In this document: positions 1-58,711 of the stretch, in pieces | Numbering within the stretch: position 1 is the first letter of the stretch | Layout of the letters: every line of letters starts with the position of its first letter | Assembly (NCBI GenBank): GCA_002781185.1 | Contig: PEUU01000020.1 | Location: 1-58,711, forward strand | Length of the DNA: 58,711 nt | From: Candidatus Jorgensenbacteria bacterium CG03_land_8_20_14_0_80_38_39 | Lineage (GTDB): Bacteria > Patescibacteriota > Minisyncoccia > UBA6257 > GWB1-50-10 | Direction: 5' to 3' | Notes under the pieces: model-generated | Databases searched by the model: none | Seen by the model: the letters and a program-made list of their open reading frames with translations, nothing else | What the model was told of the DNA's origin: nothing | Translations under genes and position numbers: made by a program

Positions 1-27
1 GCCCTCGCTTTCCGCCGCCGAATTTCG
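1..27. repeat. Left arm of inverted repeat bracketing the HTH-serpin cassette
   Basis: The sequence is gccctcgctttccgccgccgaatttcg. Its reverse complement recurs at 1723-1755 with one 3-nt and one 1-nt indel. The window edge hides anything further left. Confidence 0.7.
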
Positions 28-149
28 TATTTCGCCTTGCGAAATACGCCGCCAAAAAAAGTTTTGTTTGCCTAAATTCATTTTATTTGGTAGTATAAGA
101 ATACAGATAATAACCTTATATACTATAATACTACCAAAACTTTATTTAT

Positions 150-356
150 ATGACAAGTGGAAAAACAATCAGCGAAAATATCAAGAAAATGCGCGCCAAG
201 CTTGGCTTAACGCAAGATGATTTAGCCAAGAAAGCGGATATTAAATATACAACGCTTATGAAAGTCGAAAGTGGCACCGTTAATAAACCAAGCGTTCAAA
301 CTATGGATAGAATCGCCAAAGCGTTGTGCGTTTCAATTGAGGATTTGATAAAATAG
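150..356 (+). CDS. XRE/Cro-C1 family helix-turn-helix transcriptional regulator
   Basis: 68 aa. LGLTQDDLAKKADIKYTTLMKVESG is a classic HTH_3-type motif. A 10-bp inverted repeat ttggtagtat/atactaccaa (87-96, 128-137) and a tataat box lie upstream. Confidence 0.8.
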   Translation: MTSGKTISENIKKMRAKLGLTQDDLAKKADIKYTTLMKVESGTVNKPSVQTMDRIAKALCVSIEDLIK

Positions 357-418
357 TTTTGTATTGTGTTAAAATTAAAAGGTCAATTATAAATAATTTA
401 AAAATTAAATTAACTAAT

Positions 419-1690
419 ATGAATATAAACTGGAAAATTTTAACAGGTATTGCAATACTTTTGGCGATTGTGATTGTTGGCGGTATTTTTCTATTTCGTG
501 AAGGAACAATTTCTTTGCCGGAGCCAAAACCAAACCTCGCAGATATTAATAATGTTGTGGAGGCCAACAATCAATTTGCCTTGGATTACTATTCTAAATT
601 AAAAGACAAAGATGGGGACAACATTTTCTTTTCGCCATTTAGCATCTCTAGCGCCTTTGTAATGACATATGAAGGAGCAAAAGGACAAACAGCCGAAGAA
701 ATACGGTCAGTGTTTTATTTCCCAGAAAGTAGTAATTTAAGACGAACAGAGTACACAACGATTTTTGATGAAATAAATAAGGGAGATAAAAAATACAAAC
801 TTAGCAGTGCTAATGCTCTTTGGGCTCAAGAGGATTACCAATTTTTAAAGGACTATTTTGACAGTGTAGAGAAATACTATGGAGGAAAAGCCACAAATCT
901 TGATTTCAAAAAAGACCCAGAAGGGTCGCGAGTAACGATAAATAACTGGGTGGAAAACCAAACAAATGACAAAATCAAAGACCTAATCCCTTCAGGAATA
1001 ATAAAAACAATGACCAAATTAGTGTTGACAAATGCCATTTACTTCAAAGGAGAGTGGGTCAAGCAATTTAGTAAAAATGACACGAAGGAAGAAAATTTCA
1101 GAACAAATAAGAACGGGACTGTTAAAACTCAAATGATGCAGCGTACAGACGATGAAGCTATTTTCAATTATGCTGAAAACAGTAATCTTCAAATTCTTGA
1201 AACGCCGTATTCTGGAGAAGAACTGTCTATATTACTTCTGCTTCCCAAGGGCGATAATTTAGAAAAATTAGAAAGTTTACTTAGCACCAAAAAATTGTCA
1301 GAGTGGAGAAAAGATTTAGAAGAACAGAGAGTTAAGGTATTTATTCCTAAATTCAAATTTGAAACTAAATATTTCATGGCTGACGACCTTAAAGCGATGG
1401 GTATGCCGATTGCTTTTTCTGACTCAGCAGATTTTTCTGGAATGACCGGAAAAAGAGATTTAAAGATTAATGAGGCAATCCATCAAGCTTTCGTTGAAGT
1501 AAATGAAGAAGGGACAGAAGCAGCCGCGGCCACTGCCGTTGTTATGAGGCCGGTAGGAGGCGCTGCCGGTCCCCAAAAAGAACCCAAAATACCAGTATTT
1601 CGAGCTGATCATCCCTTTATATTTTTGATTCAGCAAAAAAACACCGGAAATATTTTATTTATAGGCAGAGTTGTTAATCCGAATTTATAG
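419..1690 (+). CDS. Serpin (serine protease inhibitor) with N-terminal membrane anchor/signal
   Basis: The ORF track gives 359-1690. The ATG at 419 precedes the hydrophobic segment ILTGIAILLAIVIVGGIF. The serpin hinge EEGTEAAAATAVV and the C-terminal FRADHPFIFLI signature are present. The reactive-centre loop is about 7 aa longer than in alpha-1-antitrypsin. Confidence 0.9.
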   Translation: MNINWKILTGIAILLAIVIVGGIFLFREGTISLPEPKPNLADINNVVEANNQFALDYYSKLKDKDGDNIFFSPFSISSAFVMTYEGAKGQTAEEIRSVFYFPESSNLRRTEYTTIFDEINKGDKKYKLSSANALWAQEDYQFLKDYFDSVEKYYGGKATNLDFKKDPEGSRVTINNWVENQTNDKIKDLIPSGIIKTMTKLVLTNAIYFKGEWVKQFSKNDTKEENFRTNKNGTVKTQMMQRTDDEAIFNYAENSNLQILETPYSGEELSILLLLPKGDNLEKLESLLSTKKLSEWRKDLEEQRVKVFIPKFKFETKYFMADDLKAMGMPIAFSDSADFSGMTGKRDLKINEAIHQAFVEVNEEGTEAAAATAVVMRPVGGAAGPQKEPKIPVFRADHPFIFLIQQKNTGNILFIGRVVNPNL

Positions 1691-1722
1691 AACTTAAAGG
1701 CGGCGCGCCAGTTTCACTGGCA

Positions 1723-1755
1723 CGAAATTCGGCGGCGGCGGAAAGCGAGGACGGG
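1723..1755. repeat. Right arm of inverted repeat bracketing the HTH-serpin cassette
   Basis: cgaaattcggcggcggcggaaagcgaggacgggc is the reverse complement of bases 1-27 with small indels. GC-rich hairpins follow it (ggcgcgc-gaa-gcgcgcc at about 1867-1883; gggcccc...ggggccc at 1753-1849). Confidence 0.7.
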
Positions 1756-2115
1756 CCCCGAAGGAGAAACTTCGTTTCCCTACGGGGTAAACAAAAATTC
1801 TTGCTTTTTGCTTGCCCCGTAGTAAGCCGAAGGCTTTACTATGGGGCCCGCCCGAGCGTTCAGTTTGGCGCGCGAAGCGCGCCGTCAGTTCCGTTCAAAA
1901 AAGGTTCGGATTTCGTCAAACAAACGCACTAAAGAAAATTTGGTGTATTTATATTCCTCCACTCGAACTTACTTTATAGGTCCGGATTTGGTCAAATAAA
2001 TGCACAAGCTTGAATTAACACCTCGGCCTCGCCGGCATTTCCTCGCCTCTCACTTGCTCTTGGTAGAGACGCGAATTTTTTTGGTTTAAATGATTTTCTA
2101 TTAGTTTAAATATTT

Positions 2116-2176
2116 ATTGAAGTTCAACTTCCATAGTTGGTTTATGGAAAAATTATTATGGAAGTTGAACTTCAAT
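2116..2176. repeat. Hairpin with perfect 20-bp arms
   Basis: attgaagttcaacttccata (2116-2135) pairs with tatggaagttgaacttcaat (2157-2176) across a 21-nt loop. Confidence 0.85.
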
Positions 2177-2202
2177 AGAATTTCAGTGAAAATCAAATGT
2201 CT

Positions 2203-2230
2203 CAGATATCCCACATATGTGGGATATCTG
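2203..2230. repeat. Perfect 28-bp palindrome centred on ACATATGT
   Basis: The sequence cagatatcccacatatgtgggatatctg is self-complementary. Confidence 0.9.
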
Positions 2231-2270
2231 AAGACTCAAAAATTAGAAAGATATCCTTGAATTGAAATAA

Positions 2271-2312
2271 TGAACTAGCTTTTATCAGCGATAGCAAATA
2301 AAAGCTAGTTCA
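2271..2312. repeat. Hairpin with 15-bp perfect arms
   Basis: tgaactagcttttat pairs with ataaaagctagttca across a 12-nt loop. Confidence 0.8.
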
Positions 2313-2500
2313 AATTTAAAGATTGAAAAAAGAAAAACAAAAAACCGATATCAGGGGGTAAAAAAAACAGAAAATCCATATCAGAGGATAAAATAAAAAA
2401 GAAAATAAAAAACCGATTCTTGACTTTTTGATTTTGGTTGTTTAGATTAAAAACGTTCGTTGAAAAATTATCCGAAACCAAAAATTGAAAGGGACACAAG

Positions 2501-2803
2501 ATGAGAACGAAAACGGAGGGTTTTGAAGTTATCCCTGGTCTAACAACCTGGGCCAACAATTTTTTAAAAGAAGCCACACCAAAAGGGGTGTATAGCTTCT
2601 ATCTCGGGGACCATTTTTTTAATGTCCCCTTAAAAGAGTGGACCCTTCCTGAGTTTGGGGAAGTGGTCCGAGAACAAGTTCAGGCTGAGATAGATATTAA
2701 CCATCTCGGTCCAGCTCTTTTCATCGCCTTACGCGATAAGAATGGCTGGATTGAAGAGAGCAGATGGTCTCAATCTTTAATTGAGGTCTATCAATCAATT
2801 TAA
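2501..2803 (+). CDS. Hypothetical protein
   Basis: 100-aa ORF with normal amino-acid composition. A plausible sigma70 promoter (ttgact-17-tagatt) lies about 70 nt upstream. I recognise no family. Confidence 0.4.
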   Translation: MRTKTEGFEVIPGLTTWANNFLKEATPKGVYSFYLGDHFFNVPLKEWTLPEFGEVVREQVQAEIDINHLGPALFIALRDKNGWIEESRWSQSLIEVYQSI

Positions 2804-2822
2804 TATATTGAAGCCGTTAAAA

Positions 2823-3368
2823 CTAAAGAGCGGCTTCTTTTTTATTTATTTTAACCAAAATTGAAGAAAGCAGAAATTTTATTAAGAAAAAAGAAAGGAG
2901 AGCTATTAAAAAACCTCCTAAAATATCCGAAAGCCAGTGAACGCCGGTAAATATCCTGGCTAAGCCGTTTAGAAAAGCCAAAATAAAAAACCAAATTCCC
3001 CAACGCCGGTTAAAGTAAAACAAAACAAGGGCAAGGGCAAACAAGAAAGCCGCGTGACCGGACGGAAAAGAAGCGCCGGATTCAGGAATTAAAGAAGTAA
3101 TTCCCAAAAGCTCAAACGGCCGAGGCCGATAATAAAAAAACCTAATAACTTCCGTTAAAATTCCCCGGGAGAGAATAAGGCAAAGGCCGGAAAAAATAAA
3201 AACCAGCCATTTTTCCTTCCAGGGTTTCTGCTTAAAAATAAAAACGAGGACGGCAAGAACCAAAAAAATAGGAAGATATTTGGCTAAAAAAACAGCCAAA
3301 GCGTTAATCAAGGAAGAAAAACCGCTGAGACTAAAAATAAATCTGAAAATAGAAATATCCAAAGACAT
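2823..3368 (-). CDS. PAP2-family (phosphatidic acid / undecaprenyl-diphosphate) phosphatase
   Basis: Polytopic membrane protein with PAP2 motifs PSGHAAF and GVHWLSDILGG. The ORF track start at 3461 would overlap rpsR, so the internal ATG at 3368 (MSLDISIF) is preferred. Confidence 0.75.
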   Translation of the reverse strand: MSLDISIFRFIFSLSGFSSLINALAVFLAKYLPIFLVLAVLVFIFKQKPWKEKWLVFIFSGLCLILSRGILTEVIRFFYYRPRPFELLGITSLIPESGASFPSGHAAFLFALALVLFYFNRRWGIWFFILAFLNGLARIFTGVHWLSDILGGFLIALLSFFLIKFLLSSILVKINKKEAAL

Positions 3369-3379
3369 AAAAACCAAAA

Positions 3380-3580
3380 TTAGCGCCGGACAAAAGGCAA
3401 AAGACCTATTATTCTGGCTTTTTTTATGGCCCGGGCCAAAAGGCGTTGATGTTTGGCGCAAACGCCGCTATGCTGCGGGTCAATAATTTTTGCCTGGCTG
3501 GAAACAAAACGTTTTAAGACTTCAATGTCTTTATAATCAACTTCTTTTAAATTTTGTGAGCAAAAAAAACACTGTTTCAT
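3380..3580 (-). CDS. rpsR: 30S ribosomal protein bS18
   Basis: 66 aa. CFFC...DYKDIEVLKRFVS...CAKHQRLLARAIKKARIIGLLPF matches the bS18 pattern. It is the last gene of the conserved rpsF-ssb-rpsR order. Confidence 0.9.
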   Translation of the reverse strand: MKQCFFCSQNLKEVDYKDIEVLKRFVSSQAKIIDPQHSGVCAKHQRLLARAIKKARIIGLLPFVRR

Positions 3581-3637
3581 GCTAATGTTGTCCCGCCTAA
3601 ATTTTGTTCTCCAAAACTTTGGCGGGGACCAAACCTT

Positions 3638-4099
3638 TTAAAAGGGAATGTCTTCTTTGGCTTCTTTGGCTTCTTCTTCACCCAAATCAATTTCCGGCAA
3701 TTTTTCCTCTTTTTCTATTTCCTGATTAAAATCAGGGGCGGCATCAGCCGGCGCAAATCCGCCACCCCCGGCTGAACGAGGACCCAACTGCATTCGCTCG
3801 CAAATAACCTCCGTGGTTCTTCTGTTTTGGCCCTGCTGGTCTTGCCAAGTTCTAGTTTGCAAACGACCTTCAATTAAAACTAAACTTCCCTTTTTCAAAA
3901 ATTGATTGGCTACTTCCGCTTGCCTGCCCCAAACAACCACATTGTGAAACTGAGTGTCTTCCTGGCGCTGACCATTTTTATCCACCCAAAATCTATTTGT
4001 GGCCAAAGAAAAATTAGCCACTGATTTGCCGTTCGGCGTTGAACGCAATTGAGGGTCGGCTGTTAACCTCCCTAAAAGAAAAATTTTATTTAAATTCAT
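3638..4099 (-). CDS. ssb: Single-stranded DNA-binding protein
   Basis: 153 aa with the OB-fold N-terminus MNLNKIFLLGRLTADPQLR, a Gly-rich linker and an acidic tail ending DIPF. Confidence 0.9.
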   Translation of the reverse strand: MNLNKIFLLGRLTADPQLRSTPNGKSVANFSLATNRFWVDKNGQRQEDTQFHNVVVWGRQAEVANQFLKKGSLVLIEGRLQTRTWQDQQGQNRRTTEVICERMQLGPRSAGGGGFAPADAAPDFNQEIEKEEKLPEIDLGEEEAKEAKEDIPF

Positions 4100-4149
4100 A
4101 ATTTCTTTTCAAAGATAAAATTTTCTCCAAAACCGACCTTTTAAATTTA

Positions 4150-4287
4150 CCCCGTATAACAACTGCGATAGGTCTGACTCAATTTCTCCATATAAAGGAT
4201 ACCATATTAGTGAGAAAAGAACTATATCAAAATCTGAAACAGAACAATGAATCAGCCAGAAATTGCAATCGCAGTTGTATTACGGGG
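4150..4287. repeat. 138-bp element with 20-bp terminal inverted repeats (MITE-like or structured RNA)
   Basis: ccccgtataacaactgcgat (4150-4169) versus atcgcagttgtattacgggg (4268-4287) gives 18/20 complementary positions. The element fills the rpsF-ssb spacer and abuts the rpsF stop codon. Confidence 0.6.
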
Positions 4288-4288
4288 T

Positions 4289-4720
4289 TTACTGGAGAAT
4301 TTCTTCAATTTTCTTTTCTAAGGCCTCATTAGTCAAAACTGGCTCAAAAGGTTTTTTGACTTCTTTCTTGGGAAACGGCTGACGGCCCCGGCTTTTTAAT
4401 ACGGCTACACCTCCAGATTGTTGCCCTTCTTTAAAAGGAAGATTTAACAAAATAAAACGAAGAATTGTTTGTTCCCCTTTTAAATCTTTTTGAAACTCAA
4501 TAATTTCAGCCGGGTTGGCTAAAAATTGAATGAAATTAAAAAAAGCCGACTGAATTTTTTTAATAGGATAAGCTAAATTAACCTTGACTATTTCCCCTTC
4601 TTCAGTAATAGAAAAATTCCGCTTTTCCAAAAGATTTTTAACAATTGGACTGTCTTCCTCCAAAAGCAAAAATCCTAATTCGTATTTCCTAACTTCCTTT
4701 TCTGAATTTTCGTTATTCAT
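4289..4720 (-). CDS. rpsF: 30S ribosomal protein bS6
   Basis: 143 aa, positioned upstream of ssb-rpsR. The N-terminal YELGFLL region is bS6-like. Its start overlaps the rpoBC stop by 8 nt. Confidence 0.7.
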   Translation of the reverse strand: MNNENSEKEVRKYELGFLLLEEDSPIVKNLLEKRNFSITEEGEIVKVNLAYPIKKIQSAFFNFIQFLANPAEIIEFQKDLKGEQTILRFILLNLPFKEGQQSGGVAVLKSRGRQPFPKKEVKKPFEPVLTNEALEKKIEEILQ

Positions 4721-7700
4721 CTTCTTCTTTTTCTTCTACTTTATCAGCCTCTTTGCTCGGTGTCAATAAATCCTTGGGAATGCCTCGAAAAGCCGTACCG
4801 ACCGGTATTAATTTGCCGATAATGACGTTTTCCTTTAAGCCGCGTAAATAATCGGTTCGGCCTTCGGTGGCGGCAGTGACTAAAACCCGGGAAGTTTCCT
4901 GGAAAGAAGCGGCGGAAAGAAAACTTTCGGTTGTTAAAGCCACGCGGCTAATCCCCAAAATTTTTTGCTTGGCTTTGGCTAAATTTCCTTTCAGCTGTTT
5001 CATTTCTTTATTAATTTGCAAAAATCTGGATTTCTCCATTAAATCGTTAACCATTATCTCCGTATCGCCAGGGTCAGTAACCAAAACCCGGGAAAGCATT
5101 TGCCGAACAATAACTTCAATATGCTTGTCATTTATTGAAGCGCCAGCCGAAACATAAATTTTTTGAACTTCGTTAATAATATAACGCTCTAAGGCTTCTA
5201 TTCCCTGGTAAATTAAAACATCTCTTAAATTAAGAGGACCTTCATATAAAGGTTGACCTTTATACACCCTCTCTCCTTCTTTAATAAGAAGGTTGACATA
5301 AATTGGAACTGGATATTCCACGATTTCGGATTTTTTGCTTTTAGATTTAACTGCTTCCTGAATTTTAATAATTTTTTCATTGCCTTTTTCTTCTATGACT
5401 TTCACTTTACCATCGCCTTTGGCTAGTAAAGCCGCTCCTTTGGGCGGACGAGCTTCAAAAACTTCTTCCACTCTTGGTAAACCATAAGTAATATCCATAC
5501 CGGCTATTCCGCCAACGTGAAAAGTTCGTAAGGTTAATTGCATCCCCGGTTCGCCAATTGACTGAGCGGCAATAATGCCGATGGCTTCACCAATGTCAAT
5601 CGGCTTGTTGCGGCTCAAATCCAAGCCGTAGCAAGCCGAACAAACTCCAAAAAAGGATTTACAAGTTATTGGTGAACGAATTTTAACTGATTCCAGACCG
5701 GATTCTTGAATTTTTTTAGCTTGTTCCTGAGAAATTATTTCACCGGCTCGGACGATAAGTTTCCGGCCGATTCTAATATCCTCCAAAGCTGTCCGGGAAA
5801 AGAGACGTTCAGCAAAATTATAATTATACTCATCGCTTTCTTTTCGAACGATTTCTATTCCTTTGTTCGTGCCGCAATCTTTTTCTTTAATTATCAAATC
5901 TTGGGCAACATCCACCAAACGCCGGGTTAAATAACCAGCCTGGGCGGTCTTCAAAGCCGTATCCGTTGAACCCTTTCTGGCACCGTGAGTGGCAAAAAAG
6001 TATTCCAAAACACCCAAACCTTCTTTGTAAGACGATTTGATAGGCAATTCAATGATGCGCATATTAGGGTCTTGAACCAGCCCTTTCATTCCCATCATTT
6101 GATTAATCTGAGACCAACTGCCGCGGCTGCCGGAATCAATAATGCTGAAAATAGGATTGTCCGGAAGTAAAATTTTAGAAACCTCCTTGGAAACCTCTTC
6201 GTTAACTTTTGTCCAAAGTAAAACAGCTTTTTCTGTCCGCTCTTCTTGGGTTAAAAGCCCTTCCTCAAGCTGAGAATTAATTTCTTCCATTTCTTTTTCG
6301 GCCCGAGCTAAAATTTCTTTCTTGGCGGGCGGGGTAAGAACATCGCTCATATTCCAAGTAATGGCTGATAAGGTGGAATAAGAAAAACCCAGGTCTTTAA
6401 TTTTATCCAAAAAAACATAGGCAGATTCCGGGCCGCATAATTCAATAATTCTAGAAACCACTCGGGAAAGAGCTTTTTTGTTCATTGTTTCGTTGACGAA
6501 ACTTAACTCAGCCGGCAAAGCCCGGTTAAAAATCAACCGGCCATAAGTCGTTTCTATTAGTGATATTGAATCGCTATTTGAATTCTTTGGATTGGGAACT
6601 TTTATCTTGGTTTGAATGTCAATAAAACCGTTTTCATAAGCTAACATTGCTTCTCTTTCATCGGCAAAAATTTTACCTTCGCCTTTAGCCCTTTCTTTAA
6701 TTTTAGTTAAAAAGTAACAACCTAAGGTGATGTCTGTCGTGGGAGAAGTAATGGGTTCGCCGTTAGCCGGTTTTAAAACGCCTAAAGTGGCATCCATTAA
6801 ATGTTTGGCTTCATACTGGGCTTCTTTAGTCAAGGGCAAATGGACCGCCATTTGGTCGCCGTCAAAATCAGCATTAAAAGCCGCGCAGACCATTGGCGGA
6901 ATCCGAATAGCCAGGCCCTCAATTAAAATCGGTTTAAAGGCCTGAATACTTAAGCGGTGAAGAGTGGGAGCGCGATTTAATAAAACTCTTTTATCGGCGA
7001 TAACTTCTTCCAAGATTGCCCAAACTTCCGGCGATTCTTGTTCAATAAAACGATTAGCATTTTTAATGTTGTAAGCCAAACCTCTTTCAATAATCTTACT
7101 AATGACAAATGGCCGGAAAAGTTCCAAAGCTAAAATTTTTGGCAAACCGCACTCGTTAAGCTTTAATTCCGGTCCAATAACGATGACGGAACGGCCGGAA
7201 TAATCTACTCTTTTACCTAAAAGGTTTTGGCGGAAACGGCCTTGTTTGCCTTTTAAGGTATCTGCCAGCGAACGGAGGGGCCGGCGCCGGCTGGAAAGAA
7301 TTTGGCTGCCGGTTCGAGCCGTGTTATCAATTAAAGCGTCAACTGCCTCCTGAAGCATTCTCTTTTCATTGGCAATAATTACTTCTGGCGATTTAAGCTC
7401 AATTAACTTTTTCAAACGGTTATTGCGGTTAATGACCCGACGATATAAATCATTGAGGTCAGCGGTAGCGTAACGGCCGCCGTCCAAAGCCACCATTGGC
7501 CGAAGTTCTGGCGGCAAAACGGGCAAAATAGTTAAAATCGTCCACTCCGGTCTAATCCCGGCTTTAATAAAAGACTTAACCAGTTTAAGTCGGCGGCGTA
7601 AGTGAATTTGTCTATTAATATCTTTAACTTGCAGTATTTCTTTTTCTAAATTTTTAGCCAGAGAATTTAAATCAATTTTTTCTAAAATTTTTCTTAATGC

Positions 7701-10700
7701 TCCGGCTCCTCTGTCGGCTTCAAAAATATCCCCAAAGCGTTCGGCTAAATTAAGATATTCGTCTTCGTTTAGAATTAATCCCGGTTTTAAAATGGTTAAA
7801 ATTTCTTTAAGCTTGGTTTGCTGAGCGGTTAAATTTTCAATATCTGCTTCGGCTTTCTTTTTCAAAGATTTAAATTCTTTTTCCAATTCTTTTAAAATTT
7901 TTTTTCGGCTCCCTTCATCAACAGAAGTAACAATATAAGCGGCAAAATAAACCACCTTTTCAAGCTTGGGCAAAGAAACATCCAAAAGCAACCTTAATCT
8001 TGAAGGAACGGTCCGCAAAAACCAAATGTGAGCAATTGGAGCCGCCAAGGTAATATGGCCCATTCGTTCACGCCGGACTGCCGAACGCGTTACTTCCACG
8101 CCGCATTTTTCGCAAATGATTCCCTTATAGCGGACTTTCTTATATTTGCCACAGTAACATTCATAATCTTTAGTGGGACCGAAAATCCGCTCGGAAAAAA
8201 GGCCATTTTTTTCCGGCCGCTGAGTGCGATAATTAATGGTTTCGGCTTTCGTCACTTCACCGTAAGACCAAGATTTAATTTCTTCGGGCGAAGCAACCTT
8301 GATAGAAATTGATTTTAAATTTAATTCATCTCTACCTATATTTTTCCTCTCATATTTTTCCTCCTCTGTTTTTTCTTTATTTTCGTTGGTGAAAATTGAT
8401 AACCCCAAAGACTTTAATTCGCTGACCAAGACTTTAAAAGAAGCGGGAATGTTCGGTTTTTTGATGTCTTGATTCCTGATAATAGCCTCAAAAGCCGCTG
8501 ACCTTCCTATGACGTCATCGGATTTAATGGTTGACATTTCCTGCAATAAATGAGCTGCCCCGTAACCTTCCAAGGCCCAAACTTCCATTTCCCCAAAACG
8601 CTGACCGCCCATTTGGGCTTTTCCTCCCAAGGGCTGCTGAGTGATTAAAGAATAAGGGCCGGTTGAACGCATATGAATTTTATCCTCAACCAAATGATTT
8701 AGTTTCATCATATAAATGTAGCCGACCGCAATCGGCTGACGGAAAGATTCGCCGGTTAAGCCGTTATAAACAGTAATTTTGCCGCTAGCCGGTAAGCCAG
8801 CTTTAATAAGCTCCCCTTTAATCTCTTCTTCGGTGGCGCCAACAAAATTAGGAACAATGGCGCGATAACCAAGTTGATGAGCGGCCCAACCAAGATGAGT
8901 CTCAAAAATTTGACCCAAGTTCATTCGGGAAATAACTCCCAAGGGATTCAAAACAATATCAACAGGAGTACCGTCTTCTAAATAAGGCATATCTTCCACC
9001 GGTCGGATTTGAGAAATAACGCCTTTATTGCCGTGCCGACCGGAAAGTTTGTCACCGGCTCTAATTTTTCTAATTTGGGCAACTTCAACTTGGATTTTTT
9101 TAATAATTCCCGGTTCAAGCTTATCGCCCTTATCGCGGTCAAAAATTTTTATGCCAATGACCCGGCCCCGCTTACCGTTAGGCAGGGTTAAAGAAGTGTC
9201 TTTTACTTCCCGGGCTTTTTCTCCGAAAATTGCTTTCAGCAATCTTTCTTCAGAAGTTAATTCCAGCTCTCCTTTAGGAGAAATTTTTCCGACTAAAATA
9301 TCATTGGGCTGAACTTCGGCGCCGATTCTAATAATCCCTTCTTCGTCTAAATTTCTTAATTTTTCTTCGGAAACATTAGCAATATCCGGCGTGGTAATTT
9401 CCGAACCAAGTTTGGTTTCACGAACCAAACAAAGAAAGGTTTCTATATGAACCGAAGTAAAACAATCGCCGCGAGCCACTCTTTCAGAAAGGATAACCGC
9501 ATCTTCAAAATTAGCTCCCTCCCAAGGAATAAAAGCCGCCAAAAGATTTTGACCTAGGGATAAAACGCCTTGGTTGGTGGCTGAACCGTCAGCCAAAATT
9601 TCGCCCTTTTTAACTTTCTGGCCTTTTTTTACAATTGGCCGCTGAGAAAGACAAGTCGGCTGGTTGGGACGCTTAAATTTCACAAGGGGATAAGTTTCAG
9701 AACCGCTTTCGGTTTTAATAACTATTTTTTGGGCATCAACTTCGGAAACAACGCCACTGACATTGCTGATTAAAAGCTGACCCGAATAAAAAGCGGCTTT
9801 TTCTTCTTGACCAGTACTAACCAACGGCGCTTCTGGCCGAACCAGCGGAACGGCCTGGCGCTGCATATTTGAACCCATCAAAGCTCGGTTGGCGTCGTCA
9901 TGCTCCAAGAAAGGAATTAAAGAAGTGGAAACGCTGATTAATTGATTAGGAGAAACGTCAATAAAATCAATTTCCTCGCGGTTGCAAAGACCCGGTTTTC
10001 CTTTTATTCTTGCCTCAACTGTTTTTTCAATGATTTGATTTTTGGCGTTTAAAGCAATACCGCCTGAAGCAATGGTATACCTTTCTTCTTCCACGGCGTC
10101 CAACCAAACAGCTTCCAAGGTAACCGCCCCATTTTTAACCTTAAAATAAGGAGTTTCTAAAAAGCCGAATTCATTGAGACGAGCGTAAGTCGCCAAACTA
10201 TTAACCAAACCGATATTGGCTCCTTCCGGCGTTTGAATGGGACAAATTCGGCCGTAGTAAGAAGGAAGAACATCTCGAACTTCAAGGCCAGCTCTTTCCC
10301 GAGTTAAACCGCCTGGCCCCATAGTTGAAAGACGGCGTTTGTGCTCCAGTTCAGCCAAAGGATTGACTTGGTCCATAAATTGAGAAAGCTGAGAAGAAGC
10401 GAAGAAATCTCTTAAAACCGCAATTAAAACTTTGTAATTAAGAAGTTTAACTGGCTGCAAATCTTCTTCCGGCAAAGTTGACATTCGGTCTTGAACAACC
10501 CTTTTCAAACGGGCAAATCCAACTCTTAATCTCAACTGGGCCAATTCGCCAACTGCCCTGACCCGACGATTACCCAAATGGTCAATATTATCGGGCTCGG
10601 CTTGGGGATTATTGTTAAGCCGAATTATTTCTTTAATAATGGCAATTAGATCTTCTAAATCAATAAAACGGCTGTCTTTCTTTTTGTCCAAGCCTAAACG

Positions 10701-11534
10701 CTGATTTAATTTAAAGCGACCGACTCGGCCTAAATCATAACGGTCAAAGCGGCTAAACATCGGGTCAATTAAAGCTTGAGCGTTTTTAACCGTGGCTAAC
10801 TCGCCGGGCCTCAGTCTTTCATAAAGGTCAATATAAGATTCTTCAATAGTATGAACTTTATCCTTTTTTAAGGTGGCTTGAAGATACTGAATTTCTCCCT
10901 TGTCTTCTTTGGCAAAAGTTTCCAAAATTTTTTGGTCTTCGGTTAAACCGAAAATTCTCAAAAGTTCGGAAACCGGGGCTTTTCTTTTCCGGTCAATTTT
11001 AACCCCGATGAAACCGTCTTGACTGGTTTCAAATTCCAGCCACGAACCGCGGCTAGGAATGACTTTGGCGCCAAAATATCTTTTCCCGTGGATAACTTCG
11101 GCGGTAAAATAAATTCCGGCTGACCGAATTAATTGAGAAATAACTACTCTTTCAACGCCATTAATGATAAAAGTTCCCCGTTCAGTCATTACTGGAAAAT
11201 CTCCCAAATAAACATTATCTTGAACCTTGGTCCTTTTTCTGACCTTATCAATTAATTTAACTTTAATTCTTAAAGAGGCTTCGTAAGTTTGGTCTTTTTC
11301 CTTGGCTTGCCCCTCGGTATATTTCGGGGAATCAAAGCTGTAATCCAAAAAATGAAGTTCCAGTTCTTTGCTAGTATAGTCTTTAATTGGCGAAATCTCA
11401 TCAAAAAGTTCTTTCAAGCCTTCTTTTAAAAACCATTCATAAGAAAGGGTTTGAATTTCAATTAAATTTGGCTCGGGATATTCCGGACCTTGACGAGAAG
11501 AAAATATTTTGGTTTTTAACGCTGGTAGGGACAT
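4713..11534 (-). CDS. rpoBC: DNA-directed RNA polymerase beta-beta' fusion (rpoB and rpoC in one ORF)
   Basis: 2273-aa uninterrupted ORF. The N-terminal ~1045 aa are RpoB-like (…[13 protein letters not shown]…, ends …[11 protein letters not shown]). A ~26-aa Lys/Glu-rich linker is encoded at about 8315-8395. The C-terminal ~1200 aa are RpoC-like (YECYCGKYK zinc motif, [12 protein letters not shown] catalytic motif). Confidence 0.9.
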
Positions 11535-11544
11535 AACTAAAAAT

Positions 11545-12567
11545 TTAAAGATATTTTGCCCGATTTAAATTATGAGTATCCAGGTTTTTAGAAAAAATCG
11601 TTTCGCCATTTTTGGAAGAAAGGTAATACCAGTAAGGGCTGGCTTTGGACGTAAGTGCTGCTTGAATGGCATTGACGCTCGGATTAGAAATCGGCGTGGG
11701 CGTCCAGCCTAAATTTTTATAAGTATTGTAGGCCGAATTAAGGGTTAAGTCGTCTTTAGTTATTAAAGGATTGGGGCAATTTTTTAAACGGCCGCCGCAT
11801 TTAACATAAGTGACGGTAGCGTCAATTTGCAAAGGCATCCTTGCCAAAAGCCGCTTTAAAATGATGCCAGCAACCATCTGTCGGTCTTCAAATTTAGGCA
11901 CTTCTCTTTCCAGAAAAGAAGCTAAGGTAAGATAACGATACCAATCGGCATTATTAACCAGCAGCGGCCAAGCTTTATTTTGAAAATTGCCTAAAACTTT
12001 TTCCAGCACTTGGTCAACCGAAGAATACATCTTAAAATGATAAGTGTCGGGCATCAAAAATCCCTCCAGACTGTCAATATCAATATTAATCAAAAAGGGG
12101 TAACTATTATTAAGCCTCTTGGCCGGAAAACTGACCAGAGAATTCTTCTCAATGACTTTAGCGGCGCTTAAAATATCATCAATGTCTTTTAGGGTTGAAC
12201 CGTCCGGAACAGCAACAACCGCTTCATCTTTCCCGGCGGCCACTAAACTGTTAACAATTTGGGGTATGCTCATCGCCGCGTTTAAGTCATAAAGGCCGGG
12301 CTGAAATTTTTGAGCCTTACCGCTTAAAAGGGCATAAAGTTTAAAAATAAAAGCGGATTTTATTAAAGATTTTTGAACTAAACCATCGCCTATTTCTTTT
12401 AAACTATCCCCTTTAGTGATTTGAAACTTTACCTCCGGCGCCCCTTGAGTTAAAGGAACTAATCCGTAAAAAAAATAAGCGGTGCTAAATATAAAAACAA
12501 AGGCCATTCCGATGCCAACAAAAAAACGTAGGCTTAATAAACCTCTTTGGTTAAATTGAGGATTCAA
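11545..12567 (-). CDS. mltG: Endolytic murein transglycosylase MltG (YceG family)
   Basis: 340 aa with an N-terminal TM segment and YceG-like motifs LEGFLMPDTYHF, ASFLEREV and TPTPISNPS. Confidence 0.8.
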   Translation of the reverse strand: MNPQFNQRGLLSLRFFVGIGMAFVFIFSTAYFFYGLVPLTQGAPEVKFQITKGDSLKEIGDGLVQKSLIKSAFIFKLYALLSGKAQKFQPGLYDLNAAMSIPQIVNSLVAAGKDEAVVAVPDGSTLKDIDDILSAAKVIEKNSLVSFPAKRLNNSYPFLINIDIDSLEGFLMPDTYHFKMYSSVDQVLEKVLGNFQNKAWPLLVNNADWYRYLTLASFLEREVPKFEDRQMVAGIILKRLLARMPLQIDATVTYVKCGGRLKNCPNPLITKDDLTLNSAYNTYKNLGWTPTPISNPSVNAIQAALTSKASPYWYYLSSKNGETIFSKNLDTHNLNRAKYL

Positions 12568-13630
12568 GATTAATATATTGAATTATACTTATGAGGAAAG
12601 CATTCGTCAATAGGCTCGACCCTCCGTAACTTAAGAAGGGGAAAGTAATTCCGGTTACCGGCAAAAGAGCCAAATTGGAACCAAGGTTTAAAAAAAATTG
12701 GATGGCTAATGCCAAAACCGTTCCCAAACTAATAAACTTCCAAGAATTACTTTTCGCTTTTAAGCCGATTTGAATTAACCTAGCAATAATTACAATAAAA
12801 GTCAAGATTATAAGGCAGCCGCCAAAAACCCCCCACTCTTCAACAAGAGCGGCAAAAATAAAATCAGCTTGGGCTTCGGGTAAAAAATGAAACTGGCTTT
12901 GGGTACCGGCCATAAAACCCTTCCCTAAAAAACCGGCGGAACCAATGGCAATTTTTGCTTGAATGGCATTATAATTTATCCCCAAAGGGTCATGGGCCGG
13001 AAACAAAAAACCAATTATCCTATCTTGTTGATAAGGCTTAAGAAAAAAAATCCAGCTCAAGATTAAAAGAACCAAAATAAAAACCGTTCCCCAAAGCAAT
13101 CTTTTTTTACTGATTTTACTCATCAGCAAAAAACCGGCCCAAATACCTATTAAAACAACAGCCGAACCCAAATCCGGTTGAAAAGCGACTAAAATTGCCG
13201 GCAGCCAGGCGTAAAGAGATGAAATAAGAATATTTTTCCCTTGCCAAGCCTCAAGATGACGCCGAGAAAAAAAACTGGCCAAAATTAAAATTAGGGTCAT
13301 CTTGACTATTTCCGCGGGTTCAAATTGTAAATTCCCAATGCTTAACCAGCTGGTGGTGCCGCGAACTAATTTATTCTGAAGATTGGAAAATATCAAAAAA
13401 ATAATGCTCAACCAATATAAAACCAAAAGAAACCCTTTTTGATTGATAATTAACCGCCAATTAAAATTAATGCCGACAAAAATTATTATTAGCGCTAAAA
13501 CATACCATACCAACTGCCGCCAAAAAAAACGCTGACTGTAACCAAATAAGAAAGTTAAACTAAAAGCGGCCAATAAAAAAATAGCGGCCAATAGCCACCA
13601 GTCTATTTTTTTTAACCGGAGAATAATCAT
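12551..13630 (-). CDS. SEDS-family peptidoglycan glycosyltransferase (RodA/FtsW)
   Basis: 359-aa polytopic protein with motifs QPDLGSAVV, FIFAALVEEWG and PVTGITFPFLSYGGSS. Confidence 0.85.
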   Translation of the reverse strand: MIILRLKKIDWWLLAAIFLLAAFSLTFLFGYSQRFFWRQLVWYVLALIIIFVGINFNWRLIINQKGFLLVLYWLSIIFLIFSNLQNKLVRGTTSWLSIGNLQFEPAEIVKMTLILILASFFSRRHLEAWQGKNILISSLYAWLPAILVAFQPDLGSAVVLIGIWAGFLLMSKISKKRLLWGTVFILVLLILSWIFFLKPYQQDRIIGFLFPAHDPLGINYNAIQAKIAIGSAGFLGKGFMAGTQSQFHFLPEAQADFIFAALVEEWGVFGGCLIILTFIVIIARLIQIGLKAKSNSWKFISLGTVLALAIQFFLNLGSNLALLPVTGITFPFLSYGGSSLLTNAFLISIIQYINLESSI

Positions 13631-14388
13631 AACTTCCCATTAACAAAAACATCGGTCTTTGAAGAATCGGTATTTTGTTCCAAAAAATTATCCCGGGGAA
13701 AAACAACTGTAAAACTTCCCTCTTGCAGACTTTCTATTCTGGGAACATAAGTTTGGGCAACAAAAAGAAAACGGCCAAATTTATCTTTGAGAAAGGCTAA
13801 AATTTTCAAATCCGAGGCGGCTAAAATACTGCCGTTAAAAACGCGGCCGCTTACTTGAATGCCGGAAGGAGTAATTTCTGTTGTCCAAGAAGAGACTTTC
13901 AAGTTTGGTTTAGTTACTTCCTTAGTTGATTTCCAAGTCGGTTTCCCTAAAGAAACATCGGCCTCAATTACATCTTTGCCTAAATTAGAATCCGCTCCGA
14001 AAATATACTTTCTTGTCAAATCATAAATAAAACTAGAGCCGTTTATTGTTTTAAGCAAACGATGAGGTCGGCCGTAAAGATTGATTTGATAAGAAAAATC
14101 AGCCGCCGTATATCCAGGATTAGGATTAAAAATTTCCGCCAAAATTGCCAACTGGCCGCCGGCTAAGGCGAAAAATTGAGGTCGGCTGGCCTGGAGGGGT
14201 TTTAAATGAAAAATAGCGCAAGACAAACAAGGACCGCCGCAATCAACATCTTCCTCGCCTTGATTTTTAATCTGGTCAAAACAAGTGGGCGTTGGTTTTA
14301 AAACTATTTCATAAAAACCCCAAACAATGAGTCCAAAAACTGCCAGAAAAAATACGCCGTAAATAAATTTTTTCCATCCTCGGGACAT
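13627..14388 (-). CDS. Membrane-anchored hypothetical protein with Cys-rich motif
   Basis: 253 aa with an N-terminal TM segment and the motif CFDQIKNQGEEDVDCGGPCLSC. It is translationally coupled to the SEDS gene. Family unknown. Confidence 0.5.
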   Translation of the reverse strand: MSRGWKKFIYGVFFLAVFGLIVWGFYEIVLKPTPTCFDQIKNQGEEDVDCGGPCLSCAIFHLKPLQASRPQFFALAGGQLAILAEIFNPNPGYTAADFSYQINLYGRPHRLLKTINGSSFIYDLTRKYIFGADSNLGKDVIEADVSLGKPTWKSTKEVTKPNLKVSSWTTEITPSGIQVSGRVFNGSILAASDLKILAFLKDKFGRFLFVAQTYVPRIESLQEGSFTVVFPRDNFLEQNTDSSKTDVFVNGKL

Positions 14389-14403
14389 AACTTTTGGATA
14401 TTT

Positions 14404-15234
14404 TTATTTGTAAGATTTCATAGCGTTGATGATTTTTTTAAATTCCCCGGCTTTTAAACTGGCTCCGCCAACCAAAGCGCCGTCAATTTCCGGGTATTTA
14501 AGAAAGGCGGCTAAATTTTCTGAATTAACAGAACCGCCGTACAATAATTTTGAATTTTGAATTTTGAATTTTGAATTAAGAAACGATTTTATAAACTTTG
14601 CCATTTCAGCGGTTTCGGCTGGTGCAGCGGCCCGGCCAGTGCCAATTGCCCAGACTGGCTCGTAAGCCACAATAAGAGAATTTTGAATTTTGAAATCCGA
14701 AATCCGAAGTCTGAAATCTGAAGTCTGAAATCTGAAGAGGTCTTTTTCTAATTGATTTTTTACATAATTCTTTGCCCATTTTATATTCCGCCCTGTTTCA
14801 TTTTTCATCTGCGTCAGTCCGCGTTCAGTCCACGTCAGTCCGCGTTCAGTCCGCGTTTGTCCGCGTTGAGAAGGTTCGCCAATACATAAAATCACTTTTA
14901 AGCCAGCGCAGAGAGCGGCAATGATTTTTTTATTAATCATTTCATCGGTTTCTTTTAAATAAATTCTCCTTTCCGAATGGCCGACAATAACATATTTAAC
15001 TCCCAGATTTTTAAGCATCTGGGAAGAAATTTCTCCGGTGTAAGCGCCGCTTTCGGCCCAAAAAACATCTTGAGCCGCCAGCGAAGCTTTTTTTAAAATT
15101 TTTGAAATCGAAGATAAAAATACAAAAGGCGGGGCAATAATAATATTTTCTTTGTCTATCGCCCGAGCCAAATTAAGCGCTTTTTGCTCCTCAAAGGGAT
15201 TCATCTTCCAATTGGCAATTATGATTTTCTTCAT
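14404..15234 (-). CDS. tpiA: Triosephosphate isomerase carrying repeat-encoded insertions
   Basis: NWKMN, VGHSERR, AYEPVWAIGTG and YGGSV motifs are present. There are 69 residues between CIGE and AYEPVWAIGTG, versus 34 in E. coli TPI from memory. The extra residues (QRGQTRTERGLTWTERGLTQ and FRFQTSDFRLRISDFKIQNS) are encoded by tandem repeats. Confidence 0.9.
   Translation of the reverse strand: MKKIIIANWKMNPFEEQKALNLARAIDKENIIIAPPFVFLSSISKILKKASLAAQDVFWAESGAYTGEISSQMLKNLGVKYVIVGHSERRIYLKETDEMINKKIIAALCAGLKVILCIGEPSQRGQTRTERGLTWTERGLTQMKNETGRNIKWAKNYVKNQLEKDLFRFQTSDFRLRISDFKIQNSLIVAYEPVWAIGTGRAAAPAETAEMAKFIKSFLNSKFKIQNSKLLYGGSVNSENLAAFLKYPEIDGALVGGASLKAGEFKKIINAMKSYK
14548..14578. repeat. Heptamer tandem array (gaatttt x4) inside tpiA
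   Basis: gaattttgaattttgaattttgaatt encodes NSKFKIQNSK. Confidence 0.85.
14679..14740. repeat. Heptamer tandem array (gaaNtNt x about 9) inside tpiA
   Basis: gaattttgaattttgaaatccgaaatccgaagtctgaaatctgaagtctgaaatctgaag. It gives a 21-nt / 7-aa periodic peptide DFRFQTS-DFRLRIS-DFKIQNS. It resembles the arms of 16S insertion 6. Confidence 0.85.
14809..14867. repeat. GCGT-rich 10-11 bp tandem units (cagtccgcgtt) inside tpiA
   Basis: Bases 14828-14865 are 34/38 identical to 30281-30318 in 16S insertion 3, by hand alignment. Confidence 0.85.
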
Positions 15235-15287
15235 GGCTGTTTTTCTTATTGTATCATAACGTCATTCCAACTAAGAAAGAAATTACG

Positions 15288-15326
15288 TGTCTTCAATTCT
15301 TCCACATATGTGAAGAAACTGAAGAC
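15288..15326. repeat. Imperfect palindrome centred on ACATATGT
   Basis: gtcttcaattcttccacatatgtgaagaaactgaagac lies in the tpiA / galT-like spacer. It has the same core as 2203-2230. Confidence 0.7.
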
Positions 15327-15346
15327 ATTTGAATTGGTTAATTAGG

Positions 15347-16354
15347 CTATTTTCTTAGGATTTTTGCGGCTAAATCCGGGTCAATAACATTAATTTCAAT
15401 CCCCGTGCCCAATTCAAAACCTGCCTGGATGCTAAATTTTGGCAAAATTTCCATATGCCAGTGATAATGCTGATAAGCTCTTTTGTTTTTTAAAGGCGAA
15501 GTATGAATGAAAAAATTGTAATCTGGACCATTTAAATTCTTTTTCAGAAGATGAAGGACTTGACGCAAAATAATAGCCACCCCTCTCAATTCTCCATCAG
15601 GTGTATTTTCAAAATAAGGCTGGTGTTTTTTTAAAAAAACCCTTACCTCAAAGGGGTTGCGAGAAACAAAAGGAGCAAAGGCAATGGCATCTTTATTTTC
15701 GGCAATAATTCTTTTTTTCTCTTTTTTCTCCCAATCAATAATCGCGCAGTGAACGCAGCTATGATGTTCTTTAAAGTAGCGGTCGGAGCCGGCTAAAGAG
15801 TGGCTGACATCCGGCGGAACAACCGGCAAAGAAATAATTTGGTAATGAGGGTGATAAACCGAAGCTCCGGCTAAGGTTCCCCAATTATGAAAAATAGAAA
15901 CATAAGCCAAGTTTTTGTTGCCAGCTAGCATTAAATAGCGGTCGCGAAAAGCGACCAAAACCTGAATGGCTTCTTCTAAAGAAAGTTCAAAAAAATCTTT
16001 AAAATGACTGTTGGTCACCACCAAATCATGACGTCCTCTTCCTTCAACCACATTGTAGGGACCCTCTTTTTTTAGAACAATTTTTCCTTTTTGAGGAATA
16101 ACCAAATGATTCAGCACCGGGTAATCATTGGGAAAAATTAAAATTTTTGCCGGTCCTGTTTCTGGCCAGCGCAAAATGATTTTCCCCTCTATCCTTTTTA
16201 AAAATTTTTTGCCCTCAAAAGGACAGGTTTTTTTTGACGGAACTATTTGCTTGACTTTCTTTTTTAAAAACTGGTCGGGCCGCCTCAAACGACCCGGGGC
16301 AATAATAACCCAATCGCCGGAAACTAAATCTTGACGCAGTTCGGAGTTTTCCAT
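15347..16354 (-). CDS. GalT-family nucleotidyltransferase (galactose-1-phosphate uridylyltransferase / ADP-glucose phosphorylase-like)
   Basis: 335 aa with HIT-like histidine motifs HPHYQI and HWHMEILP and a Cys/His cluster (CVHC). Confidence 0.75.
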   Translation of the reverse strand: MENSELRQDLVSGDWVIIAPGRLRRPDQFLKKKVKQIVPSKKTCPFEGKKFLKRIEGKIILRWPETGPAKILIFPNDYPVLNHLVIPQKGKIVLKKEGPYNVVEGRGRHDLVVTNSHFKDFFELSLEEAIQVLVAFRDRYLMLAGNKNLAYVSIFHNWGTLAGASVYHPHYQIISLPVVPPDVSHSLAGSDRYFKEHHSCVHCAIIDWEKKEKKRIIAENKDAIAFAPFVSRNPFEVRVFLKKHQPYFENTPDGELRGVAIILRQVLHLLKKNLNGPDYNFFIHTSPLKNKRAYQHYHWHMEILPKFSIQAGFELGTGIEINVIDPDLAAKILRK

Positions 16355-16361
16355 ATTTCCA

Positions 16362-17087
16362 TTATAATTGGTACTTATTTCTCTTCAACCAGCAAGTGAT
16401 TTTCAAGAGGTCTTTAAAAGTAGAAAAATAATCGCCGAACTTTACGGCTGAACGCAAATCGTTTTTCCAAATAACCGGTATTTCTTTAATTTTATACCCC
16501 AGTTTTTTAGCCAAAGCCAAAATTTCCATATCAAACCCCCAACGGTCAATTTTTGCCAAAGAAAAGATTTTTTCCGCCGCTTCTTCGGAAAAACATTTAA
16601 AACCGCATTGGCTATCTTTTATCCCGGGCAAGAGAAGAATTTGAATCAACCAATTGGAAAAACGACCTAAAATTCTTTTATACCAAGGCTGAGGAGGGTC
16701 TAAAATCGCTCCTTTGACTGCTCGAGAACCGATAACAACTTCATATCCTTCTTTAAAAAAAGGCAGCATTTTTTCAAATTGGTCAATGGAGGTTGAATTA
16801 TCAGCGTCAGTAAATAAACGCCAATTGCCCTTGGCTTGAAGCATTCCTTGACGAACGACAAATCCCTTCCCATAATTTTCTTTATTTTCAATTAAACGGA
16901 GATTTTTAATTAAATGACTGAAGCGTTTTACAACATCAGCCGTAGCGTCAGTTGAACCATCATTATCCACAATTATTTCGTAAGAATATTCTGCTTTTGA
17001 TAAATGCCGGTCAATGTCTATTAAGGTAAGGGGCAAACGCTTGGCTTCATTATAAGCCGGGATAATAACTGACAAAAATGGTTTCAT
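16362..17087 (-). CDS. Family 2 glycosyltransferase (polyprenyl-phosphate sugar synthase-like)
   Basis: 241 aa with motifs VIIPAYNE, DNDGSTD and TDAD. Confidence 0.85.
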   Translation of the reverse strand: MKPFLSVIIPAYNEAKRLPLTLIDIDRHLSKAEYSYEIIVDNDGSTDATADVVKRFSHLIKNLRLIENKENYGKGFVVRQGMLQAKGNWRLFTDADNSTSIDQFEKMLPFFKEGYEVVIGSRAVKGAILDPPQPWYKRILGRFSNWLIQILLLPGIKDSQCGFKCFSEEAAEKIFSLAKIDRWGFDMEILALAKKLGYKIKEIPVIWKNDLRSAVKFGDYFSTFKDLLKITCWLKRNKYQL

Positions 17088-17096
17088 AAAATAATT

Positions 17097-17255
17097 CTAA
17101 TTTAATAAATCTTTTTTGTAAATTACGGGGTCAGACCCCGGAGAAATTAATCTCTTTTTTAATTTTATATGGCTTCCCTTTTGAGAAATGAAATAAAAAC
17201 CGAAGTCCCGGCATAAAATTTGAATAACCTTCTTACCGGAAAGAATTTTAGACAT
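17097..17255 (-). CDS. HicA-like toxin, short and possibly degenerate
   Basis: 52-aa ORF below the track cutoff, translated by hand: MSKILSGKKVIQILCRDFGFYFISQKGSHIKLKKRLISPGSDPVIYKKDLLN. The N-terminal 34 aa match the HicA pattern (…GSHxKL). The C-terminus is atypical and runs through a GC hairpin ccggggtctgaccccg. Its start overlaps the hicB stop. Confidence 0.5.
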   Translation of the reverse strand: MSKILSGKKVIQILCRDFGFYFISQKGSHIKLKKRLISPGSDPVIYKKDLLN

Positions 17256-17466
17256 GCACAATCTCCAAAGTAGTAATCAACGGATTCTTTTTAAGAAGAC
17301 GTCTTTTAGCGGGAGGCATATCTTCTAAATAAAGCTCTACTGCTTCTTTAAGATTTTTCTGCGCTTCTTTAACTGTTTTCCCTTGACTTACCACACCTAA
17401 TTCAACACAACGAGCCACATACCATTTATTTTCTTTAATAATGATTGTCGTAAATTTATAAATCAT
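17248..17466 (-). CDS. HicB-family antitoxin (UPF0150 fold)
   Basis: 72 aa. WYVARCVELGVVSQGKTVKEAQKNLKEAVELYLE is typical of HicB N-domain proteins. Confidence 0.7.
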   Translation of the reverse strand: MIYKFTTIIIKENKWYVARCVELGVVSQGKTVKEAQKNLKEAVELYLEDMPPAKRRLLKKNPLITTLEIVHV

Positions 17467-17555
17467 ATATTAGTGATAACTCTTCACTTAAGATAAGTCA
17501 AACATTTTATAAACTCAAAAATATCTTATCAACTCTTAGCCATTTTTAAATAAAA

Positions 17556-18011
17556 TTACAAAATCAAAGAAGATAAAAAAAGAACAACAAGGCCGGAAAT
17601 CAAAACGCCTAAGCTGAGCATTAAGCTGGCGCGCCTGAGGGGAATGTCAAACAAAAAAACCGCCACGCTTGCCGTCCAAACTCCGCCTAAAACGGGAATG
17701 GGAATCGCAGTTAAAACAAGAAGACCAAGATTTTCAAAAATAGCCTGATGTTTCAAAAAACGACGACGCACGTGTTCAAAGATGAAAGAAAAAAGCCGAT
17801 TGAGATAATAATTCCGCCGCATCAACCAGCCGGCCAAATGTCGCCAAAACAGGATTAAAGGGATAGCCGGCAAAAAATTACCAACAACGCTCAAAAGATA
17901 AGCTTTAAAAATCGGCATACCCCAAACCAAAATTGCCATTGGCAGAGCGCCGCGAAGTTCGGCTAAAGGCGAAGCGGCTATTAAAATAGTCAGTAATTCT
18001 TTAGACATCAA
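17556..18011 (-). CDS. Small membrane protein, COG2426 / small multidrug export-like
   Basis: 151 aa with 4 predicted TM segments and an N-terminal PLAELRGALP motif. Confidence 0.45.
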   Translation of the reverse strand: MMSKELLTILIAASPLAELRGALPMAILVWGMPIFKAYLLSVVGNFLPAIPLILFWRHLAGWLMRRNYYLNRLFSFIFEHVRRRFLKHQAIFENLGLLVLTAIPIPVLGGVWTASVAVFLFDIPLRRASLMLSLGVLISGLVVLFLSSLIL

Positions 18012-18088
18012 GTTATTTGAACATCCTATTGTTCTGTATATTATTCTAAACCTAGAAATCTAAAATTTTGTTTGAAATCTTGAAAAAA

Positions 18089-18709
18089 CTATTGGGGATA
18101 ATCGGAAGTGTCTGATTTTTTAAAAACAATATAGCGGTAAGTCAGAAAATTCCAAATTAAAGAAATAAGGACGGCAATTAAGGCGCTGATGTTTGCCCAT
18201 ATTTTAAAATTAAAATTGCCAATCGGACCGACGACATTCACCAAAAATGAAGCAACGCCGACATTAATTAAAGCGCCCAAAAGACTAAAAACAAAGAAAC
18301 GGGTATACTCTTTAAAATTGGCTGGCGTCCGGCTTTGAAATGTCCAAAATTTATTCCAAAAATAACTGTTAGCCGAAGCCACCAAAAAAGAAATTGCTTT
18401 AAATAAACTAAAAGACCAGCCAGAAGCAATATTAGTTGCTAAAATCAGAAGATTTAAAACTCCAAAATCCAAAACCGTGTTTAAAACTCCAACCGCGGCG
18501 AATTTACCGATTTGTTCCAAAACCGGAAAAAAGCGACTTAAAATTTTTAGCCACCAAAGAGCTAAGGGGGCAAATAAACTAAAGCCCATAACCGAAACCA
18601 AAACAATAAAAATGGTGATTTTAACCCCTGCACTAGCCAAAGGCAAAAGAACCAAAAAACCAACAAGGAAACCGATTAAGGTGACTAAATAATAATCCTT
18701 TTTATTCAT
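18089..18709 (-). CDS. GtrA-family membrane protein
   Basis: 206 aa. Motifs FAAVGVLNTVLDFGVLNLL and the C-terminal YRYIVFK are present, with 4 TM segments plus an extra N-terminal TM. Confidence 0.7.
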   Translation of the reverse strand: MNKKDYYLVTLIGFLVGFLVLLPLASAGVKITIFIVLVSVMGFSLFAPLALWWLKILSRFFPVLEQIGKFAAVGVLNTVLDFGVLNLLILATNIASGWSFSLFKAISFLVASANSYFWNKFWTFQSRTPANFKEYTRFFVFSLLGALINVGVASFLVNVVGPIGNFNFKIWANISALIAVLISLIWNFLTYRYIVFKKSDTSDYPQ

Positions 18710-18715
18710 TTTTAT

Positions 18716-21082
18716 TTAAGTTCGAAGGCGCAGGTAAATTTCTTTTTCCACTTCTTGACGATTCCGGCCGTATTTCAAACGAGAAAGTTTCTTGAGCCCG
18801 GAAACAATTTGAGGGTCGCCTTTTAACGGCGCCGGGGTTTTAATATTAAAAGGGCTGGCGGGCTGATTATTAATTAATAATTTTACATGGGCATTAAAAT
18901 TATCAATATTAATCAGGTCGGAAATGGTAAAAATCGGTTCAAATTGTTTAACCACAAATTCGGCGTCTTGAGCACTAATGCGAAAAGCCGCCATTGAACC
19001 GACATTGCCAAAAACCGCATCCCGAATCTTCTCGGTTAATTGAGCGATGAACTGGTGGGCAATAATTAAATCAAGCCGGTATTTTCTGGCTTCGGAAAGA
19101 ATGGTGGCAATGGAGTCCGTTGAAAAATTTTGAAATTCGTCAATGTAAAGATAAAAATCTTGACGCTCGCTTTCCGGCGTATCAACCCGGCTGAAAGCAG
19201 CTTTCAAAAGCTTACCAATAATAACCATCCCCAAAAGGTTGGCGTTAATATCGCCGATTCGCCCTTTTGAAAGATTAACTATAAGGATTTTTCCCTCATC
19301 CATTATTTTTCTGAAATCAATTGTTGAACGAAACTGGCCAATAATTGGCCGGACATAATCATTGGTCAGAAAAACGTTGAACTTGGAAGTAATGTAAGGA
19401 GTTACGTTTTGAAGAGCGGCCTCGCCGCCAGCCTTAATTGCTTCTTTTGTCCAAAAATCAACCACGATAGGATTGCTAATCCGACTTAGTTTTCTTTCCC
19501 GGTAATCGGCATCGGTAAAAATTCTCGGGACTTCAGTCAAAGTTGCCGGTTCATTAGGCATATCTTCCATTAAAAGCTGCAGGGCATTTCTCAAATACTG
19601 CTCAAACATCGGGCCGCCCGTAGTTTTTAAATCGTAAAGTTTATCAAAAATCTCCAACATTTCATTAACAATGAAAGTTTTTTCTTCCGGCCGGTTAAAA
19701 TCGTATTCCAACATATTCAATCCAACGGGTTTTTCTAAATCCGAGGGGTCAAAAATAACGACGTCTTCAAATCTTTCTTGAGGAACCAAAGACAAAATAG
19801 CTTCGGCCGTGTCGCCGTGTGGGTCAATAATTGCTGCTCCTTTCCCTTTTTTAATATCGTCACTGACCATATTGCTTAACAACACTGATTTGCCGGTGCC
19901 GGTTTGCCCAATAATATAAAGGTGGCGACGCCGGTCTTTGTCGGTTAAATAAACCGGTTTTACTTGACCGCGAAACAAGCTCGTGCCGAGTAATAATCCT
20001 TTTTCCGGCAAATTCGCCGGCGGTTCCGCTTCCTTGGATTTAAGCCATTTTATTTTTGCTACTTCGGTAAAGACTGTTGGCAAATGAAAAATACTAACTA
20101 ATTCTTCGCTGTTTAAGACCATTGAAGTTTTAGAATCAAACTCCCTAAAAGAAAATTGATGAATAATTTTTTGCAAATTTTTTGGCTTTGTTATTTTAAA
20201 AAAATTGCGCTCCGGCGAAGCAAATTGAGAAAAACCGCCGGCTAAACTTTCTAAAATTGACTGGGCTTCCACTGGGTTGGTTGCCGAAGCCATCAAGCGA
20301 ACATTAACTTGAAAAAGCGGCTTGGAAAGCTTCATCTCCACGGCTTTGATGGCTGATTCGTCAATAACTTTTTCGCTTTTATTTTCTTTTTTCTCTGAAG
20401 GGCTCAAAGCTTCGGAAATATCCGCCATTGTCAGTTTCTCGGCTGATTCCGTGATTTTTCCTCCTTTTTTCACATTTTTTAAGACAGCGGCAATTTCTTT
20501 TTTAGTGGAAGGGAGCGCCGGTTGAACAACTACTTGAATTGCCCCGCCTTCTCCCAAAACATTAACCTTGGAAAGACCTCCTAAAATCGGCGAAAAGGTA
20601 TCGCTGTTTAATTCCTGATAAGTTTTTATCGGCAGGGCGGCTTTTTCTTTTTGAAAAACCAAAGCTCCCGCCGCAACGCCGTAATAATTAAAAATATTGT
20701 AATCCTCAACCGGCTCAACTTGAGACGCCGGAAAAAACGCTTGGATTTGCCTTTCCACCGAAGACAAATAAGAAGCGGGAACGGCTAAATAAAAAATAAT
20801 TTCCTCCCCCACATAAGGGACGGCGGCTTCAAAAATAAACGGTTTTTTTATTGAAGCTAAAGTGTTAAAAAGCTGTTCGGAAATATTTATTTCCTGCTTC
20901 AAATCTTTGCCTTCTTTTGAACTCTTAACTAGTTTAATGGCTAAAAGTTTTAATTGCAGTTCGTCCAAAAGTTTTTGATAGCGTTGCTTTTTAAAAAAAT
21001 GATAAAATAAAAAACCGCCGCCAGCCGCTAAAATTATTAAAAGAAGGAAATAAAAAAACATAGGCAATTTATTTGATGGCAC
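18716..21082 (-). CDS. Membrane-anchored P-loop ATPase, TraD/VirD4/DUF87 (HerA-FtsK-like) type
   Basis: 788 aa with an N-terminal TM segment, Walker A GQTGTGKS and Walker B-like YLYIDEFQNF. It lies directly downstream of the pilus genes. Confidence 0.65.
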   Translation of the reverse strand: MPSNKLPMFFYFLLLIILAAGGGFLFYHFFKKQRYQKLLDELQLKLLAIKLVKSSKEGKDLKQEINISEQLFNTLASIKKPFIFEAAVPYVGEEIIFYLAVPASYLSSVERQIQAFFPASQVEPVEDYNIFNYYGVAAGALVFQKEKAALPIKTYQELNSDTFSPILGGLSKVNVLGEGGAIQVVVQPALPSTKKEIAAVLKNVKKGGKITESAEKLTMADISEALSPSEKKENKSEKVIDESAIKAVEMKLSKPLFQVNVRLMASATNPVEAQSILESLAGGFSQFASPERNFFKITKPKNLQKIIHQFSFREFDSKTSMVLNSEELVSIFHLPTVFTEVAKIKWLKSKEAEPPANLPEKGLLLGTSLFRGQVKPVYLTDKDRRRHLYIIGQTGTGKSVLLSNMVSDDIKKGKGAAIIDPHGDTAEAILSLVPQERFEDVVIFDPSDLEKPVGLNMLEYDFNRPEEKTFIVNEMLEIFDKLYDLKTTGGPMFEQYLRNALQLLMEDMPNEPATLTEVPRIFTDADYRERKLSRISNPIVVDFWTKEAIKAGGEAALQNVTPYITSKFNVFLTNDYVRPIIGQFRSTIDFRKIMDEGKILIVNLSKGRIGDINANLLGMVIIGKLLKAAFSRVDTPESERQDFYLYIDEFQNFSTDSIATILSEARKYRLDLIIAHQFIAQLTEKIRDAVFGNVGSMAAFRISAQDAEFVVKQFEPIFTISDLINIDNFNAHVKLLINNQPASPFNIKTPAPLKGDPQIVSGLKKLSRLKYGRNRQEVEKEIYLRLRT

Positions 21083-21488
21083 CCCGTTGTTTTAATTCGG
21101 GTATAAGTTTATCTACCAAAGCATCGTGATAAGCATCTTGAATAAAGGGCAGCTGCTTTTGGGCTTCTTTAATGCCCTTTTCTAATCCCTGATGCCAAGT
21201 TAAATCCAGCAGGCGTTCAATTTTAAACTTAATTTCCGGTTTAACGCCGGCTCCTTGAAGATAACCGGGCAGAGAAGAATCTGAAGCGCCGCCAGCCGAA
21301 GCCGGCGGAGAAACAGCTGGTGGCTGAACCGGGCTAAAAACATTTAAAGACTGCTTCACAAGCTCTCGCTCGGGAAGATTTTTAAATTCAGCTATTTCTC
21401 TTTTTCCCTGAATTTCTTTTGACAGGCGCTGAATGTCTTTTTCCAAAAACTCATGAAAAGAAATTGGGCTGGGTTGTTGATTAACCAT
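21069..21488 (-). CDS. Hypothetical protein
   Basis: 139-aa ORF translationally coupled to the ATPase. It has a Pro/Ala-rich centre. Family unknown. Confidence 0.4.
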   Translation of the reverse strand: MVNQQPSPISFHEFLEKDIQRLSKEIQGKREIAEFKNLPERELVKQSLNVFSPVQPPAVSPPASAGGASDSSLPGYLQGAGVKPEIKFKIERLLDLTWHQGLEKGIKEAQKQLPFIQDAYHDALVDKLIPELKQRGAIK

Positions 21489-21502
21489 ATTTTAACATTT
21501 TA

Positions 21503-22168
21503 TTAAAAGCCCTGAATTTTAATTGAACCGGATGTTGAAGCATTAACATTAGTGGAAGAAGCGTATTGATTATTCGGGTCTGTGAGCGGTCCTTCTTGGC
21601 CGCTGCCGCCGGACCAATCAGTTTGCTTAAAAACTTTGTTTTTCCAGCGGGTTAGATAATTAAAAATTGTTACTTGAGTAGTTTTTCCGCCGGCTTGCCA
21701 TTGAGCGTAAGAAGTTATTTTTTGAGTTGAAGGGTCATCAGAAGAGCCGCTGACGCAGGGAGCTGTTCCGGTAATAGTGCTTGAAGAATCATCGGAGCGG
21801 CAGACATTTTCAATGGAAAAGAAAAGAGCGTAATTAACCCCTCCGACACTTACCGACTGGGTACCGGTAGCAATTGTCAAGGCTGTTCCCGAGGCATTAA
21901 CATAATATTGAGTGCTTGAACCTTTAGTGGGAAGATTATAAATGTCATTCCAATTGGCGCCACCAATCACCTTTATTTTATCGGATAATTGCTGAACCAA
22001 GGAAGAAGCTGATTGCGTTTTTTGATTAGCCGTGTTGGATTGAAGCATAAAAGAAATGGCTATACTGGCTCCGGCAATGACAATAGCGGCAATACCCAAA
22101 CCAACCAGCACTTCTATTAAAGACTGACCCCTTGAATTTAAATAATTTTTAGTTTTGAATTTGACCAT
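21503..22168 (-). CDS. Type IV pilin-like protein (minor pilin)
   Basis: Prepilin-type N-terminus RGQSLIEVLVGLGIAAIVIAG. Confidence 0.7.
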   Translation of the reverse strand: MVKFKTKNYLNSRGQSLIEVLVGLGIAAIVIAGASIAISFMLQSNTANQKTQSASSLVQQLSDKIKVIGGANWNDIYNLPTKGSSTQYYVNASGTALTIATGTQSVSVGGVNYALFFSIENVCRSDDSSSTITGTAPCVSGSSDDPSTQKITSYAQWQAGGKTTQVTIFNYLTRWKNKVFKQTDWSGGSGQEGPLTDPNNQYASSTNVNASTSGSIKIQGF

Positions 22169-22670
22169 TGGAATTAATGTTAATAGTGCTGGAAACAGTT
22201 GAATTTGATACTAAATTAATTTTAACGGTTGTTGAGACTTGAGGCAAGCCGGAAATTGCCGAAAAAATAACGTCTTTTGAAAGACCGGCTGAGGGGTCTG
22301 AAAATTGAATATATGACTTGAGAAAATAAGTGGTTTCAACTGTTCCCGAGGCATAGCTGGAACCCTTAAAAACAATGTAGCTATGGTTGGTGCTGGTGGA
22401 ATTTTGAAAACGGATACCCCAGGTTTTTCCGTTTTCCTGAGTTATTGACCTATTTTGAGTATTTCGAATAACCGCCACCATTCCTTGAGCAGTCGAACTC
22501 AATTCCCGAGAGCGGCGTAAGTTTGGCGAGCTTACAAAAACTACGGCGAAAATAATGGCAGTTATTGCTATGACTATCAAAAATTCCATCAAAGTGTAAC
22601 CGCTTGATTTTTTTAGTGACTTCATAAATTGAGAAATTAAATAATTATTCAACACTTTCCTCCTAAGCAT
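22149..22670 (-). CDS. Type IV pilin-like protein (minor pilin)
   Basis: Prepilin-type N-terminus SGYTLMEFLIVIAITAIIFAV. The likely true start is the ATG at 22625 (MKSLKK). Confidence 0.7.
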   Translation of the reverse strand: MLRRKVLNNYLISQFMKSLKKSSGYTLMEFLIVIAITAIIFAVVFVSSPNLRRSRELSSTAQGMVAVIRNTQNRSITQENGKTWGIRFQNSTSTNHSYIVFKGSSYASGTVETTYFLKSYIQFSDPSAGLSKDVIFSAISGLPQVSTTVKINLVSNSTVSSTININSNGQIQN

Positions 22671-22730
22671 GTGAGCCGAAGGATCTTTTACGCATATTTA
22701 TGAAAACCTTCACTCCGTTCAGAGCCTGTT

Positions 22731-23939
22731 TTAAAACTGAGAGGTAAGTTGATAAATAGGAATTAAAATTGCCAAAGCAATCAAACCAATGATAAACCCG
22801 ATGCTTAAAAGCAAAAGCGGCTCCAAAAAAGCAACCAAGGCTTTTAAAGAACTGTCAATTTCTTTAGTGTAAAAATCCGCCAAGGTTGATAAAATTTCTT
22901 CCAAATGGCCGGCCTTTTCCGAAATGGTCACTAAATTAGCAACCGTTCGGGGGAAAAACGGCTCGCGCCGGAAAGCTTCACCGATTGTCAATCCCCGACT
23001 TAAACCTTCGCGGGAGATTCTGACCAAAGCTCTTTGAAGTTCCAAATTGCCGACAGCGCTGGCCGTTACTTCCAAAGCTTCGGTCAGAGACATGCCGGCT
23101 TTAATGAGAGAACTTAAAATTGAAGCAAATCTTTGAAGGGCGATTTTTCTGAATAAATCTTTAATAACCGGCAAGTCGGCAATAATTGCCATCAGCCAAT
23201 TTTTGAAAACCAGCGAGGACCTGAAAAGATAAAAGAAAACTCCAAAAACTAAAACAAAAAGAAGCAAAAACCAAATTCCGTAATGACCAAAAAACAAACC
23301 GACGCCAAAAACAACACGGGAAAAGAAGGGCGGCTGAAAACCGCTTTCGGAAAAAACATTGGCGATTTTCGGCAAGGCAAAGCTTACTAAAAATATCACG
23401 ATTAAAATTGAAGTGACTAGCAAAATGGTCGGATAAATCATGGCCCCGCGGATTTGGTCTTTTAATTCCTTTTGCTTGGTCAACATTTCGCTCAAATTAT
23501 CAAAGACTTTTTCCAAATTACCCGAGGTTTCGCCGGCTTTAATTAAATTTATGTAAACTTGGCTAAAGGTTTGAGGATGCCTGGCAAAAGTGGTATAAAA
23601 AGGCTGACCTTTTTCCAAGCCGGCTCGGATTTCCAAAAGCAAAAACCGGACTGATTTTTTTGTAAAATCTTCCACTAAAATGTTAATGGCTTGAAAAAGG
23701 CCGGTGCCCATTTTAAGCATCAAGGCTAAATATTTAGAAAGGAAAACCTGGTCAGTTAAATTAATCCGGGCCTTGCCGAATCTTCTTTCTCCACCCAATT
23801 CCTTTTCAATTTGTTTAACGCTGACGGGTTTTAAATTATGGTCTCTTAAATATTCCAAAACTTGATTTACATCCTTAGACTCTAAATCATTTTCCGTTAT
23901 TTTACCGTCCGCTTGAAAAGCAATGTAATGAAATTTCAT
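22731..23939 (-). CDS. pilC: Type IV pilus assembly platform protein PilC (GspF family)
   Basis: 402 aa with two GspF-type repeats and 3 TM segments. It lies immediately after pilB. Confidence 0.85.
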   Translation of the reverse strand: MKFHYIAFQADGKITENDLESKDVNQVLEYLRDHNLKPVSVKQIEKELGGERRFGKARINLTDQVFLSKYLALMLKMGTGLFQAINILVEDFTKKSVRFLLLEIRAGLEKGQPFYTTFARHPQTFSQVYINLIKAGETSGNLEKVFDNLSEMLTKQKELKDQIRGAMIYPTILLVTSILIVIFLVSFALPKIANVFSESGFQPPFFSRVVFGVGLFFGHYGIWFLLLFVLVFGVFFYLFRSSLVFKNWLMAIIADLPVIKDLFRKIALQRFASILSSLIKAGMSLTEALEVTASAVGNLELQRALVRISREGLSRGLTIGEAFRREPFFPRTVANLVTISEKAGHLEEILSTLADFYTKEIDSSLKALVAFLEPLLLLSIGFIIGLIALAILIPIYQLTSQF

Positions 23940-23944
23940 AATTT

Positions 23945-25660
23945 TTATTCCCTAATAACTCTTAAAACTTCTTCAATGGTAGTTAAGCCAAGCTCAATTT
24001 TCTTTAACCCGTCTTCAAACATTGTTATCATTCCTTCGCTTTGGGCTTCTTTTTTTAAAACATCCAAGGAAAAATGCGAGCCAATAATCAAGCGGCGAAT
24101 GTTTTCGTTAATATCTAAAACTTCAAAAAGACCGATTCGCCCCAAATAACCGGTATAATTGCAAGCCGGGCAACCCTTGCCCCGATAAAAAATGCTGGGA
24201 ATTTTAACTTGAGCCGGGTCTAAATTTAGTTCTTTAAGCTGGATTTTAACGAGATTTAAAACTTCCGAAGACGGAACGTAAGATTCTATACATTCAGAAT
24301 GAATCTTTCGGGCTAAACGCTGGGCCGTAACGACATTTAAAACCGCGGCCACCAAAAACGGCGGCACTCCCATATCAATTAATCTCGGCACCGCGGCCGG
24401 AGCATCAATGGTATGCAAACTGGACAAAACTAAATGGCCGGTTAAAGCGGATTGAACTGAAATATTGGCGGTTTCGCTATCTCGAATTTCGCCGACCATT
24501 ATCACGTCCGGGTCCTGCCGAAGAATTGAGCGCAACCCCGAGGCAAAAGTAATGCCCGCCGCCGGATTAATTTGAATTTGATTGATGTAACGCATGTCAT
24601 ATTCTATGGGGTCTTCAATGGAAATAATGTTTACCTCCGGCCGATTCAAAACGTTCATAATGGAATAAAGAGTGGTGGTTTTGCCAGCCCCAGTCGGTCC
24701 GCAAACCAAAATCATGCCGTAAGTTTTGCCGGTAGAGGCTTCAATTAATTTCCGGACATAATCCGTCATCCCCAATTCGGAAAAAGAAAGAGGTTTTTGA
24801 GCGGCCGAAAGAAGACGCATTTCCGCTTTCTCGCCATAAAAAGTCGGTATAATAGAAACCCTAACATCCACCAACATATCGCTGACTCTATAACGGAAGC
24901 GGCCGTCCTGAGGATGAGTATGTTCATCAAGACGCAAACTGGCTAAAAGTTTAATGCGGGCGATAATGGCCGGCTGAATTTCTTTGGGCATTCTAGTTAT
25001 CTCATGCAAAATTCCGTCTATTCGGAAACGAACCAAAATGGTGTCTTCCAAAATTTCAATATGAATGTCAGAGGCCCGAATAGCCAGACCGTAACTTAGT
25101 AAATTATCCACGATGGCGACAATCGGCAAATCCAAAGCCGCTTCTTCCAAACGCGCTTTGGCTTTGGAACGCAAAGATTCTTTAATGCTTTCCTCAATGA
25201 GTTTTTTGAAACTCTCCGTTGATTCTCGGCCGTAAAAAGCGAAGCCGCGGTTTAAGTCTTCGTCCGTAGCCAAAAAGGGCTTAATTTTATTTCCCAAACG
25301 AAGAGTCAAAAAATCAATAGCCTCTAAATCGGTCGGGTCAGCCATTGCCACATCAAAAGTTCCGTCGGCTTCTTGAGCAAAAACAACCACGTGCCTTACC
25401 TTTGCCACGTCTTCCGGCAAAGATTGAATAACCTTTTCATTAATCCTCATTAAGCTGAAATTAACCCGATTGACGCCAAAATATCTGGCTAAAAGCAAAT
25501 AAAGGTAATCGCGGTTAACGATACCCCGGGAAATCAAAATATCAATCAAATTTTGTTTTTTTAATTGAGCTTCTTTTTGAATTTCCTCAAATAAGCCGGC
25601 TTCAATAATCCCTTCTTTAATTAAAAGGTCTTTTAATTTAGCCGGCGAAATATTAACCAT
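23945..25660 (-). CDS. pilB: Type IV pilus assembly ATPase PilB (GspE family)
   Basis: 571 aa with Walker A GPTGAGKTTT, the GEIRD box and a C-terminal Cys cluster GCPACNYTGY. Confidence 0.9.
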   Translation of the reverse strand: MVNISPAKLKDLLIKEGIIEAGLFEEIQKEAQLKKQNLIDILISRGIVNRDYLYLLLARYFGVNRVNFSLMRINEKVIQSLPEDVAKVRHVVVFAQEADGTFDVAMADPTDLEAIDFLTLRLGNKIKPFLATDEDLNRGFAFYGRESTESFKKLIEESIKESLRSKAKARLEEAALDLPIVAIVDNLLSYGLAIRASDIHIEILEDTILVRFRIDGILHEITRMPKEIQPAIIARIKLLASLRLDEHTHPQDGRFRYRVSDMLVDVRVSIIPTFYGEKAEMRLLSAAQKPLSFSELGMTDYVRKLIEASTGKTYGMILVCGPTGAGKTTTLYSIMNVLNRPEVNIISIEDPIEYDMRYINQIQINPAAGITFASGLRSILRQDPDVIMVGEIRDSETANISVQSALTGHLVLSSLHTIDAPAAVPRLIDMGVPPFLVAAVLNVVTAQRLARKIHSECIESYVPSSEVLNLVKIQLKELNLDPAQVKIPSIFYRGKGCPACNYTGYLGRIGLFEVLDINENIRRLIIGSHFSLDVLKKEAQSEGMITMFEDGLKKIELGLTTIEEVLRVIRE

Positions 25661-25792
25661 ACCAGGTAGTAGAAACTTGATTATTACTTATGATAATATT
25701 TTGACCTTTTGATGAACATTGTTTTTTTGATTATTTTTTGCCAATAGCTGAACTCTTTTTGTCCCGCCAAGGCGGGACAAATCAAGTTTTCA

Positions 25793-26350
25793 CTACCTGG
25801 CATAAATTATCCTTATTATTATAACCAAAATAGCTAAGGGAAGCCAGAAGTGATAAAAGGATAGGCGAACTTTTTGCTTTTTGAACAAAGAAACAAAAAC
25901 CGAACTCAATAAACCCAAGCCCAAAACCGAAGTTAAATAATAAAGGAAAAAGGGATGACTTAAAATAAATATTGCCAAGGCTCCTAAATAAGGTTCTTCA
26001 TCTTCAAAAAATCTTTTTTGAAAAAAAAGATTGGCTTTAATGGCAAGGATTAAAAAAATAAAAGCGGCGCCTAAAGAAATCAAATAGTTAATCCCTAAAT
26101 GAGTTATATTGTAAACAATAACAAAAAGAGGAGGTTTAAAAGGCGGCACCAAAAAACGGAAAAGAGGAGATTGACGCCAAATTTCACCTTGAAGAAAAGT
26201 TAAATAAATAAAAATTAAAACAGCAACGGCAACAACAAACCAAAATAAATATTTAAAAATAACCGGCCTCTTTAAAAAGCCGTAAAAATAAAGAAGCTGC
26301 AAAATAAAAACAATCAGCAAAATCGCTAAAGAAATCAGAAGAACCAGCAT
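25793..26350 (-). CDS. Polytopic membrane protein, unknown function
   Basis: 185-aa hydrophobic ORF. I recognise no family. Confidence 0.4.
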   Translation of the reverse strand: MLVLLISLAILLIVFILQLLYFYGFLKRPVIFKYLFWFVVAVAVLIFIYLTFLQGEIWRQSPLFRFLVPPFKPPLFVIVYNITHLGINYLISLGAAFIFLILAIKANLFFQKRFFEDEEPYLGALAIFILSHPFFLYYLTSVLGLGLLSSVFVSLFKKQKVRLSFYHFWLPLAILVIIIRIIYAR

Positions 26351-26406
26351 TTTTTAATTATAACAAACCCCGGCCTTGATGTCCCTGGAAAATAAAATCA
26401 TTGTAC

Positions 26407-26529
26407 CGATCCAAAACTACGAATCTTACGAATCTATCAGCGATTCAAAACTACGAATCCATCCGAATCTACAAATATATGAATAAATAATTTCTTTAAG
26501 AATAAAAGCGATCCAAAACTACAAATCGG
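26407..26529. repeat. Copies of the tacgaat/tacaaat repeat family
   Basis: cgatccaaaactacgaatcttacgaatctatcag (26407-26440), cgattcaaaactacgaatccatccgaatctacaaat (26441-76) and cgatccaaaactacaaatcgg (26509-29). The same about 36-nt unit occurs in 16S insertion 4 and inside rpe. Confidence 0.85.
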
Positions 26530-26535
26530 TTCAGG

Positions 26536-26609
26536 GATCCTTCGTCGTGGAATTTAGATGATAGCTTCGCTAGATCCTTCGTCGTAAAATTTAGATGATA
26601 GCTTCGCTA
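26536..26609. repeat. 37-bp tandem direct repeat (2 copies)
   Basis: gatccttcgtcgtggaatttagatgatagcttcgcta occurs twice with 2 mismatches. The first 26 nt recur at 34598-34623. Confidence 0.9.
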
Positions 26610-26617
26610 TCACTTGT

Positions 26618-27175
26618 TTATAAAACTAAGGAATTGCCGACTTCGTAAACTGTAGCATTGTCACCGCCATCTGTGGAAACCACATCCGAGCCTCCGCTGC
26701 TTCCATACTTAGTACTTTCCATTCGGGCATCAATTTCGTATGTCGTACTGCTACAACCGTAAGAATAAAAATAACTGGTGCTATTAACCGGGTCCATTGG
26801 TTCTTTGGACAAAGGCGAACCAGCTGAAATAGAGGCAAAATTAACATCCACCCAGCCAGTGTTAGTGACAGAAGTGGAAGTGGAAACACTGCAAGCCGTC
26901 CGAGTTGTTAAACCCGAGGTGCTGCTGGCCGTACATCTGGCAGTACCGCCGGCACAAGTTCCTAAAGAAGGCGAACTAACATCAGCTAAGTACAGGGAAA
27001 TGGCGCTGTTTAAAGCAGCCAAATCAGAAATTCTGGTTGAATCCCGAGCTTGTTTTAAAAGCTGAGCCGGGTTTAAAACCGTTATTACGGCCGTGGCTAA
27101 AATCGCCAAGATAGCAATAACAATTAAAAGTTCAATCAAAGTAAAACCCTTTTTTGAATTAATTTTGTTTCGCAT
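26618..27175 (-). CDS. Type IV (major) pilin
   Basis: 185 aa with the prepilin leader followed by KGFTLIELLIVIAILAILATAVI, then a Ser/Thr/Cys-rich globular part. Confidence 0.85.
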   Translation of the reverse strand: MRNKINSKKGFTLIELLIVIAILAILATAVITVLNPAQLLKQARDSTRISDLAALNSAISLYLADVSSPSLGTCAGGTARCTASSTSGLTTRTACSVSTSTSVTNTGWVDVNFASISAGSPLSKEPMDPVNSTSYFYSYGCSSTTYEIDARMESTKYGSSGGSDVVSTDGGDNATVYEVGNSLVL

Positions 27176-27313
27176 TGTTTATTTATTAAGTTTATTTATT
27201 AAATCGACCTTTTTAAATATTATATCATCTAACCCCCCCCTGCAATAATAAAACTGTGGATAACTGCCATTGTTGTTTGCGAGGCTTAAGCCGAGCAATT
27301 ACAACAATGAGCA

Positions 27314-27565
27314 CCCCGCCCTCTAAGCATTGATTCTTTTCTTGAGCGCTCGCCAAGCGCTACCATAATATTTAAGTTTTTGTTCCCTAATTCTGGCATC
27401 TTGTTCATAAGGATAGGCTTCGTAATAAACTAATTTGTCTTTTGGAAATTTTCGTTGATGTTCTTTAACTCGACGCTCTAAATCATTTGTATAGCCCACA
27501 TATAATTCATTATTCTTCTGATTTTTCATTACATAGACGTAATACATAGCGCATAGAGGGCGGGG
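27314..27565. mobile_element. Compact GIY-YIG cassette bounded by perfect 11-bp inverted repeats
   Basis: ccccgccctct (27314-27324) and agagggcgggg (27555-27565) exactly bracket the 74-aa ORF. Further hairpins flank it at 27274-27310 and 27571-27618. Confidence 0.6.
27323..27547 (-). CDS. GIY-YIG nuclease-family small protein
   Basis: 74 aa with motif YYVYVM…LYVGYTNDLERRVKEH. Confidence 0.85.
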   Translation of the reverse strand: MYYVYVMKNQKNNELYVGYTNDLERRVKEHQRKFPKDKLVYYEAYPYEQDARIREQKLKYYGSAWRALKKRINA

Positions 27566-27624
27566 TTCTTGATTTTGTTACTAAAAATTTTTCGCCTAAT
27601 GGCTCAAATTTTTAGACAAAATCA

Positions 27625-27999
27625 TTAAACCAGCATTTCTCTGATTTTGCCTACTAGTTCATCAATGGTCACTTGGGCTTTAACGAAATAATTAATAGCT
27701 CCCAAAGAGCGGCCTTTTTGGATGTCGCTTTCTTGGCCAAGGTTAGAAATAATAGCCACCGGCGCGCTTTGAAGCTCGGGATTTTTTTGCAGTTCCTCTA
27801 AAATTTCAAAACCGGAAATTTTTGGCAAAATAATATCCAAAAGAATGATGTCCGGCTTTGTTTCTCTTAAAAATTTTAAAGCCATTTCTCCATCTCGGGC
27901 TTGAAAAACCTTAAAACCTTCTTTTTCCAGCCGGCTTTTCAAAATATTAGAAAGGAGAAGCTCATCTTCCACCAAAAGAATATTTTTTTGCTCTGACAT
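27625..27999 (-). CDS. Stand-alone response-regulator receiver domain (CheY-like)
   Basis: ILLVEDE, DIILLDIILP and the conserved K region are present, with no output domain. The ATG at 27999 is preferred over the track start at 28023. Confidence 0.85.
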   Translation of the reverse strand: MSEQKNILLVEDELLLSNILKSRLEKEGFKVFQARDGEMALKFLRETKPDIILLDIILPKISGFEILEELQKNPELQSAPVAIISNLGQESDIQKGRSLGAINYFVKAQVTIDELVGKIREMLV

Positions 28000-28019
28000 A
28001 AAATAATTATACCAAATTA

Positions 28020-28100
28020 TCAACGAATTACAAATCGGTTCCGAATATACGAATTATAAATTCTTATTCGTAAATTCGTAAAAAATTCATAATTCGTTGA
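28020..28100. repeat. Hairpin built from tacgaat-family units
   Basis: tcaacgaatta…taattcgttga arms enclose cgaat/caaat repeats. It lies between the response-regulator gene and the 16S 3' end. Confidence 0.7.
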
Positions 28101-28262
28101 TAGAGCAAAGCGAATTAAAAACTTTTTTGTTGTCCCAATAATCGTGCCTCGCTAATGTTCAGCACGATTTCGACAATAAATTTAATTAATCCACGCACAG
28201 CTTCCGCTACGCGTGCCTTGTTACGACTTCACCCATGTCACCGAGCTTACCCTAACCCAGCT

Positions 28263-28396
28263 TTTTGTTCTCAAGAACAAAAAGCGGCGCTGACTTACGT
28301 TGACTAAACGCTGACCCACGCAGAATTTCTTCCGCGTCGGTCTGCGTAATGTCTGCGTTCTTCCGCGAGCTTTTTGCGCTTCAGCGCAAAAAGCTG
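28263..28396 (-). other. 16S insertion 1, tip of helix 44 (about 134 nt, no ORF)
   Basis: It is flanked by cccagc/gctggg. Two terminal mini-hairpins (ctttttgttc-tcaa-gaacaaaaag and ctttttgcgc-ttca-gcgcaaaaag) enclose an imperfect hairpin of acgc/gcgt-rich units. Confidence 0.75.
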
Positions 28397-28764
28397 GGCT
28401 TTAGGTACTCCCGGCTCCCTTGGTGTGACGGGCAGTGAGTACAGGACTCGAGAACGTATTCACCGCGGCGTGCTGATCCGCGATTACTAGCGATTCCGGC
28501 TTCATGAGGGCGAGTTGCAGCCCTCAATTCGAACTGAGACCGAGTTTGATGGGATTAGCTCCGCCTTACGGCTTAGCAACCCATTGTCCCGGCCATTGTA
28601 ACATGAGTGTCGCCCAGGGCATCAAAGGGCCATGCTGATTTGACGTCGTCCTCACCTTCCTCCGTCTATACGACGGCAGTCTCTTCTGACACTTATAACA
28701 GAAGACAAGGGTTGCGCATGTTTCCCCATTGAAGGGAGCGCCTCACGGCACATGCTGACGGCCA

Positions 28765-29699
28765 TATTATTCCATTATTACTAATGGTATGGACTATACC
28801 ATCACCCTCTTCTTTTAAGAAAAAGAAGGGGGGACCGGCGTTTTATTCTTTATTTTACAAAAGAATAAAATCTCTAAGGTCTTTTTGAGATTAAGTCTCT
28901 ACGGGGTATGAATACTGATTTTTGTAATTTTAATGAATACGGAAAAATTAAGGAAAGAAATTTTTTAGTCTCTAATCTAGAAAAATACAAACAAAAAGTT
29001 TTAGCGCTATGATAATTATAGATTTTTATTCTCCGAAAACCTAACGATTGTATAAGTATTCTGTCTTGTTCTGCCTCCTCTTTATTGCTATAAACAATAC
29101 GACAATCGCTATAAAAATCTTTTGCCACAGAACCATCTCCATCAAATCTGCCTGCCATATAAGGCGAGATCAGTTTTCTGACAATAAAATTACTTAGATT
29201 ATTCTCTAATCCCTTAAATTCCCTCAACAAAGGACGACTATTTACATATAAATGATACGCTTTGGTGCGTCTTTTAAATTTATCTGGTCTGTAAATATAA
29301 AGTTTTAATCTTTTCTCGGGGAAAAATCTCAGAAAAAATTCACGAAATTTATCTATTAACAAAGTATTAGTATTACTTATACCAATACTACTTCCCCAAT
29401 AATAACCATCTGCGCACCACAAACCTAATATATAAGCATCGTCTTTTGTCTTAAAATTCCAAAAATCAGTATTCATACTTCCCACGGTATTACCCATCTG
29501 TTCGCTTCGCGAACACGCTGATTTACGCTGATTAATACGCTGATAAACGCTGATAAAAATTCCGCGTAAATCCGCGTCAGCGCCAAAGGCGCTAAAATCC
29601 GCGTTTATCCGTGTGTTTTACGAAGTAAAATGATTAGGGCTTCACCGTTATGAGCCAGTTTTTCATTCTAAATTTCTCTAGAATGGGTCGACATTTCAA
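28765..29699 (-). mobile_element. 16S insertion 2 (E. coli position about 1050), about 935 nt intron-like element with LAGLIDADG ORF
   Basis: The conserved ctgacggccat | … | catgcagcacctgt is split, and the boundary is ambiguous by the 4-nt ccat repeat. The insertion contains several hairpins and an acgctgat/atccgcgt repeat block at 29515-29613. Confidence 0.75.
28874..29497 (-). CDS. LAGLIDADG homing endonuclease (inside the 16S insertion)
   Basis: 207 aa with two LAGLIDADG-like motifs (ILGLWCADGYYWG and YMAGRFDGDGSV). It is on the same strand as the rRNA. Confidence 0.8.
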   Translation of the reverse strand: MGNTVGSMNTDFWNFKTKDDAYILGLWCADGYYWGSSIGISNTNTLLIDKFREFFLRFFPEKRLKLYIYRPDKFKRRTKAYHLYVNSRPLLREFKGLENNLSNFIVRKLISPYMAGRFDGDGSVAKDFYSDCRIVYSNKEEAEQDRILIQSLGFRRIKIYNYHSAKTFCLYFSRLETKKFLSLIFPYSLKLQKSVFIPRRDLISKRP

Positions 29700-29839
29700 C
29701 CATGCAGCACCTGTCCCGGCGTCCTTGAAAGAAAATTTTCCTTTCGGAAAATCGTCACCGGGATTTCAAGCCCTGGTAAGGTTCCTCGCTTACCATCGAA
29801 TTAAACCTCATGTTCCACCGCTTGTGCGAGTCCCCGTCT

Positions 29840-29871
<32 letters not shown>

Positions 29872-29967
29872 TCCCAGGCGGTCCACTTAATGCGTTAGCT
29901 ACGCCACTCCGAGGGTCGATACTCGAAACAGCTAGTGGACATCGTTTAGGGCGTGGACTACAAGGGT

Positions 29968-30337
29968 CAAGTTGTTACTTCGTAACAATCGCAGACTTAC
30001 GCTGACTTCACGCTGACTTACGCAGAAGTAAACGTAGACACGAGTTACGCGACACAGACATTTCTGCTGTGTTCTGTATATCGCTATACAGGTCGGACTA
30101 TATCTTCACCCGTTTAAATTTTACTTGTGTAAAATTTTGACGGGGTTTGGCGTGTAGTCTCTACGGAGTCCTGTTAGTCATAACAGGTTCCCTCGGTGTT
30201 TTCCATAAAATGGATTTTCACCGATATAGCCAAATTACACTTTAATATTGCTACTAAATGAGACACCATTGTTGCTTCGTGTCCGCGTCAGTCCGCGTTA
30301 AGTCCGCGTCTGTCTGCGGTTTCGCGAAGCGAAACGT
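29968..30337 (-). other. 16S insertion 3, within the 785-806 block (about 370 nt, no ORF)
   Basis: It splits ggactacaagggt | atctaatcc. The ends carry inverted GCGT-rich repeat arms (29989-30035 versus 30279-30320) and terminal mini-hairpins (gttgttac-ttc-gtaacaa and gtttcgc-gaa-gcgaaac). Confidence 0.75.
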
Positions 30338-30653
30338 ATCTAATCCTTTTTGCTCCCCACGCTTTCGCGCCTCAGGGTCAGGAACGTCCCAGCAGAATGC
30401 CTTCGCCTTTGGTGTTCCAGCCGATATCAACGGATTTCACCCCTACACCGGCTGTTCCATCTGCCTCTAACGCCCTCAATCCCGCTCATCTCTTCAGCGG
30501 CCTTAGGGTTAAGCCCTAAGATTTAACTGAAGATGCAGCGGGACCCCTACGCGCCCTTTACGCCCAATAAATCCGGATAACGCTTGGGGCCTTCGTATTA
30601 CCGCGGCTGCTGGCACGAAGTTTGCCACCCCTTATTCTATTCCTACTATCAAT

Positions 30654-30789
30654 CGTGTCTCGCTATCGCTCATCACCTTACGATTCCAAACTACGAATGC
30701 ATCCGAATCTACGAAAATAAATTTCAAATTTGTAGATTCGCATCAATTTGTAGTTTTGGATCGGTAGTGTCGAACAATAGTGAGACACG
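30654..30789 (-). other. 16S insertion 4, V3 region (about 136-nt hairpin)
   Basis: The outer stem is cgtgtctc…gagacacg. The inner arms are gattccaaactacgaatgcatccgaatctacgaa (30682-30715) and its imperfect complement (30729-30763). Confidence 0.7.
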
Positions 30790-31044
30790 ACTTTATCGGA
30801 ATAAAAAGCAGTTTACAACCCTAGGGCCTTCATCCTGCACGCGGCGTCGCTCGATCAGGCTTTCGCCCATTGTCGAATATTCTCGACTGCTGCCTCCCGT
30901 AGGAGTACGTTCCGTGTCTCAGTAACGTCGTTGGGGAATAGCCTCTCAGCTCCCCTACCCGTCGTCGCCTTGGTGGGCCATTACCTCACCAACAAGCTGA
31001 TAGGACCTAGGCCGCTCCCGAAGCGACTTGCGTCTTTACTGGTA

Positions 31045-31205
31045 ATTGGATTTTATTCGCAAGTCGCTTCAGAATTTCTAATTTCTAATTTTTAATTTCT
31101 AATAAATGATTTAATGACTTAATGTTTAAAAATTAAATCACTAAAAATTGATTGAAAATTTAAAATTGAAAATTGAAAATTGAAGAACTTGTAAACAAAA
31201 TCCAA
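31045..31205 (-). other. 16S insertion 5, helix 10 / V2 region (about 160 nt)
   Basis: The stem is ctggtaattggatttt / aaaatccaactaccag. The arms are heptamer arrays aatttct x4 and attgaaa x5. Confidence 0.65.
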
Positions 31206-31295
31206 CTACCAGACTATAGGATATTACCCAATCTTTCGACTGGCTATTTCCTACTTTGGGGTATGTACCAAGGTGTTACTAACTCGTTCGCCACT

Positions 31296-31730
31296 GTCAG
31301 ACATCAGACATTAGAAATCGGATTTCGGATTTTTTGAATTAATGAATTAATTTGTTTTGATTCCACTTTATATTCTTCGATTAATGCATCGCAATTTCCA
31401 CAATTTACATTGGAAAAGTTTAAAATTCTTATCTGCCACAAATGCGTAATTGTTTCATCTGAGGAACCAAGCGCCATATAAAGAAAACGTTTGAATTCGT
31501 TTTGCGAGTTCTTTTTTGCGAATCCCTCAGTAATCTGAGCGGAAATCGCTTTGGCTGAATTACAAACTTGAGATTTTAATTCAAATTCGTTTCGTGGCAA
31601 TTGATTTACCAGTTCATAAATTCTCGGCAATAAATCCATTGCCCTTTTATAAATTTGTAATTCCGTTACGTCTTTCATTAAATCCAATTATATCACCCGA
31701 AATCTGAACTCTGAAGTCTGATATCTGACC
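31296..31730 (-). mobile_element. 16S insertion 6, helix 6 / V1 (about 435 nt) carrying a four-helix-bundle ORF
   Basis: It splits cgttcgccact | cgttcgacttgcatg. Inverted arms gtcagacatcagacattagaaatcggatttcgg (31296-) and ccgaaatctgaactctgaagtctgatatctgac (-31730) can form a long stem around the ORF. Confidence 0.8.
31304..31687 (-). CDS. Four-helix-bundle protein of the 23S rRNA intervening-sequence protein family
   Basis: 127 aa. IYKRAMDLLPRIYELVNQLPRNEFELKSQVCNSAKAISAQITEGFAK…GSSDETITHL resembles the S23p / IVS four-helix-bundle family. It is paralogous to 43238-43621. Confidence 0.75.
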   Translation of the reverse strand: MDLMKDVTELQIYKRAMDLLPRIYELVNQLPRNEFELKSQVCNSAKAISAQITEGFAKKNSQNEFKRFLYMALGSSDETITHLWQIRILNFSNVNCGNCDALIEEYKVESKQINSLIQKIRNPISNV

Positions 31731-31956
31731 GTTCGACTTGCATGCCTTATCCACGCCGCCAGCGTTCATCCTGGACCAGGATCAAATCCTCTAAGAAATG
31801 CGGATGAACGCAGATATATACGCAGATAAACACAGATAAACAAGTTATCCGCGTAGACCCGCGTTTTAATCCACGTAAATCCGCGTCAAAATTGGGACAA
31901 CAAAAAAATCTTTAATTTTTAATTGTAAATGTTCATTCAGCATCATTCCGAATATC

Positions 31957-31984
31957 AGTATAAGAGGTAAAAAAGACTTGTCAA
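31957..31984 (-). promoter_or_regulatory. Candidate sigma70 promoter for the 16S gene
   Basis: On the minus strand it reads TTGACA-16 nt-TATACT, about 150 nt upstream of the mature 5' end. The leader contains a hairpin of acgcagat/atccgcgt units (31799-31888). Confidence 0.55.
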
Positions 31985-32006
31985 GTATTAAAAACTGCAT
32001 TAATAT
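31978..32006 (+). promoter_or_regulatory. Candidate sigma70 promoter for rpmE, back-to-back with the 16S promoter
   Basis: TTGTCA-17 nt-TAATAT. Its -35 overlaps the -35 of the divergent promoter within the palindromic cttgtcaag. Confidence 0.5.
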
Positions 32007-32038
32007 ATAAATAACCGAGTAGGGCCAAAAAAATTATT

Positions 32039-32356
32039 ATGAAAAAAGACATTCATCCACAATATTATCCCAAAGCTAAGGTTCGCTGCGTTTGCGGCAA
32101 CACTTTTACGGTTGGTTCAACCAAACCGGAAATTAATATTGAAATTTGCAGCAAGTGCCATCCTTTTTATACCGGCAGTCAGAAATTAATTGACATCGCC
32201 GGAAGAGTGGAACGGTTTAAGGCAAGAAGAGCGAAGGCAACAGTCAAAAATCCCGCCCGCGCGCAAGCTTCGGCCTTCGGCCGACGAAGTCGGCGCAAGC
32301 AAAAATCTCCATCAAAGGCGAATCCGCCTCTGATAAAAAGTCAAAAGGCAAAATGA
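32039..32356 (+). CDS. rpmE: 50S ribosomal protein bL31 with about 35-aa basic C-terminal extension
   Basis: [10 protein letters not shown]…CVCGNTF…[10 protein letters not shown]. The extension is encoded by the GC-rich hairpin-forming stretch 32255-32330. Confidence 0.9.
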
Positions 32357-32442
32357 CCCGCAGCGTCACATAGAATTTAAATGTTATCCTTCGGGCTCGC
32401 GCCCTCAGGATGACAACAAAGTTGTCATTTTAAATTAACTTT

Positions 32443-33099
32443 ATGGAACTCCCTGTTAAAAACAGAAACATTTTTGGTAAAAAGACAAAATCGTTGCGGA
32501 AAAACGGCTTTATTCCGGCTGAATTATACGGCCATAAAATTTCAAACCGGCACCTCAGCGTCTCTTTAAAAGAATTTGCTAAAATTTATAAAACCAGCGG
32601 CGAACAAGCCGGTCTTGTTAATTTAATAACCGAAGATAATGAAAAAATACCGGTTTTAATAACCAACATTCAAACTGACCCGCTTTCTAAAGAATTTTTA
32701 AATATTGATTTCTATCGGGTAAAAACCGGTGAAGCTATTAAGACCAAAATCCCGGTCCATTTTCTTAATGAGGCTCCGGCTGTTAAAGAAGGTTTTATTT
32801 TAATCAAAGTCTTGGATGAAATTGAAATAGAAACCCTGCCTCAAGATATTCCCCAAAATTTTGAAGTTGACTTAAGTCCTCTGAGAGAACTTAATCAAAG
32901 TATTCACGTTAAAGATTTAAAAACCAAAGGCGGGGTTAAAATTCTTAATGACAGCGAAGCAGTTATTGCTATCATTACCGAGCGTAAGGAAGAAGCGGCG
33001 CCGCCCTCGCCACCGGCTGAAACGGCTCCCACCACTCCCACTCCGGCAACTCCAATTGCCGGCGCTCCTCCATCAGCCGAATCCTCTAAAAAATCTTAG
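32443..33099 (+). CDS. rplY: 50S ribosomal protein bL25 / Ctc form
   Basis: 218 aa with two-domain Ctc-type architecture and a Pro/Ala/Thr-rich tail. Confidence 0.8.
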   Translation: MELPVKNRNIFGKKTKSLRKNGFIPAELYGHKISNRHLSVSLKEFAKIYKTSGEQAGLVNLITEDNEKIPVLITNIQTDPLSKEFLNIDFYRVKTGEAIKTKIPVHFLNEAPAVKEGFILIKVLDEIEIETLPQDIPQNFEVDLSPLRELNQSIHVKDLKTKGGVKILNDSEAVIAIITERKEEAAPPSPPAETAPTTPTPATPIAGAPPSAESSKKS

Positions 33100-33110
33100 T
33101 TAAATAATTT

Positions 33111-34529
33111 ATGGAAAAATTTCCCAAGCCGAAAAGGCTTATTGACATTAACGCCTCCTTGCCTAAGCGGCTTAATCTTTTTTCCCGGCGCAGTGTCAAA
33201 TTACCTCTAATTAAGGGGGTAAAAATATTTTTTATAATTTCCGCTGTTTCATTTCTCCTTGGTTTGGTTCAAGCCCCCAGCAATACTAACTATATTTCCT
33301 CGGCTCAAGGCATTCAATCTGCCGAACAGGAACGCATGGTTTTGGAGCAACAACTTAAAGAGTTGGAAAAACAAATGGAGGAATACCAAGGCCAAATTGA
33401 GACTTACCAAACCAAAGGCAAAACTTTAAAAAATGAAATCGCTATTTTAGAAGCGAAAATTAAAAAACTCAATCTTCAAATAAAATCCATAGAAATCAAC
33501 TTAGCCAACCTTAAACAAGATATTGCCAGCGCCCAAACCAAAATCAATTCAACGGAAATAAAAATAGAAAGTCAAAAAAAAGCTTTGACTTATTCTTTGC
33601 TGAATATTTATGAAACCGACGAACAAAGTCTAATAGAAATACTTTTAGTTAATAAAAAACTTTCTGATTTTTTTGGAAGTTTAAACAATATGATGCTCGT
33701 TCAGCAAACCCTGAGGGTCAACCTGGATGACATCATCAAACTTCGCCAAGATTTAGTTGACCAAAAACAAGAATTAGCTTTAGAAAAAACAGACATTGAA
33801 AATTTAAAGGCTTACCAGTTAGCCCAAAAACAAGGCATTCAAGGAATCAAAACCACCAAAAATAAGCTTTTAAAAACCACCAAGGGCAAGGAATCCGAAT
33901 ACCAAAAACTTCTCAAAAACACCAAAGAAACGGCCGCTCAAATTAGAAGCCGAATCTTTGAGCTCTTAGGCGGCGGCGAATTAAGTTTTGAAAAAGCTTA
34001 TGAATATGCTCGTTTGGCTGAACAAACCACCGGCGTGAAAGCGGCTTTAATTCTGGCGGTCTTGGACAGAGAAACTCTTCTCGGAAAAAATGTCGGCCGC
34101 TGCAATTATAAAAATTCTATGAAACCTTCGGAAAAGCCGATTTTCCTGGCCTTAATAAGCTCACTCAATATTAACCCCGACAACATCACTGTTTCTTGCG
34201 CTAATCAAGATGGCTATTATGGCGGGGCGATGGGACCGGCCCAGTTTTTGCCTTCAACTTGGAAAAAGTATCAAGAACGAATCGCTCAAATTACCCATAA
34301 TGCCATTCCTTCTCCCTGGAATAATGCCGACGCTTTCGTAGCCGCCGCTCTTTATCTAAAAGACGCCGGCGGAGACAGTTCATCTTTGGCCGGACAACGC
34401 GCTGCCGCGGCTAAATATTATGCCGGCAATCGCTGGCAAAGCTATCTTTGGAGTTACGGCGACCGAGTAGTGACAACAGCTCAAAAATTCCAAAAAGATA
34501 TAGATATTTTGGTTCAAAACGGTTCTTAA
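33111..34529 (+). CDS. Membrane-anchored coiled-coil protein with C-terminal lytic transglycosylase-like domain
   Basis: 472 aa with a TM segment near residue 40, a long heptad-rich region (about residues 70-260) and the motif GAMGPAQFLPSTW typical of MltB/SLT_2-type enzymes. Confidence 0.65.
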   Translation: MEKFPKPKRLIDINASLPKRLNLFSRRSVKLPLIKGVKIFFIISAVSFLLGLVQAPSNTNYISSAQGIQSAEQERMVLEQQLKELEKQMEEYQGQIETYQTKGKTLKNEIAILEAKIKKLNLQIKSIEINLANLKQDIASAQTKINSTEIKIESQKKALTYSLLNIYETDEQSLIEILLVNKKLSDFFGSLNNMMLVQQTLRVNLDDIIKLRQDLVDQKQELALEKTDIENLKAYQLAQKQGIQGIKTTKNKLLKTTKGKESEYQKLLKNTKETAAQIRSRIFELLGGGELSFEKAYEYARLAEQTTGVKAALILAVLDRETLLGKNVGRCNYKNSMKPSEKPIFLALISSLNINPDNITVSCANQDGYYGGAMGPAQFLPSTWKKYQERIAQITHNAIPSPWNNADAFVAAALYLKDAGGDSSSLAGQRAAAAKYYAGNRWQSYLWSYGDRVVTTAQKFQKDIDILVQNGS

Positions 34530-34530
34530 T

Positions 34531-34655
34531 TGACAGTTTCGCTGTCACCCATCGTCGTTTCGCTTCTCAGGATGACAGTTTCGCTGTCAGTTGAGAGATC
34601 CTTCGTCGTGGAATTTAGATGACAGTTTCGCTGTCAGTTGACAGCGAAGCTGTCA
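34531..34655. repeat. Cluster of four gacag…ctgtc mini-hairpins plus a copy of the 26536 repeat
   Basis: tgacagtttcgctgtca occurs at 34531, 34573 and 34620, and tgacagcgaagctgtca at 34639 followed by ttttt. gatccttcgtcgtggaatttagatga (34598-34623) is identical to 26536-26561. The cluster lies between convergent genes and likely acts as a terminator. Confidence 0.8.
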
Positions 34656-35402
34656 GTTTTTGAGGGCCTTAATAATCGGTTCCAATTCTCCATTTAGAAT
34701 ATTTTCTATATTGTGCCACTTCTTATTAATTCGGTGGTCAGTAATTCGGTCTTGAGGAAAATTATAAGTCCGAATTTTTTCCTCTCTTTCCGCCCAACCA
34801 ACTTGCTCTTTCCTTAAAGCGTCTATTTTTTGCTCTTCAGCGGTTTTTTGAATTTCATAAAATTTGGCTCTTAAAATATTCATTGCTAATTCTTTGTTTC
34901 TGGCTTGCGACCGTTCGCTTTGAGAAGCTACCACTAGACCGCTGGGGATGTGTCGGATTCTAACAGCGGTTTCCACTTTATTGACATTTTGGCCGCCCGG
35001 CCCGGAGGAATGAAAAAAGGTAATCTCCAGGTCTTGAGGATTTATTTGAATTTCTTTTGGCTCAACTTCCGGTAATATTGCCACCGAAACTGTAGAAGTA
35101 TGAATTCGGCCGGATTTTTCTGTCTCGGGAACCCGCTGAACCCGATGAACTCCGGATTCGTTTTTCAAAATCTCATAGAGATTTTGTCCTGAGCTCGTCG
35201 AAGGACTACTTATTTCGGCAATTAAAGTTTTATAACCTTTTAAAGAACTTTGGCTATAATCCAAAATAATAAACTGCCAACCTTTTTTGACGGCGTATTT
35301 TTGATACATCCGGCCTAAATCACCGGCAAAAAGCGCTGCTTCCTCGCCGCCGGTGCCAGCGCGAATTTCTAAAATAATTTTACTAATTGATTTTGATTCC
35401 AT
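34653..35402 (-). CDS. prfA: Class I peptide chain release factor, RF1-like, lacking N-terminal domain 1
   Basis: 249 aa. It starts at the RF domain-2 motif ILEIRAGTGGEEAALFAGDL. It has an RF1-type tripeptide position (RVPETE) and the GGQ motif (SGPGGQNVNK). The 243 bp upstream are non-coding repeats. Confidence 0.8.
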   Translation of the reverse strand: MESKSISKIILEIRAGTGGEEAALFAGDLGRMYQKYAVKKGWQFIILDYSQSSLKGYKTLIAEISSPSTSSGQNLYEILKNESGVHRVQRVPETEKSGRIHTSTVSVAILPEVEPKEIQINPQDLEITFFHSSGPGGQNVNKVETAVRIRHIPSGLVVASQSERSQARNKELAMNILRAKFYEIQKTAEEQKIDALRKEQVGWAEREEKIRTYNFPQDRITDHRINKKWHNIENILNGELEPIIKALKN

Positions 35403-35480
35403 TTAATCTCTATTTAAACAAAAAACTCAAAAAATAGAAAGGGCTTGTAAAAAATACAAGAGCTTTCAAGAAAAACGACA

Positions 35481-35520
35481 AAATCCCTATATTTAACACC
35501 AAATCCCTATATTTAACGCC
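35481..35520. repeat. 20-bp direct repeat x2
   Basis: aaatccctatatttaacRcc occurs twice. taaactcgac also occurs twice, at 35601 and 35625. Confidence 0.85.
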
Positions 35521-35542
35521 AAGAAAACGCCAGAACCGCCAT

Positions 35543-35576
35543 CCTCAAAACTGTAACATATGTTACAGTTTTGAGG
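35543..35576. repeat. Perfect 34-bp palindrome downstream of PaaX-like paralog A
   Basis: cctcaaaactgtaacatatgttacagttttgagg. Confidence 0.95.
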
Positions 35577-35645
35577 CACTATCTCTACCTCGATACCATC
35601 TAAACTCGACGATGTTATTTCTCTTAAACTCGACAGCGCTATTTT

Positions 35646-36152
35646 TTATTTAACATTAAAACGCCTTTTTAGCTCGTCAGCGCCCTCAATGATATCCACA
35701 ATCATCGGCAGGCAATATTTCTCTATTTTCTGTTCCACAATCCATTCCCAGACATCTGCGGCTAACTTCTGAGATCCTAACCATACGCTTTTCTGCAAGG
35801 GAATAAAATTGTATGCCCTCAATAACCTTGTAAGGGCGATTCTTTTGGAGTTAAAATTCACCGGAATATCAAAACTCAATATGTACCATTGCCCTTTTTC
35901 ATTAAATACTGGGACGGCCGGGTGATAACGACGAAACAGTTTTTTGCCGCTGGGGGTAAGGATAATCTTTTTTTGATGCGCCTGAAGAAAACCTCGTTCA
36001 ATGAGTCGTTTTAAACTTTGACGCAAATATTTTTTTCGTCTGTGACGCTCAATAAATTCCTCAACAAGAAACGTTCCCGCTTCACCAAGGTCAGAGAAAA
36101 ATTCGCTCCACTCGCGTATATGTCTTCGAGCATCTCGTGATGTTTTAGCCAT
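35646..36152 (-). CDS. PaaX-like protein: winged HTH + Cas2-like ferredoxin-fold domain (paralog A)
   Basis: The ATG at 36152 is preferred (the track start at 36170 is a TTG inside the palindrome). The wHTH segment is LKRLIERGFLQAHQKKIILTPSGKKLF. The Cas2/PaaX-central-like motif is WYILSFDIPVNFNSKRIALTRLLRAYNFIPLQKSVWLG. Confidence 0.6.
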   Translation of the reverse strand: MAKTSRDARRHIREWSEFFSDLGEAGTFLVEEFIERHRRKKYLRQSLKRLIERGFLQAHQKKIILTPSGKKLFRRYHPAVPVFNEKGQWYILSFDIPVNFNSKRIALTRLLRAYNFIPLQKSVWLGSQKLAADVWEWIVEQKIEKYCLPMIVDIIEGADELKRRFNVK

Positions 36153-36164
36153 AATAATTGCTAT

Positions 36165-36198
36165 CCTCAATATTGTATCATATGATACAAGATTGAGG
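36165..36198. promoter_or_regulatory. 34-bp palindrome (one mismatched pair) 13 nt upstream of paralog A; candidate operator
   Basis: cctcaatattgtatcatatgatacaagattgagg shares the frame CCTCAA-N3-TGTA-N-CATATG-N-TACA-N3-TTGAGG with 35543-35576. Confidence 0.6.
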
Positions 36199-36246
36199 AA
36201 ACAAAAAAATTATAAAAACCATGGAAGATTTGTTTAATTTGTTTAA

Positions 36247-36846
36247 TCAAATTTTTTGATAAAGATAAATCGTGTGCCAGCCGACTTTTTCAGATTTCAG
36301 CAAACGGTAATAATGATTTTCTAATTTAGGAGAAAAAGAAACGCAAAGTATTTTTGTTCCGGGTTTTAACTGAAACAACTGGGATTTAAACAGTTTTTCT
36401 ACCGGCTTCGGAAATAAATAAAGAAAAACGAAGGTGGCTTCTTCAAATTCTTCTTTTTCAATTTTAAGAAAATTTTGGGGGAAAATTTTTATTTTTGAAT
36501 TTAATCCCCTTATTTTAATAAAAAATTTAGACAGCCAATAAACACAAGGCGAGGCTTCAAAGCCAACGGCTTTTTTAATTCCAAAATTTTCTACGGCCGT
36601 TATCAAAACCCGACCGTCGCCGGAACCAAAATCAAAAAGAACGTCTTCTTCTTTTAAACCGCCAAATTTTAAAATTTCTTTTAAATATTTTTTTCTTAAG
36701 GAAACGAAAGGCGCGCCTAAGATTTCCGAATAAAACAAAGAGACATAAAAGAAAAGAGCCATTAATACTAAAAAGAACAAAACAATAATTAATAAAAATT
36801 CCAAAAGAGGAATTGCTTTAGAAACTAAAGAAAAAATGCCGGTCAT
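36247..36846 (-). CDS. Membrane-anchored class I SAM-dependent methyltransferase
   Basis: 199 aa with an N-terminal TM segment and SAM motif I DFGSGDGRV. Confidence 0.65.
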   Translation of the reverse strand: MTGIFSLVSKAIPLLEFLLIIVLFFLVLMALFFYVSLFYSEILGAPFVSLRKKYLKEILKFGGLKEEDVLFDFGSGDGRVLITAVENFGIKKAVGFEASPCVYWLSKFFIKIRGLNSKIKIFPQNFLKIEKEEFEEATFVFLYLFPKPVEKLFKSQLFQLKPGTKILCVSFSPKLENHYYRLLKSEKVGWHTIYLYQKI

Positions 36847-36883
36847 AGATTATATTATTTGTAATATTTTAACACAAAATTTT

Positions 36884-37786
36884 TTAAGGAATTTTATTAA
36901 ATAATCTCAATCTTTGTTCAACTACCTTTTCTATTTCCCCAATTACTTCCGGCATTACTTTGTAAGGGGCCACTTCTCCGGGATGTTCTTTTAAAGATTC
37001 TTCCAATCCCTTTCGCCAAACCAGCCGGATTTCGGTACTGATATGAATAATTGAAATGCCGGCATCAATGGCAGCCAAAAAATCTTCATCGCTAATACCC
37101 GAGCCGCCATGAAGAACTAAAGGAATTTTAACGGCTTTTTTTATCTCCCGAATTCTTTCAATGTCCAAACGGGGATTGCGGGCATTTTTAAACATTCCGT
37201 GAACATTGCCAACAGCCGGCCCTAATAAATCTATCCCCGTTTCCCTGACAAAGGTATTGGCATCTTCGGGTTTGGTAAAATCTTCGGGGCAAATAGCCAC
37301 TCCCGGCGGCACCTTTTTTAAAAGTTGCGAAGAACTGCCGATATAACCCAATTCTCCCTCAATTAAAATTTCTTTTCTCTGCCTGACGGCTATTTTCTTA
37401 ATTATCTTGACGGCTTTTTTTGTTTCTTTGATATTTTCTTTAAACGGCAACTTGCTAGCGTCAAAAAGAATTTCATTAAAGCCGACTTCTGCCGCTTCTT
37501 TTACTTTTTCCAACGAATGAGTATGGTCAGCGTTTAAAAATAACCAAAATCCGGCATTGGTTGAGACATCGCCGTATTCTTTGTTATAGCTGGCGACAAA
37601 ATCATAAATATGAGAAATTCCCAAATATTCGCGTTCTCCTTCAGAAACGCCGATAATAACCGGCACATCCAGTTTTATTGCTGCCCGAGCAATAGCTTCT
37701 AACTGTTCAAGGGTGGCAATATTAAAATGGCCGATGGCAATTTTTTTCTTTTCTGCTTCTTGAATTGCCTGTTTTAGGGTTTTCAT
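36884..37786 (-). CDS. fba: Class II fructose-bisphosphate aldolase family
   Basis: 300 aa with motifs GHFNIATLEQ, NADHTHS and LVLHGGSG. Confidence 0.85.
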   Translation of the reverse strand: MKTLKQAIQEAEKKKIAIGHFNIATLEQLEAIARAAIKLDVPVIIGVSEGEREYLGISHIYDFVASYNKEYGDVSTNAGFWLFLNADHTHSLEKVKEAAEVGFNEILFDASKLPFKENIKETKKAVKIIKKIAVRQRKEILIEGELGYIGSSSQLLKKVPPGVAICPEDFTKPEDANTFVRETGIDLLGPAVGNVHGMFKNARNPRLDIERIREIKKAVKIPLVLHGGSGISDEDFLAAIDAGISIIHISTEIRLVWRKGLEESLKEHPGEVAPYKVMPEVIGEIEKVVEQRLRLFNKIP

Positions 37787-37845
37787 AAATTTAAAATTTA
37801 ATGCCGTGATGTTGTCGGTTTTAAAAATTCCCGCATATTTTAATT

Positions 37846-38103
37846 TTATAATACTTTAAGCATGTCCGCTATTGACTGCTTTTTTACGTACACTTTAGAG
37901 ATTTCTTCACGCAAAACCAGTAAAAAATAATAATTATCCTGCCATTTTGGGTCAGTGAGCAATAAATCAACGAGGCCGAGCGCTCTTTCCAGAGAAGCTT
38001 GAAACATTTCCTGATTATTACTCCATTCTTTCGCTCTTAAAAGTTCGGACGCAACATTTAAAATCTGCTTATATTTGGAAAGTTTGAAAATTGTATTTTG
38101 CAC
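37846..38103 (-). CDS. Hypothetical protein
   Basis: 85-aa ORF in an operon-like position. Family unknown. Confidence 0.35.
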   Translation of the reverse strand: MQNTIFKLSKYKQILNVASELLRAKEWSNNQEMFQASLERALGLVDLLLTDPKWQDNYYFLLVLREEISKVYVKKQSIADMLKVL

Positions 38104-38105
38104 AA

Positions 38106-38297
38106 TCAGATAAGCAGTTTGTTAATTATTGCTTCAATACGTTTTCTTATTTGTTCATCAGAAATATCCAGGAAACGGTTGTGGGGCGGCTGAACATTTA
38201 TAAGCGAAATAAAATCAAGCGAACGGTCTTGAGGATAAAAATTTGCCCCCCCAGACATCTTAGTAATTAAAGGTTCCATACCAAAGTTAAATTTCAA
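38106..38297 (-). CDS. Hypothetical protein
   Basis: 63-aa ORF overlapping the upstream gene's stop by 11 nt. Confidence 0.3.
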   Translation of the reverse strand: MKFNFGMEPLITKMSGGANFYPQDRSLDFISLINVQPPHNRFLDISDEQIRKRIEAIINKLLI

Positions 38298-39540
38298 AAT
38301 ATCCTTTTAAAAGATTTTCTTGAGCAAATTTTTCCAGTTTCTTTTGATTAAAATATTCGCTAAAAATTTTGTTCCAAAGGGCTTCTTGATGATGATAAAG
38401 GTATTTAATCATTTCTTTTTCCTTAACCAAACTCATTACCGTGTCAACTAAATTAAAACTCACCAAAACTTCTTCTCCTATTTCATCTTTAAAATAATCC
38501 CCCACCCAATCCAAATTAAACCAAAAGCCCATTTCTTTGCCAAAATGATTAAAATGAGCGCCGCTTTTAATCAAATCTTCGCCGACCTTTGACCAATGAA
38601 TCGCCTCGGGACTGATATGAGGGAAGAATAAGCGCTGATCATTTTCGTCATCTTTGGCTAAATAACGTTGAATAACCAGCCAAGGAATTTTTTTGTCAGC
38701 CGTTGGCAGTTTTTCAATAACATCTCCACGCAAAAGCGAAATAAGGTCTTGAGAAAAATTGGAAGATTTTTTGGAAAGATTAAAAATTATCTGCGAATAA
38801 AAAGAAATTTCGTGAAAGTAATGAAAAATCAAACTGAGCATTCTTAAAAGTTCGCCGGAAAATCCCAAAGAAACGGGAATAACGAAAACCACTCCCATTT
38901 CCTTTAAATGGCTGATGTTGTGCCATTTTTTGGAAATAAAACTTTCGGCGGAAGAAACCCATTTAGAACTCAGGGCCAAAACTCTAATTTCCCTTTTTTC
39001 AAAATCTTCCGGCTTTAAATTTTCATACTCCTTGAAAAAAACTTGATTTAACCAATTTTTGTCTTCCCTAAAACGCAAGGCGCTGTAAATTTCCCATAAA
39101 TCTTCTTTGACAAGCATTTCCTCAACTGATTTGTATTTTAAATAAGACAAAATTTTCTGGGGCGGATTTTTAACTAAAAGTTCTTCGGCTTTTTCTTTTT
39201 TCAAAAAGAATCCCTCGGTTAGTCCGATAATTTTTTGGGCAAATTCTAAAACGCGCTGACAATCCTCGGAATCAGAAAGCCGCGGTTGCTTTAAGACTTC
39301 AAAAATAAGGTTGCCATCGGCTTCAATTTTTGAAATTAAGGCGTTGTAAATTTCCTTGGCATTGGCCTGAGCGGGAATATCCAATGTTAATAAACTTTCT
39401 TTTATTTTTTTCTCATTTTCTTGAACAATTTGCTCAAAAATCCTTTGACGGCCGGTCAAACGGGAAAACCGATCTTCCAAATGATGAATAACTCTTTTGT
39501 CCGCTCTTAAAATTTTGGCAATTTTTTCAATGGCTTCCAT
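38287..39540 (-). CDS. Hypothetical protein
   Basis: 417-aa ORF with normal composition. I recognise no family. Confidence 0.5.
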   Translation of the reverse strand: MEAIEKIAKILRADKRVIHHLEDRFSRLTGRQRIFEQIVQENEKKIKESLLTLDIPAQANAKEIYNALISKIEADGNLIFEVLKQPRLSDSEDCQRVLEFAQKIIGLTEGFFLKKEKAEELLVKNPPQKILSYLKYKSVEEMLVKEDLWEIYSALRFREDKNWLNQVFFKEYENLKPEDFEKREIRVLALSSKWVSSAESFISKKWHNISHLKEMGVVFVIPVSLGFSGELLRMLSLIFHYFHEISFYSQIIFNLSKKSSNFSQDLISLLRGDVIEKLPTADKKIPWLVIQRYLAKDDENDQRLFFPHISPEAIHWSKVGEDLIKSGAHFNHFGKEMGFWFNLDWVGDYFKDEIGEEVLVSFNLVDTVMSLVKEKEMIKYLYHHQEALWNKIFSEYFNQKKLEKFAQENLLKGYFEI

Positions 39541-39549
39541 AAATTTATC

Positions 39550-40569
39550 TCAAATTCGTTTTATTCTTATTTTTAAATTTTTCCAGCGGGGGTTTTGAAA
39601 TTCTTCTTTAGTTAAAATCCCTTCGGTGGCGCCCATTTTTTCAACCACGGCGGTGGCATTGGCGCTGGCTAATTGAGCCGCTCCTATAACATCTTCGGGT
39701 TTCAGTTGAGAAATATTGAAACGATTAAATCCTTTTTGGACCAAAAAAGCAGTAAAGCCAGAACCAAAAGCATCACCGGCGCCGGTTCGATCAACTAATT
39801 TTTTCTCTTGAAATGTATCTACCTTATAAACAAAACGACCATCAGAAATTGTCGCTCCCTTTTTCCCATTGGTAACAGCTAAAATGCCGGGCATTAATTT
39901 ATCAAGTTTTTTAAAAACCTCTTTTTCTTTTTTAAAAGAAATGCCGGTTAATCTTGCTGCCTCCTCTTCATTTAAAACCAAAAAAGTGATGTCTTTTAAG
40001 GAAGCTAAAATCTCTTGAGGCCGATGGCTTAAATGGTAACCCGAAGGATTAACAGCCACGCTGATATTATTTTTTGAAGCGAATTTTATTAATCTTTGAA
40101 AAATCTTAATAGACCTACCTGTTAAAGAAACATACCACCACCGGCTTTTTAATTTTTTAAAATCCAAATCGGAAAAATCAAGGGTATCAGAAGCGCCGCG
40201 ATAATTAAGAATTGTCCTTTCTCCAGAGGAAAGCAAAAGAACGGAATAAGCAGTCGGTTTTTTTGAGGTTTGAATCAAAAGATTTAAAGAAACGCCTTCT
40301 TTTTTCAAACGACGCCTGATTTCTTCACCAGAAACATCTTCTCCAATTTTAGCCAGGCAAGCAGTTCTTAAACCCTGACGGCTAAAAGTGACGCTGGCAT
40401 TAATCGCATTGCCACCAATGGTAAAAAAAACATCCTCCACTTCCAATTTTTCTCCCAAAGGCAAAAGATAAGCCCAGCCTGAAGCCGCTTTCAAAAAATG
40501 AGTGAGCTTAAAATTGACTTTAAAAAAAGCATCTCTGGTGGCTGAACCAATAGCAATAATATCGTTCAT
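39550..40569 (-). CDS. PfkB-family carbohydrate kinase (ribokinase-like)
   Basis: The ATG at 40569 gives MNDIIAIGSATRDAF. The PfkB signature DRTGAGDAFGSGF is present. The track start at 40806 adds an implausible 79-aa leader. Confidence 0.85.
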   Translation of the reverse strand: MNDIIAIGSATRDAFFKVNFKLTHFLKAASGWAYLLPLGEKLEVEDVFFTIGGNAINASVTFSRQGLRTACLAKIGEDVSGEEIRRRLKKEGVSLNLLIQTSKKPTAYSVLLLSSGERTILNYRGASDTLDFSDLDFKKLKSRWWYVSLTGRSIKIFQRLIKFASKNNISVAVNPSGYHLSHRPQEILASLKDITFLVLNEEEAARLTGISFKKEKEVFKKLDKLMPGILAVTNGKKGATISDGRFVYKVDTFQEKKLVDRTGAGDAFGSGFTAFLVQKGFNRFNISQLKPEDVIGAAQLASANATAVVEKMGATEGILTKEEFQNPRWKNLKIRIKRI

Positions 40570-40630
40570 TTTAATTATTATACCAAAAAACAACTCTTTT
40601 AAATACTTTAATAAATTATTGAAAAATGAA

Positions 40631-40687
40631 TAAAAAACTCGATTCATGCCAAACAAATAATTTTTGTTCTTTAGGCCTGAATCGAGT
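40631..40687 (-). terminator. Intrinsic terminator (minus strand)
   Basis: The stem is actcgattca/tgaatcgagt with an inner aacaaa/tttgtt stem. A T-run follows on the minus strand (taaaaaa on the plus strand). Confidence 0.7.
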
Positions 40688-40714
40688 AAGCTGTGGCATC
40701 CATATTGACCTCCT

Positions 40715-40960
40715 TTAGATTCTCTTATTGCGGCTATCTTTAGCCAGTCGCAATTTGATTGGATTTTGGAAATTGATGAACTCGGTAAAAAGTTCATTAC
40801 CACCAACCCGGCGAAATACTATTTTTACAAAATTCTTTGCCGAGTCGTCGGTGAGTATTTCCTCAATCTCCTCTATGACTGCCGGCGTTACCCTGTCGGC
40901 AGTTTCTAATAATGCCACCATTGGAAGGCTATAAACACCTTCCTTAACATTTTCAGCCAA
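40715..40960 (-). CDS. Hypothetical small protein (island module 1)
   Basis: 81-aa ORF with a TTG start. The C-terminus LRLAKDSRNKRI is related to that of 41593-41901. Coding status is uncertain. Confidence 0.3.
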   Translation of the reverse strand: MAENVKEGVYSLPMVALLETADRVTPAVIEEIEEILTDDSAKNFVKIVFRRVGGNELFTEFINFQNPIKLRLAKDSRNKRI

Positions 40961-41222
40961 GGTTTTCCATTTTTGAAAAACGGACTGGTTAAAAACATAT
41001 CCCGGGTAGCTGTGCCTATGATTATAACATCAATCATTATTAAAATTATACCTTAAAAATGTAAAATTTTCTAGCATTGTTTATAAAAACAGCTATCATT
41101 AGGAGAACCCAGCGCCTGTTTTCGTTACGGAATGTCTCTTGACATCCGAAGCTTACAACAGGCTGATAGTGAAAAGATTTTTTCTAGTTAATCTAGATTG
41201 TAAATAACGCTATGATTTTTTA

Positions 41223-41266
41223 TTAATTTCTCATTAATTTCTCGTAGATTTCTCATAGATTTCTCA
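41223..41266. repeat. Four tandem 11-bp iteron-like repeats
   Basis: ttaatttctca ttaatttctcg tagatttctca tagatttctca. A further aatttctca lies at about 41436. Confidence 0.85.
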
Positions 41267-41486
41267 AATCTCTAGTTAACATTATATAGGATTAATCTTT
41301 TATAACGTCTTATAAAGAGTAACGTTTTATAAATAATTGTGAAATATTATTAAAGAGCTAGTCATTTTCAAATTAATTTCTAATTCTAGAAATAAGCCGG
41401 TAAAACTATACAAGTCAATTATTATTTATCCTAATAATTTCTCATACTTATACTCAAAAAATTATCTGCTAATGAATGGGCTTTGC

Positions 41487-41550
41487 AAAAAAAAATAAAA
41501 ACTCGACTCACGCTCAGACATTTTGAATGTCGTCAGTGCATGAATCGAGT
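41487..41550 (-). terminator. Intrinsic terminator (minus strand), paralog of 40631-40687
   Basis: The stem is actcgactca/tgaatcgagt with an inner gacatt/aatgtc stem. A T-run follows on the minus strand. Confidence 0.7.
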
Positions 41551-41592
41551 TAGTTCCTGAGTGGGTAACATGGCTAAGCTCCTCTAGTGGGT

Positions 41593-41901
41593 TTATAGAG
41601 TTAGAAACACCATCTTCCCTCTACTGTCCTTGGCGATCTTTAGCGTCTGGGGGTTCTCTTTGGTGATAACGACAGTTTCCTTCTGCCCAAGCTTCCATAA
41701 ATTTAGCTTTCGAACCTCCAGTTCAATAACTATTTTGGCAGGGTCCCGGTCGTGCCGCACCACCACTTTCTCAATTTCATACCCCATCTTGCTACTGGTG
41801 TTCTCAACAATCCCACAAAGAGGAGGAATATACTCTTCCATCCCAATCAGCGTCGCCAGCATCTCCCACTCAGCTACGACGCTCACCCACTGCTTTTTCA
41901 T
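41593..41901 (-). CDS. Hypothetical protein (island module 2)
   Basis: 102 aa with an ATG preceded by the SD-like aaggaaggtg 6 nt upstream and a duplicated ataagaaagg. The C-terminal LKIAKDSRGK is related to module 1. Confidence 0.45.
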   Translation of the reverse strand: MKKQWVSVVAEWEMLATLIGMEEYIPPLCGIVENTSSKMGYEIEKVVVRHDRDPAKIVIELEVRKLNLWKLGQKETVVITKENPQTLKIAKDSRGKMVFLTL

Positions 41902-42056
41902 AGCACACCTTCCTTTCTTATCCTTTCTTATGAAATTGTAAATTTGCTCCCTTTTTCTATTATAGAAAAGTAAAAAGAAATATCAACCTTTTAAAAATTT
42001 TTTTAACTGGGGTTTCAATTAGTTTGAGTGGCTTGGCCGCTTAACTTAGGCGCTGA

Positions 42057-43049
42057 TTATCTTTTTCTTTTAAGAGCCTTCTTAACAGCCATCTTTATAT
42101 GCGATATCCCTATTCCATATTTCTCCAAAAGTTGGGCGGGTGAACCTGATTCACCAAAGACATTTTTGATGCCGACGAATTCAATGGGCACTGGCTGTTT
42201 TTGGGCTAAAACCTCACTGACCGCGCTTCCCAATCCTCCGTAAACTTGATGTTCTTCCACTGTTACTATGGCTCTATATTTTTTAGCCAATTCAACAATC
42301 GTTTTTTCATCAAGAGGTTTAATAGTATGACAATTGACAACGACGACGCCGATTTTTTCTTTTTCCAATTCTTGAGCAGCCAAAAGAGCGTTGAATAAAA
42401 TCGGACCGCAGCCAATAATAGCCACCTGCGGCTTTCGCGATTGATAAAAAATTTCTGCTTTCCCGGGAATGAATGACGTTTCTTCAGTTGTTAAAACCGG
42501 AGTTTTTTCCCGGTTGAATCTTAAATAAACCGGCCCCCAGATTTTTGCCGCGGCAACCGTGGCTTTTTTAGCTTCAATCGCGTCGCAAGGAACAATAACT
42601 TTCATATTGGGCATTGAACGCATCAAAACAATATCTTCGGTTGCCTGATGAGTAGCGCCGTCAGGACCAACAGAAATACCCGAATGATGGCCGGCAATTT
42701 TCACATTAGAATCATTGTAAGCAATCGTTGTCCGGATTTGCTCCCAATTTCTTCCCGGCGAAAAAACCGCGTAAGAAGAGATAAAAGGAATTTTGCCGGA
42801 GATGCCTAAACCGGCGGCAATGGTTGCCATATTTTGTTCGGCGATTCCGCATTCAAAAAATCTTTCGGGAAATTTTTTGGCAAAGGCTTCGCAACGAGTG
42901 GATTCAATTAAGTCCGCGCACAAAACAACCACATTAGGATTTTCTTCACCGGCAATCAAAAGACCTTCACCATAGCCATCGCGCGTCGGTTTTTGCTCGA
43001 TATCGGCATCAAATAGTTTGGGGTTCAATTTGAGATTTGGGTTGATCAT
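42057..43049 (-). CDS. Transketolase, C-terminal half (pyrimidine-binding + C-terminal domains)
   Basis: 330 aa with motifs ECGIAEQNM and GPDGATHQ. Confidence 0.9.
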   Translation of the reverse strand: MINPNLKLNPKLFDADIEQKPTRDGYGEGLLIAGEENPNVVVLCADLIESTRCEAFAKKFPERFFECGIAEQNMATIAAGLGISGKIPFISSYAVFSPGRNWEQIRTTIAYNDSNVKIAGHHSGISVGPDGATHQATEDIVLMRSMPNMKVIVPCDAIEAKKATVAAAKIWGPVYLRFNREKTPVLTTEETSFIPGKAEIFYQSRKPQVAIIGCGPILFNALLAAQELEKEKIGVVVVNCHTIKPLDEKTIVELAKKYRAIVTVEEHQVYGGLGSAVSEVLAQKQPVPIEFVGIKNVFGESGSPAQLLEKYGIGISHIKMAVKKALKRKR

Positions 43050-43190
43050 AAAATTTTTGTCCCGATTTTGTATCCCGCATAGCGGGATTTACAAAATCGA
43101 GGATCCACGATTTCTTTAATCCCGATCGTGAAGCGATCGTGGATAGAAATCGGGAGATTAAGTTTTAAATCAGGATTCAACATAGGAATT

Positions 43191-43250
43191 AGTAGTTAGG
43201 AGTTAGTAGTTAGTAGTTAGTAGTTAGTAGTTAGAAATTAGGAGTTAGTT
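43191..43250. repeat. Heptamer array agtagtt/aggagtt x8; left arm of the four-helix-bundle cassette
   Basis: agtagttaggagttagtagttagtagttagtagttagtagttagaaattaggagtt is the inverse of the taggagttagt units at 43630-43673. Confidence 0.85.
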
Positions 43251-43621
43251 TGTGAAGCGGATCTCAGTACTTGCGACAATTTATTTAACATTCGCATAAT
43301 CTCATTAAGTAATGAAATGATAGAATCGTACTCACTTATTGATATATAGCTCAATTCCTTTGATAACTCTAATTGAGTTTCTAATTCTGCACCAGAGGCA
43401 AAAGCGATATTAATAAATTGAGAATATTCTTTTGCGTGTCTCCGTAAATATCCTTCGGCAACATTGGAAGGAATCCCCACCGCCGCTCGTCTCATCTGAC
43501 TTACCAAACCATATGTCTCTGATTTGGGAAAATTTTTCGTTAACTTATAAACTTCTAAAACTAATTTCATAGATTTTTTCCAAACAATTAATTCTCTAAA
43601 TGATTTTGTTTTTGAATTCAT
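43238..43621 (-). CDS. Four-helix-bundle protein of the 23S rRNA intervening-sequence protein family
   Basis: 127 aa. FRELIVWKKSMKLVLEVYKLTKNFPKSETYGLVSQMRRAAVGIPSNVAEGY…GAELETQLELS is a classic pattern of this family. Confidence 0.85.
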   Translation of the reverse strand: MNSKTKSFRELIVWKKSMKLVLEVYKLTKNFPKSETYGLVSQMRRAAVGIPSNVAEGYLRRHAKEYSQFINIAFASGAELETQLELSKELSYISISEYDSIISLLNEIMRMLNKLSQVLRSASQTNS

Positions 43622-43629
43622 ATTTCTCG

Positions 43630-43673
43630 CTCCTAAATACTAACTCCTAGATACTAACTCCTAAACACTAAAT
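43630..43673. repeat. 14-bp units aactcctaNatact x3; right arm of the four-helix-bundle cassette
   Basis: ctcctaaatactaactcctagatactaactcctaaacacta. Confidence 0.85.
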
Positions 43674-43675
43674 CA

Positions 43676-44536
43676 TTATTGATGCTCTGATTTAATTCTC
43701 CTGCCAAGTGTCCTTAGTTCTTCTAATGCTTTTTTTGCTTCTTCTTTATTCGGCGGTTTGCCATGCCATTCAAATTTATTTTCCATAAAATCAACGCCTT
43801 TGCCGGGAATGGTATGGGCGATAATAACCGTTGGTTTTTCAAAAATAGCGACGGCTTCATTAACCGCATCAACCAATTCCCTCATATTATGGCCGTCAAT
43901 TTCAATCACCTGCCAATTAAAGGCTTCATATTTTTCTCTTAAAGGTTCCAGGGGCATAACATTTTCGGTAAAACCGTCAATTTGAATATTATTACGGTCA
44001 ATGACCGCGGTTAAATTACTTAAACGATATTTGGCGGCAAACATTACCGCTTCCCAAATATTACCTTCTTGTTGTTCGCCATCAGACATCAAACAATAAA
44101 TGCGATATTTTTTTCTATCAAGTCTCGCGGCTAAAGCCATTCCTATTGCCTGCGATAAACCGCAACCCAAAGGTCCGGAAGTAGTTTCAATGCCCGGCAA
44201 AGAACCCCGATGAGGATGACCTTGGAGCCGGGAATTTATTTTTCTCAAGGTTCCCAATTCTTCTAAAGGAAAATAACCGGCAAAAGCCAAAACCGCGTAA
44301 AGAGCCGGACAAATATGACCGTTGGACAAAACCAATCTGTCCCGCTCCGGCCAATGCGGTTCGCTCGGCCGATGATTTAAAATGTGAAAATAAAAAGCCG
44401 CCAAAATATCAGCCATCCCCAAAGAACCGGCTGAATGCCCCGAACCAGCTTCAACAAGCATTCTGATAATTGCCTGTCTAATTTCATTGGCTTTTTCTTC
44501 TAATTTTTTCAGTTTTTCTTCGTGAAGTGGTTCCAT
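43676..44536 (-). CDS. Transketolase, N-terminal half (thiamine-diphosphate binding)
   Basis: 286 aa with motifs GHSAGSLGMADI, SNGH and SDGEQQEGN. Confidence 0.9.
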   Translation of the reverse strand: MEPLHEEKLKKLEEKANEIRQAIIRMLVEAGSGHSAGSLGMADILAAFYFHILNHRPSEPHWPERDRLVLSNGHICPALYAVLAFAGYFPLEELGTLRKINSRLQGHPHRGSLPGIETTSGPLGCGLSQAIGMALAARLDRKKYRIYCLMSDGEQQEGNIWEAVMFAAKYRLSNLTAVIDRNNIQIDGFTENVMPLEPLREKYEAFNWQVIEIDGHNMRELVDAVNEAVAIFEKPTVIIAHTIPGKGVDFMENKFEWHGKPPNKEEAKKALEELRTLGRRIKSEHQ

Positions 44537-44655
44537 CTTTAAAGCAATTATAGCACTTTTTTAATTTATCTTAAAATGATTTTTCTTTTCAAAGGGGCTT
44601 TTAACATATCTTTCGGTTCTTTCCCGTTTTTTAATAAATTAAATAATTCTTTTTA

Positions 44656-44694
44656 GTTCTAAAACTTGGTTCTAAAACTTGGTTTTAAAACATT
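44656..44694. repeat. 13-bp direct repeat x2.5
   Basis: gttctaaaacttg gttctaaaacttg gttttaaaacatt. Confidence 0.8.
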
Positions 44695-44700
44695 CTTTAT

Positions 44701-44738
44701 TGTCACATTTAATACGCCATGGCATAATAGAGGTGACA
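44701..44738. promoter_or_regulatory. Imperfect 38-bp palindrome ending 1 nt before the paralog B start codon; candidate operator
   Basis: tgtcac-atttaatac-gccatggc-ataatagag-gtgaca. Confidence 0.55.
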
Positions 44739-44739
44739 A

Positions 44740-45354
44740 ATGCGAAATAATGACAATAAGAAAATGATACAAAGAGTTGATATCCGTAATATCCGGAAGA
44801 ACTCAAGAGCTTACAAGATTCTAAAATACCTTGCTCTCGGTTCTGGATTCATTATCCTCTCTACCATCTCGCCCTATGGTGGCGCTAGAGTGGTGAAAAG
44901 CCTTATTCAGAATTATCTTAGACGGAAGCGTTTTGAAAAATACCGATTCTTAACTGATTTAAAAAATTTACAAAAAAGAGATTTAATTGATTATCAAGAT
45001 CTCGGAAATGGCAATGTTAAGATAATTATCACCGCTCGGGGAAAACAAAAAGTTCTTCTCAACAATATTGATGAGATAAAACTAAAGAAACAAAAACGAT
45101 GGGATGGTAAATGGAGATTGATAATATTTGATATTCCTCATAGCCGCAAAGGAGCGCGCGACGCCTTCCGAAAAATATTGAAAAATTTGGGCTTCTATCC
45201 CCTTCAGAAAAGTGTTTTCATCACGCCTTATCCCTGTGAAAATGAAATAGATTTTATTGCCTCAATCTTTGACATCCGCCAAAATGTGCTCCTGCTCTAC
45301 GTAAACAATTTTGAAGGCGAAGAAAAACTAAAATATCACTTCAAAATTAAATAA
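44740..45354 (+). CDS. PaaX-like protein: winged HTH + Cas2-like domain (paralog B)
   Basis: 204 aa with an N-terminal hydrophobic segment. The wHTH segment is LKNLQKRDLIDYQDLGNGNVKIIITARGKQKV. The Cas2/PaaX-like motif is WDGKWRLIIFDIPHSRKGARDAFRKILKNLGFYPLQKSVFITPYP. Confidence 0.65.
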   Translation: MRNNDNKKMIQRVDIRNIRKNSRAYKILKYLALGSGFIILSTISPYGGARVVKSLIQNYLRRKRFEKYRFLTDLKNLQKRDLIDYQDLGNGNVKIIITARGKQKVLLNNIDEIKLKKQKRWDGKWRLIIFDIPHSRKGARDAFRKILKNLGFYPLQKSVFITPYPCENEIDFIASIFDIRQNVLLLYVNNFEGEEKLKYHFKIK

Positions 45355-45358
45355 ACTC

Positions 45359-45400
45359 TAGAATGTCACCGTTAGAATGTCACCGTTAGAATGTCACCGT
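45359..45400. repeat. 14-bp direct repeat x3, each carrying a TGTCAC half-site
   Basis: tagaatgtcaccgt occurs three times, starting 5 nt after the paralog B stop. Confidence 0.9.
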
Positions 45401-45426
45401 TATTAAGCCATGGCTTAATAACGGTG
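45395..45426. repeat. Perfect 32-bp palindrome downstream of paralog B
   Basis: caccgttattaagccatggcttaataacggtg has the same TGTCAC-N9-GCCATGGC frame as 44701-44738. Confidence 0.95.
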
Positions 45427-45558
45427 TAGTCAAAATATTTTACTTAAATATTTATTTAAATATTTTATCTACAAATATTTTATCTACAAATATTTTATCT
45501 GATATTTATATATTTATATTTAATATTTATCTGATATTTATCTAAATCCAATAAACTC

Positions 45559-45588
45559 TTGACAAATTAGAAAGAAATATGCTATACT
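45559..45588 (+). promoter_or_regulatory. Near-consensus sigma70 promoter
   Basis: TTGACA-18 nt-TATACT. AT-rich tandem repeats (aatattttatctaca x3) precede it at 45440-45545. Confidence 0.65.
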
Positions 45589-45686
45589 CCAAGCAGAAAG
45601 TGAAAGTTTCGCCTTGCCTAGCCAAGGTGTTTGAAAATCCGACTTCTGATGCTAGGTAGAGGAAGTCAAAATAAGGAGACACAACA

Positions 45687-45860
45687 ATGAAAGCACTGAA
45701 ACTCTTCTTCCTGCTGGTGGCCATGGCATCGATGGTAGGAATGGCGTTCAATGTTGTTGGCGGGACAGAAGGAGAAAATCCTAATCTTCTGTTTTGGCTA
45801 GTTGTCTTTGTCGTAGCATTGCTCTGCACAATGCTAACGACAAAAAAGCCGGTGAAGTAA
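45687..45860 (+). CDS. Small hydrophobic protein (57 aa, two TM segments)
   Basis: Hand-translated as MKALKLFFLLVAMASMVGMAFNVVGGTEGENPNLLFWLVVFVVALLCTMLTTKKPVK. AAGGAG lies 8 nt upstream. It has a structured leader of about 95 nt and its own terminator. Confidence 0.55.
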   Translation: MKALKLFFLLVAMASMVGMAFNVVGGTEGENPNLLFWLVVFVVALLCTMLTTKKPVK

Positions 45861-45890
45861 AGTAGTAATAGACCGGCAAAAATGTAAAAA

Positions 45891-45922
45891 GGGTCTTCCC
45901 AAGGAAGACCCTGTATTTTTTT
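45891..45922 (+). terminator. Intrinsic terminator
   Basis: gggtcttcc-caa-ggaagaccc is followed by tgtattttttt. Confidence 0.8.
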
Positions 45923-45956
45923 CTCAAAATAGTTATTATCTTTTTATTCTAAAATC

Positions 45957-46682
45957 TCACACCTTGCCCAATTTCTCTAAAGTGGTTTTGGGATTACTGC
46001 TCCCCCAAATGTAGGAAGCAGAAACCAAGATGTCTGCCCCGGCTCTTTTTGCTAATCTGGCGGTTTCCAAATTAATTCCGCCGTCAACTTCTATGACAAG
46101 GCTGGGAAATTTTTTTCTTAAGAATTGAATTTTGCTTAAAACTTTTGGTTGAAATTTTTGGCTGGCCCAGCCCGGTTCAACTGCCAAAATTTGAATAAAT
46201 TTAAAATCCTTTAAATAAGGGATTATTTTTTCAACCGGCGTCTCCGGATTAATCGCCAAACCCAATTCAACATCATTTGCTTTACATTTTTTAAAAATTA
46301 AACTGAAAACTTTCCGACTCATTCGTAGATTCGGATAAATTTGTAGTTTGGAATCAGTTATGGCTTCCAAATGAACAATAATTCTCTTCGCTCCGGCTTT
46401 CACCCAATCCTCAATTACCGCCTCAGGATTTTCAACCATCAAATGGCTTTCCAAATTAAACTTCCAACCGGCATTTTTAAGAAATTTTTTTAAATTTTGA
46501 AGGTCTTTTAAATCATTGCCCCAAGTTTTTGCCGCGGTAAATTTGCCGTCGCTAATATCAAACTGAACCCAAGGACTCCCCAGTTTTTTAACCTGTCTTA
46601 ATTTTTTAGTGACGCAAGGCCAATTTAAACAATTAATGGCCGGAATTACTGCCGGTCCTCTTTTTTCAGAAACCGCTTTCAT
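45957..46682 (-). CDS. rpe: Ribulose-phosphate 3-epimerase with repeat-encoded insertion
   Basis: 241 aa with Rpe-like motifs (HLMVENP, GLAINPETP, EVDGGIN). DSKLQIYPNLRM is encoded by a copy of the tacgaat repeat at 46320-46355. Confidence 0.85.
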   Translation of the reverse strand: MKAVSEKRGPAVIPAINCLNWPCVTKKLRQVKKLGSPWVQFDISDGKFTAAKTWGNDLKDLQNLKKFLKNAGWKFNLESHLMVENPEAVIEDWVKAGAKRIIVHLEAITDSKLQIYPNLRMSRKVFSLIFKKCKANDVELGLAINPETPVEKIIPYLKDFKFIQILAVEPGWASQKFQPKVLSKIQFLRKKFPSLVIEVDGGINLETARLAKRAGADILVSASYIWGSSNPKTTLEKLGKV

Positions 46683-47154
46683 TTTTAAGAGAACCGCTTT
46701 CTAAAATTTCACTTTCCACTTGAACAATTTTACTTAAACGTCTTTGGTGGCGGGGTTCGTCGGAAAAAGGCGTGCTTAACCAAACTCTGACAATCTTTTT
46801 AGCCGCTTCCCCATCTAAAAAATCAGCAGCTAAAGTTAAAACATTGGTATTAATATCATTACGGCTGTCAAAAGCTTGGTTGGGACTCATTGCCAAAGCC
46901 GAACGGACATTAGGAAATTTATTGGCAACGACATCCACCCCCACTCCTGAACCGCAAATGACAATGCCCCGGGAACTTTCAAAACCCCGGCTGACTTTTC
47001 TGGCAACCGCCGCGGCAAAATCAGGGTAATCATCGTCCTCATCATAATGGTCATTGCCCAAATCAGCTATTTCAAATCCCTCGTTTTTTACAAAATCTTT
47101 CAAATATTCCTTTAGTTTAAAACCCAAGTGGTCGGCACCGAAATAAATAATCAT
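46666..47154 (-). CDS. rpiB: Ribose-5-phosphate isomerase B
   Basis: 162 aa with motifs GADHLGF and ICGSGVGVDVVANK. Confidence 0.9.
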   Translation of the reverse strand: MIIYFGADHLGFKLKEYLKDFVKNEGFEIADLGNDHYDEDDDYPDFAAAVARKVSRGFESSRGIVICGSGVGVDVVANKFPNVRSALAMSPNQAFDSRNDINTNVLTLAADFLDGEAAKKIVRVWLSTPFSDEPRHQRRLSKIVQVESEILESGSLKNESGF

Positions 47155-47306
47155 TTTAAATATTATAAATCAGTTCCATTATAAAAAGAAGGTCTAATTT
47201 GCTACATCCTGAAATTTTTCCATTGCAACCTTAGCCGCAACAGAGATGAAAACTTCATTTAAATTATACAAAAAACAAGCCCCCCAATCCAAATCGGAAC
47301 GAGGGA

Positions 47307-47825
47307 CTAAAAATTAAAACGTAAAAGAAGGGTCGGCTGTGAGTAAAATACCGCTCGGCCGACGCGCCACCGGCAGCCCGTGGCAAAATCCCACGCAAAC
47401 AGGTCCCACTCTCGAGGGTTGAAATTCCAGTCCACGTTCACCGTAACCACACGACCATCTTTTAATACAAGATAAAAAATGTTTGCGTAGCCGCTGTTTA
47501 ACAGTAAACCGTCCTCGCCCTTGGGTTGCTGCCAGACGAATAATCTACTGATCATCCCGACAAATTCTGGAGGGGTAAATGTTCCCTCACCGATTTTCGG
47601 GCAGAGCTCAGAATCATAGGCACATTCTATAAGCATTGATTTACAGAAAAAACCACGGAACTCGGGTACGATTTCAGGAACCTCCGGGAGAACCCATTCC
47701 CGGAAATTGTCGTTCATCCGGATATTCACAGGACCGTTCTTGCCGAAAAATTCGCTCTTCAAGAACAACGAGCCAGTACTGATAATGGAAATTCCCTGGA
47801 TAATTTCCTTAAATCGTTTTGCCAT
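47307..47825 (-). CDS. Hypothetical protein
   Basis: The ATG at 47825 (MAKRFKE) is preferred. The Trp-rich C-terminal part has higher GC than its neighbours. Family unknown. Confidence 0.45.
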   Translation of the reverse strand: MAKRFKEIIQGISIISTGSLFLKSEFFGKNGPVNIRMNDNFREWVLPEVPEIVPEFRGFFCKSMLIECAYDSELCPKIGEGTFTPPEFVGMISRLFVWQQPKGEDGLLLNSGYANIFYLVLKDGRVVTVNVDWNFNPREWDLFAWDFATGCRWRVGRAVFYSQPTLLLRFNF

Positions 47826-47936
47826 AGCGTTTTCCTTATATTTTTGGCTTACCTTTATCAAGCGACGATTATTTGCTCAACTTAGGGCCTGCCAATTAGT
47901 TTCAAAGTGCACCTCCATTATAACAAACTTTGCTCT

Positions 47937-48983
47937 TCATTTGTCAAGGACTAAATTTGCCACATCTTGCACGTGTTTCACCAGTGTCGCTGCGTAACCC
48001 CATTCGTTATCATACCAAGAAAGAATTTTTACCAAATCCTTGTCAATGACTTTAATGAAATTCAAATCAATGATTGCTCCGTAGGGCTCGCCAATAATAT
48101 CCGAGGAAACCAATTGTTCTTCAGTAACTTTTAAAATCCCCTGCCAGCGCGGTTCTTGACTGGCTTTTTTAAAAATTTCCTTAATTTCTTCTACCGAGGT
48201 TTCTCGCTTGGCCACAAAAGTAATGTCGGCAATGGAGCTAGTGAGCAAAGGCACTCTTAAAGCGAACCCGTCAAATTTTCCTTCCAGTTCTTTAATCACT
48301 CGGGTGACGGCAATCGCCGCGCCAGTGGTGGAAGGCACAATATTTTGAGCGCCGGCCCGGCCGCGCCGCCAATCGCTTCCCTTTGTCGGCCCATCAACTA
48401 AATTTTGAGTGGCAGTATAAGCGTGAACAGTATTTAAAATGGCTTTTTTAATTCCCGGATTTTCTGCCATAATAGCCATTACCGGCGAGACAGCATTAGT
48501 GGTGCAAGAAGCGTTAGAGGTTAAAACCACGGAATTTAACTCGCCTTCATTTATTCCTATTAAAATAGTCTTGCCTTCAGGACCATCGGCATCTTTGGCC
48601 GGGGCAGTGATAATTACTCTTTTGGCGCCGGCTTGAAGATGAACTTTGGCTTTTTCATAAGATTCAAAAATTCCCGTGGCTTCAATCACAACATCAATTT
48701 TTAAATCTTTCCAGGGCAATTTAGCCGGTTCTTTTTCCTGAAGAACTAAAATTTTTTTATCATCAACCATCAAATAATTCTGCGTAAATCCGCCTTCAGT
48801 CTGCGTCAATCCGCGAATTTCCGCAGGAAATTGTCGGTACACGGAATCGTATTTCAAAAGATAAGCGAGATTATCAACACTGCCCAAATCATTGATGGCG
48901 ACAATTTCAAAATCCGGCTGATTAAAAGCTTGCCTAAAAAACAACCTTCCTATTTTTCCAAACCCATTTATAGCAATACGCAT
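47937..48983 (-). CDS. gap: Glyceraldehyde-3-phosphate dehydrogenase
   Basis: 348 aa with INGFGKIGR, the active site SNASCTTN and WYDNEWGY. An extra RGLTQTEGGFTQ segment is encoded by GCGT-type repeats at 48780-48827. Confidence 0.9.
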   Translation of the reverse strand: MRIAINGFGKIGRLFFRQAFNQPDFEIVAINDLGSVDNLAYLLKYDSVYRQFPAEIRGLTQTEGGFTQNYLMVDDKKILVLQEKEPAKLPWKDLKIDVVIEATGIFESYEKAKVHLQAGAKRVIITAPAKDADGPEGKTILIGINEGELNSVVLTSNASCTTNAVSPVMAIMAENPGIKKAILNTVHAYTATQNLVDGPTKGSDWRRGRAGAQNIVPSTTGAAIAVTRVIKELEGKFDGFALRVPLLTSSIADITFVAKRETSVEEIKEIFKKASQEPRWQGILKVTEEQLVSSDIIGEPYGAIIDLNFIKVIDKDLVKILSWYDNEWGYAATLVKHVQDVANLVLDK

Positions 48984-49213
48984 AATTTATATTAAAAAAT
49001 AATTATTTTAGCGAGGCCGACTTCGTCTGCTGGAAAGCGACTACGTCGTCCGAAGGCTGACTTGCCCCGTCTTAAGTTCCGCAGAAATTTTAGCGCAAGG
49101 TTTTTCAAAAATAGCCTTCTCAAGATATTTTTATTATAACAAAATTATTACAACAAATCCAGCAATTTCTCCGTCTTTAAATCCAGCAATCTTATTACAA
49201 CAAATCCGGCAAT

Positions 49214-49353
49214 TCTTTCATCTTCTTTTATCTGCGGATATACAGTTTTGTCTGCGGATAGACAAATAACTTTAGTCAACAAATCTTTCATCTTCTTTTA
49301 TCTGCGGATATACAGTTTTGTCTGCGGATAGACAAATAACTTTAGTCAACAAA
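49214..49353. repeat. Perfect 70-bp tandem duplication
   Basis: The unit is tctttcatcttcttttatctgcggatatacagttttgtctgcggatagacaaataactttagtcaacaaa. Each copy ends with the left part of the C-type palindrome. Confidence 0.9.
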
Positions 49354-49380
49354 CTCACGATCGTGAGTTTGTTGACTAAA
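49341..49380. repeat. Perfect 40-bp palindrome (C-type), downstream of the giant gene
   Basis: tttagtcaacaaactcacgatcgtgagtttgttgactaaa is identical to 55468-55507. Confidence 0.95.
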
Positions 49381-49460
49381 TAAAATTCTAAGTTTATAAA
49401 CAAAATATAAACAAAAAATCAAAAATACAACCGCGGATTTTTATTTTTCTTAAAAATAAA

Positions 49461-52400
49461 TTAAGGGATAATTGTTCCTTTCAAAATTAAAGAAATATCA
49501 CGCCAGTCCCAAAAACGTGTCCAACTGCCTTTGGTCTCAAAAATGTCAGAAATGTAAAGATTGCCGGAATTAGGAGAATTGTGGAAGGTTTTTACACTTA
49601 AATGGTATTCATAAGAACTAACATCAGAATTACCCGGTTGGCAATTATCCCCTTCCACAACCAAATAATAAGTTTGGTTAGCAGAAAGAATAATATTGTT
49701 ATTGGACTTATTAAAATTGAAAAGGTCAAAAGTCCATGATGGCATTATTCTCTCATGCGGAACAAGGTCAGTTGAAATAATGTCAGCCGGGTCAGCGCTG
49801 GGTTGATTTTCGTCCGTGCTACTGGCTTTTACCAAAGAAACTCTGGCATTATAGCCGTTCTGGCCGCTCTGCTCTAACCAAATTTTATAACTATCCAATT
49901 TGACTGTCTGGTTAAATTTTATTTTTTCAGCCGCCCGACTGCATTCTCTATAACCGAGAGGCCAATCATTACTACCGTCGGGCCTATCACCTCCTTGAGA
50001 ATAATCAATCAATGTTAAAGGCAAAATTGGCATTTGAAAAGTAGTGGTCGCTATTTCTGAATAAAGGTTAAAATCATCTTTGGCCCGAACAGCTATTTCA
50101 TAAGTTTGGCCTTCGGTTAAGGTTAAGCCGGAAATTTGTTGGGAAGCGATGCCGCGAGTTAAAGACTGCCAAGAACTGGAAGCCAGTGGTTCATTTAAAA
50201 GAGCGTAATTAGTCTCATAACTTATTAATCTATCTAAAGTATCCGGGTCATTAGAACCGCTCCAATTAACAATCACTTGGGGGTCATCATTATTATTGTT
50301 AAAAACAGCTGTTACCGGACCAGGAGACGACGGCGGCTGGTGAATCGGCGGTTCGTTCTGAAAATAATATTTTGTTTTATCAACCGCGGCCAAATTAAAA
50401 TACTGATTGCCACCTCCTCCCCCGCCAAAATCATAAAAAGCCAAGGTTAAATAATCGGCCGGCGAAAAAGCGACATCAGAAACAGAACTCGCGGTTTTAA
50501 TATTAAATCTTTTATCTTCTAAATCTCCAAAGCTATAAGCGCTACTAAGCGGTCCCCCTGGCTGACAAGAATAGTTATTCCAAGGTATTAAAAGAGAAGG
50601 AGAAGAAGAAGGACCATAACCGTGACAAGCATTATATTTCAAACTGAGAAAATTCGGGTCCTCTGGCGTAAGCCAGTGGGCGGTATCAAATGTTTGCTGT
50701 TTTGGTGCATCATGATTCAAATAAAACATAACTAATTTCCAATTCTGATTATTTGTTGTATCATTTTTATCCCACAGTGGACGACTAGAGCTTGTTACTA
50801 AATCAACAAAGTAATTGTCACTGCCTGGCCTTGGATCACGATAAAAATAAACGCCATCAAAAAAGCTTTGAGCAAAAATAGTGGTAGTGGAATAATTGGC
50901 AAATCCATCGCGATCTTGAACTTCAAATTGAAATTCGTAATTCTTTCCAATTTCATTAATTCCATAGGAATAAGCTAAACTGGAACTGCTTTTATAAAGC
51001 AAGGTGGAATTACCATCAGTAATATCATAAAAGGAATAAATGTTCGTTGAAGTTGCACCTTCAGCGTCAATTGAAACATTCCAGGAAAAATCTATTTTGG
51101 GATTCGGACTATAAGCTGCCTGGAGATTATTTATTGAGGGTTTTTCTCGCGGCTCGGCTAAATTCGCCGAATTTTGCGGATGAGGGGTATTGCGAATTTC
51201 AAAATCAGCGGCACTGTCTGTATCACAGCCATTGCCCAAAAATTCGTTGTCCAGTTGACTGGACACACACTGATTACTTTGCCAAGCTTTTCTTTCTAAA
51301 CTTTTATTAGCTTCGGGAACAGTTGAGGTGGCAGTTGACACCGACAACAGAGGCGCACCATAAGAAAAACTATCAATAATTTCTGACTCAGAAATATCAA
51401 AAATAGGAGTTGTTGTGCCAACCAAAAAAATCGTGGCACCGCTGGAATTACCGGAAAGAGAAAAACCGCTATAAGTCATATCGGATTTATCCTTTAAAGA
51501 ACTAGTAGCATTTGAATTTATTAAAAGAAAAAAACTTTTTGCCGCTATTTGATGACCATTGCTAAAATTTTTCTTTATAATTTTATCGGTTGAAGTAGCG
51601 GTACCGCTTAAATACTGGATTGAAAAATTATCCAAAGGAATGTTGCGATTTGTCGGATTATAAAGTTCAATAAATTCATCATTGGCCGTATCGCCCCTAA
51701 TCTGAATTTCGCTAATCACAATATGATTAACGCCGGCTGGCTGAGCAGAATTAACAGAAATTGTGGTAGAAGTGGCGGTTGAAGAAGCATTTTGCTCATC
51801 AAAAATAATTAAACTTACTGGGTAAGAGCCGGCTTGAGAATAAAAATGAGTCGTGGTGGCAGTAGAAATCGTGGAAGTGGCGCCATCGCCAAAATCCCAT
51901 TGATAAAAAACAATTTGACCATCATCGGTTGAAGAAGCGGCATCAAAAATTATTTCTTCGTCAACTTGAGGATTCTGCGGCGCATAAACAAAAAAAGCGC
52001 TCGGCGCTTGATTGGTTGAAGAAATTTGATTTTGCTGGCCGGGGGTTGGCTGAATTTCTTTCCATTCATTATTAATCAACTGAAGCGATTTGCCATTATC
52101 ATTCGCTCCCCAGCTTGATTGATAATTTACTTGATCCACAATTAAATCGCCATTTTTAATAGCAATCGTCTCACCGGTATTATTCAAGGAAAAAGAGCTG
52201 TCAATAATCGTCCCTGAATAATTTGACCAGTCAGTTAAAAATTTTTCAGGATTATCAACGATAATAGCATATTCGCTCGGAGAAATTGTTAAAGAGCCTC
52301 TATATACTAAAAGAAGGTGATTAGAACCTCCTTCAGAAAATTTCCAGCCGTCTAAATTTACAGTAGAAGTTCCGGCATTAAAAATTTCTATCCATTCCCT

Positions 52401-54785
52401 GCCGGTATCATTGCCTTTGGGATCATACATAATTTCCGTAATTTTTATTTCTGCCACAGCTTGCTGTTGATTGTTGGTTGTTTGTTGTTGGTTATTAGTT
52501 GACGTCCCGCCGCCTCCACCACCGCTTGTAGAAATTGGCGCTAATTGTGTATTTTCCTGCCGAGGCGTCCCGCCGCTCGTAGCCGAAGTGTGCCAACCAC
52601 AAGGCGCGGACAAATGCGGACTAGACGCGGACTCATACGGACAAATATCCCGTTCCATTGTTTTTCTTTCGGTCGCCGAAGTATTATCGCCGGCCGGCCA
52701 GTTAGGATTAGCCAAAACTTCGTCAATCAAATTACATTGCTCATCAAAAAGCCTTAATCCTTCATCAGAATTGGACAAAACGCCTGTATAAACAAAGTCG
52801 GCCGTGATTGTCGGCAGAGTATTGTCCTTAGTCCTTTCCAAAAGATAAAAACCGCCAGCAAGAATTTTTTTGTTAATGATTTTGCGATTGTCTGGCTGAC
52901 CAAAAACTACTTTAATCTGCTCTCCTTTGTCAATTAATTGCCAGCCGTTTAAATCAACTTCGCTGTTAGAAATATTTTTCAATTCAATCCATTCATCGCT
53001 GGCGTTGTTTGAAGTCCCCATCCAAGCAACTTCATTAATAATAACTTTTTGATGAGAGGGCGATTGACCAGTGGCAAAACTGCAAGGTTTAAAAGTTGGA
53101 GATGAAATTTTAGATTGATCTTGCAGTGAAGTATCAGAAACTTTTGACAGGGATGAGGTCGATGAAGTCGCTGATATCGATGATGTCGCTGCCAGCAATG
53201 GCGAAGTTTCTTCAACAACTTTTTTCTCCAATTCCTTTGAACCCAAAACTTGATATTTGAGTTTGGCGGAAATTTTGCCGCTGGCTAAATCAGCCGCCGA
53301 GTAAAAATATGTTCCCAAAGCTGCATCTAACGGCACTAAGTAAACATAGTCATAATTGCCTTTGGTATCGCTTAAAATTGAAATCTCAATTTTTTTATTC
53401 GGCGCCGGCGGCTCAAGAGATATCAAAACCCGACTATTGGGCGTAAATCCCTGACCGCGCTGATGAATTACTTCTCCTTTTTTTACTTCAGTTTTGTCAA
53501 GAGAAATTTTGGGGTCAATGATAGGGAGGACAATGGTTGTTTGTTTTTCTTCTCTGGTTGAAGTTCCAAAATTTTTATTTTCTGGCTGTTGGGAATTGAC
53601 CAAATCCGGCGTGTTGAGGGGGATTTCTTTAACCAAATTCCGCGGTCCTTGATTACTAAAAACACTGGAGAAGGTTTCACTAATGGTAGAAGCAACATTA
53701 CCGACAACATTACTGACAGCGCTCATCACCTGTCCAAAAAAGGACTTCTTTTCTTGAATATTTTCTTGAATAATTTCCGGGCTATTTTTTGCTTTTTCAA
53801 CTTCTTGGAAGAAAAGATTAATCACACCAGCGCCATATTGAACGGATTTAGTGGAAAGACGAGACCAGTAATTTTCTAAAACTATATCTGATTCTAATGT
53901 CGCATCGAATTTTATTGAGAATAAGATATTTGGAATTGATTTTCTAAATAAATAATAGTCCCCAAATTCACTATCAATTTTTGTAGGATACAAATATTTA
54001 TCTATTCTTACCTCATAATCTGGTTGTGGTAATTCGTATCCGCTTTGTGTTCCAATTGTATCCTTGCTGTAAAAATTATTATTTGAATATTTCGCTAATT
54101 CATCAAAATAAGAATTTAGATTAGAAAAAATTATTGGGGATTTATTTTGCAATCTTTGGTCTAAATTATTATCAGAATTAGAAAGAGTATATTTTTGAGT
54201 ATAGTTTTCATAAGGACTATTTCCAGGATGAGGGTCATTTCTTGTATGGTCTGGCACCGAAGTATCTTCAATTAAATGCAAAATATGGCCGAGGGTAAAC
54301 ATTGCTTTTTCTTTTTCACCTTGAACATAAAATCTAATCGCTCTTTGCCAGGTAAAATCGGTTTCAGTTGAAAGCACAGTGATTTTTAACTGTTGGACAG
54401 CTGTTAAAATTGAAGCAATGGTTGCCGGCACTTTATAAGTCAAATTGTTTTGATTACTGCTATCCTGCGCCCAATTTTTTGATTTTTGCCAGGTACCTAC
54501 ATTAACCAAGGGGTCAATGGCTGGATCATAAGTAAGCCCGCGATTATACACCGGGTCATAAAAATGGTTCATCCAGCGCGGAATATCATCCTCGTGCCGC
54601 GAACCATCTAATAAATAAGAAACCAAGTCATCAGAAATTTTATTATTCGGAAAATTTTGATTATAAAGCTTAACAACTTCTTCTGTTAAAAAGGCGTGTG
54701 TTTCCACGTCATAAGCAAAAGCGTTATGAGCATAAAAAATTAAAAGACCGGAAATGATAATTAATAATTTAAATTTAAACTTCAT
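49461..54785 (-). CDS. Giant secreted multidomain protein (Zn-dependent phospholipase C / nuclease P1-like N-domain, 3 lamin-tail domains, PKD, FN3-like)
   Basis: 1774 aa with a signal peptide. His/Asp-rich N-domain motifs are HEDDIPRWMNHFYDP and HLIEDTSVPDHTRNDPH. LTD-like segments are INEVAWMG…DEWIELKN (aa 578-), ITEIMYDP…REWIEIFN (aa 778-) and ISEIQIRG…DEFIELYN (aa 1020-). A PKD-like segment is WDFGDGATS (aa 925-1012). Poly-Gly and Asn/Gln linkers are present. Confidence 0.75.
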   Translation of the reverse strand: MKFKFKLLIIISGLLIFYAHNAFAYDVETHAFLTEEVVKLYNQNFPNNKISDDLVSYLLDGSRHEDDIPRWMNHFYDPVYNRGLTYDPAIDPLVNVGTWQKSKNWAQDSSNQNNLTYKVPATIASILTAVQQLKITVLSTETDFTWQRAIRFYVQGEKEKAMFTLGHILHLIEDTSVPDHTRNDPHPGNSPYENYTQKYTLSNSDNNLDQRLQNKSPIIFSNLNSYFDELAKYSNNNFYSKDTIGTQSGYELPQPDYEVRIDKYLYPTKIDSEFGDYYLFRKSIPNILFSIKFDATLESDIVLENYWSRLSTKSVQYGAGVINLFFQEVEKAKNSPEIIQENIQEKKSFFGQVMSAVSNVVGNVASTISETFSSVFSNQGPRNLVKEIPLNTPDLVNSQQPENKNFGTSTREEKQTTIVLPIIDPKISLDKTEVKKGEVIHQRGQGFTPNSRVLISLEPPAPNKKIEISILSDTKGNYDYVYLVPLDAALGTYFYSAADLASGKISAKLKYQVLGSKELEKKVVEETSPLLAATSSISATSSTSSLSKVSDTSLQDQSKISSPTFKPCSFATGQSPSHQKVIINEVAWMGTSNNASDEWIELKNISNSEVDLNGWQLIDKGEQIKVVFGQPDNRKIINKKILAGGFYLLERTKDNTLPTITADFVYTGVLSNSDEGLRLFDEQCNLIDEVLANPNWPAGDNTSATERKTMERDICPYESASSPHLSAPCGWHTSATSGGTPRQENTQLAPISTSGGGGGGTSTNNQQQTTNNQQQAVAEIKITEIMYDPKGNDTGREWIEIFNAGTSTVNLDGWKFSEGGSNHLLLVYRGSLTISPSEYAIIVDNPEKFLTDWSNYSGTIIDSSFSLNNTGETIAIKNGDLIVDQVNYQSSWGANDNGKSLQLINNEWKEIQPTPGQQNQISSTNQAPSAFFVYAPQNPQVDEEIIFDAASSTDDGQIVFYQWDFGDGATSTISTATTTHFYSQAGSYPVSLIIFDEQNASSTATSTTISVNSAQPAGVNHIVISEIQIRGDTANDEFIELYNPTNRNIPLDNFSIQYLSGTATSTDKIIKKNFSNGHQIAAKSFFLLINSNATSSLKDKSDMTYSGFSLSGNSSGATIFLVGTTTPIFDISESEIIDSFSYGAPLLSVSTATSTVPEANKSLERKAWQSNQCVSSQLDNEFLGNGCDTDSAADFEIRNTPHPQNSANLAEPREKPSINNLQAAYSPNPKIDFSWNVSIDAEGATSTNIYSFYDITDGNSTLLYKSSSSLAYSYGINEIGKNYEFQFEVQDRDGFANYSTTTIFAQSFFDGVYFYRDPRPGSDNYFVDLVTSSSRPLWDKNDTTNNQNWKLVMFYLNHDAPKQQTFDTAHWLTPEDPNFLSLKYNACHGYGPSSSPSLLIPWNNYSCQPGGPLSSAYSFGDLEDKRFNIKTASSVSDVAFSPADYLTLAFYDFGGGGGGNQYFNLAAVDKTKYYFQNEPPIHQPPSSPGPVTAVFNNNNDDPQVIVNWSGSNDPDTLDRLISYETNYALLNEPLASSSWQSLTRGIASQQISGLTLTEGQTYEIAVRAKDDFNLYSEIATTTFQMPILPLTLIDYSQGGDRPDGSNDWPLGYRECSRAAEKIKFNQTVKLDSYKIWLEQSGQNGYNARVSLVKASSTDENQPSADPADIISTDLVPHERIMPSWTFDLFNFNKSNNNIILSANQTYYLVVEGDNCQPGNSDVSSYEYHLSVKTFHNSPNSGNLYISDIFETKGSWTRFWDWRDISLILKGTIIP

Positions 54786-54796
54786 TATCTAAAACA

Positions 54797-55384
54797 TTAC
54801 AAACTTTCGATTCCCCAAACCTGGGAGTAGGTGTTGAAATGTAAATTAATATCAGCTTCTAATTCTTTTGGTTTATCTTTTTTATATACAATAAACCAAG
54901 CAGTGTTTTCTATTGTTGTAATTTCTTTATCTGGTACAGCTCGTGAAACAATATCAATAATATTAGATAATTGTCCTGTTTCCTTTTTTTGTTTTAGGAC
55001 TTCTATCCATTTCGGATCAGCACTCCCATCCTCTCTCAGCACAAAATACTTACTCGCCAGCCCAATGTCTTCTTTTTTCAATGCCTCAATAAACATTTTC
55101 AAAGTTTCTTCCGGAGTTTTGCCGCCGTAGGTGTCTTCCTTCATTGCTTTTTCATAGTTTGTTTGCCAATTAAGATATTTTTGGTAATTTTCCTGCGTCT
55201 GCCGTTCCAATTTCGCCTGGGGGCTAAAATATTTATTCCAAACAAAAAAACCGGCGCCAGCAATCACCATAATTCCCAAAAATCCCGCAATAAATTTCCA
55301 GTATCTTCTTTTCGTTGGTTTAATTTCTGAGTCTTTATTATTTTGATTTTGCTCTATTCCTGATTCAAAATTTGAAATTTCCAT
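54797..55384 (-). CDS. Membrane-anchored hypothetical protein
   Basis: The ATG at 55384 (MEISNFESG) is preferred over the GTG at 55405. It has a single TM segment and lies directly upstream of the giant gene. Confidence 0.5.
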   Translation of the reverse strand: MEISNFESGIEQNQNNKDSEIKPTKRRYWKFIAGFLGIMVIAGAGFFVWNKYFSPQAKLERQTQENYQKYLNWQTNYEKAMKEDTYGGKTPEETLKMFIEALKKEDIGLASKYFVLREDGSADPKWIEVLKQKKETGQLSNIIDIVSRAVPDKEITTIENTAWFIVYKKDKPKELEADINLHFNTYSQVWGIESL

Positions 55385-55467
55385 AGTAAAAAATCGCCCC
55401 CTCACTAGGCCTTTAATAAATTATAGCAAATTGCTTTCAAGCCTTCTTAGCCAAGCCTGTGGATAAC

Positions 55468-55507
55468 TTTAGTCAACAAACTCACGATCGTGAGTTTGTT
55501 GACTAAA
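55468..55507. repeat. Perfect 40-bp palindrome (C-type), downstream of paralog C
   Basis: tttagtcaacaaactcacgatcgtgagtttgttgactaaa. Confidence 0.95.
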
Positions 55508-55526
55508 CTGTTACCGTCCGTCAATT

Positions 55527-55562
55527 ACAGCCAATGATTTAACTAACAGCCAATGATTTAAC
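55527..55562. repeat. 17-bp direct repeat x2 (19-bp period)
   Basis: acagccaatgatttaac occurs at 55527 and 55546. Confidence 0.85.
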
Positions 55563-55602
55563 ACTTAATTATTTAACATTTAATTTATTTACGTTAAGAA
55601 GT

Positions 55603-56190
55603 TTAAAGATTTAATTTCTTTAATGTTCCCGTTTGAGTAATTTTAAAGATATGTACAGAATCAATTAAATCTAATTCTGCTAAAGCGTTTAAAAACTCTT
55701 CTGGCAATTTATTTCTGCCAATCCAGACGCTTTTCTGAAGCATTGTAAACCCCAAAGCCAATAAAGTAGATCTCAGCCAATCTCGTTTTGCTCTGTGTTT
55801 TTCAGGAATGTCAAAAACAATGAGATTTATATCATTGTCTTTTTCGTGTCTAACATTAAATAGAGGAAAGTGAAAGGTAATTTTAATTTTTTCTAATTTT
55901 TCCCTACCTAAAGATGTAATCGTCCACCATGTTTTGTTTCCCTTTTGCTTCTTTTCTACAAAGCCCTGCCTTTTTAACCTTGAAAGCAAACTATAAAATT
56001 TATGTTTTTCTTTTTGTAATAATTTAGGATTGATTCTTGTTGTGTCCGTTTTAGAGAAATCGGGGAGCGTCGGATAAAATACCCTCCTTTTCATTTTTTT
56101 GTAATCATAACCGCTAAGAAATATATTAAGGAGAGATTCAGTTATCCGTCCAGTCTTTTTTAAAATTTCCAAAATTAATTGAGTTTTCAT
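55603..56190 (-). CDS. PaaX-like protein: winged HTH + Cas2-like domain (paralog C)
   Basis: 195 aa. The wHTH segment is LSRLKRQGFVEKKQKGNKTWWTITSLGREKL. The Cas2/PaaX-like motif is INLIVFDIPEKHRAKRDWLRSTLLALGFTMLQKSVWIG. Confidence 0.65.
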   Translation of the reverse strand: MKTQLILEILKKTGRITESLLNIFLSGYDYKKMKRRVFYPTLPDFSKTDTTRINPKLLQKEKHKFYSLLSRLKRQGFVEKKQKGNKTWWTITSLGREKLEKIKITFHFPLFNVRHEKDNDINLIVFDIPEKHRAKRDWLRSTLLALGFTMLQKSVWIGRNKLPEEFLNALAELDLIDSVHIFKITQTGTLKKLNL

Positions 56191-56236
56191 AATTAGTATT
56201 TATTTAATCTTATTTTAATCCTATTTTATTCTTAAA

Positions 56237-56278
56237 TTTTAGTCAACAAACTCACGATCGTGAGTTTGTTGAGTAAAA
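56237..56278. promoter_or_regulatory. 42-bp palindrome (one mismatched pair), C-type, upstream of paralog C; candidate operator
   Basis: ttttagtcaacaaactcacgatcgtgagtttgttgagtaaaa. Confidence 0.6.
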
Positions 56279-56435
56279 TGGAAAGCAACGGAAGCCGAAG
56301 AATTAGTAAATAATAAAATATAAAACTGAGGCAGAGTTAGTAAATAATAAAATAGTGGAAAGTGACGAAATTCGGATTAATAAAATAGTAAAAAGCGACA
56401 AAATTCGAATCAATAAAATCCTAAGTAATAAAATA
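56279..56435. repeat. Degenerate tandem array of about 33 bp period (4-5 units), each ending aataaaat(a)
   Basis: aataaaata occurs at 56312, 56347, 56379, 56412 and 56427. Units 3 and 4 (gtggaaagtgacgaaattcggattaataaaata / gtaaaaagcgacaaaattcgaatcaataaaat) are about 70% identical. Confidence 0.7.
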
Positions 56436-56723
56436 ACGAACAGAAGTCATTTTTAAAATAGTCGTGAATATTTAAGACAGTTTGATGGCCTCAGCAATGG
56501 TGAAGTGGCTTCAGTGTAGTTATTAATATAGAAACCTGATTTAAAAAAAACCTACAAGATTCCAGCCATACTCAACATACCCAAAAAATTCCTATTAAAT
56601 AATCCTGCCCCTCTATAAATTTTCGCATATTTTTTACTAATGTTGCTTTTTAACAAAAGCAGCAGTTTTTTATCATAAATTCTTGATTTTCCATACGCCG
56701 CTAATAAGGATGGTATAAAAATT

Positions 56724-56749
56724 AAAATCTCCGCTAAAGCGGAGATTTT
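56724..56749 (-). terminator. Intrinsic terminator after rplU
   Basis: aaaatctccgc-taaa-gcggagatttt is followed by a T-rich run on the minus strand. Confidence 0.75.
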
Positions 56750-56752
56750 AAT

Positions 56753-57061
56753 TCAGCTTATTTTAGAAATTTCTACTTCAGTATACGGCTGACGATGGCC
56801 TTTTCTGCGGCGATAACGAGTTTTGGAATGATAGCGAAAAACAATTTTCTTTCTCTCTCGGCCAAGCTTCAAAACATCAGCCTCTACCTTTGCGCCCTCA
56901 ATATAAGGCTGACCGATTTTTAACTCTTTGCCGTCAGATTTTAAAAGCACCTTGTCAAAAATTAATCGGCCGCCGGGTTCGGTATTGGCCTTTTCAACTC
57001 TGATTTTTTGCTCAGCTGAAACTCGGTATTGCTTCCCGCCCCACTCAATTACTGCCCACAT
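56753..57061 (-). CDS. rplU: 50S ribosomal protein bL21
   Basis: 102 aa starting MWAVIEWGGKQYRV, with a basic C-terminus. No rpmA follows it. Confidence 0.9.
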   Translation of the reverse strand: MWAVIEWGGKQYRVSAEQKIRVEKANTEPGGRLIFDKVLLKSDGKELKIGQPYIEGAKVEADVLKLGRERKKIVFRYHSKTRYRRRKGHRQPYTEVEISKIS

Positions 57062-57741
57062 TATCTTTCAAAATGGTCCTTAACCCTTGAGACTAAATTA
57101 GCGGCGTAATCTTTGCCTCCTAAACCGAAAGCAATGCCGCCAGCCAAAGCAACCAACGCCACAAAACCCGTTACCAAAGCATTGATGATAGCCACCGCTA
57201 CTCCTAATTGAGACAAGGCGGCCAAAGAACCAAAAACCACAACTGCCCACCAGGTTAAAGAACCTAAAAAGTAGGCGGAGTGAAGTTTAGCGCTTTTGAC
57301 CGACATCCGCACCAAATGTTTCAAAAAGTTGGCGATGACTACCGAAACCAGCATAATTAAAACAGCTACAACAATGCTGGGGATGTAAAGCAAAATATCC
57401 CTTAAGAACCCGGAAAGAGCGTAAAATCCCAAAATATCCGAAGCCGCCAGCAAAAAGACAACAACAATAAACCAATAAACAATTTTGCCGAAAAATTTAC
57501 CGGTGTTGATATTTAAACCAGCGCGGTCAAAATATTCTTTGAGTCCTACGCTAACCAGGACTTTATCCAATTTCAGCAAACTAATAAGCTTTTCTACCAA
57601 AGAGGCTAACCCGGCCGCAATCACCAAACCAACCAAAAAAACAATGAGCGCGCCTAAAATGCTGCCTAAGGCTTTAATGACGCCCCACCAGATTTCCTGC
57701 AACGAATTCACCACTAACGCTGTCCAATCTTGAATAAACAT
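57061..57741 (-). CDS. Membrane protein with conserved TM-helix repeats (mechanosensitive-channel-related family)
   Basis: 226 aa with repeated long hydrophobic helices. The N-terminal QEIWWGVIKALGSILGALIVFLVGLVIA pattern is present. Confidence 0.5.
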   Translation of the reverse strand: MFIQDWTALVVNSLQEIWWGVIKALGSILGALIVFLVGLVIAAGLASLVEKLISLLKLDKVLVSVGLKEYFDRAGLNINTGKFFGKIVYWFIVVVFLLAASDILGFYALSGFLRDILLYIPSIVVAVLIMLVSVVIANFLKHLVRMSVKSAKLHSAYFLGSLTWWAVVVFGSLAALSQLGVAVAIINALVTGFVALVALAGGIAFGLGGKDYAANLVSRVKDHFER

Positions 57742-57843
57742 ATTTTATTTTAACAAACTTCTGTTCAATTTCGACCTTTTGAAATAATTTCTATAATGCT
57801 AGCATAAAGACCGGACAAAAACAACAATTTTTGCCATTTTCAA

Positions 57844-58671
57844 TTATTTTAGCACAAAAATTATCCAAAGAATAAGACTTAAAATCAAGGCAAAAATTTT
57901 TTCTTTTAAATTTTCTTTCCGAAAACTCTGCCAAAAAGTAAGCCGGGCCTTGCTTCTTTGACTATAAAAATGGGCGATAATTTGAGTTAGCTCATTAATA
58001 TCCGAAACTATTTTTAAAATTCTATTTTGGGCAACCGAAATTGTCCCCTTTTCTTCGGAAACAACAATTATGAAGGCATCGGTGTGCTCGGCCAAACCCA
58101 GAGCCGCCGCATGACGGGTCCCGAATTTTTTCGTCATCTCAAAATTTTCCGAAAGCGGCAGCTGAACGGCAAACTTATAAATTTTATTGCCCTCAATAAT
58201 AACCGCGCCGTCATGACCGGGCGTATGAGGATCAAAAATACTTTCTAAAACCTGTCCGCTGATTTCGCCGTTGAGCAAAAAACCGCCATGGCAAAAATCG
58301 CTAATTGGCTCGTAGCCGCGAAAAACAATCAGGGCTCCAAACTTTTTCTTCTTTAGATAATCAATGGCTTCAACAATTTCGCTGGAGATTTTTTCAGAAG
58401 CTGGCAGTTTCCGACCGTAATTAATCCAGCCAACAAAAATAAATTTAAAGAATCTTCTTATTTCATCCCGAAAGATGACAATTAAGGCAATTAAAAAAAT
58501 TGAAAAGAAATTGCTAAAAATTAAAGAAGTCAAATGTAAATTGAAAACTAGCGCCAAAATATAAATTAGAACCGAAATTAAAATGCCGCCGAAAATAAAT
58601 CGGGAACTGCTTTCTTTAAAAAGAATCAAAATGAAATAAAAGAGGATGCTGACAATTAAAATATCTAACAA
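57844..58671 (-). CDS. cdaA: Diadenylate cyclase CdaA (DAC domain)
   Basis: 275 aa with three N-terminal TM segments and DAC motifs HDGAVII, GTRHAAALG and VVSEEKGTIS. Confidence 0.85.
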   Translation of the reverse strand: MLDILIVSILFYFILILFKESSSRFIFGGILISVLIYILALVFNLHLTSLIFSNFFSIFLIALIVIFRDEIRRFFKFIFVGWINYGRKLPASEKISSEIVEAIDYLKKKKFGALIVFRGYEPISDFCHGGFLLNGEISGQVLESIFDPHTPGHDGAVIIEGNKIYKFAVQLPLSENFEMTKKFGTRHAAALGLAEHTDAFIIVVSEEKGTISVAQNRILKIVSDINELTQIIAHFYSQRSKARLTFWQSFRKENLKEKIFALILSLILWIIFVLK

Positions 58672-58711
58672 ACTGCTTAATGCCCCTATATTTATTAAAA
58701 GAGAAGGAAAA

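Follow-up and report, generated by a model that had tools for sequence, protein, structure and literature searches.

Two small-gene cassettes between a transketolase and a PfkB kinase gene form a probable recombinational mosaic in a Candidatus Jorgensenbacteria genome

What occupies the 1.49-kb gap (40570-42056) that separates a PfkB-family kinase gene (39550-40569, minus strand) from the transketolase gene TktC (42057-43049, minus strand) in a 58,711-nt stretch of Candidatus Jorgensenbacteria DNA (hereafter, the window), and how did it arise? An initial annotation, made from the sequence alone, described an AT-rich island with two related small ORFs and 11-bp iteron-like repeats, and suggested either a phage or plasmid remnant carrying a replication or partition site, or a novel small-gene system. 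We find all of the sequence features that it listed where it placed them, and propose that the stretch is probably a mosaic, produced when two diverged versions of one chromosomal locus recombined illegitimately. Read from TktC to PfkB, the gap contains the ORF102 cassette in intact form, a spacer of 415 bp, a PfkB relic of 97 bp and a 5'-truncated ORF81 cassette, followed by the working PfkB gene; both cassette types (ORF102-type and ORF111-type) stand here in tandem, and relatives hold a single cassette. We regard the mosaic structure, its junction, the cassette architecture and the conservation of that architecture as established. Only 41001-41500 is markedly AT-rich (GC 0.27); the two ORF segments are genome-like in composition (0.35 and 0.43 vs. 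0.38 for the genome).

Both small proteins belong to one family, which we designate ORFx. The ORFx cassette spans about 500 bp and comprises a predicted promoter, a leader of 30-50 nt within which lies the SD-like sequence AAAGGAGGTG, an ORF encoding about 100 aa, another SD-like site with a mini-ORF, and a predicted terminator that the mini-ORF enters at its 5' arm. The corresponding features in the window are as follows.

41959-41986, minus strand: predicted sigma-70-type promoter of the ORF102 cassette, TTGATA-16-TATAAT, matching the consensus at 11 of 12 positions and also conserved in both L010 and L011
41906-41915, minus strand: SD-like AAGGAAGGTG, 4 nt ahead of the ORF102 ATG, with a (G)AAAGGAGGTG counterpart in 12 other lineages
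41593-41901, minus strand: ORF102, the intact ORFx gene, 102 aa, from the ORF call and homologues
41533-41584, minus strand: SD-like GAGGAG (41584-41579) and 12-codon mini-ORF MLPTQELTRFMH (41571-41533), N7 spacing to the ATG, overlapping the terminator 5' arm
41483-41551, minus strand: predicted intrinsic terminator belonging to the ORF102 cassette; its basal stem of 14 bp includes two sense-strand U.G wobbles and is followed by a T-run
40718-40984, minus strand: ORF81, a 5'-truncated ORFx of the second type (called ORF, 40715-40960), from the ORF call and homology to ORF111 of L016
40671-40715, minus strand: SD-like AAGGAGG (40715-40709) and 10-codon mini-ORF MDATAYSIQA (40703-40671), N6 spacing, overlapping the terminator 5' arm
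40628-40687, minus strand: predicted intrinsic terminator of the ORF81 cassette, a hairpin then a T-run

The promoter, leader and SD-like site are found in 13 lineages, and the terminator with its mini-ORF at 14 of 14 loci; among 36 other terminators of the same genome, 6 have a mini-ORF that extends into the 5' arm. Both pairs of SD-like site and mini-ORF, AAGGAGG-N6-ATG for MDATAYSIQA and GAGGAG-N7-ATG for MLPTQELTRFMH, are as first described, and the L016 counterpart of the former peptide, at the equivalent position, reads MNATSYSIQA. Each module has a hairpin and T-run (40687-40628 and 41551-41483) on the common base ACTCGAYTCA/TGARTCGAGT, a sequence with no further occurrence in the 550-kb assembly. 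Their stems of 10-14 bp, followed by T-runs, lie 30-44 nt past the two stop codons, and an alignment of seven sequences has 93.8% of basal-stem cells paired, with three compensatory pairs and U.G wobbles solely on the sense strand. A simple consensus terminator scan missed both hairpins because their loops exceed its 8-nt limit. A PaaX-type operator, considered from the GATTCA...TGAATC motif, was set aside, as the wobble pairs and T-run favour an RNA hairpin, and an integron attC site was rejected from the sequence, the hairpin having neither the RYYYAAC nor the GTTRRRY core; no alternative antiterminator pairing was seen in single-sequence folds.

Leader-peptide transcription attenuators are known as the trp, his and pyrBI type, and the ORFx cassette shares with them a short ORF directly upstream of an intrinsic terminator that enters its 5' arm; a translating ribosome would therefore block hairpin formation. 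The mini-ORF might in this way couple translation to termination, with transcription reading through when a ribosome covers the 5' arm of the hairpin, a speculative idea that we find doubtful. Unlike those attenuators, the ORFx mini-ORF trails the protein gene rather than leading an operon and contains no run of regulatory codons, the genes downstream of the cassettes (PfkB, PCMT) have their own predicted promoters, and the host 16S offers no anti-SD to read the SD-like site, whose inability to pair weakens models that need efficient initiation at the mini-ORF.

ORF102 and ORF81 are homologous over about 88 residues with 27% identity (E = 4e-4 for ORF102 in tblastn against the whole genome, 9e-8 in pairwise blastp), and the relatedness first noticed at their C-termini extends beyond them. 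The similarity of ORF81 to ORF102 continues upstream of the called ORF81 start, as far as 40984. An AlphaFold2 model of ORF102 (pLDDT 91.5, pTM 0.83) consists of one N-terminal helix and five beta-strands, and ORFx is a fast-evolving alpha+beta protein of about 100 aa, with 27-39% identity inside one bacterial family. Searches of Pfam, NCBIfam and PHROGs with ORF81, ORF102 and the relic ORF return only sub-threshold noise (PH_PRMT_N, TRAM), a PDB sequence-profile search with ORF102 gives no match, and the family to which both ORFs belong is very rare. Foldseek comparison of the ORF102 model with PDB and BFVD yields nothing significant (best PDB E-value 0.15, TM 0.27-0.43; best viral-library E-value 0.03); the weak top matches include Sm proteins, Gemin6/7, the Pelota N-domain, eIF5A and the MTR4 KOW domain. 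The predicted topology, an N-terminal helix and then five strands, resembles that of the Sm/Hfq-like and KOW/eIF5A-N small beta-barrels, and the order of secondary structure fits an Sm/Hfq-like fold; however, the Sm chains match non-significantly (E = 0.34-0.94, TM 0.29-0.39), there is no significant structural or sequence-profile match, and we do not claim membership.

All members of ORFx that we found are from Candidatus Jorgensenbacteria (CPR/Parcubacteria). Among 1.84 billion representative proteins a phmmer search gives three matches, profile searches of 5.8 billion clusters give eight proteins, and a six-frame search of 100 relatives places ORFx in 9, all of the same family, and in none of the 40 genomes of other families; a scan of genome contigs with ORF102 found no relative. 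In these nine ORFx is chromosomal, the eight strong matches, in eight genomes of seven genera, lie beside Ddl, PCMT or both, and overall the cassette occurs in three different genomic contexts. For both cassettes, dS to the nearest relatives is 0.65-0.80, vs. 1.8-2.0 for the adjacent TktC 3' end, a contrast that involves about 55 synonymous sites per gene and a TktC value near saturation. From these comparisons the cassette looks to have been horizontally exchanged among related CPR lineages, so that the stretch is, in a narrow sense, non-native here. The alternative offered alongside it, a novel small-gene system, fares better: the cassette is undescribed, self-contained and SD-led, with a patchy distribution over those three contexts.

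Autonomous promoter-gene-terminator units between conserved genes are known from phages as 'morons' (the Hendrix/Juhala concept). The ORFx cassette is likewise self-contained, with a predicted promoter, an RBS-like site and a predicted terminator; it lies between two genes that stand side by side in relatives, is patchily distributed, and has translation signals that differ from those of the host backbone. The ORF102 cassette in particular has the predicted promoter TTGATA-16-TATAAT and a predicted terminator, and sits at a place where TktC and PfkB are 0-167 nt apart in most relatives of this PfkB type with both genes on the contig. Unlike morons, the cassette resides in a bacterial chromosome without phage homologues, adds an SD-like site and mini-ORF that overlap the terminator, and is stable beside Ddl and/or PCMT in eight other genomes.

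An autonomous unit of this kind could also be a mobile addiction or defence module, toxin-antitoxin-like, in which the small protein acts with the micro-peptide and the tandem reflects competition between, or replacement of, incompatible alleles. Its patchy occurrence (9 of 100 relatives), very fast divergence (27-39% identity in one family), autonomy in three contexts, and the apparent displacement of one allele by another at this locus fit such a module, as does a mini-ORF N-terminus, MSxCS, that is kept in four lineages despite synonymous codon switches. We nonetheless give this reading little credence, since no Pfam toxin or antitoxin domain matches, the frame and length of the mini-ORF here differ from those in L009 and L011 by a 2-nt indel, the peptides, 7 to 53 aa long, are hydrophilic, and the gene keeps its place by Ddl and/or PCMT across seven genera (eight genomes), which looks vertical.

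Related lineages are represented by four short contigs of 0.9-2 kb (L009, L010, L011 and L016), which serve as stand-ins for the two parents of the mosaic. L011 has the order TktC-ORF102 (74% aa identity)-hairpin-PfkB; L016 has TktC-ORF111-SD/mini-ORF-hairpin and then a PfkB promoter at the contig end; in L010 the cassette follows a PfkB relic beside a TrpR-like gene. Relatives with the same PfkB type and both flanks on the contig have the order TktC-PfkB-g417 with a gap of 0-167 nt, and TktC and PfkB are directly adjacent in most of them. One genome (G018) instead carries an unrelated insert of about 870 bp at this junction. The features of the window that bear on the origin of the tandem are these.

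40972-41050, minus strand: relic of an L011-type PfkB, with TATAAT (41050-41045), 7 nt, a predicted leaderless ATG (41037) and 21 codons, MIDVIIIGTATRDMFLTSPFFK
40971-40980, minus strand: recombination junction at the microhomology TTTTTCAAAA, from a three-way comparison
39550-40585, minus strand: working PfkB-family kinase gene; a predicted extended -10 box, TGGTATAAT (40585-40577), precedes its ATG (40569) by 7 nt

The relic is 93% identical to the 5' end of the L009 and L011 PfkB genes, the latter of which begins MIDVITIGTATRDMFLTSPFFKIIKD. Over 97 bp, from 41067 to 40971, the window is 93-94% identical to the L011/L009 PfkB promoter and 5' end, and the match stops exactly at 40971; from 40980 to 40575 it is 81% identical to L016. 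The two matches overlap in TTTTT(C/G)AAAA, 10 nt within which three-way comparison with L011 and L016 places the crossover, and the upstream side follows L011 PfkB and the downstream side L016 ORF111, in a different frame. An assembly chimera is unlikely because at least eight independent assemblies share the junction. Downstream of it, ORF81 has 82% DNA and 78% protein identity to the 111-aa gene of L016, and has no promoter, no leader and not the first ~22 codons, which include the first half of a conserved helix. The working PfkB is only 41% identical to L011 PfkB, vs. 57-69% to the PfkB of nine relatives, and the spacing of its -10 box to the ATG suggests a leaderless mRNA. We also considered whether the working gene is a xenologue that arrived with ORF81, and rejected this since the relatives with 57-69% identical PfkB retain the TktC-PfkB-g417 order.

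These observations are most simply joined in a recombination model. The ORF102-type cassette would have brought along 21 codons from the start of the PfkB allele next to it, and this incoming piece would have been joined out of frame, at the 10-nt microhomology, to codon ~22 of an ORF111-type cassette. The working PfkB looks vertical, which favours the ORF102 piece as the incoming one. The event presumably followed uptake of DNA from a related lineage, as in homology-facilitated illegitimate recombination, which de Vries and Wackernagel are said to have described during natural transformation. As in that process, DNA of a related lineage would have been joined here at a 10-nt microhomology, out of register, beside homologous sequence, and truncated genes are left at the junction; DNA uptake by this organism is an assumption of the model. 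The event appears to be recent: the relic has no stop codon ahead of the junction and 3 differences from L011 in 66 nt, and ORF81 retains an intact frame with an omega of 0.17 against L016 ORF111. We infer that ORF81 is a young pseudogene. The low omega would also be expected of a still-functional gene. L010 presents a counter-case as to which half was resident, the resident PfkB there being the cut one.

Tandem duplication within the lineage, followed by divergence, would account for the tandem layout itself, and would make both genes functional paralogues, with ORF81 expressed by a frameshift from the leaderless relic start or from an internal start. The open frame and omega of ORF81, the 93% conservation of the relic promoter and start, and the fixation of the structure in all sampled strains agree with it. 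However, other lineages have one or the other type singly at this junction (78-81% DNA identity), the two types are only 27% protein-identical to each other, and the PfkB clade of the relic shares 41% identity with the working gene. Moreover, ORF81 is without its first ~22 residues and has no in-frame ATG before Met14, and the junction is out of frame; programmed frameshifting into ORF81 was rejected, with no canonical X XXY YYZ slippery heptamer seen in the junction sequence. Duplication is in our view improbable, and recombination between diverged alleles is the reading we retain.

There remains the AT-rich part of the gap, with the 11-bp repeats.

41068-41482, no strand assigned: AT-rich spacer, GC 0.27, missing from L009 and L011
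41072-41212, no strand assigned: 141-bp element with inverted-repeat ends TAGCATTGTTTATAA / TTGTAAATAACGCTA, 12 of 15 matching, and a structured core at 41092-41170
41225-41266, no strand assigned: 11-bp tandem repeat, unit GAGAAATCTAT (minus strand), 3.8 copies, 87% matches
41184-41192 and 41265-41273, no strand assigned: TCTAGTTAA boxes flanking the 11-bp array

From 41060 to 41495 the sequence is 99.8-100% identical in seven same-species contigs, and an eighth reads N across 41189-41338. The 11-bp array is real, but its reading as iterons is not borne out: in 550 kb, 204 TRF arrays score at least as high, or one per 2.7 kb, and the period is 8-14 in about 60 of these. The duplicated CTAGTTAA boxes are likewise present twice in the spacer, out of seven occurrences in the whole genome. 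The possible structured RNA is upheld by folding, 41080-41195 being more stable than shuffles on both strands (z = -2.7 and -3.3). This segment falls in the 141-bp element, a longer relative of which lies on another contig (C34, ~18830-19110) with perfect 12-bp terminal repeats; measured against MITEs, the element has terminal repeats matching at 12 of 15 positions, two copies in the genome and no identified target-site duplication. The other 274 bp of the spacer (41213-41486) have no homologue, and a supposed connection of the palindrome at 41279-41300 with its look-alike on C34 was discarded, the latter being just one more AT-rich intergenic region. No Rfam family matches inside the gap, whether the region is searched at E<=1 or the whole window at the gathering score, and no tRNA genes were found. 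Elsewhere in the window, Rfam matches only the 16S and the 16S group I intron. The 11-bp array, like most of the spacer, is repeat DNA of the kind usual between the genes of this genome; one part of the spacer is a small element with inverted-repeat ends.

A phage or plasmid remnant, with the 11-bp repeats as iterons or a partition site, is extremely improbable. The AT-rich core (GC 0.27), repeats in helical phase, SD-led genes inside an SD-less genome, and the absence of the stretch from relatives with adjacent TktC and PfkB speak for such a remnant. Yet a DNA search of 50,697 phage and 72,556 plasmid records finds no match, tblastn of ORF102 finds no protein match in the phage records, and the gap ORFs have no match in PHROG. 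The region contains no rep, par or integrase genes and no att-like direct repeats at its borders beyond chance; the 11-bp unit is in tandem nowhere else in the genome, comparable arrays are as common as noted above, and cumulative GC skew has no turning point at the gap. The ORF102 module is, in addition, syntenic in the related lineage L011, and in eight other genomes, which represent seven genera, ORFx has a conserved chromosomal site by Ddl and/or PCMT. A false lead is thereby removed: the stretch is neither a replicon nor a prophage fragment, and its 'iterons' are ordinary repeat DNA here.

The SD-like sites bring us to the ribosome that would have to read them. The 16S tail, GGATTAATTAAAT, contains no CCTCC, as first noted, and CCTCC is missing likewise in 28 of 28 same-family or same-order relatives in which the 16S 3' end was located. 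SD-like motifs had been described as otherwise absent from the genome; they show no enrichment upstream of 439 long ORFs (8.7% vs. 8.4% background), but are rare rather than absent, with about a dozen other AAGGAGG-N4-9-ATG sites. We searched for an orphan anti-SD copy elsewhere and set the idea aside from three of the four CACCTCCTT matches: the two nearest to the 16S tail fall inside coding regions, a third is the reverse complement of an SD-like site on C22, and the fourth is on C19. Tsurumaki et al. (2022, RNA 28:1041, PMC9297842) give the share of Parcubacteria with the CCTCCT motif as only 48%, and this 16S and those of the 28 relatives, ending in GGAT(C/T)AATTAAAT-like sequence without CCTCC, are of the same anti-SD-less kind; the passages of that paper on the topic do not mention a minority of genes retaining perfect SD-like leaders. 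Our literature search found no description of SD-led cassettes in Parcubacteria. Since the 16S has no anti-SD, the role of the conserved SD-like sites is unexplained.

That anti-SD-less Parcubacteria still keep perfect SD-like leaders on a few accessory genes sharpens this open question, and the ORFx cassette, with two SD-like sites conserved across 13 lineages, is small enough for testing the role of the motif. The conserved AAAGGAGGTG leaders cannot pair with the host 16S. One tentative proposal, which we consider unlikely, is that ORFx cassettes exemplify a pool of swappable, self-contained genes in anti-SD-less Parcubacteria, perhaps including the other SD-led small genes of this genome, whose leaders would therefore be read by something else, either another RNA or a factor of their own, for which ORFx might serve if it is a small RNA-binding barrel, the SD-like site, mini-ORF and terminator together forming a translation-sensing 3' switch. 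ORFx is an undescribed protein family of about a dozen known members, always in the same five-part cassette, with a confidently predicted fold that has no significant structural neighbour. At this locus, a base-precise, microhomology-mediated junction of diverged alleles documents recombination in an uncultured bacterium, and two recent remnants mark it, a PfkB stub of 21 codons and a small gene cut at its 5' end. We take this as direct evidence that genes flow among CPR lineages at one hot spot, the TktC/PfkB junction.

The 1.49-kb gap in the window between the genes for the C-terminal transketolase half (TktC) and the PfkB-family kinase (PfkB) holds two copies of a small-protein gene family, here ORFx, on the minus strand shared by all genes around them. 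Features discussed below are as follows.

42057-43049, minus strand: TktC.
41593-41901, minus strand: ORF102, the intact ORFx copy, in the TktC-PfkB gap.
41072-41212: inverted-repeat element of 141 bp, with 15-bp inverted repeats (12/15 matching) and a structured core.
40715-40960, minus strand: ORF81 as called, the second ORFx copy, in the same gap.
39550-40569, minus strand: PfkB-family kinase (Pfam E 8e-43).
28181-28260, minus strand: 16S 3′ tail, GGAT(C/T)AATTAAAT-like, a form also present in 28 relatives.

The assembly (37 contigs, 550 kb, GC 0.38) carries the window as its contig C4, and the locus recurs identically in NCBI contig PFVC01000026.1 (GCA_002790415.1) as well as in many ENA and JGI metagenome contigs. 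The initial annotation saw here an AT-rich island with two ORFs related at their C-termini. The description as AT-rich fits the middle 500 bp (GC 0.27) but not the ORF-bearing parts, which are of normal composition, and the relationship goes beyond the C-terminus, with homology over ~88 residues at 27% identity (tblastn E 4e-4, ORF102 as query against the whole genome) that reaches 40984, upstream of the called ORF81 start.

Short metagenome contigs (0.9-2 kb) of related lineages show the same junction in simpler form. One, L011, has the order TktC, ORF102 homologue (74% amino acid identity), hairpin and PfkB, the last starting MIDVITIGTATRDMFLTSPFFKIIKDPEH; another, L016, has TktC followed by a 111-aa gene, the full-length homologue of ORF81, and then AAGGAGG, a mini-ORF (MNATSYSIQA), a window-like hairpin and a PfkB promoter at the contig end, and is 81% identical to window 40980-40575. 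These contigs indicate that the ORF102 and ORF111 types each stand alone at the TktC/PfkB junction in separate lineages. The working PfkB of the window shares just 41% identity with the L011-type PfkB and 57-69% with PfkB in nine related genomes, where contigs with both flanks keep the order TktC-PfkB-g417; the first two of these genes are usually separated by 0-167 nt.

Alignment of the window with these contigs resolves it into a mosaic. Window 41987-41492, the ORF102 cassette from promoter through terminator, is 78-79% identical to L011 and a further contig, L009; at window 41067-40971 there is 93-94% identity to the L011-type PfkB, over its promoter and first 21 codons, and the match stops at 40971. 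From 40980 on, the window instead tracks ORF111 of L016, from about codon 22 and in a different frame. A three-way alignment places the crossover within 10 nt of microhomology (slash, junction): L011 reads CCGTTTTTCAAAA/TTATT, L016 reads GAGATTTTTGAAAA/ATGGAAAATC, and the window reads CCGTTTTTCAAAA/ATGGAAAACC. This crossover makes the short ORF at 40906-41037 (MIDVIIIGTATRDMFLTSPFFK...) a PfkB stub, and ORF81 an ORFx gene cut at its 5′ end, lacking a promoter, leader and start codon of its own. In the most economical history, an ancestor with TktC, an ORF111-like gene and PfkB would have acquired DNA of the form ...ORF102-terminator-PfkB′, its source being an L011-like lineage, followed by illegitimate joining of this DNA at the microhomology; transfer in the reverse direction is a conceivable, if less economical, alternative. 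The recombination event looks recent, since only 3/66 coding positions of the PfkB stub depart from L011 and the ORF81 frame is open, with an omega of 0.17 against L016; neither fossil has decayed, and the mosaic is fixed across all sampled strains at 99.5-100% identity.

Another contig, L010, has the order TrpR-like gene, 35-codon PfkB stub, ORF103 homologue and hairpin, and L009 shows a complete L011-type PfkB coming next. The L010 stub (585-842; MFDIITIGTATRDVFLTGAAIKVLKDPKHLKEIGL...), beside the TrpR-like gene and directly upstream of the ORFx cassette, is an independent second PfkB 5′ stub, from which it follows that cassette-plus-PfkB units have interrupted a resident PfkB on more than one occasion. 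At the TktC/PfkB junction of one of the nine genomes above, from another genus (G018; locus L035, 2484-3351), lies an unrelated ~870-bp insert that contains an antisense ORF along with the hairpin CTTACGAGGTTTAACCTCGTAAG in three copies, which suggests that this junction is an insertion hot spot.

Between the ORF102 cassette and the PfkB stub, the 415-bp spacer 41068-41482 is missing from L009 and L011, which have ~35 nt instead. Its inverted-repeat element has a single longer relative among those found, an intergenic ~280-bp element at C34:18830-19110 (locus L017, 1830-2110) of the same assembly, whose terminal inverted repeats (GCGTTGTTTACA) are perfect over 12 bp and which has long GC-rich hairpins (fold z -4.0) and no match in Rfam. 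The 11-bp repeats described as iteron-like do form an array (3.8 copies, 87% matches), but nothing supports a replication or partition role. Comparable short-period arrays abound in this genome (204 in 550 kb). No homologue was found of the array or of the remaining spacer outside 41072-41212, 274 bp in all.

The SD-like motif, mini-ORF and long hairpin with T-run reported 3′ of each ORF are all present. ORFx has a predicted TTGACA/TATAAT-type promoter, a 30-50-nt leader and (G)AAAGGAGGTG 5-8 nt 5′ of its ATG in 13 lineages; for window ORF102 these are a predicted TTGATA-16-TATAAT promoter and the SD-like AAGGAAGGTG. Both hairpin bases read ACTCGAYTCA/TGARTCGAGT, found nowhere else in the assembly. 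In 14/14 ORFx loci the predicted terminator starts 26-69 nt past the stop and an ATG mini-ORF, begun between stop and stem, enters its 5′ arm; 11 of these 14 mini-ORFs have an SD-like motif in front. A comparable mini-ORF occurs at only 6/36 other terminators of the same position class in the window's genome. Basal stem pairing is 93.8% over seven sequences, with three compensatory pairs, and the U.G wobbles are compatible with the sense-strand RNA only.

Two observations on the mini-ORF peptide point in different directions. The N-terminus MSxCS is common to four divergent lineages despite synonymous switches at Ser2 (TCA, AGC or TCC), which argues for translation, whereas a 2-nt indel shifts the frame between the window ORF102 type and L009/L011, so that in this clade the presence of a mini-ORF, but not its peptide, appears conserved. 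A ribosome on the mini-ORF would mask the 5′ arm and so lower termination, a mechanism we consider possible but doubtful; in single-sequence folds, neither an alternative RNA structure nor regulatory codons appeared. Genes 3′ of the cassette have their own predicted promoters, and PfkB genes of this family carry TATAAT 6-8 nt 5′ of the ATG (window 40577-40585 and 41045-41050; loci L031, L033, L036 and L037), a spacing that predicts leaderless mRNAs. A second example of AGAAAGGAGGTG leading a mini-ORF, here of 33 codons, that enters a terminator lies outside the window at C22 ~5842 (minus strand), 3′ of a gene built from (GDVSxIxG)n repeats.

As initially noted, the 16S lacks an anti-SD: its 3′ tail is GGATTAATTAAAT, with no CCTCC, which is also missing in 28/28 same-family or same-order relatives with a located 16S 3′ end (loci L041-L068). 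Loss of the anti-SD in one Parcubacteria subgroup has already been published (PMC9297842). No orphan anti-SD was found outside coding regions of the window's assembly among the three of four matches examined. SD-like motifs before long ORFs show no enrichment (8.7% versus 8.4% background), and the perfect AAAGGAGGTG before ORFx is kept in anti-SD-less genomes, including the ORFx-bearing G020, G025, G031 and G036. The initial point about these motifs stands in this sharper form. ORFx is not their sole carrier: AAGGAGG-N4-9-ATG outnumbers its reversed control 12 to 6 in the window's genome, 32 to 9 in G036 and 39 to 21 in G025, and most of the other cases in the window's genome belong to small membrane-protein genes that possess a predicted promoter and terminator of their own. 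SD-led genes concentrate, although the 16S has no anti-SD, at C35:200-4700 (minus strand, outside the window), a small membrane-protein gene cluster (70, 116/82, 47 and 84 aa) in which two paralogues each have a predicted TTGACA-type promoter, AGAAAGGAGGTTTTTCTATG and a strong predicted terminator.

ORFx is rare. Exhaustive phmmer of 1.84 billion representative proteins returns 3 homologues of ORF102, profile searches of 5.8 billion clusters return 8 proteins, and a six-frame search through the genomes of 100 relatives adds 9 genomes, all of the same taxonomic family, with none in 40 genomes from the order's other families. Homologues' source names assign ORFx to Candidatus Jorgensenbacteria. 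In other genera the ORFx site is marked by Ddl and PCMT; in the window's assembly, tblastn finds no D-Ala-D-Ala ligase gene and PCMT lies at C19:6230-6853. The confident AlphaFold2 model from a seven-sequence alignment (pLDDT 91.5, pTM 0.83) opens with a helix, residues 5-20, and continues with five strands, and the C-terminal motif P-aromatic-x-hydrophobic-K-x-G-x-D-x-x-G-K-x-V-F-L is conserved. Foldseek gives nothing significant (best E 0.15 in PDB, 0.03 in viral models); weak matches include Sm, Gemin, Pelota-N, eIF5A and KOW-type small RNA-binding barrels, and an RNA-binding role may be taken as a lead only.

Both cassettes have a synonymous divergence of 0.65-0.80 from their nearest relatives, against 1.8-2.0 for the adjacent TktC 3′ end, on small site counts, and the ORFx cassette occurs in three genomic contexts; together these suggest, though not firmly, exchange of the cassette among lineages. 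The initial observation is thus borne out. No rep or par genes, skew turning point or similarity to phages or plasmids were found, and neither a replication or partition role nor a phage or plasmid remnant is supported. It is the alternative offered alongside them, a novel small-gene system, that gains support: a lineage-specific, moron-like cassette within what looks to be a recent recombination scar.

Follow-up and report, generated by a model that had tools for sequence, protein, structure and literature searches.

The locus raises the question of why a gene whose product carries the NCBI name 'CRISPR-associated endonuclease Cas2' lies between two copies of a long palindrome. The gene, paralog B, is one of three related genes (A, B and C) within the window, the 58.7-kb stretch of DNA from an uncultured groundwater bacterium that we analysed as a whole. 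Our preferred answer, to which we assign a probability of about 60%, is that paralog B would be a miniature PaaX that lacks the ligand domain, represses its own promoter and binds a further site at its own 3' end; we reached it from sequence, domain and comparative evidence. The locus contains the following elements.

44656-44691: 13-bp tandem repeat GTTCTAAAACTTG, 2.8 copies (TRF), 5' of the promoter
44700-44728, plus strand: promoter-like TTGTCA-17 nt-CATAAT with TG ahead of the -10 box (extended -10), 10 of 12 matches in a consensus scan
44701-44738: upstream site TGTCAC-N9-GCCATGGC-N9-GTGACA, read from the sequence as the proposed operator of the paralog B protein
44730-44736, plus strand: Shine-Dalgarno-like GAGGTGA in the right palindrome arm, read from the sequence
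44740-45354, plus strand: paralog B gene, 204 aa, encoding a winged helix at the N-terminus and a Cas2-like PaaX_M domain at the C-terminus
45359-45402: 14-bp tandem repeat TAGAATGTCACCGT, three exact units, each with the TGTCAC outer half-site (TRF, 3.1 copies, 100% match)
45392-45429: downstream site TGTCAC-N9-GCCATGGC-N9-GTGTAG, read from the sequence as a proposed second operator 3' of the stop codon
45433-45545: AT-rich tandem repeats, among them the 15-bp AAATATTTTATCTAC (TRF); copy number varies between strains
45559-45588, plus strand: the small gene's own promoter, TTGACA-18 nt-TATACT (GATACT in some strains)
45687-45860, plus strand: gene for a 57-aa hydrophobic protein
45890-45912: intrinsic terminator of the canonical, bidirectional type, separating the small gene from rpe

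The initial annotation called the protein PaaX-like, and at the level of domains this is borne out. Pfam PF20803 (PaaX_M) matches residues 119-194 with an E-value of 1.8e-21 (76 bits; cut-off 24), and the same profile search finds the domain in paralogs A and C. In the AlphaFold model residues 23-97 adopt an H-S-H-H-wing arrangement, and this protein also gives weak profile matches to the ArsR, MarR and AspA winged helices. Among PDB folds Foldseek ranks E. coli PaaX (8a39) first, aligning 196 columns at E 7.5e-5; 3l09 comes next, and after it Cas2 structures, which cover the C-terminal half. Paralog B shares with PaaX of E. coli W (8a39) the order of an N-terminal winged helix and a Cas2-like dimerisation domain, but it lacks the phenylacetyl-CoA-responsive C-terminal domain and has 204 residues as compared to 305-316 for PaaX/8a39. 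In the Pfam search neither the PaaX N-terminal model nor the PaaX_C domain was matched, the protein ending ~70 residues past the start of its Cas2-like domain, and its score on the PaaX equivalog model TIGR02277 (29.4 bits) is below the cut-off of 264.55. Unlike PaaX, it has no paa genes among its neighbours, which are transketolase halves, a 23S-IVP protein, rpe, rpiB and gap.

The public name arises because paralog B passes the cut-off of the Cas2 model TIGR01573 (28.0 bits against 24.5), in a match confined to 37 residues (125-161). The Cas2-like domain contains a conserved Asp (FDIP) and a QKSVF motif. However, Cas2 is a stand-alone protein of ~90-100 aa encoded beside cas1 and a CRISPR array, whereas paralog B is a 204-aa winged-helix fusion that PaaX_M fits far better and that is one of three paralogs in the window, each with its own palindromes. 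No cas1 was found among its neighbours, and the 58.7-kb window holds no CRISPR array and no repeat array of more than nine units, so we reject a CRISPR association. The reassignment corrects an annotation that is widespread in lineages mostly devoid of CRISPR.

The upstream imperfect palindrome, tgtcac-atttaatac-gccatggc-ataatagag-gtgaca, is present where it had been reported, with a single base between its end at 44738 and the ATG at 44740. With up to two mismatches, TGTCAC-N9-GCCATGGC is confined to the paralog B sites in the window, where three half-matches are found against 0.03 expected and none of 100 shuffles reaches this number. A metagenome-wide scan of TGTCAC-N9-GCCATGGC-N-TAATA yielded three unrelated matches in coding sequences, which is the chance level and disposes of a dispersed repeat family. 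Among the 10 displayed strain contigs (of 23) the upstream site is identical in all 10, and two copies of the palindrome are the only ones in the window and in these contigs.

In our model, a paralog B dimer would occupy a two-fold symmetric site of ~38-42 bp, with the winged helices recognising DNA, the Cas2-like domains mediating dimerisation and the ligand-binding C-terminal domain of PaaX missing. The two winged helices would read the outer half-sites TGTCAC/GTGACA, ~32 bp apart centre to centre, leaving the GCCATGGC core on the dyad. The promoter-like TTGTCA-17-CATAAT lies within the palindrome, and since the site would thus span the -35 box, the spacer and the -10 box of paralog B itself, its occupancy would exclude RNA polymerase and result in negative autoregulation, as for PaaX at Px. 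The E. coli PaaX operator is TGATTC(N27)GAATCA; at Px, its own promoter, PaaX acts as a repressor that impedes RNA polymerase (PMC9493321). The PaaX operator and the proposed paralog B operator both consist of widely spaced 6-bp inverted half-sites, ~38-39 bp overall (TGTCAC-N26-GTGACA in paralog B, N27 in PaaX), and the position of the paralog B site fits the published autorepression by promoter occlusion. The paralog B system differs in the conserved palindromic 8-bp core at the dyad, which is not known from PaaX operators and counts against the model, in the second proposed cognate site after the stop codon and in the many paralogs per genome.

Transcription of paralog B is predicted to start near 44735-44736, giving a leader of ~4 nt; GAGGTGA would be usable only if transcription started further upstream. 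Because so short a leader stands beside a good Shine-Dalgarno sequence, the promoter assignment may be wrong. The orthologue L015 has the same CATAAT, 11 nt from its ATG. Of 57 upstream sites in relatives, 39 gave a promoter-like match, and in 22 of these the start of the -10 box falls between +12 and +36 relative to the centre of the palindrome. The 13-bp repeat further 5' exists as annotated, with 2.8 rather than 2.5 copies; GTTCTAAAACTTG is invariant in the 10 strains and is not conserved in the orthologues L011 and L012. Short tandem repeats are frequent in the intergenic DNA of this genome.

The downstream site has the same frame as the upstream one, except that its right outer half-site is degenerate (GTGTAG), and 28 of 35 positions are identical between the two. 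At its core is the perfect 32-bp palindrome CACCGTTATTAAGCCATGGCTTAATAACGGTG (45395-45426) that had been reported. The triple half-site repeat is also present in this sequence, but eight of 10 near-identical strains have two copies of TAGAATGTCACCGT where there are three here, and the family-wide count of half-sites (4.84, against 4 plus a background of 0.73) shows no enrichment, so extra half-site repeats are rejected as a family trait. The same protein bound after the stop codon would either form a loop with the upstream site or constitute a bound boundary, or roadblock, at the 3' end. The lambda CI repressor gene likewise has operators, OL and OR, on both sides, which cooperate by DNA looping. 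Paralog B resembles it in lying between two proposed cognate operators, one of them across its own promoter; it differs in its unrelated fold, in having one long site per side (~650 bp apart) and in showing no evidence of oligomerisation beyond a dimer. The anatomy of the sequence, the domains of the protein, the family-wide occurrence of matched palindromes on both flanks and the overlap with promoter-like elements are observed, whereas the identity of paralog B as the binder, the sign of its regulation and the part played by the downstream copy are what we infer here. One point against the model is that it is hard to see what physiological purpose would be served by a regulator that lacks a ligand domain and brackets, for the most part, its own gene.

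Paralogs A and C each have their own matched palindrome on either flank, in the same layout as paralog B and with different sequences.

35543-35576: paralog A downstream palindrome CCTCAAAACTGTAACATATGTTACAGTTTTGAGG
36164-36199: paralog A upstream palindrome with TCATATGA core (gene 35646-36170, minus strand)
49341-49380: third, identical copy of the paralog C palindrome, 3' of a gene pair of 202 and 1774 aa
55468-55507: paralog C downstream palindrome TTTAGTCAACAAACTCACGATCGTGAGTTTGTTGACTAAA
56236-56279: paralog C upstream palindrome (gene 55603-56190, minus strand)

The third paralog C copy lies 6 kb away from the pair at the gene, and the outer half-site and core of paralog A recur at three other intergenic places. 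The latter sites have only the outer half-site and core in common with the cognate palindromes, and both kinds of extra site may be regulon-like.

The downstream palindrome might instead act chiefly as an operator through which paralog B controls the neighbouring 57-aa membrane-protein gene, a reading close to the co-regulation suggested by the initial annotation and one that we consider rather improbable. The small gene is the next one on the same strand, and the downstream copy of paralog C sits directly 5' of a TTGAAA...TATAAT promoter that serves the next two genes. Moreover, the small gene's -10 box and the spacing between its Shine-Dalgarno sequence and ATG vary between strains, which implies that its expression is evolving. 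However, its own strong promoter lies 133 bp past the palindrome with the strain-variable AT-rich repeats in between, and the third GCCATGGCAT that had been placed inside the gene, while real, is located at 45720-45729 rather than 45731-45740 (11 nt off) and has no palindromic arms; both facts weaken the proposed co-regulation. In addition, the next gene downstream is convergent in 35 of 70 loci of relatives, so the downstream palindrome is not generally that gene's operator. A riboswitch or leader RNA for the small gene was rejected (no Rfam match even at E up to 1; fold z-score -0.97), as was a replication origin at 45433-45545, which contains the DnaA-box-like TTATCTACA (no sign change of GC skew near 45 kb).

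The reading of the palindromes as binding sites is supported by a survey of 74 loci of relatives in other candidate-phyla-radiation genomes, in which non-cognate pairs of upstream and downstream regions served as the control. The best match score between the two flanks has a median of 21.5, compared to 10 for non-cognate pairs, and 82% of the 74 loci exceed the control maximum of 14.5. Matched palindromes flanking the gene are thus a family-wide trait and not a local oddity. The sites are ~42 bp long and consist of an 8-bp palindromic core that changes slowly and arms that change fast yet remain matched within a locus (arm identity 0.67 within loci as compared to ~0.31 between them). Symmetry and upstream/downstream identity both reach +/-21, both dip at offsets 5-7 and both have sharp edges, a pattern suggestive of protein contacts. 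These comparative data support the view that the two palindromes would be cognate binding sites of the protein whose gene they flank. Orthologues of paralog B at 56-65% identity retain GyCATGrC-centred sites on both sides, and across the family the core type follows protein similarity (permutation p 0.0005). Arm sequence hardly follows the similarity of the proteins (Mantel r 0.06, p 0.08), too weak a signal for covariation between protein and arm specificity, and since proteins that are 73-75% identical can have unrelated arms, coupling of specificity is not demonstrated. Adjacent paralogs were rejected as the source of the mismatched arms at L057, L063, L075 and L087, as a second member lies within 1.5 kb in only two of 80 loci.

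It is unlikely that the palindromes are nucleic-acid structures instead of sites for the paralog B protein, namely RNA hairpins that act in termination, stability or processing at both transcript ends, or DNA cruciforms, in which the apex is conserved and the stems are free to vary. Such structures would explain why arms vary between loci while self-complementarity is kept, and mirrored differences, compensated within a copy, occur in excess among the four half-sites (58 of 132, p 0.007). This excess is also compatible with self-complementarity being selected for or homogenised by mutation. At L039, L052 and L067, for example, the upstream and downstream copies are unlike each other and each is a perfect palindrome, and the three A-type orphan sites vary in their inner 8 nt, which are self-complementary within each site. 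Many arms end in AAA(A)...(T)TTT, as those of bidirectional terminators do, every second downstream copy is flanked by convergent genes, and the paralog B downstream site would, as RNA, form a 14-bp hairpin (~ -20 kcal/mol, z -3.8). However, structure alone gives no account of the arm sequence common to the two copies of one gene, and complementarity dips at offsets 5-7, beside the would-be loop, where pairing of the stem is most needed. The upstream copies are mostly 5' of the -10 box or across it, so their own promoter would not transcribe the palindrome. The A, B and C palindromes have no adjacent U-tract (TAGTCAAAATATTTT follows 45426) and go uncalled in the terminator scan, although canonical terminators are used elsewhere in this genome; around paralog B the scan calls only 45890-45912, and we reject an intrinsic terminator at either palindrome. 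Finally, correction of quasi-palindromes by template switching is an established process that can create mirrored changes without selection.

The gene and its palindromes might also form a cassette between recombination or integration sites, comprising either a duplicated long target site, as in the duplication of a CRISPR repeat around a new spacer, or loxP-like sites, with the Cas2-like protein helping to move or rearrange it. The arrangement, an 8-bp core between two arms and 34-42 bp in total, recalls recombinase core sites such as loxP and FRT (13-8-13), and the Asp and QKSVF motif of the Cas2-like domain, the concerted evolution of two copies whose arms diverge fast between relatives, the excess of shared asymmetries in direct (50) over inverted (24) orientation, the existence of solo palindromes and the unconserved genomic context of paralog B relatives would all agree with it (a conserved link to pentose-phosphate genes was rejected, as it is found only at L012 and at none of L015-L094). 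We nevertheless hold this to be the least probable of the alternatives, as no integrase, recombinase or Cas1 was found in the Pfam list of neighbours and no CRISPR array in the window, the paralogs of one genome are only 23-32% identical and so show no sign of recent copying, in the 10 displayed strain contigs of 23 the cassette is never absent or inverted though neighbouring repeats vary, repetition and symmetry cover exactly the same stretch with an internal dip in identity, which is unexpected for a duplication, the extra sites keep only the outer half-site and core, as operators would, and IMG/VR viral contigs contain no relatives, which also eliminates a phage origin. REP/RAYT 'REPtrons' and IS200/IS605 ends provide known cases of a gene flanked by cognate palindromes. 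Paralog B shares with them a single gene, two flanking gene-specific palindromes and a protein of ferredoxin-like fold, but Pfam and NCBIfam profile searches found no HUH-Tyr transposase domain in it, and its palindromes are not dispersed, the two flanking copies being the only ones in 58.7 kb.

Returning to the mini-PaaX reading, the occurrence of this layout in most of the sampled relatives points to an undescribed class of self-bracketing regulators, and we found no published description of these palindrome-bracketed, Cas2-labelled proteins. Gene regulation is almost unexplored in candidate-phyla-radiation (CPR) bacteria, which cannot be grown alone, and the locus offers a concrete, testable pairing of protein and site. 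The family concerned is very large, comprising 3,477 clusters when grouped at 50% identity, and three of its members lie in the 58.7-kb window. The rule it suggests is unusual, in that a regulator gene is bracketed by two private palindromes whose arms change fast and in concert and whose core changes slowly. If binding proves true, the family would represent a natural library of orthogonal long-operator repressors, and regulons could be read directly from CPR genomes. A bolder proposal, which we advance only tentatively, is that the mini-PaaX proteins labelled Cas2 are a large orthogonal expansion, one that has so far come to light only in the candidate phyla radiation and in which each member would mark the ends of its own gene and a few intergenic sites with a private ~42-bp palindrome of shared core, together forming a genome-wide system of protein-bound boundaries or operators; or else they would carry out Cas2-derived, site-specific DNA processing at the conserved core.

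Within that genome-wide boundary reading, the B-type subfamily might be tethered to the membrane by its N-terminal hydrophobic segment. The stretch YLALGSGFIILSTISPYGG is present in paralog B and, as had been noted, sets it apart from paralogs A and C: its maximal Kyte-Doolittle mean over 19 residues is 1.43, as compared to 0.71 in A and 1.06 in C. Such a stretch is usual in the subfamily and not a peculiarity of this protein, as 36 of 48 family members reach an N-terminal 19-residue mean of at least 1.6. The AlphaFold model builds the stretch into the winged helix as its first helix and first strand, with low confidence (pLDDT 47-67).

The gene for paralog B is flanked by two palindromes built on one frame.

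Features of the paralog B locus
44656-44691, 13-bp repeat upstream of B, 2.8 copies
44701-44738, upstream palindrome of B, tgtcac-atttaatac-gccatggc-ataatagag-gtgaca
44740-45354, plus strand, B open reading frame, 204 aa
45359-45402, three exact tandem copies of the 14-bp unit TAGAATGTCACCGT, 3' of the B stop codon
45395-45426, perfect 32-bp palindrome downstream of B

The initial annotation of this region matches the sequence, its single factual slip being the position of a third GCCATGGCAT, which exists but lies at 45720-45729 (not 45731-45740) and lacks palindromic arms. As had been proposed, one base separates the end of the upstream palindrome at 44738 from the ATG of B, the final unit of the 14-bp triplet continues into the downstream palindrome, and the latter shares the frame of the upstream copy, reading TGTCAC-N9-GCCATGGC-N9-GTGTAG with its flanks. 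The 13-bp repeat is likewise present, with slightly more copies than the 2.5 originally counted. The two B sites are identical at 28 of 35 positions, and the half-frame TGTCAC-N9-GCCATGGC, allowing up to two mismatches, is absent elsewhere in the 58.7-kb window (0.03 expected); in the window and ten strain contigs, the only B-type sites are the two flanking copies.

The earlier label ‘PaaX-like’ holds for the domains and fold of B but does not extend to orthology with PaaX. Residues 119-194 correspond to PaaX_M, the Cas2-like domain at the center of PaaX (Pfam, E 1.8e-21), and the closest PDB structure is E. coli PaaX (8a39, E 7.5e-5, 196 columns), followed by the PaaX-like 3l09; matches to Cas2 structures are confined to the C-terminal half of B. 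The C-terminal domain present in PaaX is missing from B, which scores 29 bits with the PaaX equivalog model against a cut-off of 264.5. NCBI and UniRef name both B (44740-45354) and C (55603-56190) ‘CRISPR-associated endonuclease Cas2’ (examples from Candidatus Jorgensenbacteria are PIR07291.1 and PIR06247.1), the NCBI name arising because the cas2 model is narrowly passed, with B reaching 28 bits versus a cut-off of 24.5 over 37 residues. The 58.7-kb window contains no CRISPR array and the neighbors of B include no cas1, and we reject its identification as a CRISPR Cas2 on these grounds. Taken together, the domain, fold and model scores and the lack of an array or cas1 mark B as PaaX-like, yet neither a PaaX ortholog nor a CRISPR Cas2, and the Cas2 naming is probably a systematic mis-annotation across CPR genomes. 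The hydrophobic segment previously noted in B is real and distinguishes it from the other paralogs (Kyte-Doolittle 19-mer means of 1.43 for B, 1.06 for C and 0.71 for A), but it is usual in B's subfamily, in which 36 of 48 aligned members reach at least 1.6 and some exceed 2.5. AlphaFold places the segment, with low confidence, at the end of helix 1 and in strand 1 of the winged helix, and in a profile alignment to ArsR it falls on the first helices of the winged helix; it may be either buried in the protein or an anchor to the membrane.

Paralogs A and C, located by tblastn, are each flanked on both sides by a palindrome of their own.

Features of paralogs A and C, and additional sites of their types
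35543-35576, A downstream palindrome, CCTCAAAACTGTAACATATGTTACAGTTTTGAGG
35646-36170, minus strand, paralog A gene
36164-36199, A upstream palindrome, TCCTCAATATTGTATCATATGATACAAGATTGAGGA
2195-2235, A-type extra site, intergenic
15288-15327, A-type extra site, intergenic, 26 nt upstream of tpiA
18670-18709 of contig L099 (another strain), A-type extra site, relA-groES intergenic, just outside the window
55468-55507, C downstream palindrome, 40-bp TTTAGTCAACAAACTCACGATCGTGAGTTTGTTGACTAAA
55603-56190, minus strand, paralog C gene
56236-56279, C upstream palindrome, copy of the downstream one with one mismatch
49341-49380, third copy of the C palindrome, identical

When the window was scanned for 8-bp cores of complete palindromic symmetry whose arms are complementary at 10 or more of 13 positions, eight sites emerged, versus none in 30 Markov shuffles. 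The outer half-site and core of A, TC[C/T]TCA-N8-ACATATGT, recur at three further places (0.01 expected), where the palindromes follow the pattern TCTTCA-N8-ACATATGT-N8-TGAAGA; the inner 8 nt are unlike between sites and self-complementary inside each. The third C copy lies 3' of the pair of genes (202 aa and 1774 aa) that comes after C, the order being palindrome, C, palindrome, two genes, palindrome. The extra A and C sites look like small regulons. Between the 1774-aa gene and the gene gap (49210-49380), the third C palindrome is followed by a 70-bp unit, present 2.1 times, that starts with the palindrome's right half-site (TTTGTTGACTAAAG). An orphan 42-bp palindrome at 2271-2312 (TGAACTAGCTTTTATCAGCGATAGCAAATAAAAGCTAGTTCA) has a family-type core, GCGATAGC; the window contains no second copy of it, and no gene for a PaaX-like protein is close by.

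The family comprises 3,477 cluster representatives (E up to 1e-3, library clustered at 50% identity), and scanning a single genome for each species confirmed at least 573 relatives, the best 80 of which nearly all carry titles of Patescibacteria/CPR lineages. For 74 loci with enough flanking sequence, the 300 bp 5' of the start were compared with the 300 bp 3' of the stop, and as a control each upstream region was paired with the downstream region of a different locus. The best ungapped match had a median score of 21.5 in cognate pairs versus 10 (maximum 14.5) in non-cognate pairs, with 90% of the loci above the control's 99th percentile and 82% above its maximum. Each matched segment is a 30-46 bp palindrome; upstream copies end 0-60 nt 5' of the start codon, and downstream copies begin 0-100 nt 3' of the stop. 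Orthologs of B from other assemblies, at 65% and 56% identity, carry GyCATGrC-centered palindromes on both flanks. In the literature searched, whose coverage was incomplete, no paper was found that ties PaaX or Cas2-like winged-helix proteins to these lineages or to such palindromes.

Aligned on their centers, the family sites resolve into three zones. The central 8 bp form a conserved palindrome, the core (most commonly ACGATCGT and GCGATCGC, less commonly GCCATGGC, GCTATAGC and GCTATCGC); offsets 5-7 are weakly constrained; and the arms, reaching offset 20-21, are locus-specific, yet concordant across a locus's four half-sites (identity 0.67 within loci vs about 0.31 between them). Self-complementarity and upstream-downstream identity both dip at offsets 5-7 and fall to background by +/-22. 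The B site, TGTCAC-N26-GTGACA, equals in geometry the published E. coli PaaX operator, TGATTC(N27)GAATCA (PMC9493321, review), whereas the conserved core at the dyad of these sites is absent from the description of that operator. A promoter-like TTGTCA-17-CATAAT with a TG before the -10 box lies inside B's upstream palindrome, and a promoter-like match was obtained for 39 of the 57 upstream sites. Of these 39, 22 have a -10 box that begins +12 to +36 from the palindrome center and 12 have one that ends 6-12 nt from the ATG, so the palindrome usually lies over the -35 box and spacer, with a short leader or none. The predicted transcription start of B, at about 44735, would give a 4-nt leader and bypass GAGGTGA at 44730-44736; the ortholog at L015 has an identical CATAAT 11 nt before its ATG. 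PaaX has been described as repressing its own promoter by occlusion (PMC9493321), and the upstream palindrome is placed as expected for such repression. We assign a probability of about 0.6 to the reading that B is a mini-PaaX lacking the ligand domain that binds the two palindromes and acts as repressor of its own promoter; the downstream copy would then take part in looping or form a boundary. Bound to the upstream palindrome, B would occlude RNA polymerase.

The gene 3' of the downstream copy runs in the same direction in 35 loci and is convergent in another 35, and we therefore reject this copy as a general operator of the next gene. The downstream copies of B, A and C were also rejected as canonical terminators, as they have no adjoining U-tract and are not called by a terminator scan, which calls a real terminator at 45890-45912; as RNA, the downstream copy is predicted to form a 14-bp hairpin. 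Being neither, it could loop with the upstream site or, alternatively, be a boundary bound by protein. That the downstream site serves mainly the small gene for a 57-aa hydrophobic protein (45687-45860, plus strand, 3' of B and before rpe) is rather unlikely, and would be compatible with B acting as a mini-PaaX. The -10 box of the small gene is TATACT or GATACT depending on the strain (window 45575-45690 vs the near-identical strains L001-L010), and its GGAGA-to-ATG spacing is ACACAACAATG or ACACAAATG, sequence differences which suggest that expression of the 57-aa membrane protein varies between strains. A 1.1-kb insertion in L001 (4160-5260; window equivalent about 45921), also found in L005 and L006, comprises a duplicate small-gene promoter and leader driving a gene of the MJ1673 family and one for 132 aa, after which the 57-aa gene occurs again. 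The shared leader motif, cttctgatgctaggta, does not match Rfam and is without a significant fold.

Ten contigs with an identical B protein (23 read) were compared; the 203-bp region upstream of B is identical in all ten, and no cassette loss or inversion was found among them. The 14-bp unit occurs twice in eight contigs and three times in two, and a 15-bp AT-rich repeat also varies. The triple half-site repeat described earlier is thus present in the window but not in most strains, and extra half-site copies are not enriched across the family; given this variation and lack of enrichment, it is best seen as a slippage polymorphism adjoining the site.

Core type tracks protein similarity (0.459 vs 0.397 identity, permutation p 0.0005), whereas the arms show almost no such relation (Mantel r 0.06, p 0.08), and unrelated arms are possible between proteins 73-75% identical. 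At four loci from other assemblies (L057, L063, L075 and L087), the upstream and downstream palindromes have a common core but unlike arms, each still being perfect or near-perfect (up to 64 bp in L057), with no second family gene within 1.5 kb. At positions where a locus's four half-sites divide two-and-two, mirrored within-copy differences number 58, and shared asymmetries are direct in 50 cases and inverted in 24. Mirrored changes are in excess (p 0.007), which is compatible with selection for self-complementarity and also with template-switch correction, a process well known for quasi-palindromes. That direct asymmetries outnumber inverted ones is consistent with the two copies sharing an ancestor or with a role that depends on orientation. 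These counts are the least explained portion of the picture, and they keep viable the improbable explanation that the palindromes are structure-only hairpins. They do the same for the still less probable idea that gene and palindromes form a recombination or integration cassette, against which the regulon-like extra A and C sites speak for a DNA-binding regulator rather than a mobile element.

Several other features were observed in and beside the window. The small-subunit rRNA gene (28181-31331) spans 3.15 kb, with a group I intron at 30074-30283 and other insertions. GC skew changes sign near 3 kb (window 1-3000), and the left end may lie near a replication origin or terminus; just beyond it (13700-20462 of contig L098) are HTH_XRE, Mu Gam-like and LAGLIDADG-like genes, parA, parB and relA, and the serpin and HTH genes are absent from strain L099. 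The beta and beta' subunits of RNA polymerase are called as a single fused 2273-aa gene at 2566-9387 of L098. Short intergenic tandem repeats are frequent across the whole window, and a 23S-rRNA-IVP-family gene (43238-43621) between two transketolase halves is flanked by tandem repeats at 43189-43249 and 43630-43671 (TTAGTAG x8.7; 14-bp unit x3).

Follow-up and report, generated by a model that had tools for sequence, protein, structure and literature searches.

The ribulose-phosphate 3-epimerase gene, rpe, occupies positions 45957..46682 on the minus strand of the window, the 58.7-kb stretch of Candidatus Jorgensenbacteria DNA analysed here. Its 241-aa product matches Pfam family PF00834 (Ribul_P_3_epim) with an E-value of 1.9e-37, and the gene belongs to a cluster for the pentose-phosphate pathway and glycolysis that also contains rpiB, gapA and split transketolase genes. 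Within rpe, the 36 nt at 46355..46320 (minus strand) read GATTCCAAACTACAAATTTATCCGAATCTACGAATG in the mRNA sense and encode DSKLQIYPNLRM, in frame with the rest of the protein. An earlier, sequence-only reading of the window had recognised this segment as a unit of the 16S rRNA V3 insertion. An ungapped scan of both strands with the rpe 36-mer bore this out and revealed three other matching places in the window: 30682-30717 on the plus strand (31/36 identical) and 30727-30762 on the minus strand (30/36), which are the two arms of the 16S V3 hairpin, and 26442-26477 on the plus strand (30/36), which is intergenic. The scan returned the same count for the first of these as had been obtained by hand. 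The intergenic copy was also as similar as proposed, at a position one base away from the 26441-26476 originally given. In 20 dinucleotide-preserving shuffles the best match of the 36-mer was 21-24/36 per shuffle.

A profile built with nhmmer from 68 copies in other genomes, with the window sequence kept out, matched rpe at 46355..46314 (E 6.6e-12, 41.7 bits); the similarity seen by hand thus persisted under alignment statistics. Since this match reaches 46314, the similarity runs ~6-9 nt past the end first described, to ~46311-46314. We place the in-frame repeat arm at 46311..46355 (minus strand), with 46320-46355 as its core. The arm comprises ~2.5 of the 18-nt sub-repeats, its translation is D110-K124 (DSKLQIYPNLRMSRK), and the element-like stretch measures 42-45 nt. 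The tail of the arm, GAGTCGGAAA, is similar to (A/G)AATCCGAAA, which forms sub-repeat three in other copies; the extension to 46311 was made by eye. At a lag of 18 nt the arm matches itself at 18 of 30 positions. It is a single arm and forms no hairpin (fold z = -1.1). No remnant of a second arm was found beside it: the downstream AAGTTTTYA is ordinary conserved rpe sequence that is also present in an ortholog without the insert (P0002, below). Microhomology between the GCGAT end of the element and the Ala-Ile codons of H-x-E-A-I was considered and rejected, because the reading register does not fit. The insert is fixed, being found in six near-identical protein variants on 36 contigs, some of them named Candidatus Jorgensenbacteria by NCBI. 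Its presence on so many contigs from several sources indicates that it is not an assembly artefact.

At least four full and three partial copies of the repeat unit are present in the window. Two of the full copies lie in the 16S rRNA gene (28181..31331, minus strand, 3151 nt), which was identified by Rfam SSU and Intron_gpI matches and carries several insertions, including a group I intron and a LAGLIDADG ORF (LAGLIDADG_3 in ORF 28874..29497). The 127-nt V3 insertion (30656..30782, minus strand) was placed by cmscan within the hairpin just after position 458 of the bacterial SSU model, presumably helix 17 of the V3 region. The insertion folds as one long hairpin (MFE -62.1 kcal/mol, z = -9.9) and extends the rRNA helix in place of its loop, as rRNA intervening sequences (IVSs) do. 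The rpe-type unit occurs in it twice, in inverted orientation, as the inner arms 30682-30717 and 30727-30762, with E-values of 4.9e-12 and 6.6e-12 against the foreign-copy profile, and the full element within the insertion is 84 nt long, CGAT...ATCG. The intergenic array at 26406..26530 (plus strand) consists, by sequence and by the same profile, of three direct copies: a partial unit at 26406-26436 (E 2.3e-4), a full unit at 26439-26481 (E 8.6e-13) and a partial unit at 26507-26526 (E 2e-3). The array forms no hairpin on either strand (fold z = +0.7). Just downstream of the 16S 3' end, at 28018..28102, lies an inverted repeat of the ACGAAT type that folds as a hairpin (MFE -32.5 kcal/mol, z -6.8); with profile E-values of 0.12-0.77, it appears by sequence to be a weak relative of the rpe-repeat family. 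Repeats have invaded the window more widely than at rpe alone.

Two further genes of the window contain in-frame repeat material of other families. Triosephosphate isomerase, tpiA (14404..15234), has three repeat-derived segments, one of them of a GTCCGCG type that is also found in 16S insertions. The sequence-only reading had presented rpe as a second case, after tpiA, of an rRNA-insertion repeat living inside an essential gene, and this description stands, with the qualification that the tpiA segments belong to families other than that of rpe. In gapA, an 8-aa insert of the GTCCGCG type is present, and a syntenic relative (L074) is without it.

To place the insert on the protein, we compared the window Rpe with its homologs and modelled its structure. 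A search at E<=1e-10 gave 792 homologs, of which those with names were all from CPR (Patescibacteria). The AlphaFold2 model, computed from an 89-sequence alignment, is a confident TIM barrel (mean pLDDT 93.8, pTM 0.90) with a sole low-confidence internal block, residues 111-120, which is coil with a mean pLDDT of 62. This coil is placed between β4 (98-104) and helix α4 (123-135). Compared to the rice enzyme (PDB 1h1y), the window Rpe has a 14-residue extra stretch directly after β4 (...HxE). Ortholog alignment and structure mapping thus agree on the position of the insert, which the model predicts to be a flexible surface loop, β4-α4, on an intact barrel. The extra peptide does lie between the H-x-E and GLAINP strands, as the sequence-only reading stated. 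The accompanying idea that a short connection is normal there is imprecise: the usual connection includes helix α4, which the window Rpe retains, and the insert sits in the loop before it. Among 120 CPR orthologs, the segment from H-x-E to GLAINP ranges from 23 to 56 residues.

The closest ortholog, P0002, is 83% identical to the window Rpe outside the loop and lacks 11 residues (33 nt) at the insert. In the next relatives, P0003/P0127 (70% identity), the element is present in frame with the same ACTGAT junction as in the window rpe and is split by a nested GC-rich insert of 39 nt (13 codons) that encodes LPRCRGAQGRAGG. By hand count, the window and P0003 copies of the element are ~67% identical, and the mean column identity of the surrounding three-gene alignment is 73%. 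The similarity of these two values fits one ancestral insertion followed by vertical descent. Indels at the loop measure 33, 36 and 39 nt; each length is divisible by three, which translation of the segment would predict. The P0002 state would then be a secondary and largely precise loss. The junction with the empty P0002 allele is ambiguous, since the difference is 33 nt and the element-like stretch 42-45 nt, and this ambiguity leaves room for an independent gain.

Three more distant Rpe orthologs also have DNA of the family at the β4-α4 loop, in the same frame as the window rpe. In P0102, the peptide SDPNLRIHPNVPN is encoded by AGCGATCCTAATCTACGAATTCATCCTAAT (profile E 6e-5); in P0087, NANLRMYAN is encoded by AATGCAAATCTACGAATGTATGCGAAT (E 1.7e-3); and in P0060, NIRMNANDTNIAN is encoded by ACGAAT-type repeats (E 0.1). 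The nearest relatives of these three, respectively P0054 (77% identity), P0029 (80%) and P0089 (72%), are without the segment. Repeat-free orthologs were therefore not found to share the peptide: P0002 is without it, and P0003/P0127, P0102, P0087 and P0060 carry the repeat in their DNA. No ortholog examined had an element-derived peptide elsewhere in Rpe. From comparison of nearest relatives, several gain or loss events appear to be needed at this one site. Either the loop is the only permissive place in the protein or there is some targeting; random insertion alone is not enough to account for recurrence at one loop in one frame. In a large group of orthologs the segment has 41 residues (…SAKKNPDNNE…), and in the three of these that were tested, P0004, P0010 and P0042, the DNA does not resemble the element (E>1). 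We had considered this Wolfebacteria-type loop (KNPDNNE/DSAKKHSNNNE) as a decayed copy and set the idea aside as speculation, there being no DNA signal.

To determine how widely the repeat is distributed, a strict 25-nt pattern that fits each of the four full copies in the window (AAACTACRAATNNATSCGAATCTAC) was run on a collection with one genome for each GTDB species. This gave 70 matches in 65 contig stretches, with up to ~12 per MAG. By record title, the hosts were Jorgensen-, Harrison- and Doudnabacteria, Parcubacteria, several Saccharibacteria-labelled MAGs, "bacterium" MAGs without a group label and one MAG labelled Spirochaetia. All of the hosts are apparently CPR/Patescibacteria, including the oddly labelled MAGs (two with other labels). 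Viral contigs of IMG/VR, scanned for the repeat, gave 0 matches. The consensus of the aligned copies is AAGCGATCCGAAACTACGAATTCATCCGAATCTACAAATAAATACGAAA. Its arms are tandem 18-nt sub-repeats, with a mean self-identity of 0.60 at lag 18 compared to 0.16-0.37 at other lags; a period of 9 nt, which we had entertained, was rejected in favour of this one. One sub-repeat equals six codons, so the encoded peptide is periodic too and in the rpe frame follows (D/H)P(K/N)LR(I/M). By inspection, the consensus unit is free of stop codons in four of the six frames, three forward and one reverse. A likeness to the DnaA box (TTATCCGAA against TTATCCACA) was dropped, being confined to the minority TTTATCC variant.

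An inverted partner was recognisable downstream of 26 of the 74 copies, from a few to ~130 nt away and mostly within ~50 nt. The full elements are hairpins of 78-128 nt with the ends GCGAT...ATCGG and are imperfect palindromes throughout; the remaining copies are lone arms or direct arrays. The rpe copy matched copies in other CPR genomes at a median of 30/36 and a maximum of 33/36, and those of its own genome at 30-31/36. As foreign copies are equally similar, we rejected the 16S insertion as the specific donor of the rpe copy. On sequence similarity, the rpe, 16S, intergenic and foreign copies are members of what we regard as one pan-CPR family. Its conservation across lineages labelled as different candidate phyla is unusual and exceeds what decaying junk should show, which hints at a sequence-level function or at recent horizontal spread.

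The positions of the copies are far from uniform. Relative to the stop codon of the ORF upstream, about 24 of the 74 start at -3 to +7 nt, and ~18 of the 74 start ~2 nt from the start codon of an ORF on the opposite strand. Copies in frame within genes were identified on the CPR MAG stretches by stop-to-stop ORF analysis and Pfam. They were found in TopA between the zinc ribbons (L029), in MnmA with both arms (L055; DSKLRIHSNLR...FVDSDKFVVSHR), in PrfB (L013), in YbeY (L015), in a DNA-alkylation-repair gene (DNA_alkylation, L061) and in the linker of FtsK upstream of the gamma domain (L033). Pfam domains span the insert or flank it on both sides in TopA, MnmA, PrfB, YbeY and the DNA-alkylation gene. 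Two more copies occupy the C-terminal tails of proteins assigned by eye from their translations as RsmI-like (L037) and FBA-like (L022). Among the embedded copies, some are read in forward frame 1, the one used in rpe, and others in forward frame 3 (SETTNSSESTN) or in the reverse frame that is open (FVDSDEFVV). A complete hairpin is also embedded in a 23S rRNA gene (L032, 6540-6612), and a near-duplicate of it lies in the 23S-5S spacer of the same contig. Copies accumulate where harm is small: beside stop and start codons, in rRNA genes, and in frame in conserved genes.

Collectively, these results make it probable, in our judgement, that the rpe segment is an arm of a dispersed selfish palindromic repeat, similar to the Rickettsia palindromic elements and to miniature inverted-repeat elements (MITEs), that is tolerated and translated as a loop. 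The copy would have entered rpe in an ancestor from which both this Jorgensenbacteria lineage and that of P0003/P0127 descend, and most of it would later have been deleted in the P0002 lineage. Transcribed and translated, it would add ~12-15 residues of flexible loop to a TIM barrel that is intact elsewhere, and its effect would presumably be neutral or mildly deleterious. The family would spread as selfish DNA in the manner of MITEs or Rickettsia palindromic elements, mobilised in trans by an enzyme or by recombination, and insertions that break the frame or the structure would be removed by selection. The six-codon period of the unit and its open frames would account for the in-frame position of surviving copies. 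No transposase turned up when 21 ORFs of the window were scanned with Pfam, which near the repeats recovered only genes for 23S_rRNA_IVP and LAGLIDADG proteins. Similarly, no inverted copy pair flanking an ORF, as expected of an autonomous parent, was found at the 65 loci. The flanks of the element are A/T-rich, often with TAA on both sides at variable spacing, and no consistent target-site duplication was found in them. The rpe copy itself, as a lone arm without a hairpin, is not a canonical full-element insertion.

The same observations can be read in other ways. The element may be a functional signal, either a regulatory or protein-binding hairpin at gene ends (a terminator, a stabiliser or a REP-like element) or a DNA-uptake-type signal under molecular drive, in which case the copies in coding sequences and rRNA genes would be by-products or retained sites. 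The strongly non-random placement at stop and start codons, the high conservation across lineages (median 30/36 and maximum 33/36 to the rpe copy), the regular 18-nt periodicity, which is suggestive of repeated recognition units, and the recurrence at one Rpe loop all speak for such a role. However, intergenic regions are short in compact genomes, and hence any intergenic copy adjoins a gene. The copies differ in form, some being hairpins, some lone arms and some direct arrays, and share no context, and no U-tract is evident by eye after the hairpins. DNA uptake sequences (USS/DUS) occur at about one core per kb. The window has only ~4 full units in 58.7 kb, far under that density, and 14-mer or 13-mer cores, with one mismatch allowed, occur only 4-5 times in it, nearly all within elements. 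We therefore consider a functional signal unlikely.

Recombination rather than transposition could also have produced the rpe copy, through gene conversion that repeatedly overwrote an old extension of the Rpe loop with copies from elsewhere in the genome, or through template switching at CGAAT/CGAT microhomologies. This would explain why the same site and frame are used in five Rpe lineages. Many orthologs have a loop of similar length with the pattern DS..K..H(P/S)(D/N)N, reminiscent of DSKL.IHPNL, and the direct arrays and variable numbers of sub-repeats suggest slippage or recombination. Against this, the 41-aa-loop orthologs tested (P0004, P0010, P0042) carry no DNA resembling the element, the ~67% identity of the window and P0003 copies is near the 73% of their surroundings and fits vertical descent without homogenisation, and the rpe copy is no nearer to copies in its own genome than to foreign ones. 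We judge recombination to be slightly less probable still than a functional signal. A chance or low-complexity likeness, or an assembly artefact, might be feared in an AT-rich genome with many short periodic repeats. It is hardly credible given matches of 30-31/36 against a shuffle maximum of 24/36, the E-value of 6.6e-12 from an independent profile, the identical protein on 36 contigs from several sources and the presence of the element in rpe of other lineages. A bolder reading takes the element as a module that is under sequence constraint throughout CPR and consists of recognition units with a period of 18 nt; its insertion or maintenance would be active and possibly targeted. Short ORF-less CPR rRNA insertions and loop insertions in core enzymes would then have a common origin, and recurrence at the Rpe loop would reflect targeting or positive selection of (D/H)P(K/N)LR(I/M). 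This proposal is speculative, and about as doubtful to us as the functional signal. A selfish palindromic repeat, tolerated and translated in rpe, remains the explanation that we favour.

Although the genomes of CPR/Patescibacteria are tiny and streamlined, insertions abound in their rRNA genes. For at least one short ORF-less insertion of this kind, the present results give a concrete origin, namely a copy of a dispersed repeat. They carry the phenomenon of selfish DNA inside protein genes, known from Rickettsia, over to a quite different radiation of reduced genomes, and the copies serve as a naturally occurring test of which loops in proteins, and which helices in rRNA, can accommodate an insertion. 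For annotators and phylogeneticists they hold a warning: an indel that is specific to one lineage in a CPR marker gene can derive from a repeat. Two points deserve further attention, namely how strongly the family is conserved between lineages and how often a single Rpe loop has been used. We searched the literature for an earlier description of such repeats in CPR and found none; the repeat appears to be previously unreported.

Short ORF-less rRNA insertions in CPR were left 'uncharacterized' in earlier work, with the suggestion that they may be IVSs cleaved by RNase III (PMC11270868). The 16S V3 copy resembles these in being ORF-less, shorter than 200 nt and folded into a long hairpin. It differs in that its unit is also intergenic and in frame in protein genes, whereas that study links the insertions to neither repeats nor protein genes, and the word 'repeat' does not occur in its text. 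REP/BIME sequences associated with RAYT proteins (PMC3733652) are likewise extragenic palindromes at gene ends, and GTAG tetranucleotides are present on the complementary strand of the CPR element. In the CPR element, however, GTAG is internal rather than terminal, the arms are 36-45 nt compared to 20-40 nt for a total REP, the sequence is AT-rich rather than GC-rich, and copies lie inside coding sequences and rRNA genes. The Pfam scan of window ORFs gave no RAYT-like ORF.

Other bacterial MITEs, such as Correia/NEMIS in its 107-bp form, ERIC and YPAL, have open frames and form in-frame fusions with ORFs (PMC2229807). The CPR element is similar in being small and mostly intergenic, with a long stem-loop transcript, in-frame fusions and stop-free frames, and it has the terminal inverted repeats GCGAT...ATCGG. 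In contrast to MITEs, it is palindromic throughout rather than composed of inverted repeats around a core, no TA or other target duplication is established, and no related IS or transposase was found in the window ORFs scanned or at the 65 loci.

The closest parallel in behaviour is with the Rickettsia palindromic elements (RPEs; Ogata et al. 2000/2002), which are palindromic repeats of 100-150 bp located between genes (reviewed in PMC2229807, PMC10969869, PMC1779305). In R. conorii, RPEs are in frame in 19 conserved protein genes, a gmk that bears one is translated and its product active, and RPEs also lie within the tmRNA and M1 RNA genes (PMC2229807, PMC10969869). Old insertions such as PheT/RPE-7 are common to the genus (PMC1779305). 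Like the RPEs, the CPR element is a dispersed non-coding palindromic family of reduced genomes that is found between genes and in frame in conserved essential genes with the fold kept. Both have copies in stable-RNA genes (tmRNA and M1 RNA in Rickettsia, 16S and 23S rRNA in CPR), old insertions common to related lineages, and no transposase known. The CPR element is shorter, however: full copies measure 78-128 nt and the rpe copy 42-45 nt, compared to 100-150 bp for RPEs, and its arms are built of 18-nt tandem sub-repeats, with only a single arm in rpe. Its family is highly identical across several labelled candidate phyla rather than confined to one genus, and one protein loop has been occupied recurrently in different CPR lineages. 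The hosts are CPR bacteria, unrelated to the Rickettsiales to which RPE-1 to RPE-10 are restricted, and the likeness is one of behaviour. By this analogy, the CPR element is best described as a functional analogue of the RPEs and not as a member of them.

The tpiA gene of the window (14404-15234, minus strand) matches the Pfam TIM family, with the match broken into two stretches, and carries three in-frame segments derived from repeats. The segment at 14807-14865 (QRGQTRTERGLTWTERGLTQ) stems from a GTCCGCG-type repeat; this repeat type, a family separate from the palindromic element in rpe, is also found in the 16S insertions. The segment at 14676-14735 (FRFQTSDFRLRISDFKIQNS) has heptamer tandem repeats as its source, and NSKFKIQNSK, at 14546-14583, comes from (AATTTTG)n. 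A GTCCGCG-family repeat is likewise present in frame in gapA (47937-48983, minus strand), where it occupies 48778-48815 and reads RGLTQTEG... Exactly these eight repeat residues are missing from the gapA of the syntenic relative L074 (77% identity). A further copy of the GTCCGCG family, at 52605-52642, is located within a 1774-aa ORF.

Heptamer arrays also flank a 23S_rRNA_IVP gene (43238-43621; PF05635, E 1e-39) located between the split transketolase genes. The (TAGTTAG)n array at 43183-43249 and the (CTAACTC)n array at 43622-43674 are inverted relative to each other around this gene, which L074 also has and which is missing in L070 and L073. A second IVP gene (31304-31687) adjoins the 16S gene at its 5' end. 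Three intergenic copies of a 40-nt palindrome, TTTAGTCAACAAACTCACGATCGTGAGTTTGTTGACTAAA, were found at 49341-49380, 55468-55507 and 56238-56277, two of them identical and the third with one base change. This palindrome is a repeat family distinct from the rpe element and is possibly terminator-like. No Pfam match was found for the 184-aa ORF between rpiB and gapA (47307-47861, minus strand). Its place is occupied by a PvlArgDC gene of 183-185 aa in the Wolfebacteria-type relatives (L068-L070), and the gapA-rpiB interval of L074 is gene-free.

Across the 65 loci of other genomes that carry the rpe-type element (L003-L067), the element usually starts either 1-6 nt past a stop-codon triplet or at a distance of exactly 2 nt from a CAT with which a divergent gene begins; at the latter spacing there is next to no space for a Shine-Dalgarno sequence or a conventional 5' UTR. 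The 23S rRNA gene of MAG HSP1.bin6 (L032) contains a full hairpin element (6540-6612) with an outer stem, cgttcgcttcgctcactgttag..., and a near-duplicate of this element (4612-4693) is found in the 23S-5S spacer, which is unusually long. At about 5229-5253 of L024, the element joins a PD-(D/E)XK (PF13366) ORF to a prepilin-type ORF in one stop-free open frame. A separate case is the Wolfebacteria protein P0080, a PDDEXK_3-Rpe fusion of 373 aa. Element sites may be a source of gene fusions or mis-calls.

In the lineage of the Rpe relatives P0003 and P0127 (L002, L074), the rpe-embedded element is split by a nested, GC-rich, in-frame insert of 39 nt. In L074 this insert lies in the loop-encoding region at about 5100-5170, where CTTCCTCGCTGTCGCGGCGCTCAGGGGCGAGCCGGCGGG is translated as LPRCRGAQGRAGG. 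This suggests that a second repeat family was inserted into the first. CGAAT-type repeat DNA was also observed at the Rpe β4-α4 loop, in one common reading frame, in P0102 (L071), P0087 (L072), P0060 (L073) and P0093. Several distant CPR lineages have such DNA in the loop and their nearest relatives are without it. The β4-α4 loop would be either an insertion hot spot or the sole permissive site.

Alignment of the window Rpe to rice Rpe (1h1y) placed Gln40 (VQFD; codon at about 46563-46565) opposite the His of the LHMD motif, and Gln is the consensus at this position among the CPR Rpe orthologs compared here. In those Rpe enzymes that have been characterised, this His serves as a metal ligand; its replacement by Gln suggests that metal binding may be altered.

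Follow-up and report, generated by a model that had tools for sequence, protein, structure and literature searches.

Bacterial minisatellites (VNTRs) and the STRR heptamers of cyanobacteria consist of short head-to-tail units that are gained or lost as whole units between strains. The GC clusters of yeast mitochondria are short, GC-rich mobile repeats in an AT-rich genome and are found in intergenic DNA, in rRNA genes and, in frame, in var1. In Rickettsia, from which they are known, the Rickettsia palindromic elements (RPEs) are described as palindromic sequences of ~150 bp that fall into ten families, are inserted in frame in many housekeeping genes, and are translated and tolerated where the fold allows (Ogata et al. 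2000, summarised in PMC10969869). Insertions in the rRNA genes of CPR bacteria have been surveyed and sorted by the type of intron and the ORF they carry (Brown et al. 2015; PMC11270868), and the words 'repeat' and 'hairpin' do not occur in the main text of the survey (PMC11270868).

The window analysed here, a stretch of 58,711 nt from a groundwater bacterium, contains a family of short tandem repeats with copies inside protein-coding genes and the 16S rRNA gene (Table 1). The segment of the glyceraldehyde-3-phosphate dehydrogenase gene (gap) that belongs to this family is best explained as a passenger, a putatively translated copy from a dispersed family of short tandem repeats that is tolerated in permissive loops (probability of roughly 0.6). 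The core of the repeat is ACGCNGA. Units of 10 and 11 nt alternate, each composed of a 7-nt core and a spacer of 3-4 nt, and the arrays are 30-60 nt long.

Table 1 Coordinates of the repeat arrays, their host genes and associated features in the window
Feature	Position	Strand	Remarks
gap, type I GAPDH, 348 aa, array host	47937..48983	-	PF00044 + PF02800
Repeat array in gap	48780..48829	-	four clear units and a fifth, degenerate unit
tpiA (TIM), 276 aa, array host	14404..15234	-	
Repeat array in tpiA	14808..14866	-	six units, spacing 10/11/10/11/10; encodes RGQTRTERGLTWTERGLTQ
16S rRNA gene with six insertions	28181..31790	-	Rfam covers 28181-31331
Hairpin of repeat units upstream of the 16S 5' end	31798..31886	-	z = -8.4
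ACGCTGA/ACGCAGA array, one side of an rRNA insertion	29999..30026	-	
TCCGCGT array, other side of that insertion	30282..30309	-	
Group I intron core	30074..30283	-	RF00028, 76.9 bits; between the two arrays
Four ACGCTGA units, then three TCCGCGT units	29515..29604	-	z = -3.5
ACGCNGA/TCNGCGT hairpin in the insertion near the 16S 3' end	28308..28358	-	
LTD/PKD protein gene ('giant gene'), 1774 aa	49461..54785	-	
Array GCGCGGA/ATGCGGA/ACGCGGA with degenerate fourth unit	52604..52646	+	antisense to the giant gene

Matches to ACGCNGA/TCNGCGT number 48 in the window (15 +/- 4 expected), and 29 of the 48 are grouped in 7 tight clusters, so that the units are real, clustered and over-represented. Apart from one unrelated array, all exact period-10/11 heptamer arrays of the window are members of the family, and so is the only array of this period that turned up in 0.78 Mb of unselected DNA. 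Core spacings were counted with at most one mismatch to ACGCGGA. Tandem Repeats Finder reported periods of 10, 11 and 21 at 14812-14867, 30281-30318 and 52605-52646. Heptamer arrays also occur in the window, including two that lie in frame in tpiA (14546-14577 and 14678-14737). All three checks proposed with the original observation (reading frames, orthologs and census) supported it, with a nuance for the census: only 3 of 8 arrays lie in CDS, which make up 80% of the window, fewer than under random placement (P = 0.011). The family is concentrated in the rRNA gene, which takes up 6% of the window and holds 4 of the 8 arrays (P = 0.0008). Related units had also been assigned to a 70-bp duplication. 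This assignment is weak, since 49210-49353 holds no core within one mismatch of ACGCGGA; duplication and family have only GCGGAT in common, at a spacing of 20 nt.

The canonical context of CsrA sites is A(N)GGA; CsrA-type GGA sites were considered but dropped because GCGGA does not meet this context and the hairpins would bury the motif. DnaA boxes (TGTGGATAA vs CGCGGATAA) were dropped because the mismatches fall into CACA, the conserved part of the box. A CRISPR array was rejected in view of cores of 7 nt and spacers of 3-4 nt, as compared to repeats of at least 20 nt with unique spacers of similar length.

In gap, the four clear units (TCGCGGA, ACGCAGA, AGGCGGA and ACGCAGA, spacing 10/11/10) encode R57-Q68. 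Codons 57-68 (48780-48815) read CGC GGA TTG ACG CAG ACT GAA GGC GGA TTT ACG CAG, which corresponds to RGLTQTEGGFTQ. What looks like a fifth, degenerate unit, CTGCGGAAAT, sits 10 nt upstream with the core CTGCGGA (2 mismatches) and comprises the codons of PAEI (CCT GCG GAA ATT), up to 48827. Codons of the insert are minority choices within their synonymous sets (CGC 15%, ACG 15%, CTG 7%). In the AlphaFold model of GAPDH, residues 56-63 and 66-73 form a two-stranded ribbon with a turn at G64-G65 (mean pLDDT 86.7), and the two 7-residue repeats are modelled to lengthen an existing beta-hairpin. Four independent assemblies agree in the gap sequence, which excludes an assembly error as the source of the array. 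Only the shortness of the segment would speak for a chance low-complexity match or an artefact, and this reading is already refuted by the enrichment and clustering of the cores, by the recurrence of the same sequence in independent assemblies and samples, and by the conservation of the gap segment in orthologs of other genomes.

The tpiA insert has the same unit and the same reading frame as gap; the sequence agrees with the original description. In the TIM model, the insert is predicted as a low-confidence excursion between beta5 and alpha5. The family had also been proposed to lie on the opposite strand in the giant gene, and the plus-strand cores were located there, with spacings of 10 and 11 (52604-52631) and a degenerate fourth unit that extends to about 52646. 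The array would be translated as ICPYESASSPHLSAPCGWH, also given as ICPYESASSPHLSAPCG for 52604..52646, and at this site about 12 residues are missing from a homologous LTD domain. All three coding copies are direct repeats without an inverted arm.

Of the 6 reading frames of the 21-nt double unit CGCGGACTGA+CGCGGACTGAA, 4 are open, in line with the original expectation of at least two open combinations of frame and orientation. One sense frame is open and reads RGLTRTE; the other two meet TGA, and in antisense all three frames are open. As only a single sense frame is open, the frame common to gap and tpiA is forced and not a coincidence. Arrays made solely of 10-mers or solely of 11-mers with TGA, TAA or CTGA spacers have every sense frame closed, and a gene therefore stays open only through the alternation of 10 and 11 nt. 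Single-arm coding arrays are found in sense orientation in 9 cases and in antisense orientation in 1 (P = 0.02), although more frames are open in antisense. The idea that open frames let the unit persist in coding DNA explains its tolerance, but neither the frozen synonymous sites nor the scattered distribution described below.

Array length varies between close strains. The tpiA gene of strain L215 has exactly one additional 21-nt double unit and 2 other differences in 831 nt, so the length of this array changes in frame. The remaining indels between strains in the window correspond to entire units, in one 14-nt and one 7-nt array. The gap and rRNA arrays are invariant among the sampled strains, and no copy-number variation of rRNA arrays was observed among six strain contigs.

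The gap segment is missing in 79 of 121 close GAPDH orthologs and is absent from the GAPDH structures in the PDB; the best-matching of these, 1HDG, has an 8-residue gap exactly at the segment. The ortholog comparison thus bears out that most GAPDHs do without it. Metagenome contigs contributed mainly distant GAPDHs of 44-50% identity, few of which were informative. Insert-bearing GAPDHs are scattered among insert-free relatives, and bearers among TIM orthologs are scattered in much the same way. One insert-bearing protein (P0006) is 91% identical to an insert-free one (P0061) but only 83% identical to its nearest insert-bearing relative. This pair differs by 42 nt in place of 18 nt, and no target-site duplication flanks the insert in this sole sister pair examined. 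The insert-free site reads GCA GCA AAG AAC GGC AAT. Every GAPDH insert has identical boundaries, the identical four units and an invariant ACTGAA in the middle. Compared to the closest relative, the copy in the window is changed at 6 of 36 nt, including one core, and two Arg and one Leu are lost. As part of the preferred reading, it is probably a decaying copy of the array. Other repeat families with different units fill the same loops in other lineages. The presence in a relative (L224) of an ectopic, inverted 117-nt piece of a window-type gap allele, array included, shows that DNA with arrays does get copied to other sites.

Five orthologs with 70-83% identity agree at 6 of 6 conserved degenerate codons of the insert, as compared to 31 of 176 (18%) elsewhere (P about 3e-5). 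The spacers of 3-4 nt vary, in part with a change of amino acid (L/T/Q/F), and the synonymous sites of the core codons are fixed. Frozen cores together with varying spacers imply recent or repeated acquisition, a homogenising process or selection on nucleotides. They also bear on whether the segment is an adaptive, lineage-specific GAPDH loop kept for protein function, for example as an interaction surface, with its likeness to the repeat being secondary. The peptide RGLTRTERGLT(Q/R)NY is indeed well conserved among about 20 orthologs, and the beta-ribbon is modelled as ordered with good confidence. Conservation, however, tracks the DNA unit and not the codon, as spacers change the amino acid and the core codons are rare and fixed. 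Moreover, the same DNA is found in tpiA, on the opposite strand of the secreted-protein gene and in non-coding rRNA hairpins, residues of the motif are lost in the window copy, and the bearers are scattered in the tree. An adaptive origin is thus very improbable.

The ortholog data likewise speak to an origin without mobility, in which slippage from a chance seed gave rise to every array at its own site and the likeness between loci is convergence. A seed is conceivable, since K-R-G encoded as AAA CGC GGA already contains ACGCGGA, and at the protein level insert-free TIMs have RKRGL or VRKKGL at the array site where others have RGLTRTERGL. The CGCG-containing motif would be prone to slippage, its self-complementarity allows pairing between units (tpiA fold, z = -3.1), and slippage of whole units is observed directly between strains. 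The insert-free GAPDH site, in contrast, holds no seed, and this scenario leaves unexplained the identical spacers (the invariant ACTGAA) and boundaries as well as the arm polarity across phyla and the arms that flank cargo (see below). Independent origin at each site is accordingly regarded as improbable.

By inspection of the sequence, the 16S rRNA gene has its 5' end near 31790. Upstream of it, the region 31795-31890 folds into a segmented hairpin (-44.1 kcal/mol, z = -8.4) of 6-10 bp helices with symmetric internal loops between them, and the fold agrees with the proposal that related units form the rrs leader hairpin. The Rfam alignment reveals rRNA insertions of 157, 147 and 371 nt. The 371-nt insertion (29966-30336) splits the 806R primer site. 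The arrays at its two sides lie outside the RF00028 match (model positions 1-253), and a role as part of the group I catalytic core was rejected on this basis. The array at 29515..29604 adjoins a LAGLIDADG ORF (28874-29497) within a 16S rRNA insertion, and a PF05635 intervening-sequence ORF is located at 31304-31687. The hairpin near the 3' end is flanked by two small tetraloop hairpins (fold of 28262-28395, z = -6.2). The rRNA copies, and only these, show the feature by which intervening sequences are recognised, an extra stem-loop in an rRNA helix. In this genome the family probably builds mainly hairpin stems in or beside 16S rRNA insertions, which forms a further part of the preferred reading.

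The same polar arrays are found across many phyla. Further Patescibacteria have them in frame inside Pfam domains of TopA (topA), UvrB (uvrB), IF-2 (infB), LepA (lepA) and a GT2 enzyme. Inverted arms are a feature of hairpin copies and not of coding copies; where both arms are present, (ACGCGGA)n is found 5' and (TCCGCGT)n 3' in 38 cases vs 3 (P = 1e-8). The spacers of the two arms are partly complementary (56% vs 39 +/- 5% for shuffled partners). Across phyla, the core is followed by T in 60% of units, and in 52% of arrays GG stands before the first unit. Of 63 single-arm arrays outside Patescibacteria, 36 begin at most 40 nt from the stop codon of a same-strand gene, as compared to 9 at the ends of opposite-strand genes. 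Arrays of one phage group fill short same-strand intergenic gaps; the upstream ORF stops -21 to +17 nt from where the array begins, and 9-23 nt later come a ribosome-binding-like TCGGAAGGA and a start codon. The recurrence of the core across phyla, its fixed polarity, and its location at gene ends in Chloroflexota and in phage operons suggest an unrecognised cis-acting element.

Two kinds of cargo were seen, a GxxExxY PD-(D/E)XK nuclease in frame inside LepA (L084) and the group I intron between the arrays in the 16S rRNA gene of the window. Among the ORFs within 1.2 kb of 119 arrays, an all-against-all BLAST search returned no recurrent gene family except generic ones, and no mobilising enzyme was identified. 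HMMs matched at 3 (GxxExxY) and 0 (PF05635) of the 119 loci, so cargo is occasional and not obligatory. Literature searches by exact sequence and for CPR rRNA insertions, tandem repeats of Patescibacteria and GxxExxY proteins retrieved no description of the arrays.

The cores could represent a nucleic-acid signal, i.e. binding sites of a DNA- or RNA-binding protein or an element for processing or structure, repeated at intervals of roughly one helical turn and kept in gap and tpiA by selection on the nucleotides and not on the peptide. This would fit the freezing of synonymous core sites (6/6 vs 18%) next to varying spacers, the mean spacing of 10.5 nt, the recurrence of core, extra features and strict arm polarity across phyla, the arrays near same-strand stop codons outside Patescibacteria and between phage genes, and the sense-strand bias of coding arrays. 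On the other hand, the host genes have no function in common (glycolysis, repair, translation, a secreted protein), the gap copy of the window is altered even in a core, and most orthologs work without the segment. Occupation of the same loops by other repeat families points to permissive sites rather than a specific signal. Furthermore, no Rfam family matches the arrays of the window or of 15 hairpin loci, and no binding partner is known. A signal function is therefore considered unlikely, though less so than an origin in place.

An equally tentative alternative is that the arrays form the arms of a small hairpin element with fixed polarity, a so far undescribed pan-bacterial class ('mini intervening sequence') that would be able to carry cargo and would spread directionally. 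Such an element might spread by homing, by repair-coupled copying or by templated 3'-end synthesis at breaks. In Patescibacteria, it would hit essential protein genes as well as rRNA, the same GAPDH loop would have been invaded repeatedly, and arm polarity, frozen cores and scatter among orthologs would be signatures of the spreading mechanism. A telomerase-like model in which break ends are extended independently predicts the observed arm polarity. A fixed template per end is disfavoured by the partly complementary arm spacers and by the variation of spacers within arrays.

For the reading of the gap segment as a tolerated passenger copy, the following course is conceivable. The family appears to spread between loci and lineages rather than to arise separately at each site, possibly by recombination after DNA uptake or by some other insertion mechanism. 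Coding copies would survive where 10 + 11 = 21 nt preserves the frame, where a stop-free frame is used (the one sense frame with the hydrophilic heptad RGLTRTE, or any antisense frame), and at permissive surface loops. Once settled, an array would grow or shrink in whole 21-nt steps by replication slippage or unequal recombination and decay by point mutation. The copies are presumably translated and neutral. Several observations run counter to this course. The 6 of 6 frozen codons do not agree with a single old insertion that decayed neutrally, and random insertion followed by selection would not predict the uniform boundaries and units in GAPDH. The lack of a target-site duplication and of a mobilising enzyme and the sense-strand bias of coding arrays are further counterpoints.

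Patescibacteria have tiny genomes, and yet the family adds peptides to GAPDH, TIM, TopA, UvrB, IF-2 and LepA and stems to rRNA. If mobile, it would join the RPEs of Rickettsia as a second and independent example of selfish DNA that lives within essential genes, and it would link protein insertions with the long-noted, unexplained rRNA insertions of Patescibacteria. In practical terms, an insertion of this family disrupts a 16S primer site (806R), contigs break at arrays (contig L221 begins exactly at an insertion boundary), and insert-bearing orthologs can mislead alignments and phylogenies.

Compared to known systems, the family shares features with several but matches none completely. Like REP/BIME/REPIN sequences and MITEs (Correia, ERIC, BOX), it is small, hairpin-forming, mostly intergenic and often located at gene ends. 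Its arms, however, are tandem units and not one imperfect palindrome; the target-site duplication of MITEs is absent at the P0006/P0061 insert, and no associated transposase or RAYT gene was found among the ORFs within 1.2 kb of the 119 arrays. Head-to-tail units and a tpiA copy number that differs between close strains (+21 nt, L215) are shared with VNTRs. Unlike in VNTRs and STRRs, one core is common to many loci and phyla, and the arms are mirrored with fixed polarity. Also unlike VNTRs, coding copies change only in frame-preserving steps of 21 nt and are thus no phase-variation switches. With the GC clusters of yeast mitochondria, the family has in common that GC-rich repeats are found in intergenic DNA, rRNA genes and protein genes; organism context and sequence differ, and the mitochondrial clusters are not known to be built from tandem units of 10/11 nt.

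The copies in the rRNA gene of the window resemble rRNA intervening sequences in that they form the stems of 16S rRNA insertions, and, as in CPR insertions, some of these carry a PF05635 protein, a LAGLIDADG ORF or a group I intron. Copies in protein genes, in contrast, are always in frame and stop-free and would therefore have to be translated rather than excised. The family is found in RNA genes besides protein genes. Like RPEs, it occurs in frame in several unrelated genes (gap, tpiA and the giant gene; TopA, UvrB, IF-2, LepA and GT2). As for the place of the inserts in the fold, models predict a beta-hairpin extension in GAPDH and a low-confidence loop in TIM. Unlike RPEs, the arrays span 30-60 nt and consist of head-to-tail units of 10/11 nt with a 7-nt core, strains differ in copy number, coding copies often comprise just one arm and no palindrome, and the core, in contrast to RPEs as known from Rickettsia, recurs in many phyla.

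The segment encoded by gap codons 57-68 (CGC GGA TTG ACG CAG ACT GAA GGC GGA TTT ACG CAG, RGLTQTEGGFTQ) is a copy of a dispersed tandem-repeat family and is most economically read as a passenger. This account, in which the copy is also translated and the family spreads, is given a probability of about 0.6. The sense-strand cores in gap are TCGCGGA, ACGCAGA, AGGCGGA and ACGCAGA, spaced 10, 11 and 10 nt apart when at most one mismatch to ACGCGGA is accepted, and the PAEI codons upstream (CTGCGGAAAT) look, as sequence, like a fifth, weaker unit. The array is identical in four independent assemblies. As proposed in the original prediction, tpiA uses the same reading frame: its cores are spaced 10/11/10/11/10 and encode RGQTRTERGLTWTERGLTQ. 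The opposite orientation in the gene of the 1774-aa LTD/PKD protein was likewise borne out, with three to four units that are translated as ICPYESASSPHLSAPCG; about 12 residues are missing at this site in the homologous LTD domain of a relative. The 70-bp tandem duplication between the latter gene and gap, also assigned to the family, has no core within one mismatch and shares GCGGAT alone, at 20-nt spacing. It is closed by a perfect 17-bp hairpin (TTAGTCAACAAACTCAC GATC GTGAGTTTGTTGACTAA), probably a terminator-like element. Perfect and near-perfect heptamer arrays (AATTTTG x4.6, TGAAATC x6.6) are also found in frame in tpiA, and orthologous TIMs carry comparable heptad-like peptides there (KFKIQNS, KLKIENL, ISNFKFHISNFKFQ).

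Repeat arrays and associated features in the window
Feature	Position	Strand	Remark
2273-aa ORF	4713-11534	-	
tpiA	14404..15234	-	array 14808-14866, six cores
tpiA heptamer arrays	14546-14577 and 14678-14737		encode FKIQNS and SDFRLRISDF
16S rRNA gene	about 28181-31790	-	six insertions
ACGCNGA clusters in/beside 16S rRNA	28308-28358; 29515-29604; 29999-30026 paired with 30282-30309; 31798-31886		
LAGLIDADG ORF	28874-29497		inside 16S rRNA insertion
Group I intron core	30074-30283		inside 16S rRNA insertion
Other-unit rRNA insertion arms	31040-31200, 31297-31332, 31699-31728		
PF05635/TIGR02436 four-helix-bundle (intervening-sequence protein) ORF	31304-31687		16S rRNA insertion
PaaX_M/Cas2-like genes	35646-36170, 44740-45354, 55603-56190		
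PaaX_M/Cas2-like-gene arrays	35481-35522, 45359-45402, 55552-55591		short direct repeats
PF05635/bAvd-like gene	43238-43621		free-standing
Arrays bracketing PF05635/bAvd-like gene	43189-43249 and 43630-43671		
gap	47937..48983	-	host gene of array
gap array	48780-48815		codons 57-68
70-bp tandem duplication	49210-49353		
17-bp hairpin	49340-49378		
Units in 1774-aa gene	52604-52646	+	antisense to gene

A census of the window found 48 occurrences of ACGCNGA and its complement where 15 ± 4 were expected (no more than 26 in any of 200 simulations), 29 of them in seven clusters. All clusters outside gap, tpiA and the 1774-aa gene lie in or adjoin the 16S rRNA gene. Three of the eight arrays are in CDS, fewer than under random placement (P = 0.011) although CDS makes up 80% of the window, whereas the rRNA gene is strongly enriched, with four of the eight within 6% of the window (P = 0.0008). 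The 21-nt double unit (CGCGGACTGA plus CGCGGACTGAA) leaves one sense frame (RGLTRTE) and all three antisense frames open, which agrees with the expectation of at least two open frame/orientation combinations. The remaining two sense frames contain TGA, and the frame common to gap and tpiA is therefore forced. With TGA, TAA or CTGA spacers, arrays of 10-mers or 11-mers only have every sense frame closed, and the 10+11 alternation, equal to seven codons, is the only arrangement that leaves the gene open. Within their synonymous sets, the insert codons are minority choices in this genome (CGC 15%, ACG 15%, CTG 7%). All coding copies are strictly in frame and free of stops, which, together with a polymorphism step of 21 nt, suggests that they are translated.

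That the GAPDH segment is extra, as anticipated, was confirmed by ortholog alignment. The basal form among 120 close homologs has 337-338 aa with ...EVKA-ENGN-LVVDGK, and about 20 of the 120 carry RGLTRTERGLT(Q/R)NY at exactly the array site. Other repeat-like peptides are found there in further homologs (KKSGTKNY, KTSDVKNY, QNLESxxF, QVSGVTKCQVSGVRKS), and the best solved structure, 1HDG from Thermotoga maritima, has an 8-residue alignment gap at the insert point. In an AlphaFold model (mean pLDDT 86.7), residues 56-63 and 66-73 form a two-stranded ribbon with a turn at G64-G65, so that each seven-residue repeat would be one strand of a lengthened native beta-hairpin. The segment would be tolerated for three reasons: 10+11 nt preserves the frame, the reading frame used has no stop, and the insert sits at a permissive beta-turn. 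In TIM, where CVGEP-LAVRKRGLAAAKNFV is basal, a few lineages have RG(L/Q)TRTERGLT-type inserts and others have ATSDKRQ x2, RELRIKNAELR or KSQIANRKAQIS at the same site. In the TIM of the window, the model places the insert between beta5 and alpha5, as an excursion of low confidence.

At the DNA level, five GAPDH orthologs with 70-83% protein identity have all six conserved degenerate codons of the insert identical, compared to 31 of 176 in the rest of gap (P about 3e-5). The 3-4-nt spacers vary, altering the amino acid (L/T/Q/F). What is conserved in the insert is thus the DNA unit rather than the codon. As an explanation of the segment, an adaptive loop at the protein level is very improbable. 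The tpiA gene of another strain (L215) has exactly one additional 21-nt double unit (RGLTWTERGLTRTERGLTQ) and two other differences only in 831 nt. Strain indels inside the other tandem arrays of the window are whole units of one 14-nt and one 7-nt array; the rRNA arrays and the gap array showed no length variation among the strains sampled. The gap copy would be subject to slippage and decay. In the gap of ortholog P0024 (L207:7089-8162), a further 33-nt insertion (PKQSKLATGQA) with a small GAGC/GCTC hairpin inside lies exactly mid-array, and the array looks as if split at its middle.

Insert-bearing GAPDHs occupy about ten separate places in a neighbour-joining tree with the insert region masked. 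The bearer P0006 is 91% identical to P0061, which has no insert, but 83% identical to the nearest other bearer, and P0004 and P0008 show a similar pattern of pairwise identities. Between P0006 and P0061, 42 nt (CGTGGACTTACGCGGACTGAACGCGGACTAACGCAGAATTAT) replace 18 nt (GCAGCAAAGAACGGCAAT), and no target-site duplication is present at this site. TIM bearers are not mutual closest relatives either, at a higher divergence. The closest relative of the window gap, on contig L224 (91.6% nucleotide identity), has an intact array, from which the window array differs at 6 of 36 nt, compared to 85 of 1011 nt in the rest of the gene (P = 0.12, not significant). On L224, an inverted gap fragment of ~117 nt (codons about 47-90, array included) lies in intergenic DNA (3272-3390) about 850 nt downstream of the resident gap. 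With 3 mismatches, this matches the window allele far better than the gap of L224 itself, which indicates that array-bearing DNA does get copied to ectopic sites. The fragment is absent at the orthologous place in the window (between 47154 and 47307), and its homology stops at a 7-bp hairpin, AATTTCC-TGC-GGAAATT, at the array edge. The scattered distribution, the identical boundaries and this ectopic fragment point to lateral spread of the family, via recombination after DNA uptake or an unknown insertion mechanism; an origin of the arrays in place is distinctly improbable.

In the 16S rRNA gene, ACGCNGA and TCNGCGT arrays border the group I intron core on both sides, and at other sites they fold into hairpins. 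The proposed hairpin of related units in the rrs leader was recovered with a fold z-score of -8.4, and 28262-28395 and 29498-29612 reach -6.2 and -3.5. All four window hairpins have the ACGCGGA arm 5' and the inverted arm 3'. The gene also holds ORF-less hairpin insertions of 157 and 147 nt, and the insertion at 29966-30336 interrupts the 806R primer site, with GGGT on one side and ATCTAAT on the other. Further insertions have arms of other 7-nt tandem units (AATTTCT / ATTGAAA, TCAGACA, GAAATCT) in a similar architecture; aligned by hand, the arms AATTTCT and ATTGAAA give their best pairing, which includes G-U pairs, on the sense strand of the rRNA. Two contigs begin in this gene, L221 exactly at an insertion boundary (about 30336) and L220 at about 28565. 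Short-read assemblies of this genome probably break at the repeat arrays.

A search for three ACGCGGA cores spaced 10/11 nt apart, with each species represented by one genome, yielded at least 119 stretches. Among the matches listed, about 54 are from Chloroflexota, 12-13 from Patescibacteria and about 11 from Gamma/Betaproteobacteria, besides Planctomycetota, Acidobacteriota, Desulfobacterota, Gemmatimonadota, Nitrospirota and others; 13 Actinomycetota stretches look like generic perfect repeats. Several traits that the search pattern did not specify recur in the same matches: a 10-nt period (84% of cases), a T after the core (60% of units) and GG ahead of the first unit (52% of arrays). Where an inverted arm is present among them, 38 arrays have it 3' of the ACGCGGA arm and 3 have it 5' (P = 1e-8). 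The spacers of the two arms are partly complementary (56%, compared to 39 ± 5% when partners were shuffled). Unselected metagenomic DNA (0.78 Mb) contained just one exact heptamer array of period 10/11, which belongs to the ACGCGGA family and has the usual polarity. Patescibacteria arrays are found in frame within conserved domains of several proteins: TopA, LepA, UvrB and IF-2 (both arms in the last two), a GT2 enzyme, and RecG-, IleRS- and ValRS-like proteins. A 776-aa Saccharibacteria LepA (L084:180-2510) contains a complete PF13366 (GxxExxY) nuclease domain in frame in its GTPase domain, with an ACGCGGA arm (ARINADLTRIDADGMRINADTDADTRG) on one side and a TCCGCGT arm (SIRDNPRRNQRESAF) on the other, and further downstream a second two-arm insert without cargo. 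A reading of the arrays as the arm of a novel type of mobile hairpin element is rated unlikely.

Outside Patescibacteria, 36 of 63 single-arm arrays among the matches listed have their start no more than 40 nt from the stop codon of a gene on the same strand, compared to 9 at opposite-strand gene ends. Phage contigs of 58-63% GC (L225 and L237, both IMGVR_UViG_3300033991_000115; L226, L228, L240) carry up to five arrays per genome in small gaps between same-strand genes. After each array come TCGGAAGGA and, 9-23 nt later, a start codon, and some upstream ORFs terminate at a TGA within the array. This gene-end position in other phyla, the frozen cores beside free spacers, the helical phasing and the fixed polarity would all suit cores that act as a functional cis-element or signal, which is nevertheless considered unlikely as the primary explanation.

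The window comes from a Parcubacteria/Paceibacteria-like member of Patescibacteria with 38% GC, with the closest named GAPDH relatives in Jorgensen-, Wolfe-, Colwell- and Liptonbacteria; its contigs recur in many groundwater assemblies, GCA_002787415.1 among them. The 2273-aa ORF has both RpoB and RpoC Pfam domains in the gene table of strain contigs and looks like a fusion of the RNA polymerase beta and beta' genes. Just beyond the stop codon of each of three PaaX_M/Cas2-like (plus PadR) genes lies a direct-repeat array with a period of 20, 14 or 15 nt, the 14-nt array differing by one unit between strains. The PF05635/bAvd-like gene has a 7-nt array (TTAGTAG x8.7) on one side and a 14-nt array on the other, and one strain has an extra 7-nt unit in this region.

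No Rfam family covers the ACGCGGA arrays, and no description of them was found in the searchable literature. A CRISPR array was rejected, as was a part of the group I intron core, which the arrays flank. In behaviour, the ACGCGGA family comes closest to the Rickettsia palindromic element, which also inserts in frame in many housekeeping genes (PMC10969869); it differs from that element in size, palindromic form and taxon. The target-site duplication typical of a MITE is missing between P0006 and P0061. The family does conform to the definition of a variable-number tandem repeat, and its rRNA copies to the structural definition of intervening sequences. Based on these comparisons, the family is classed as a variant form of in-frame selfish or tandem repeat DNA.
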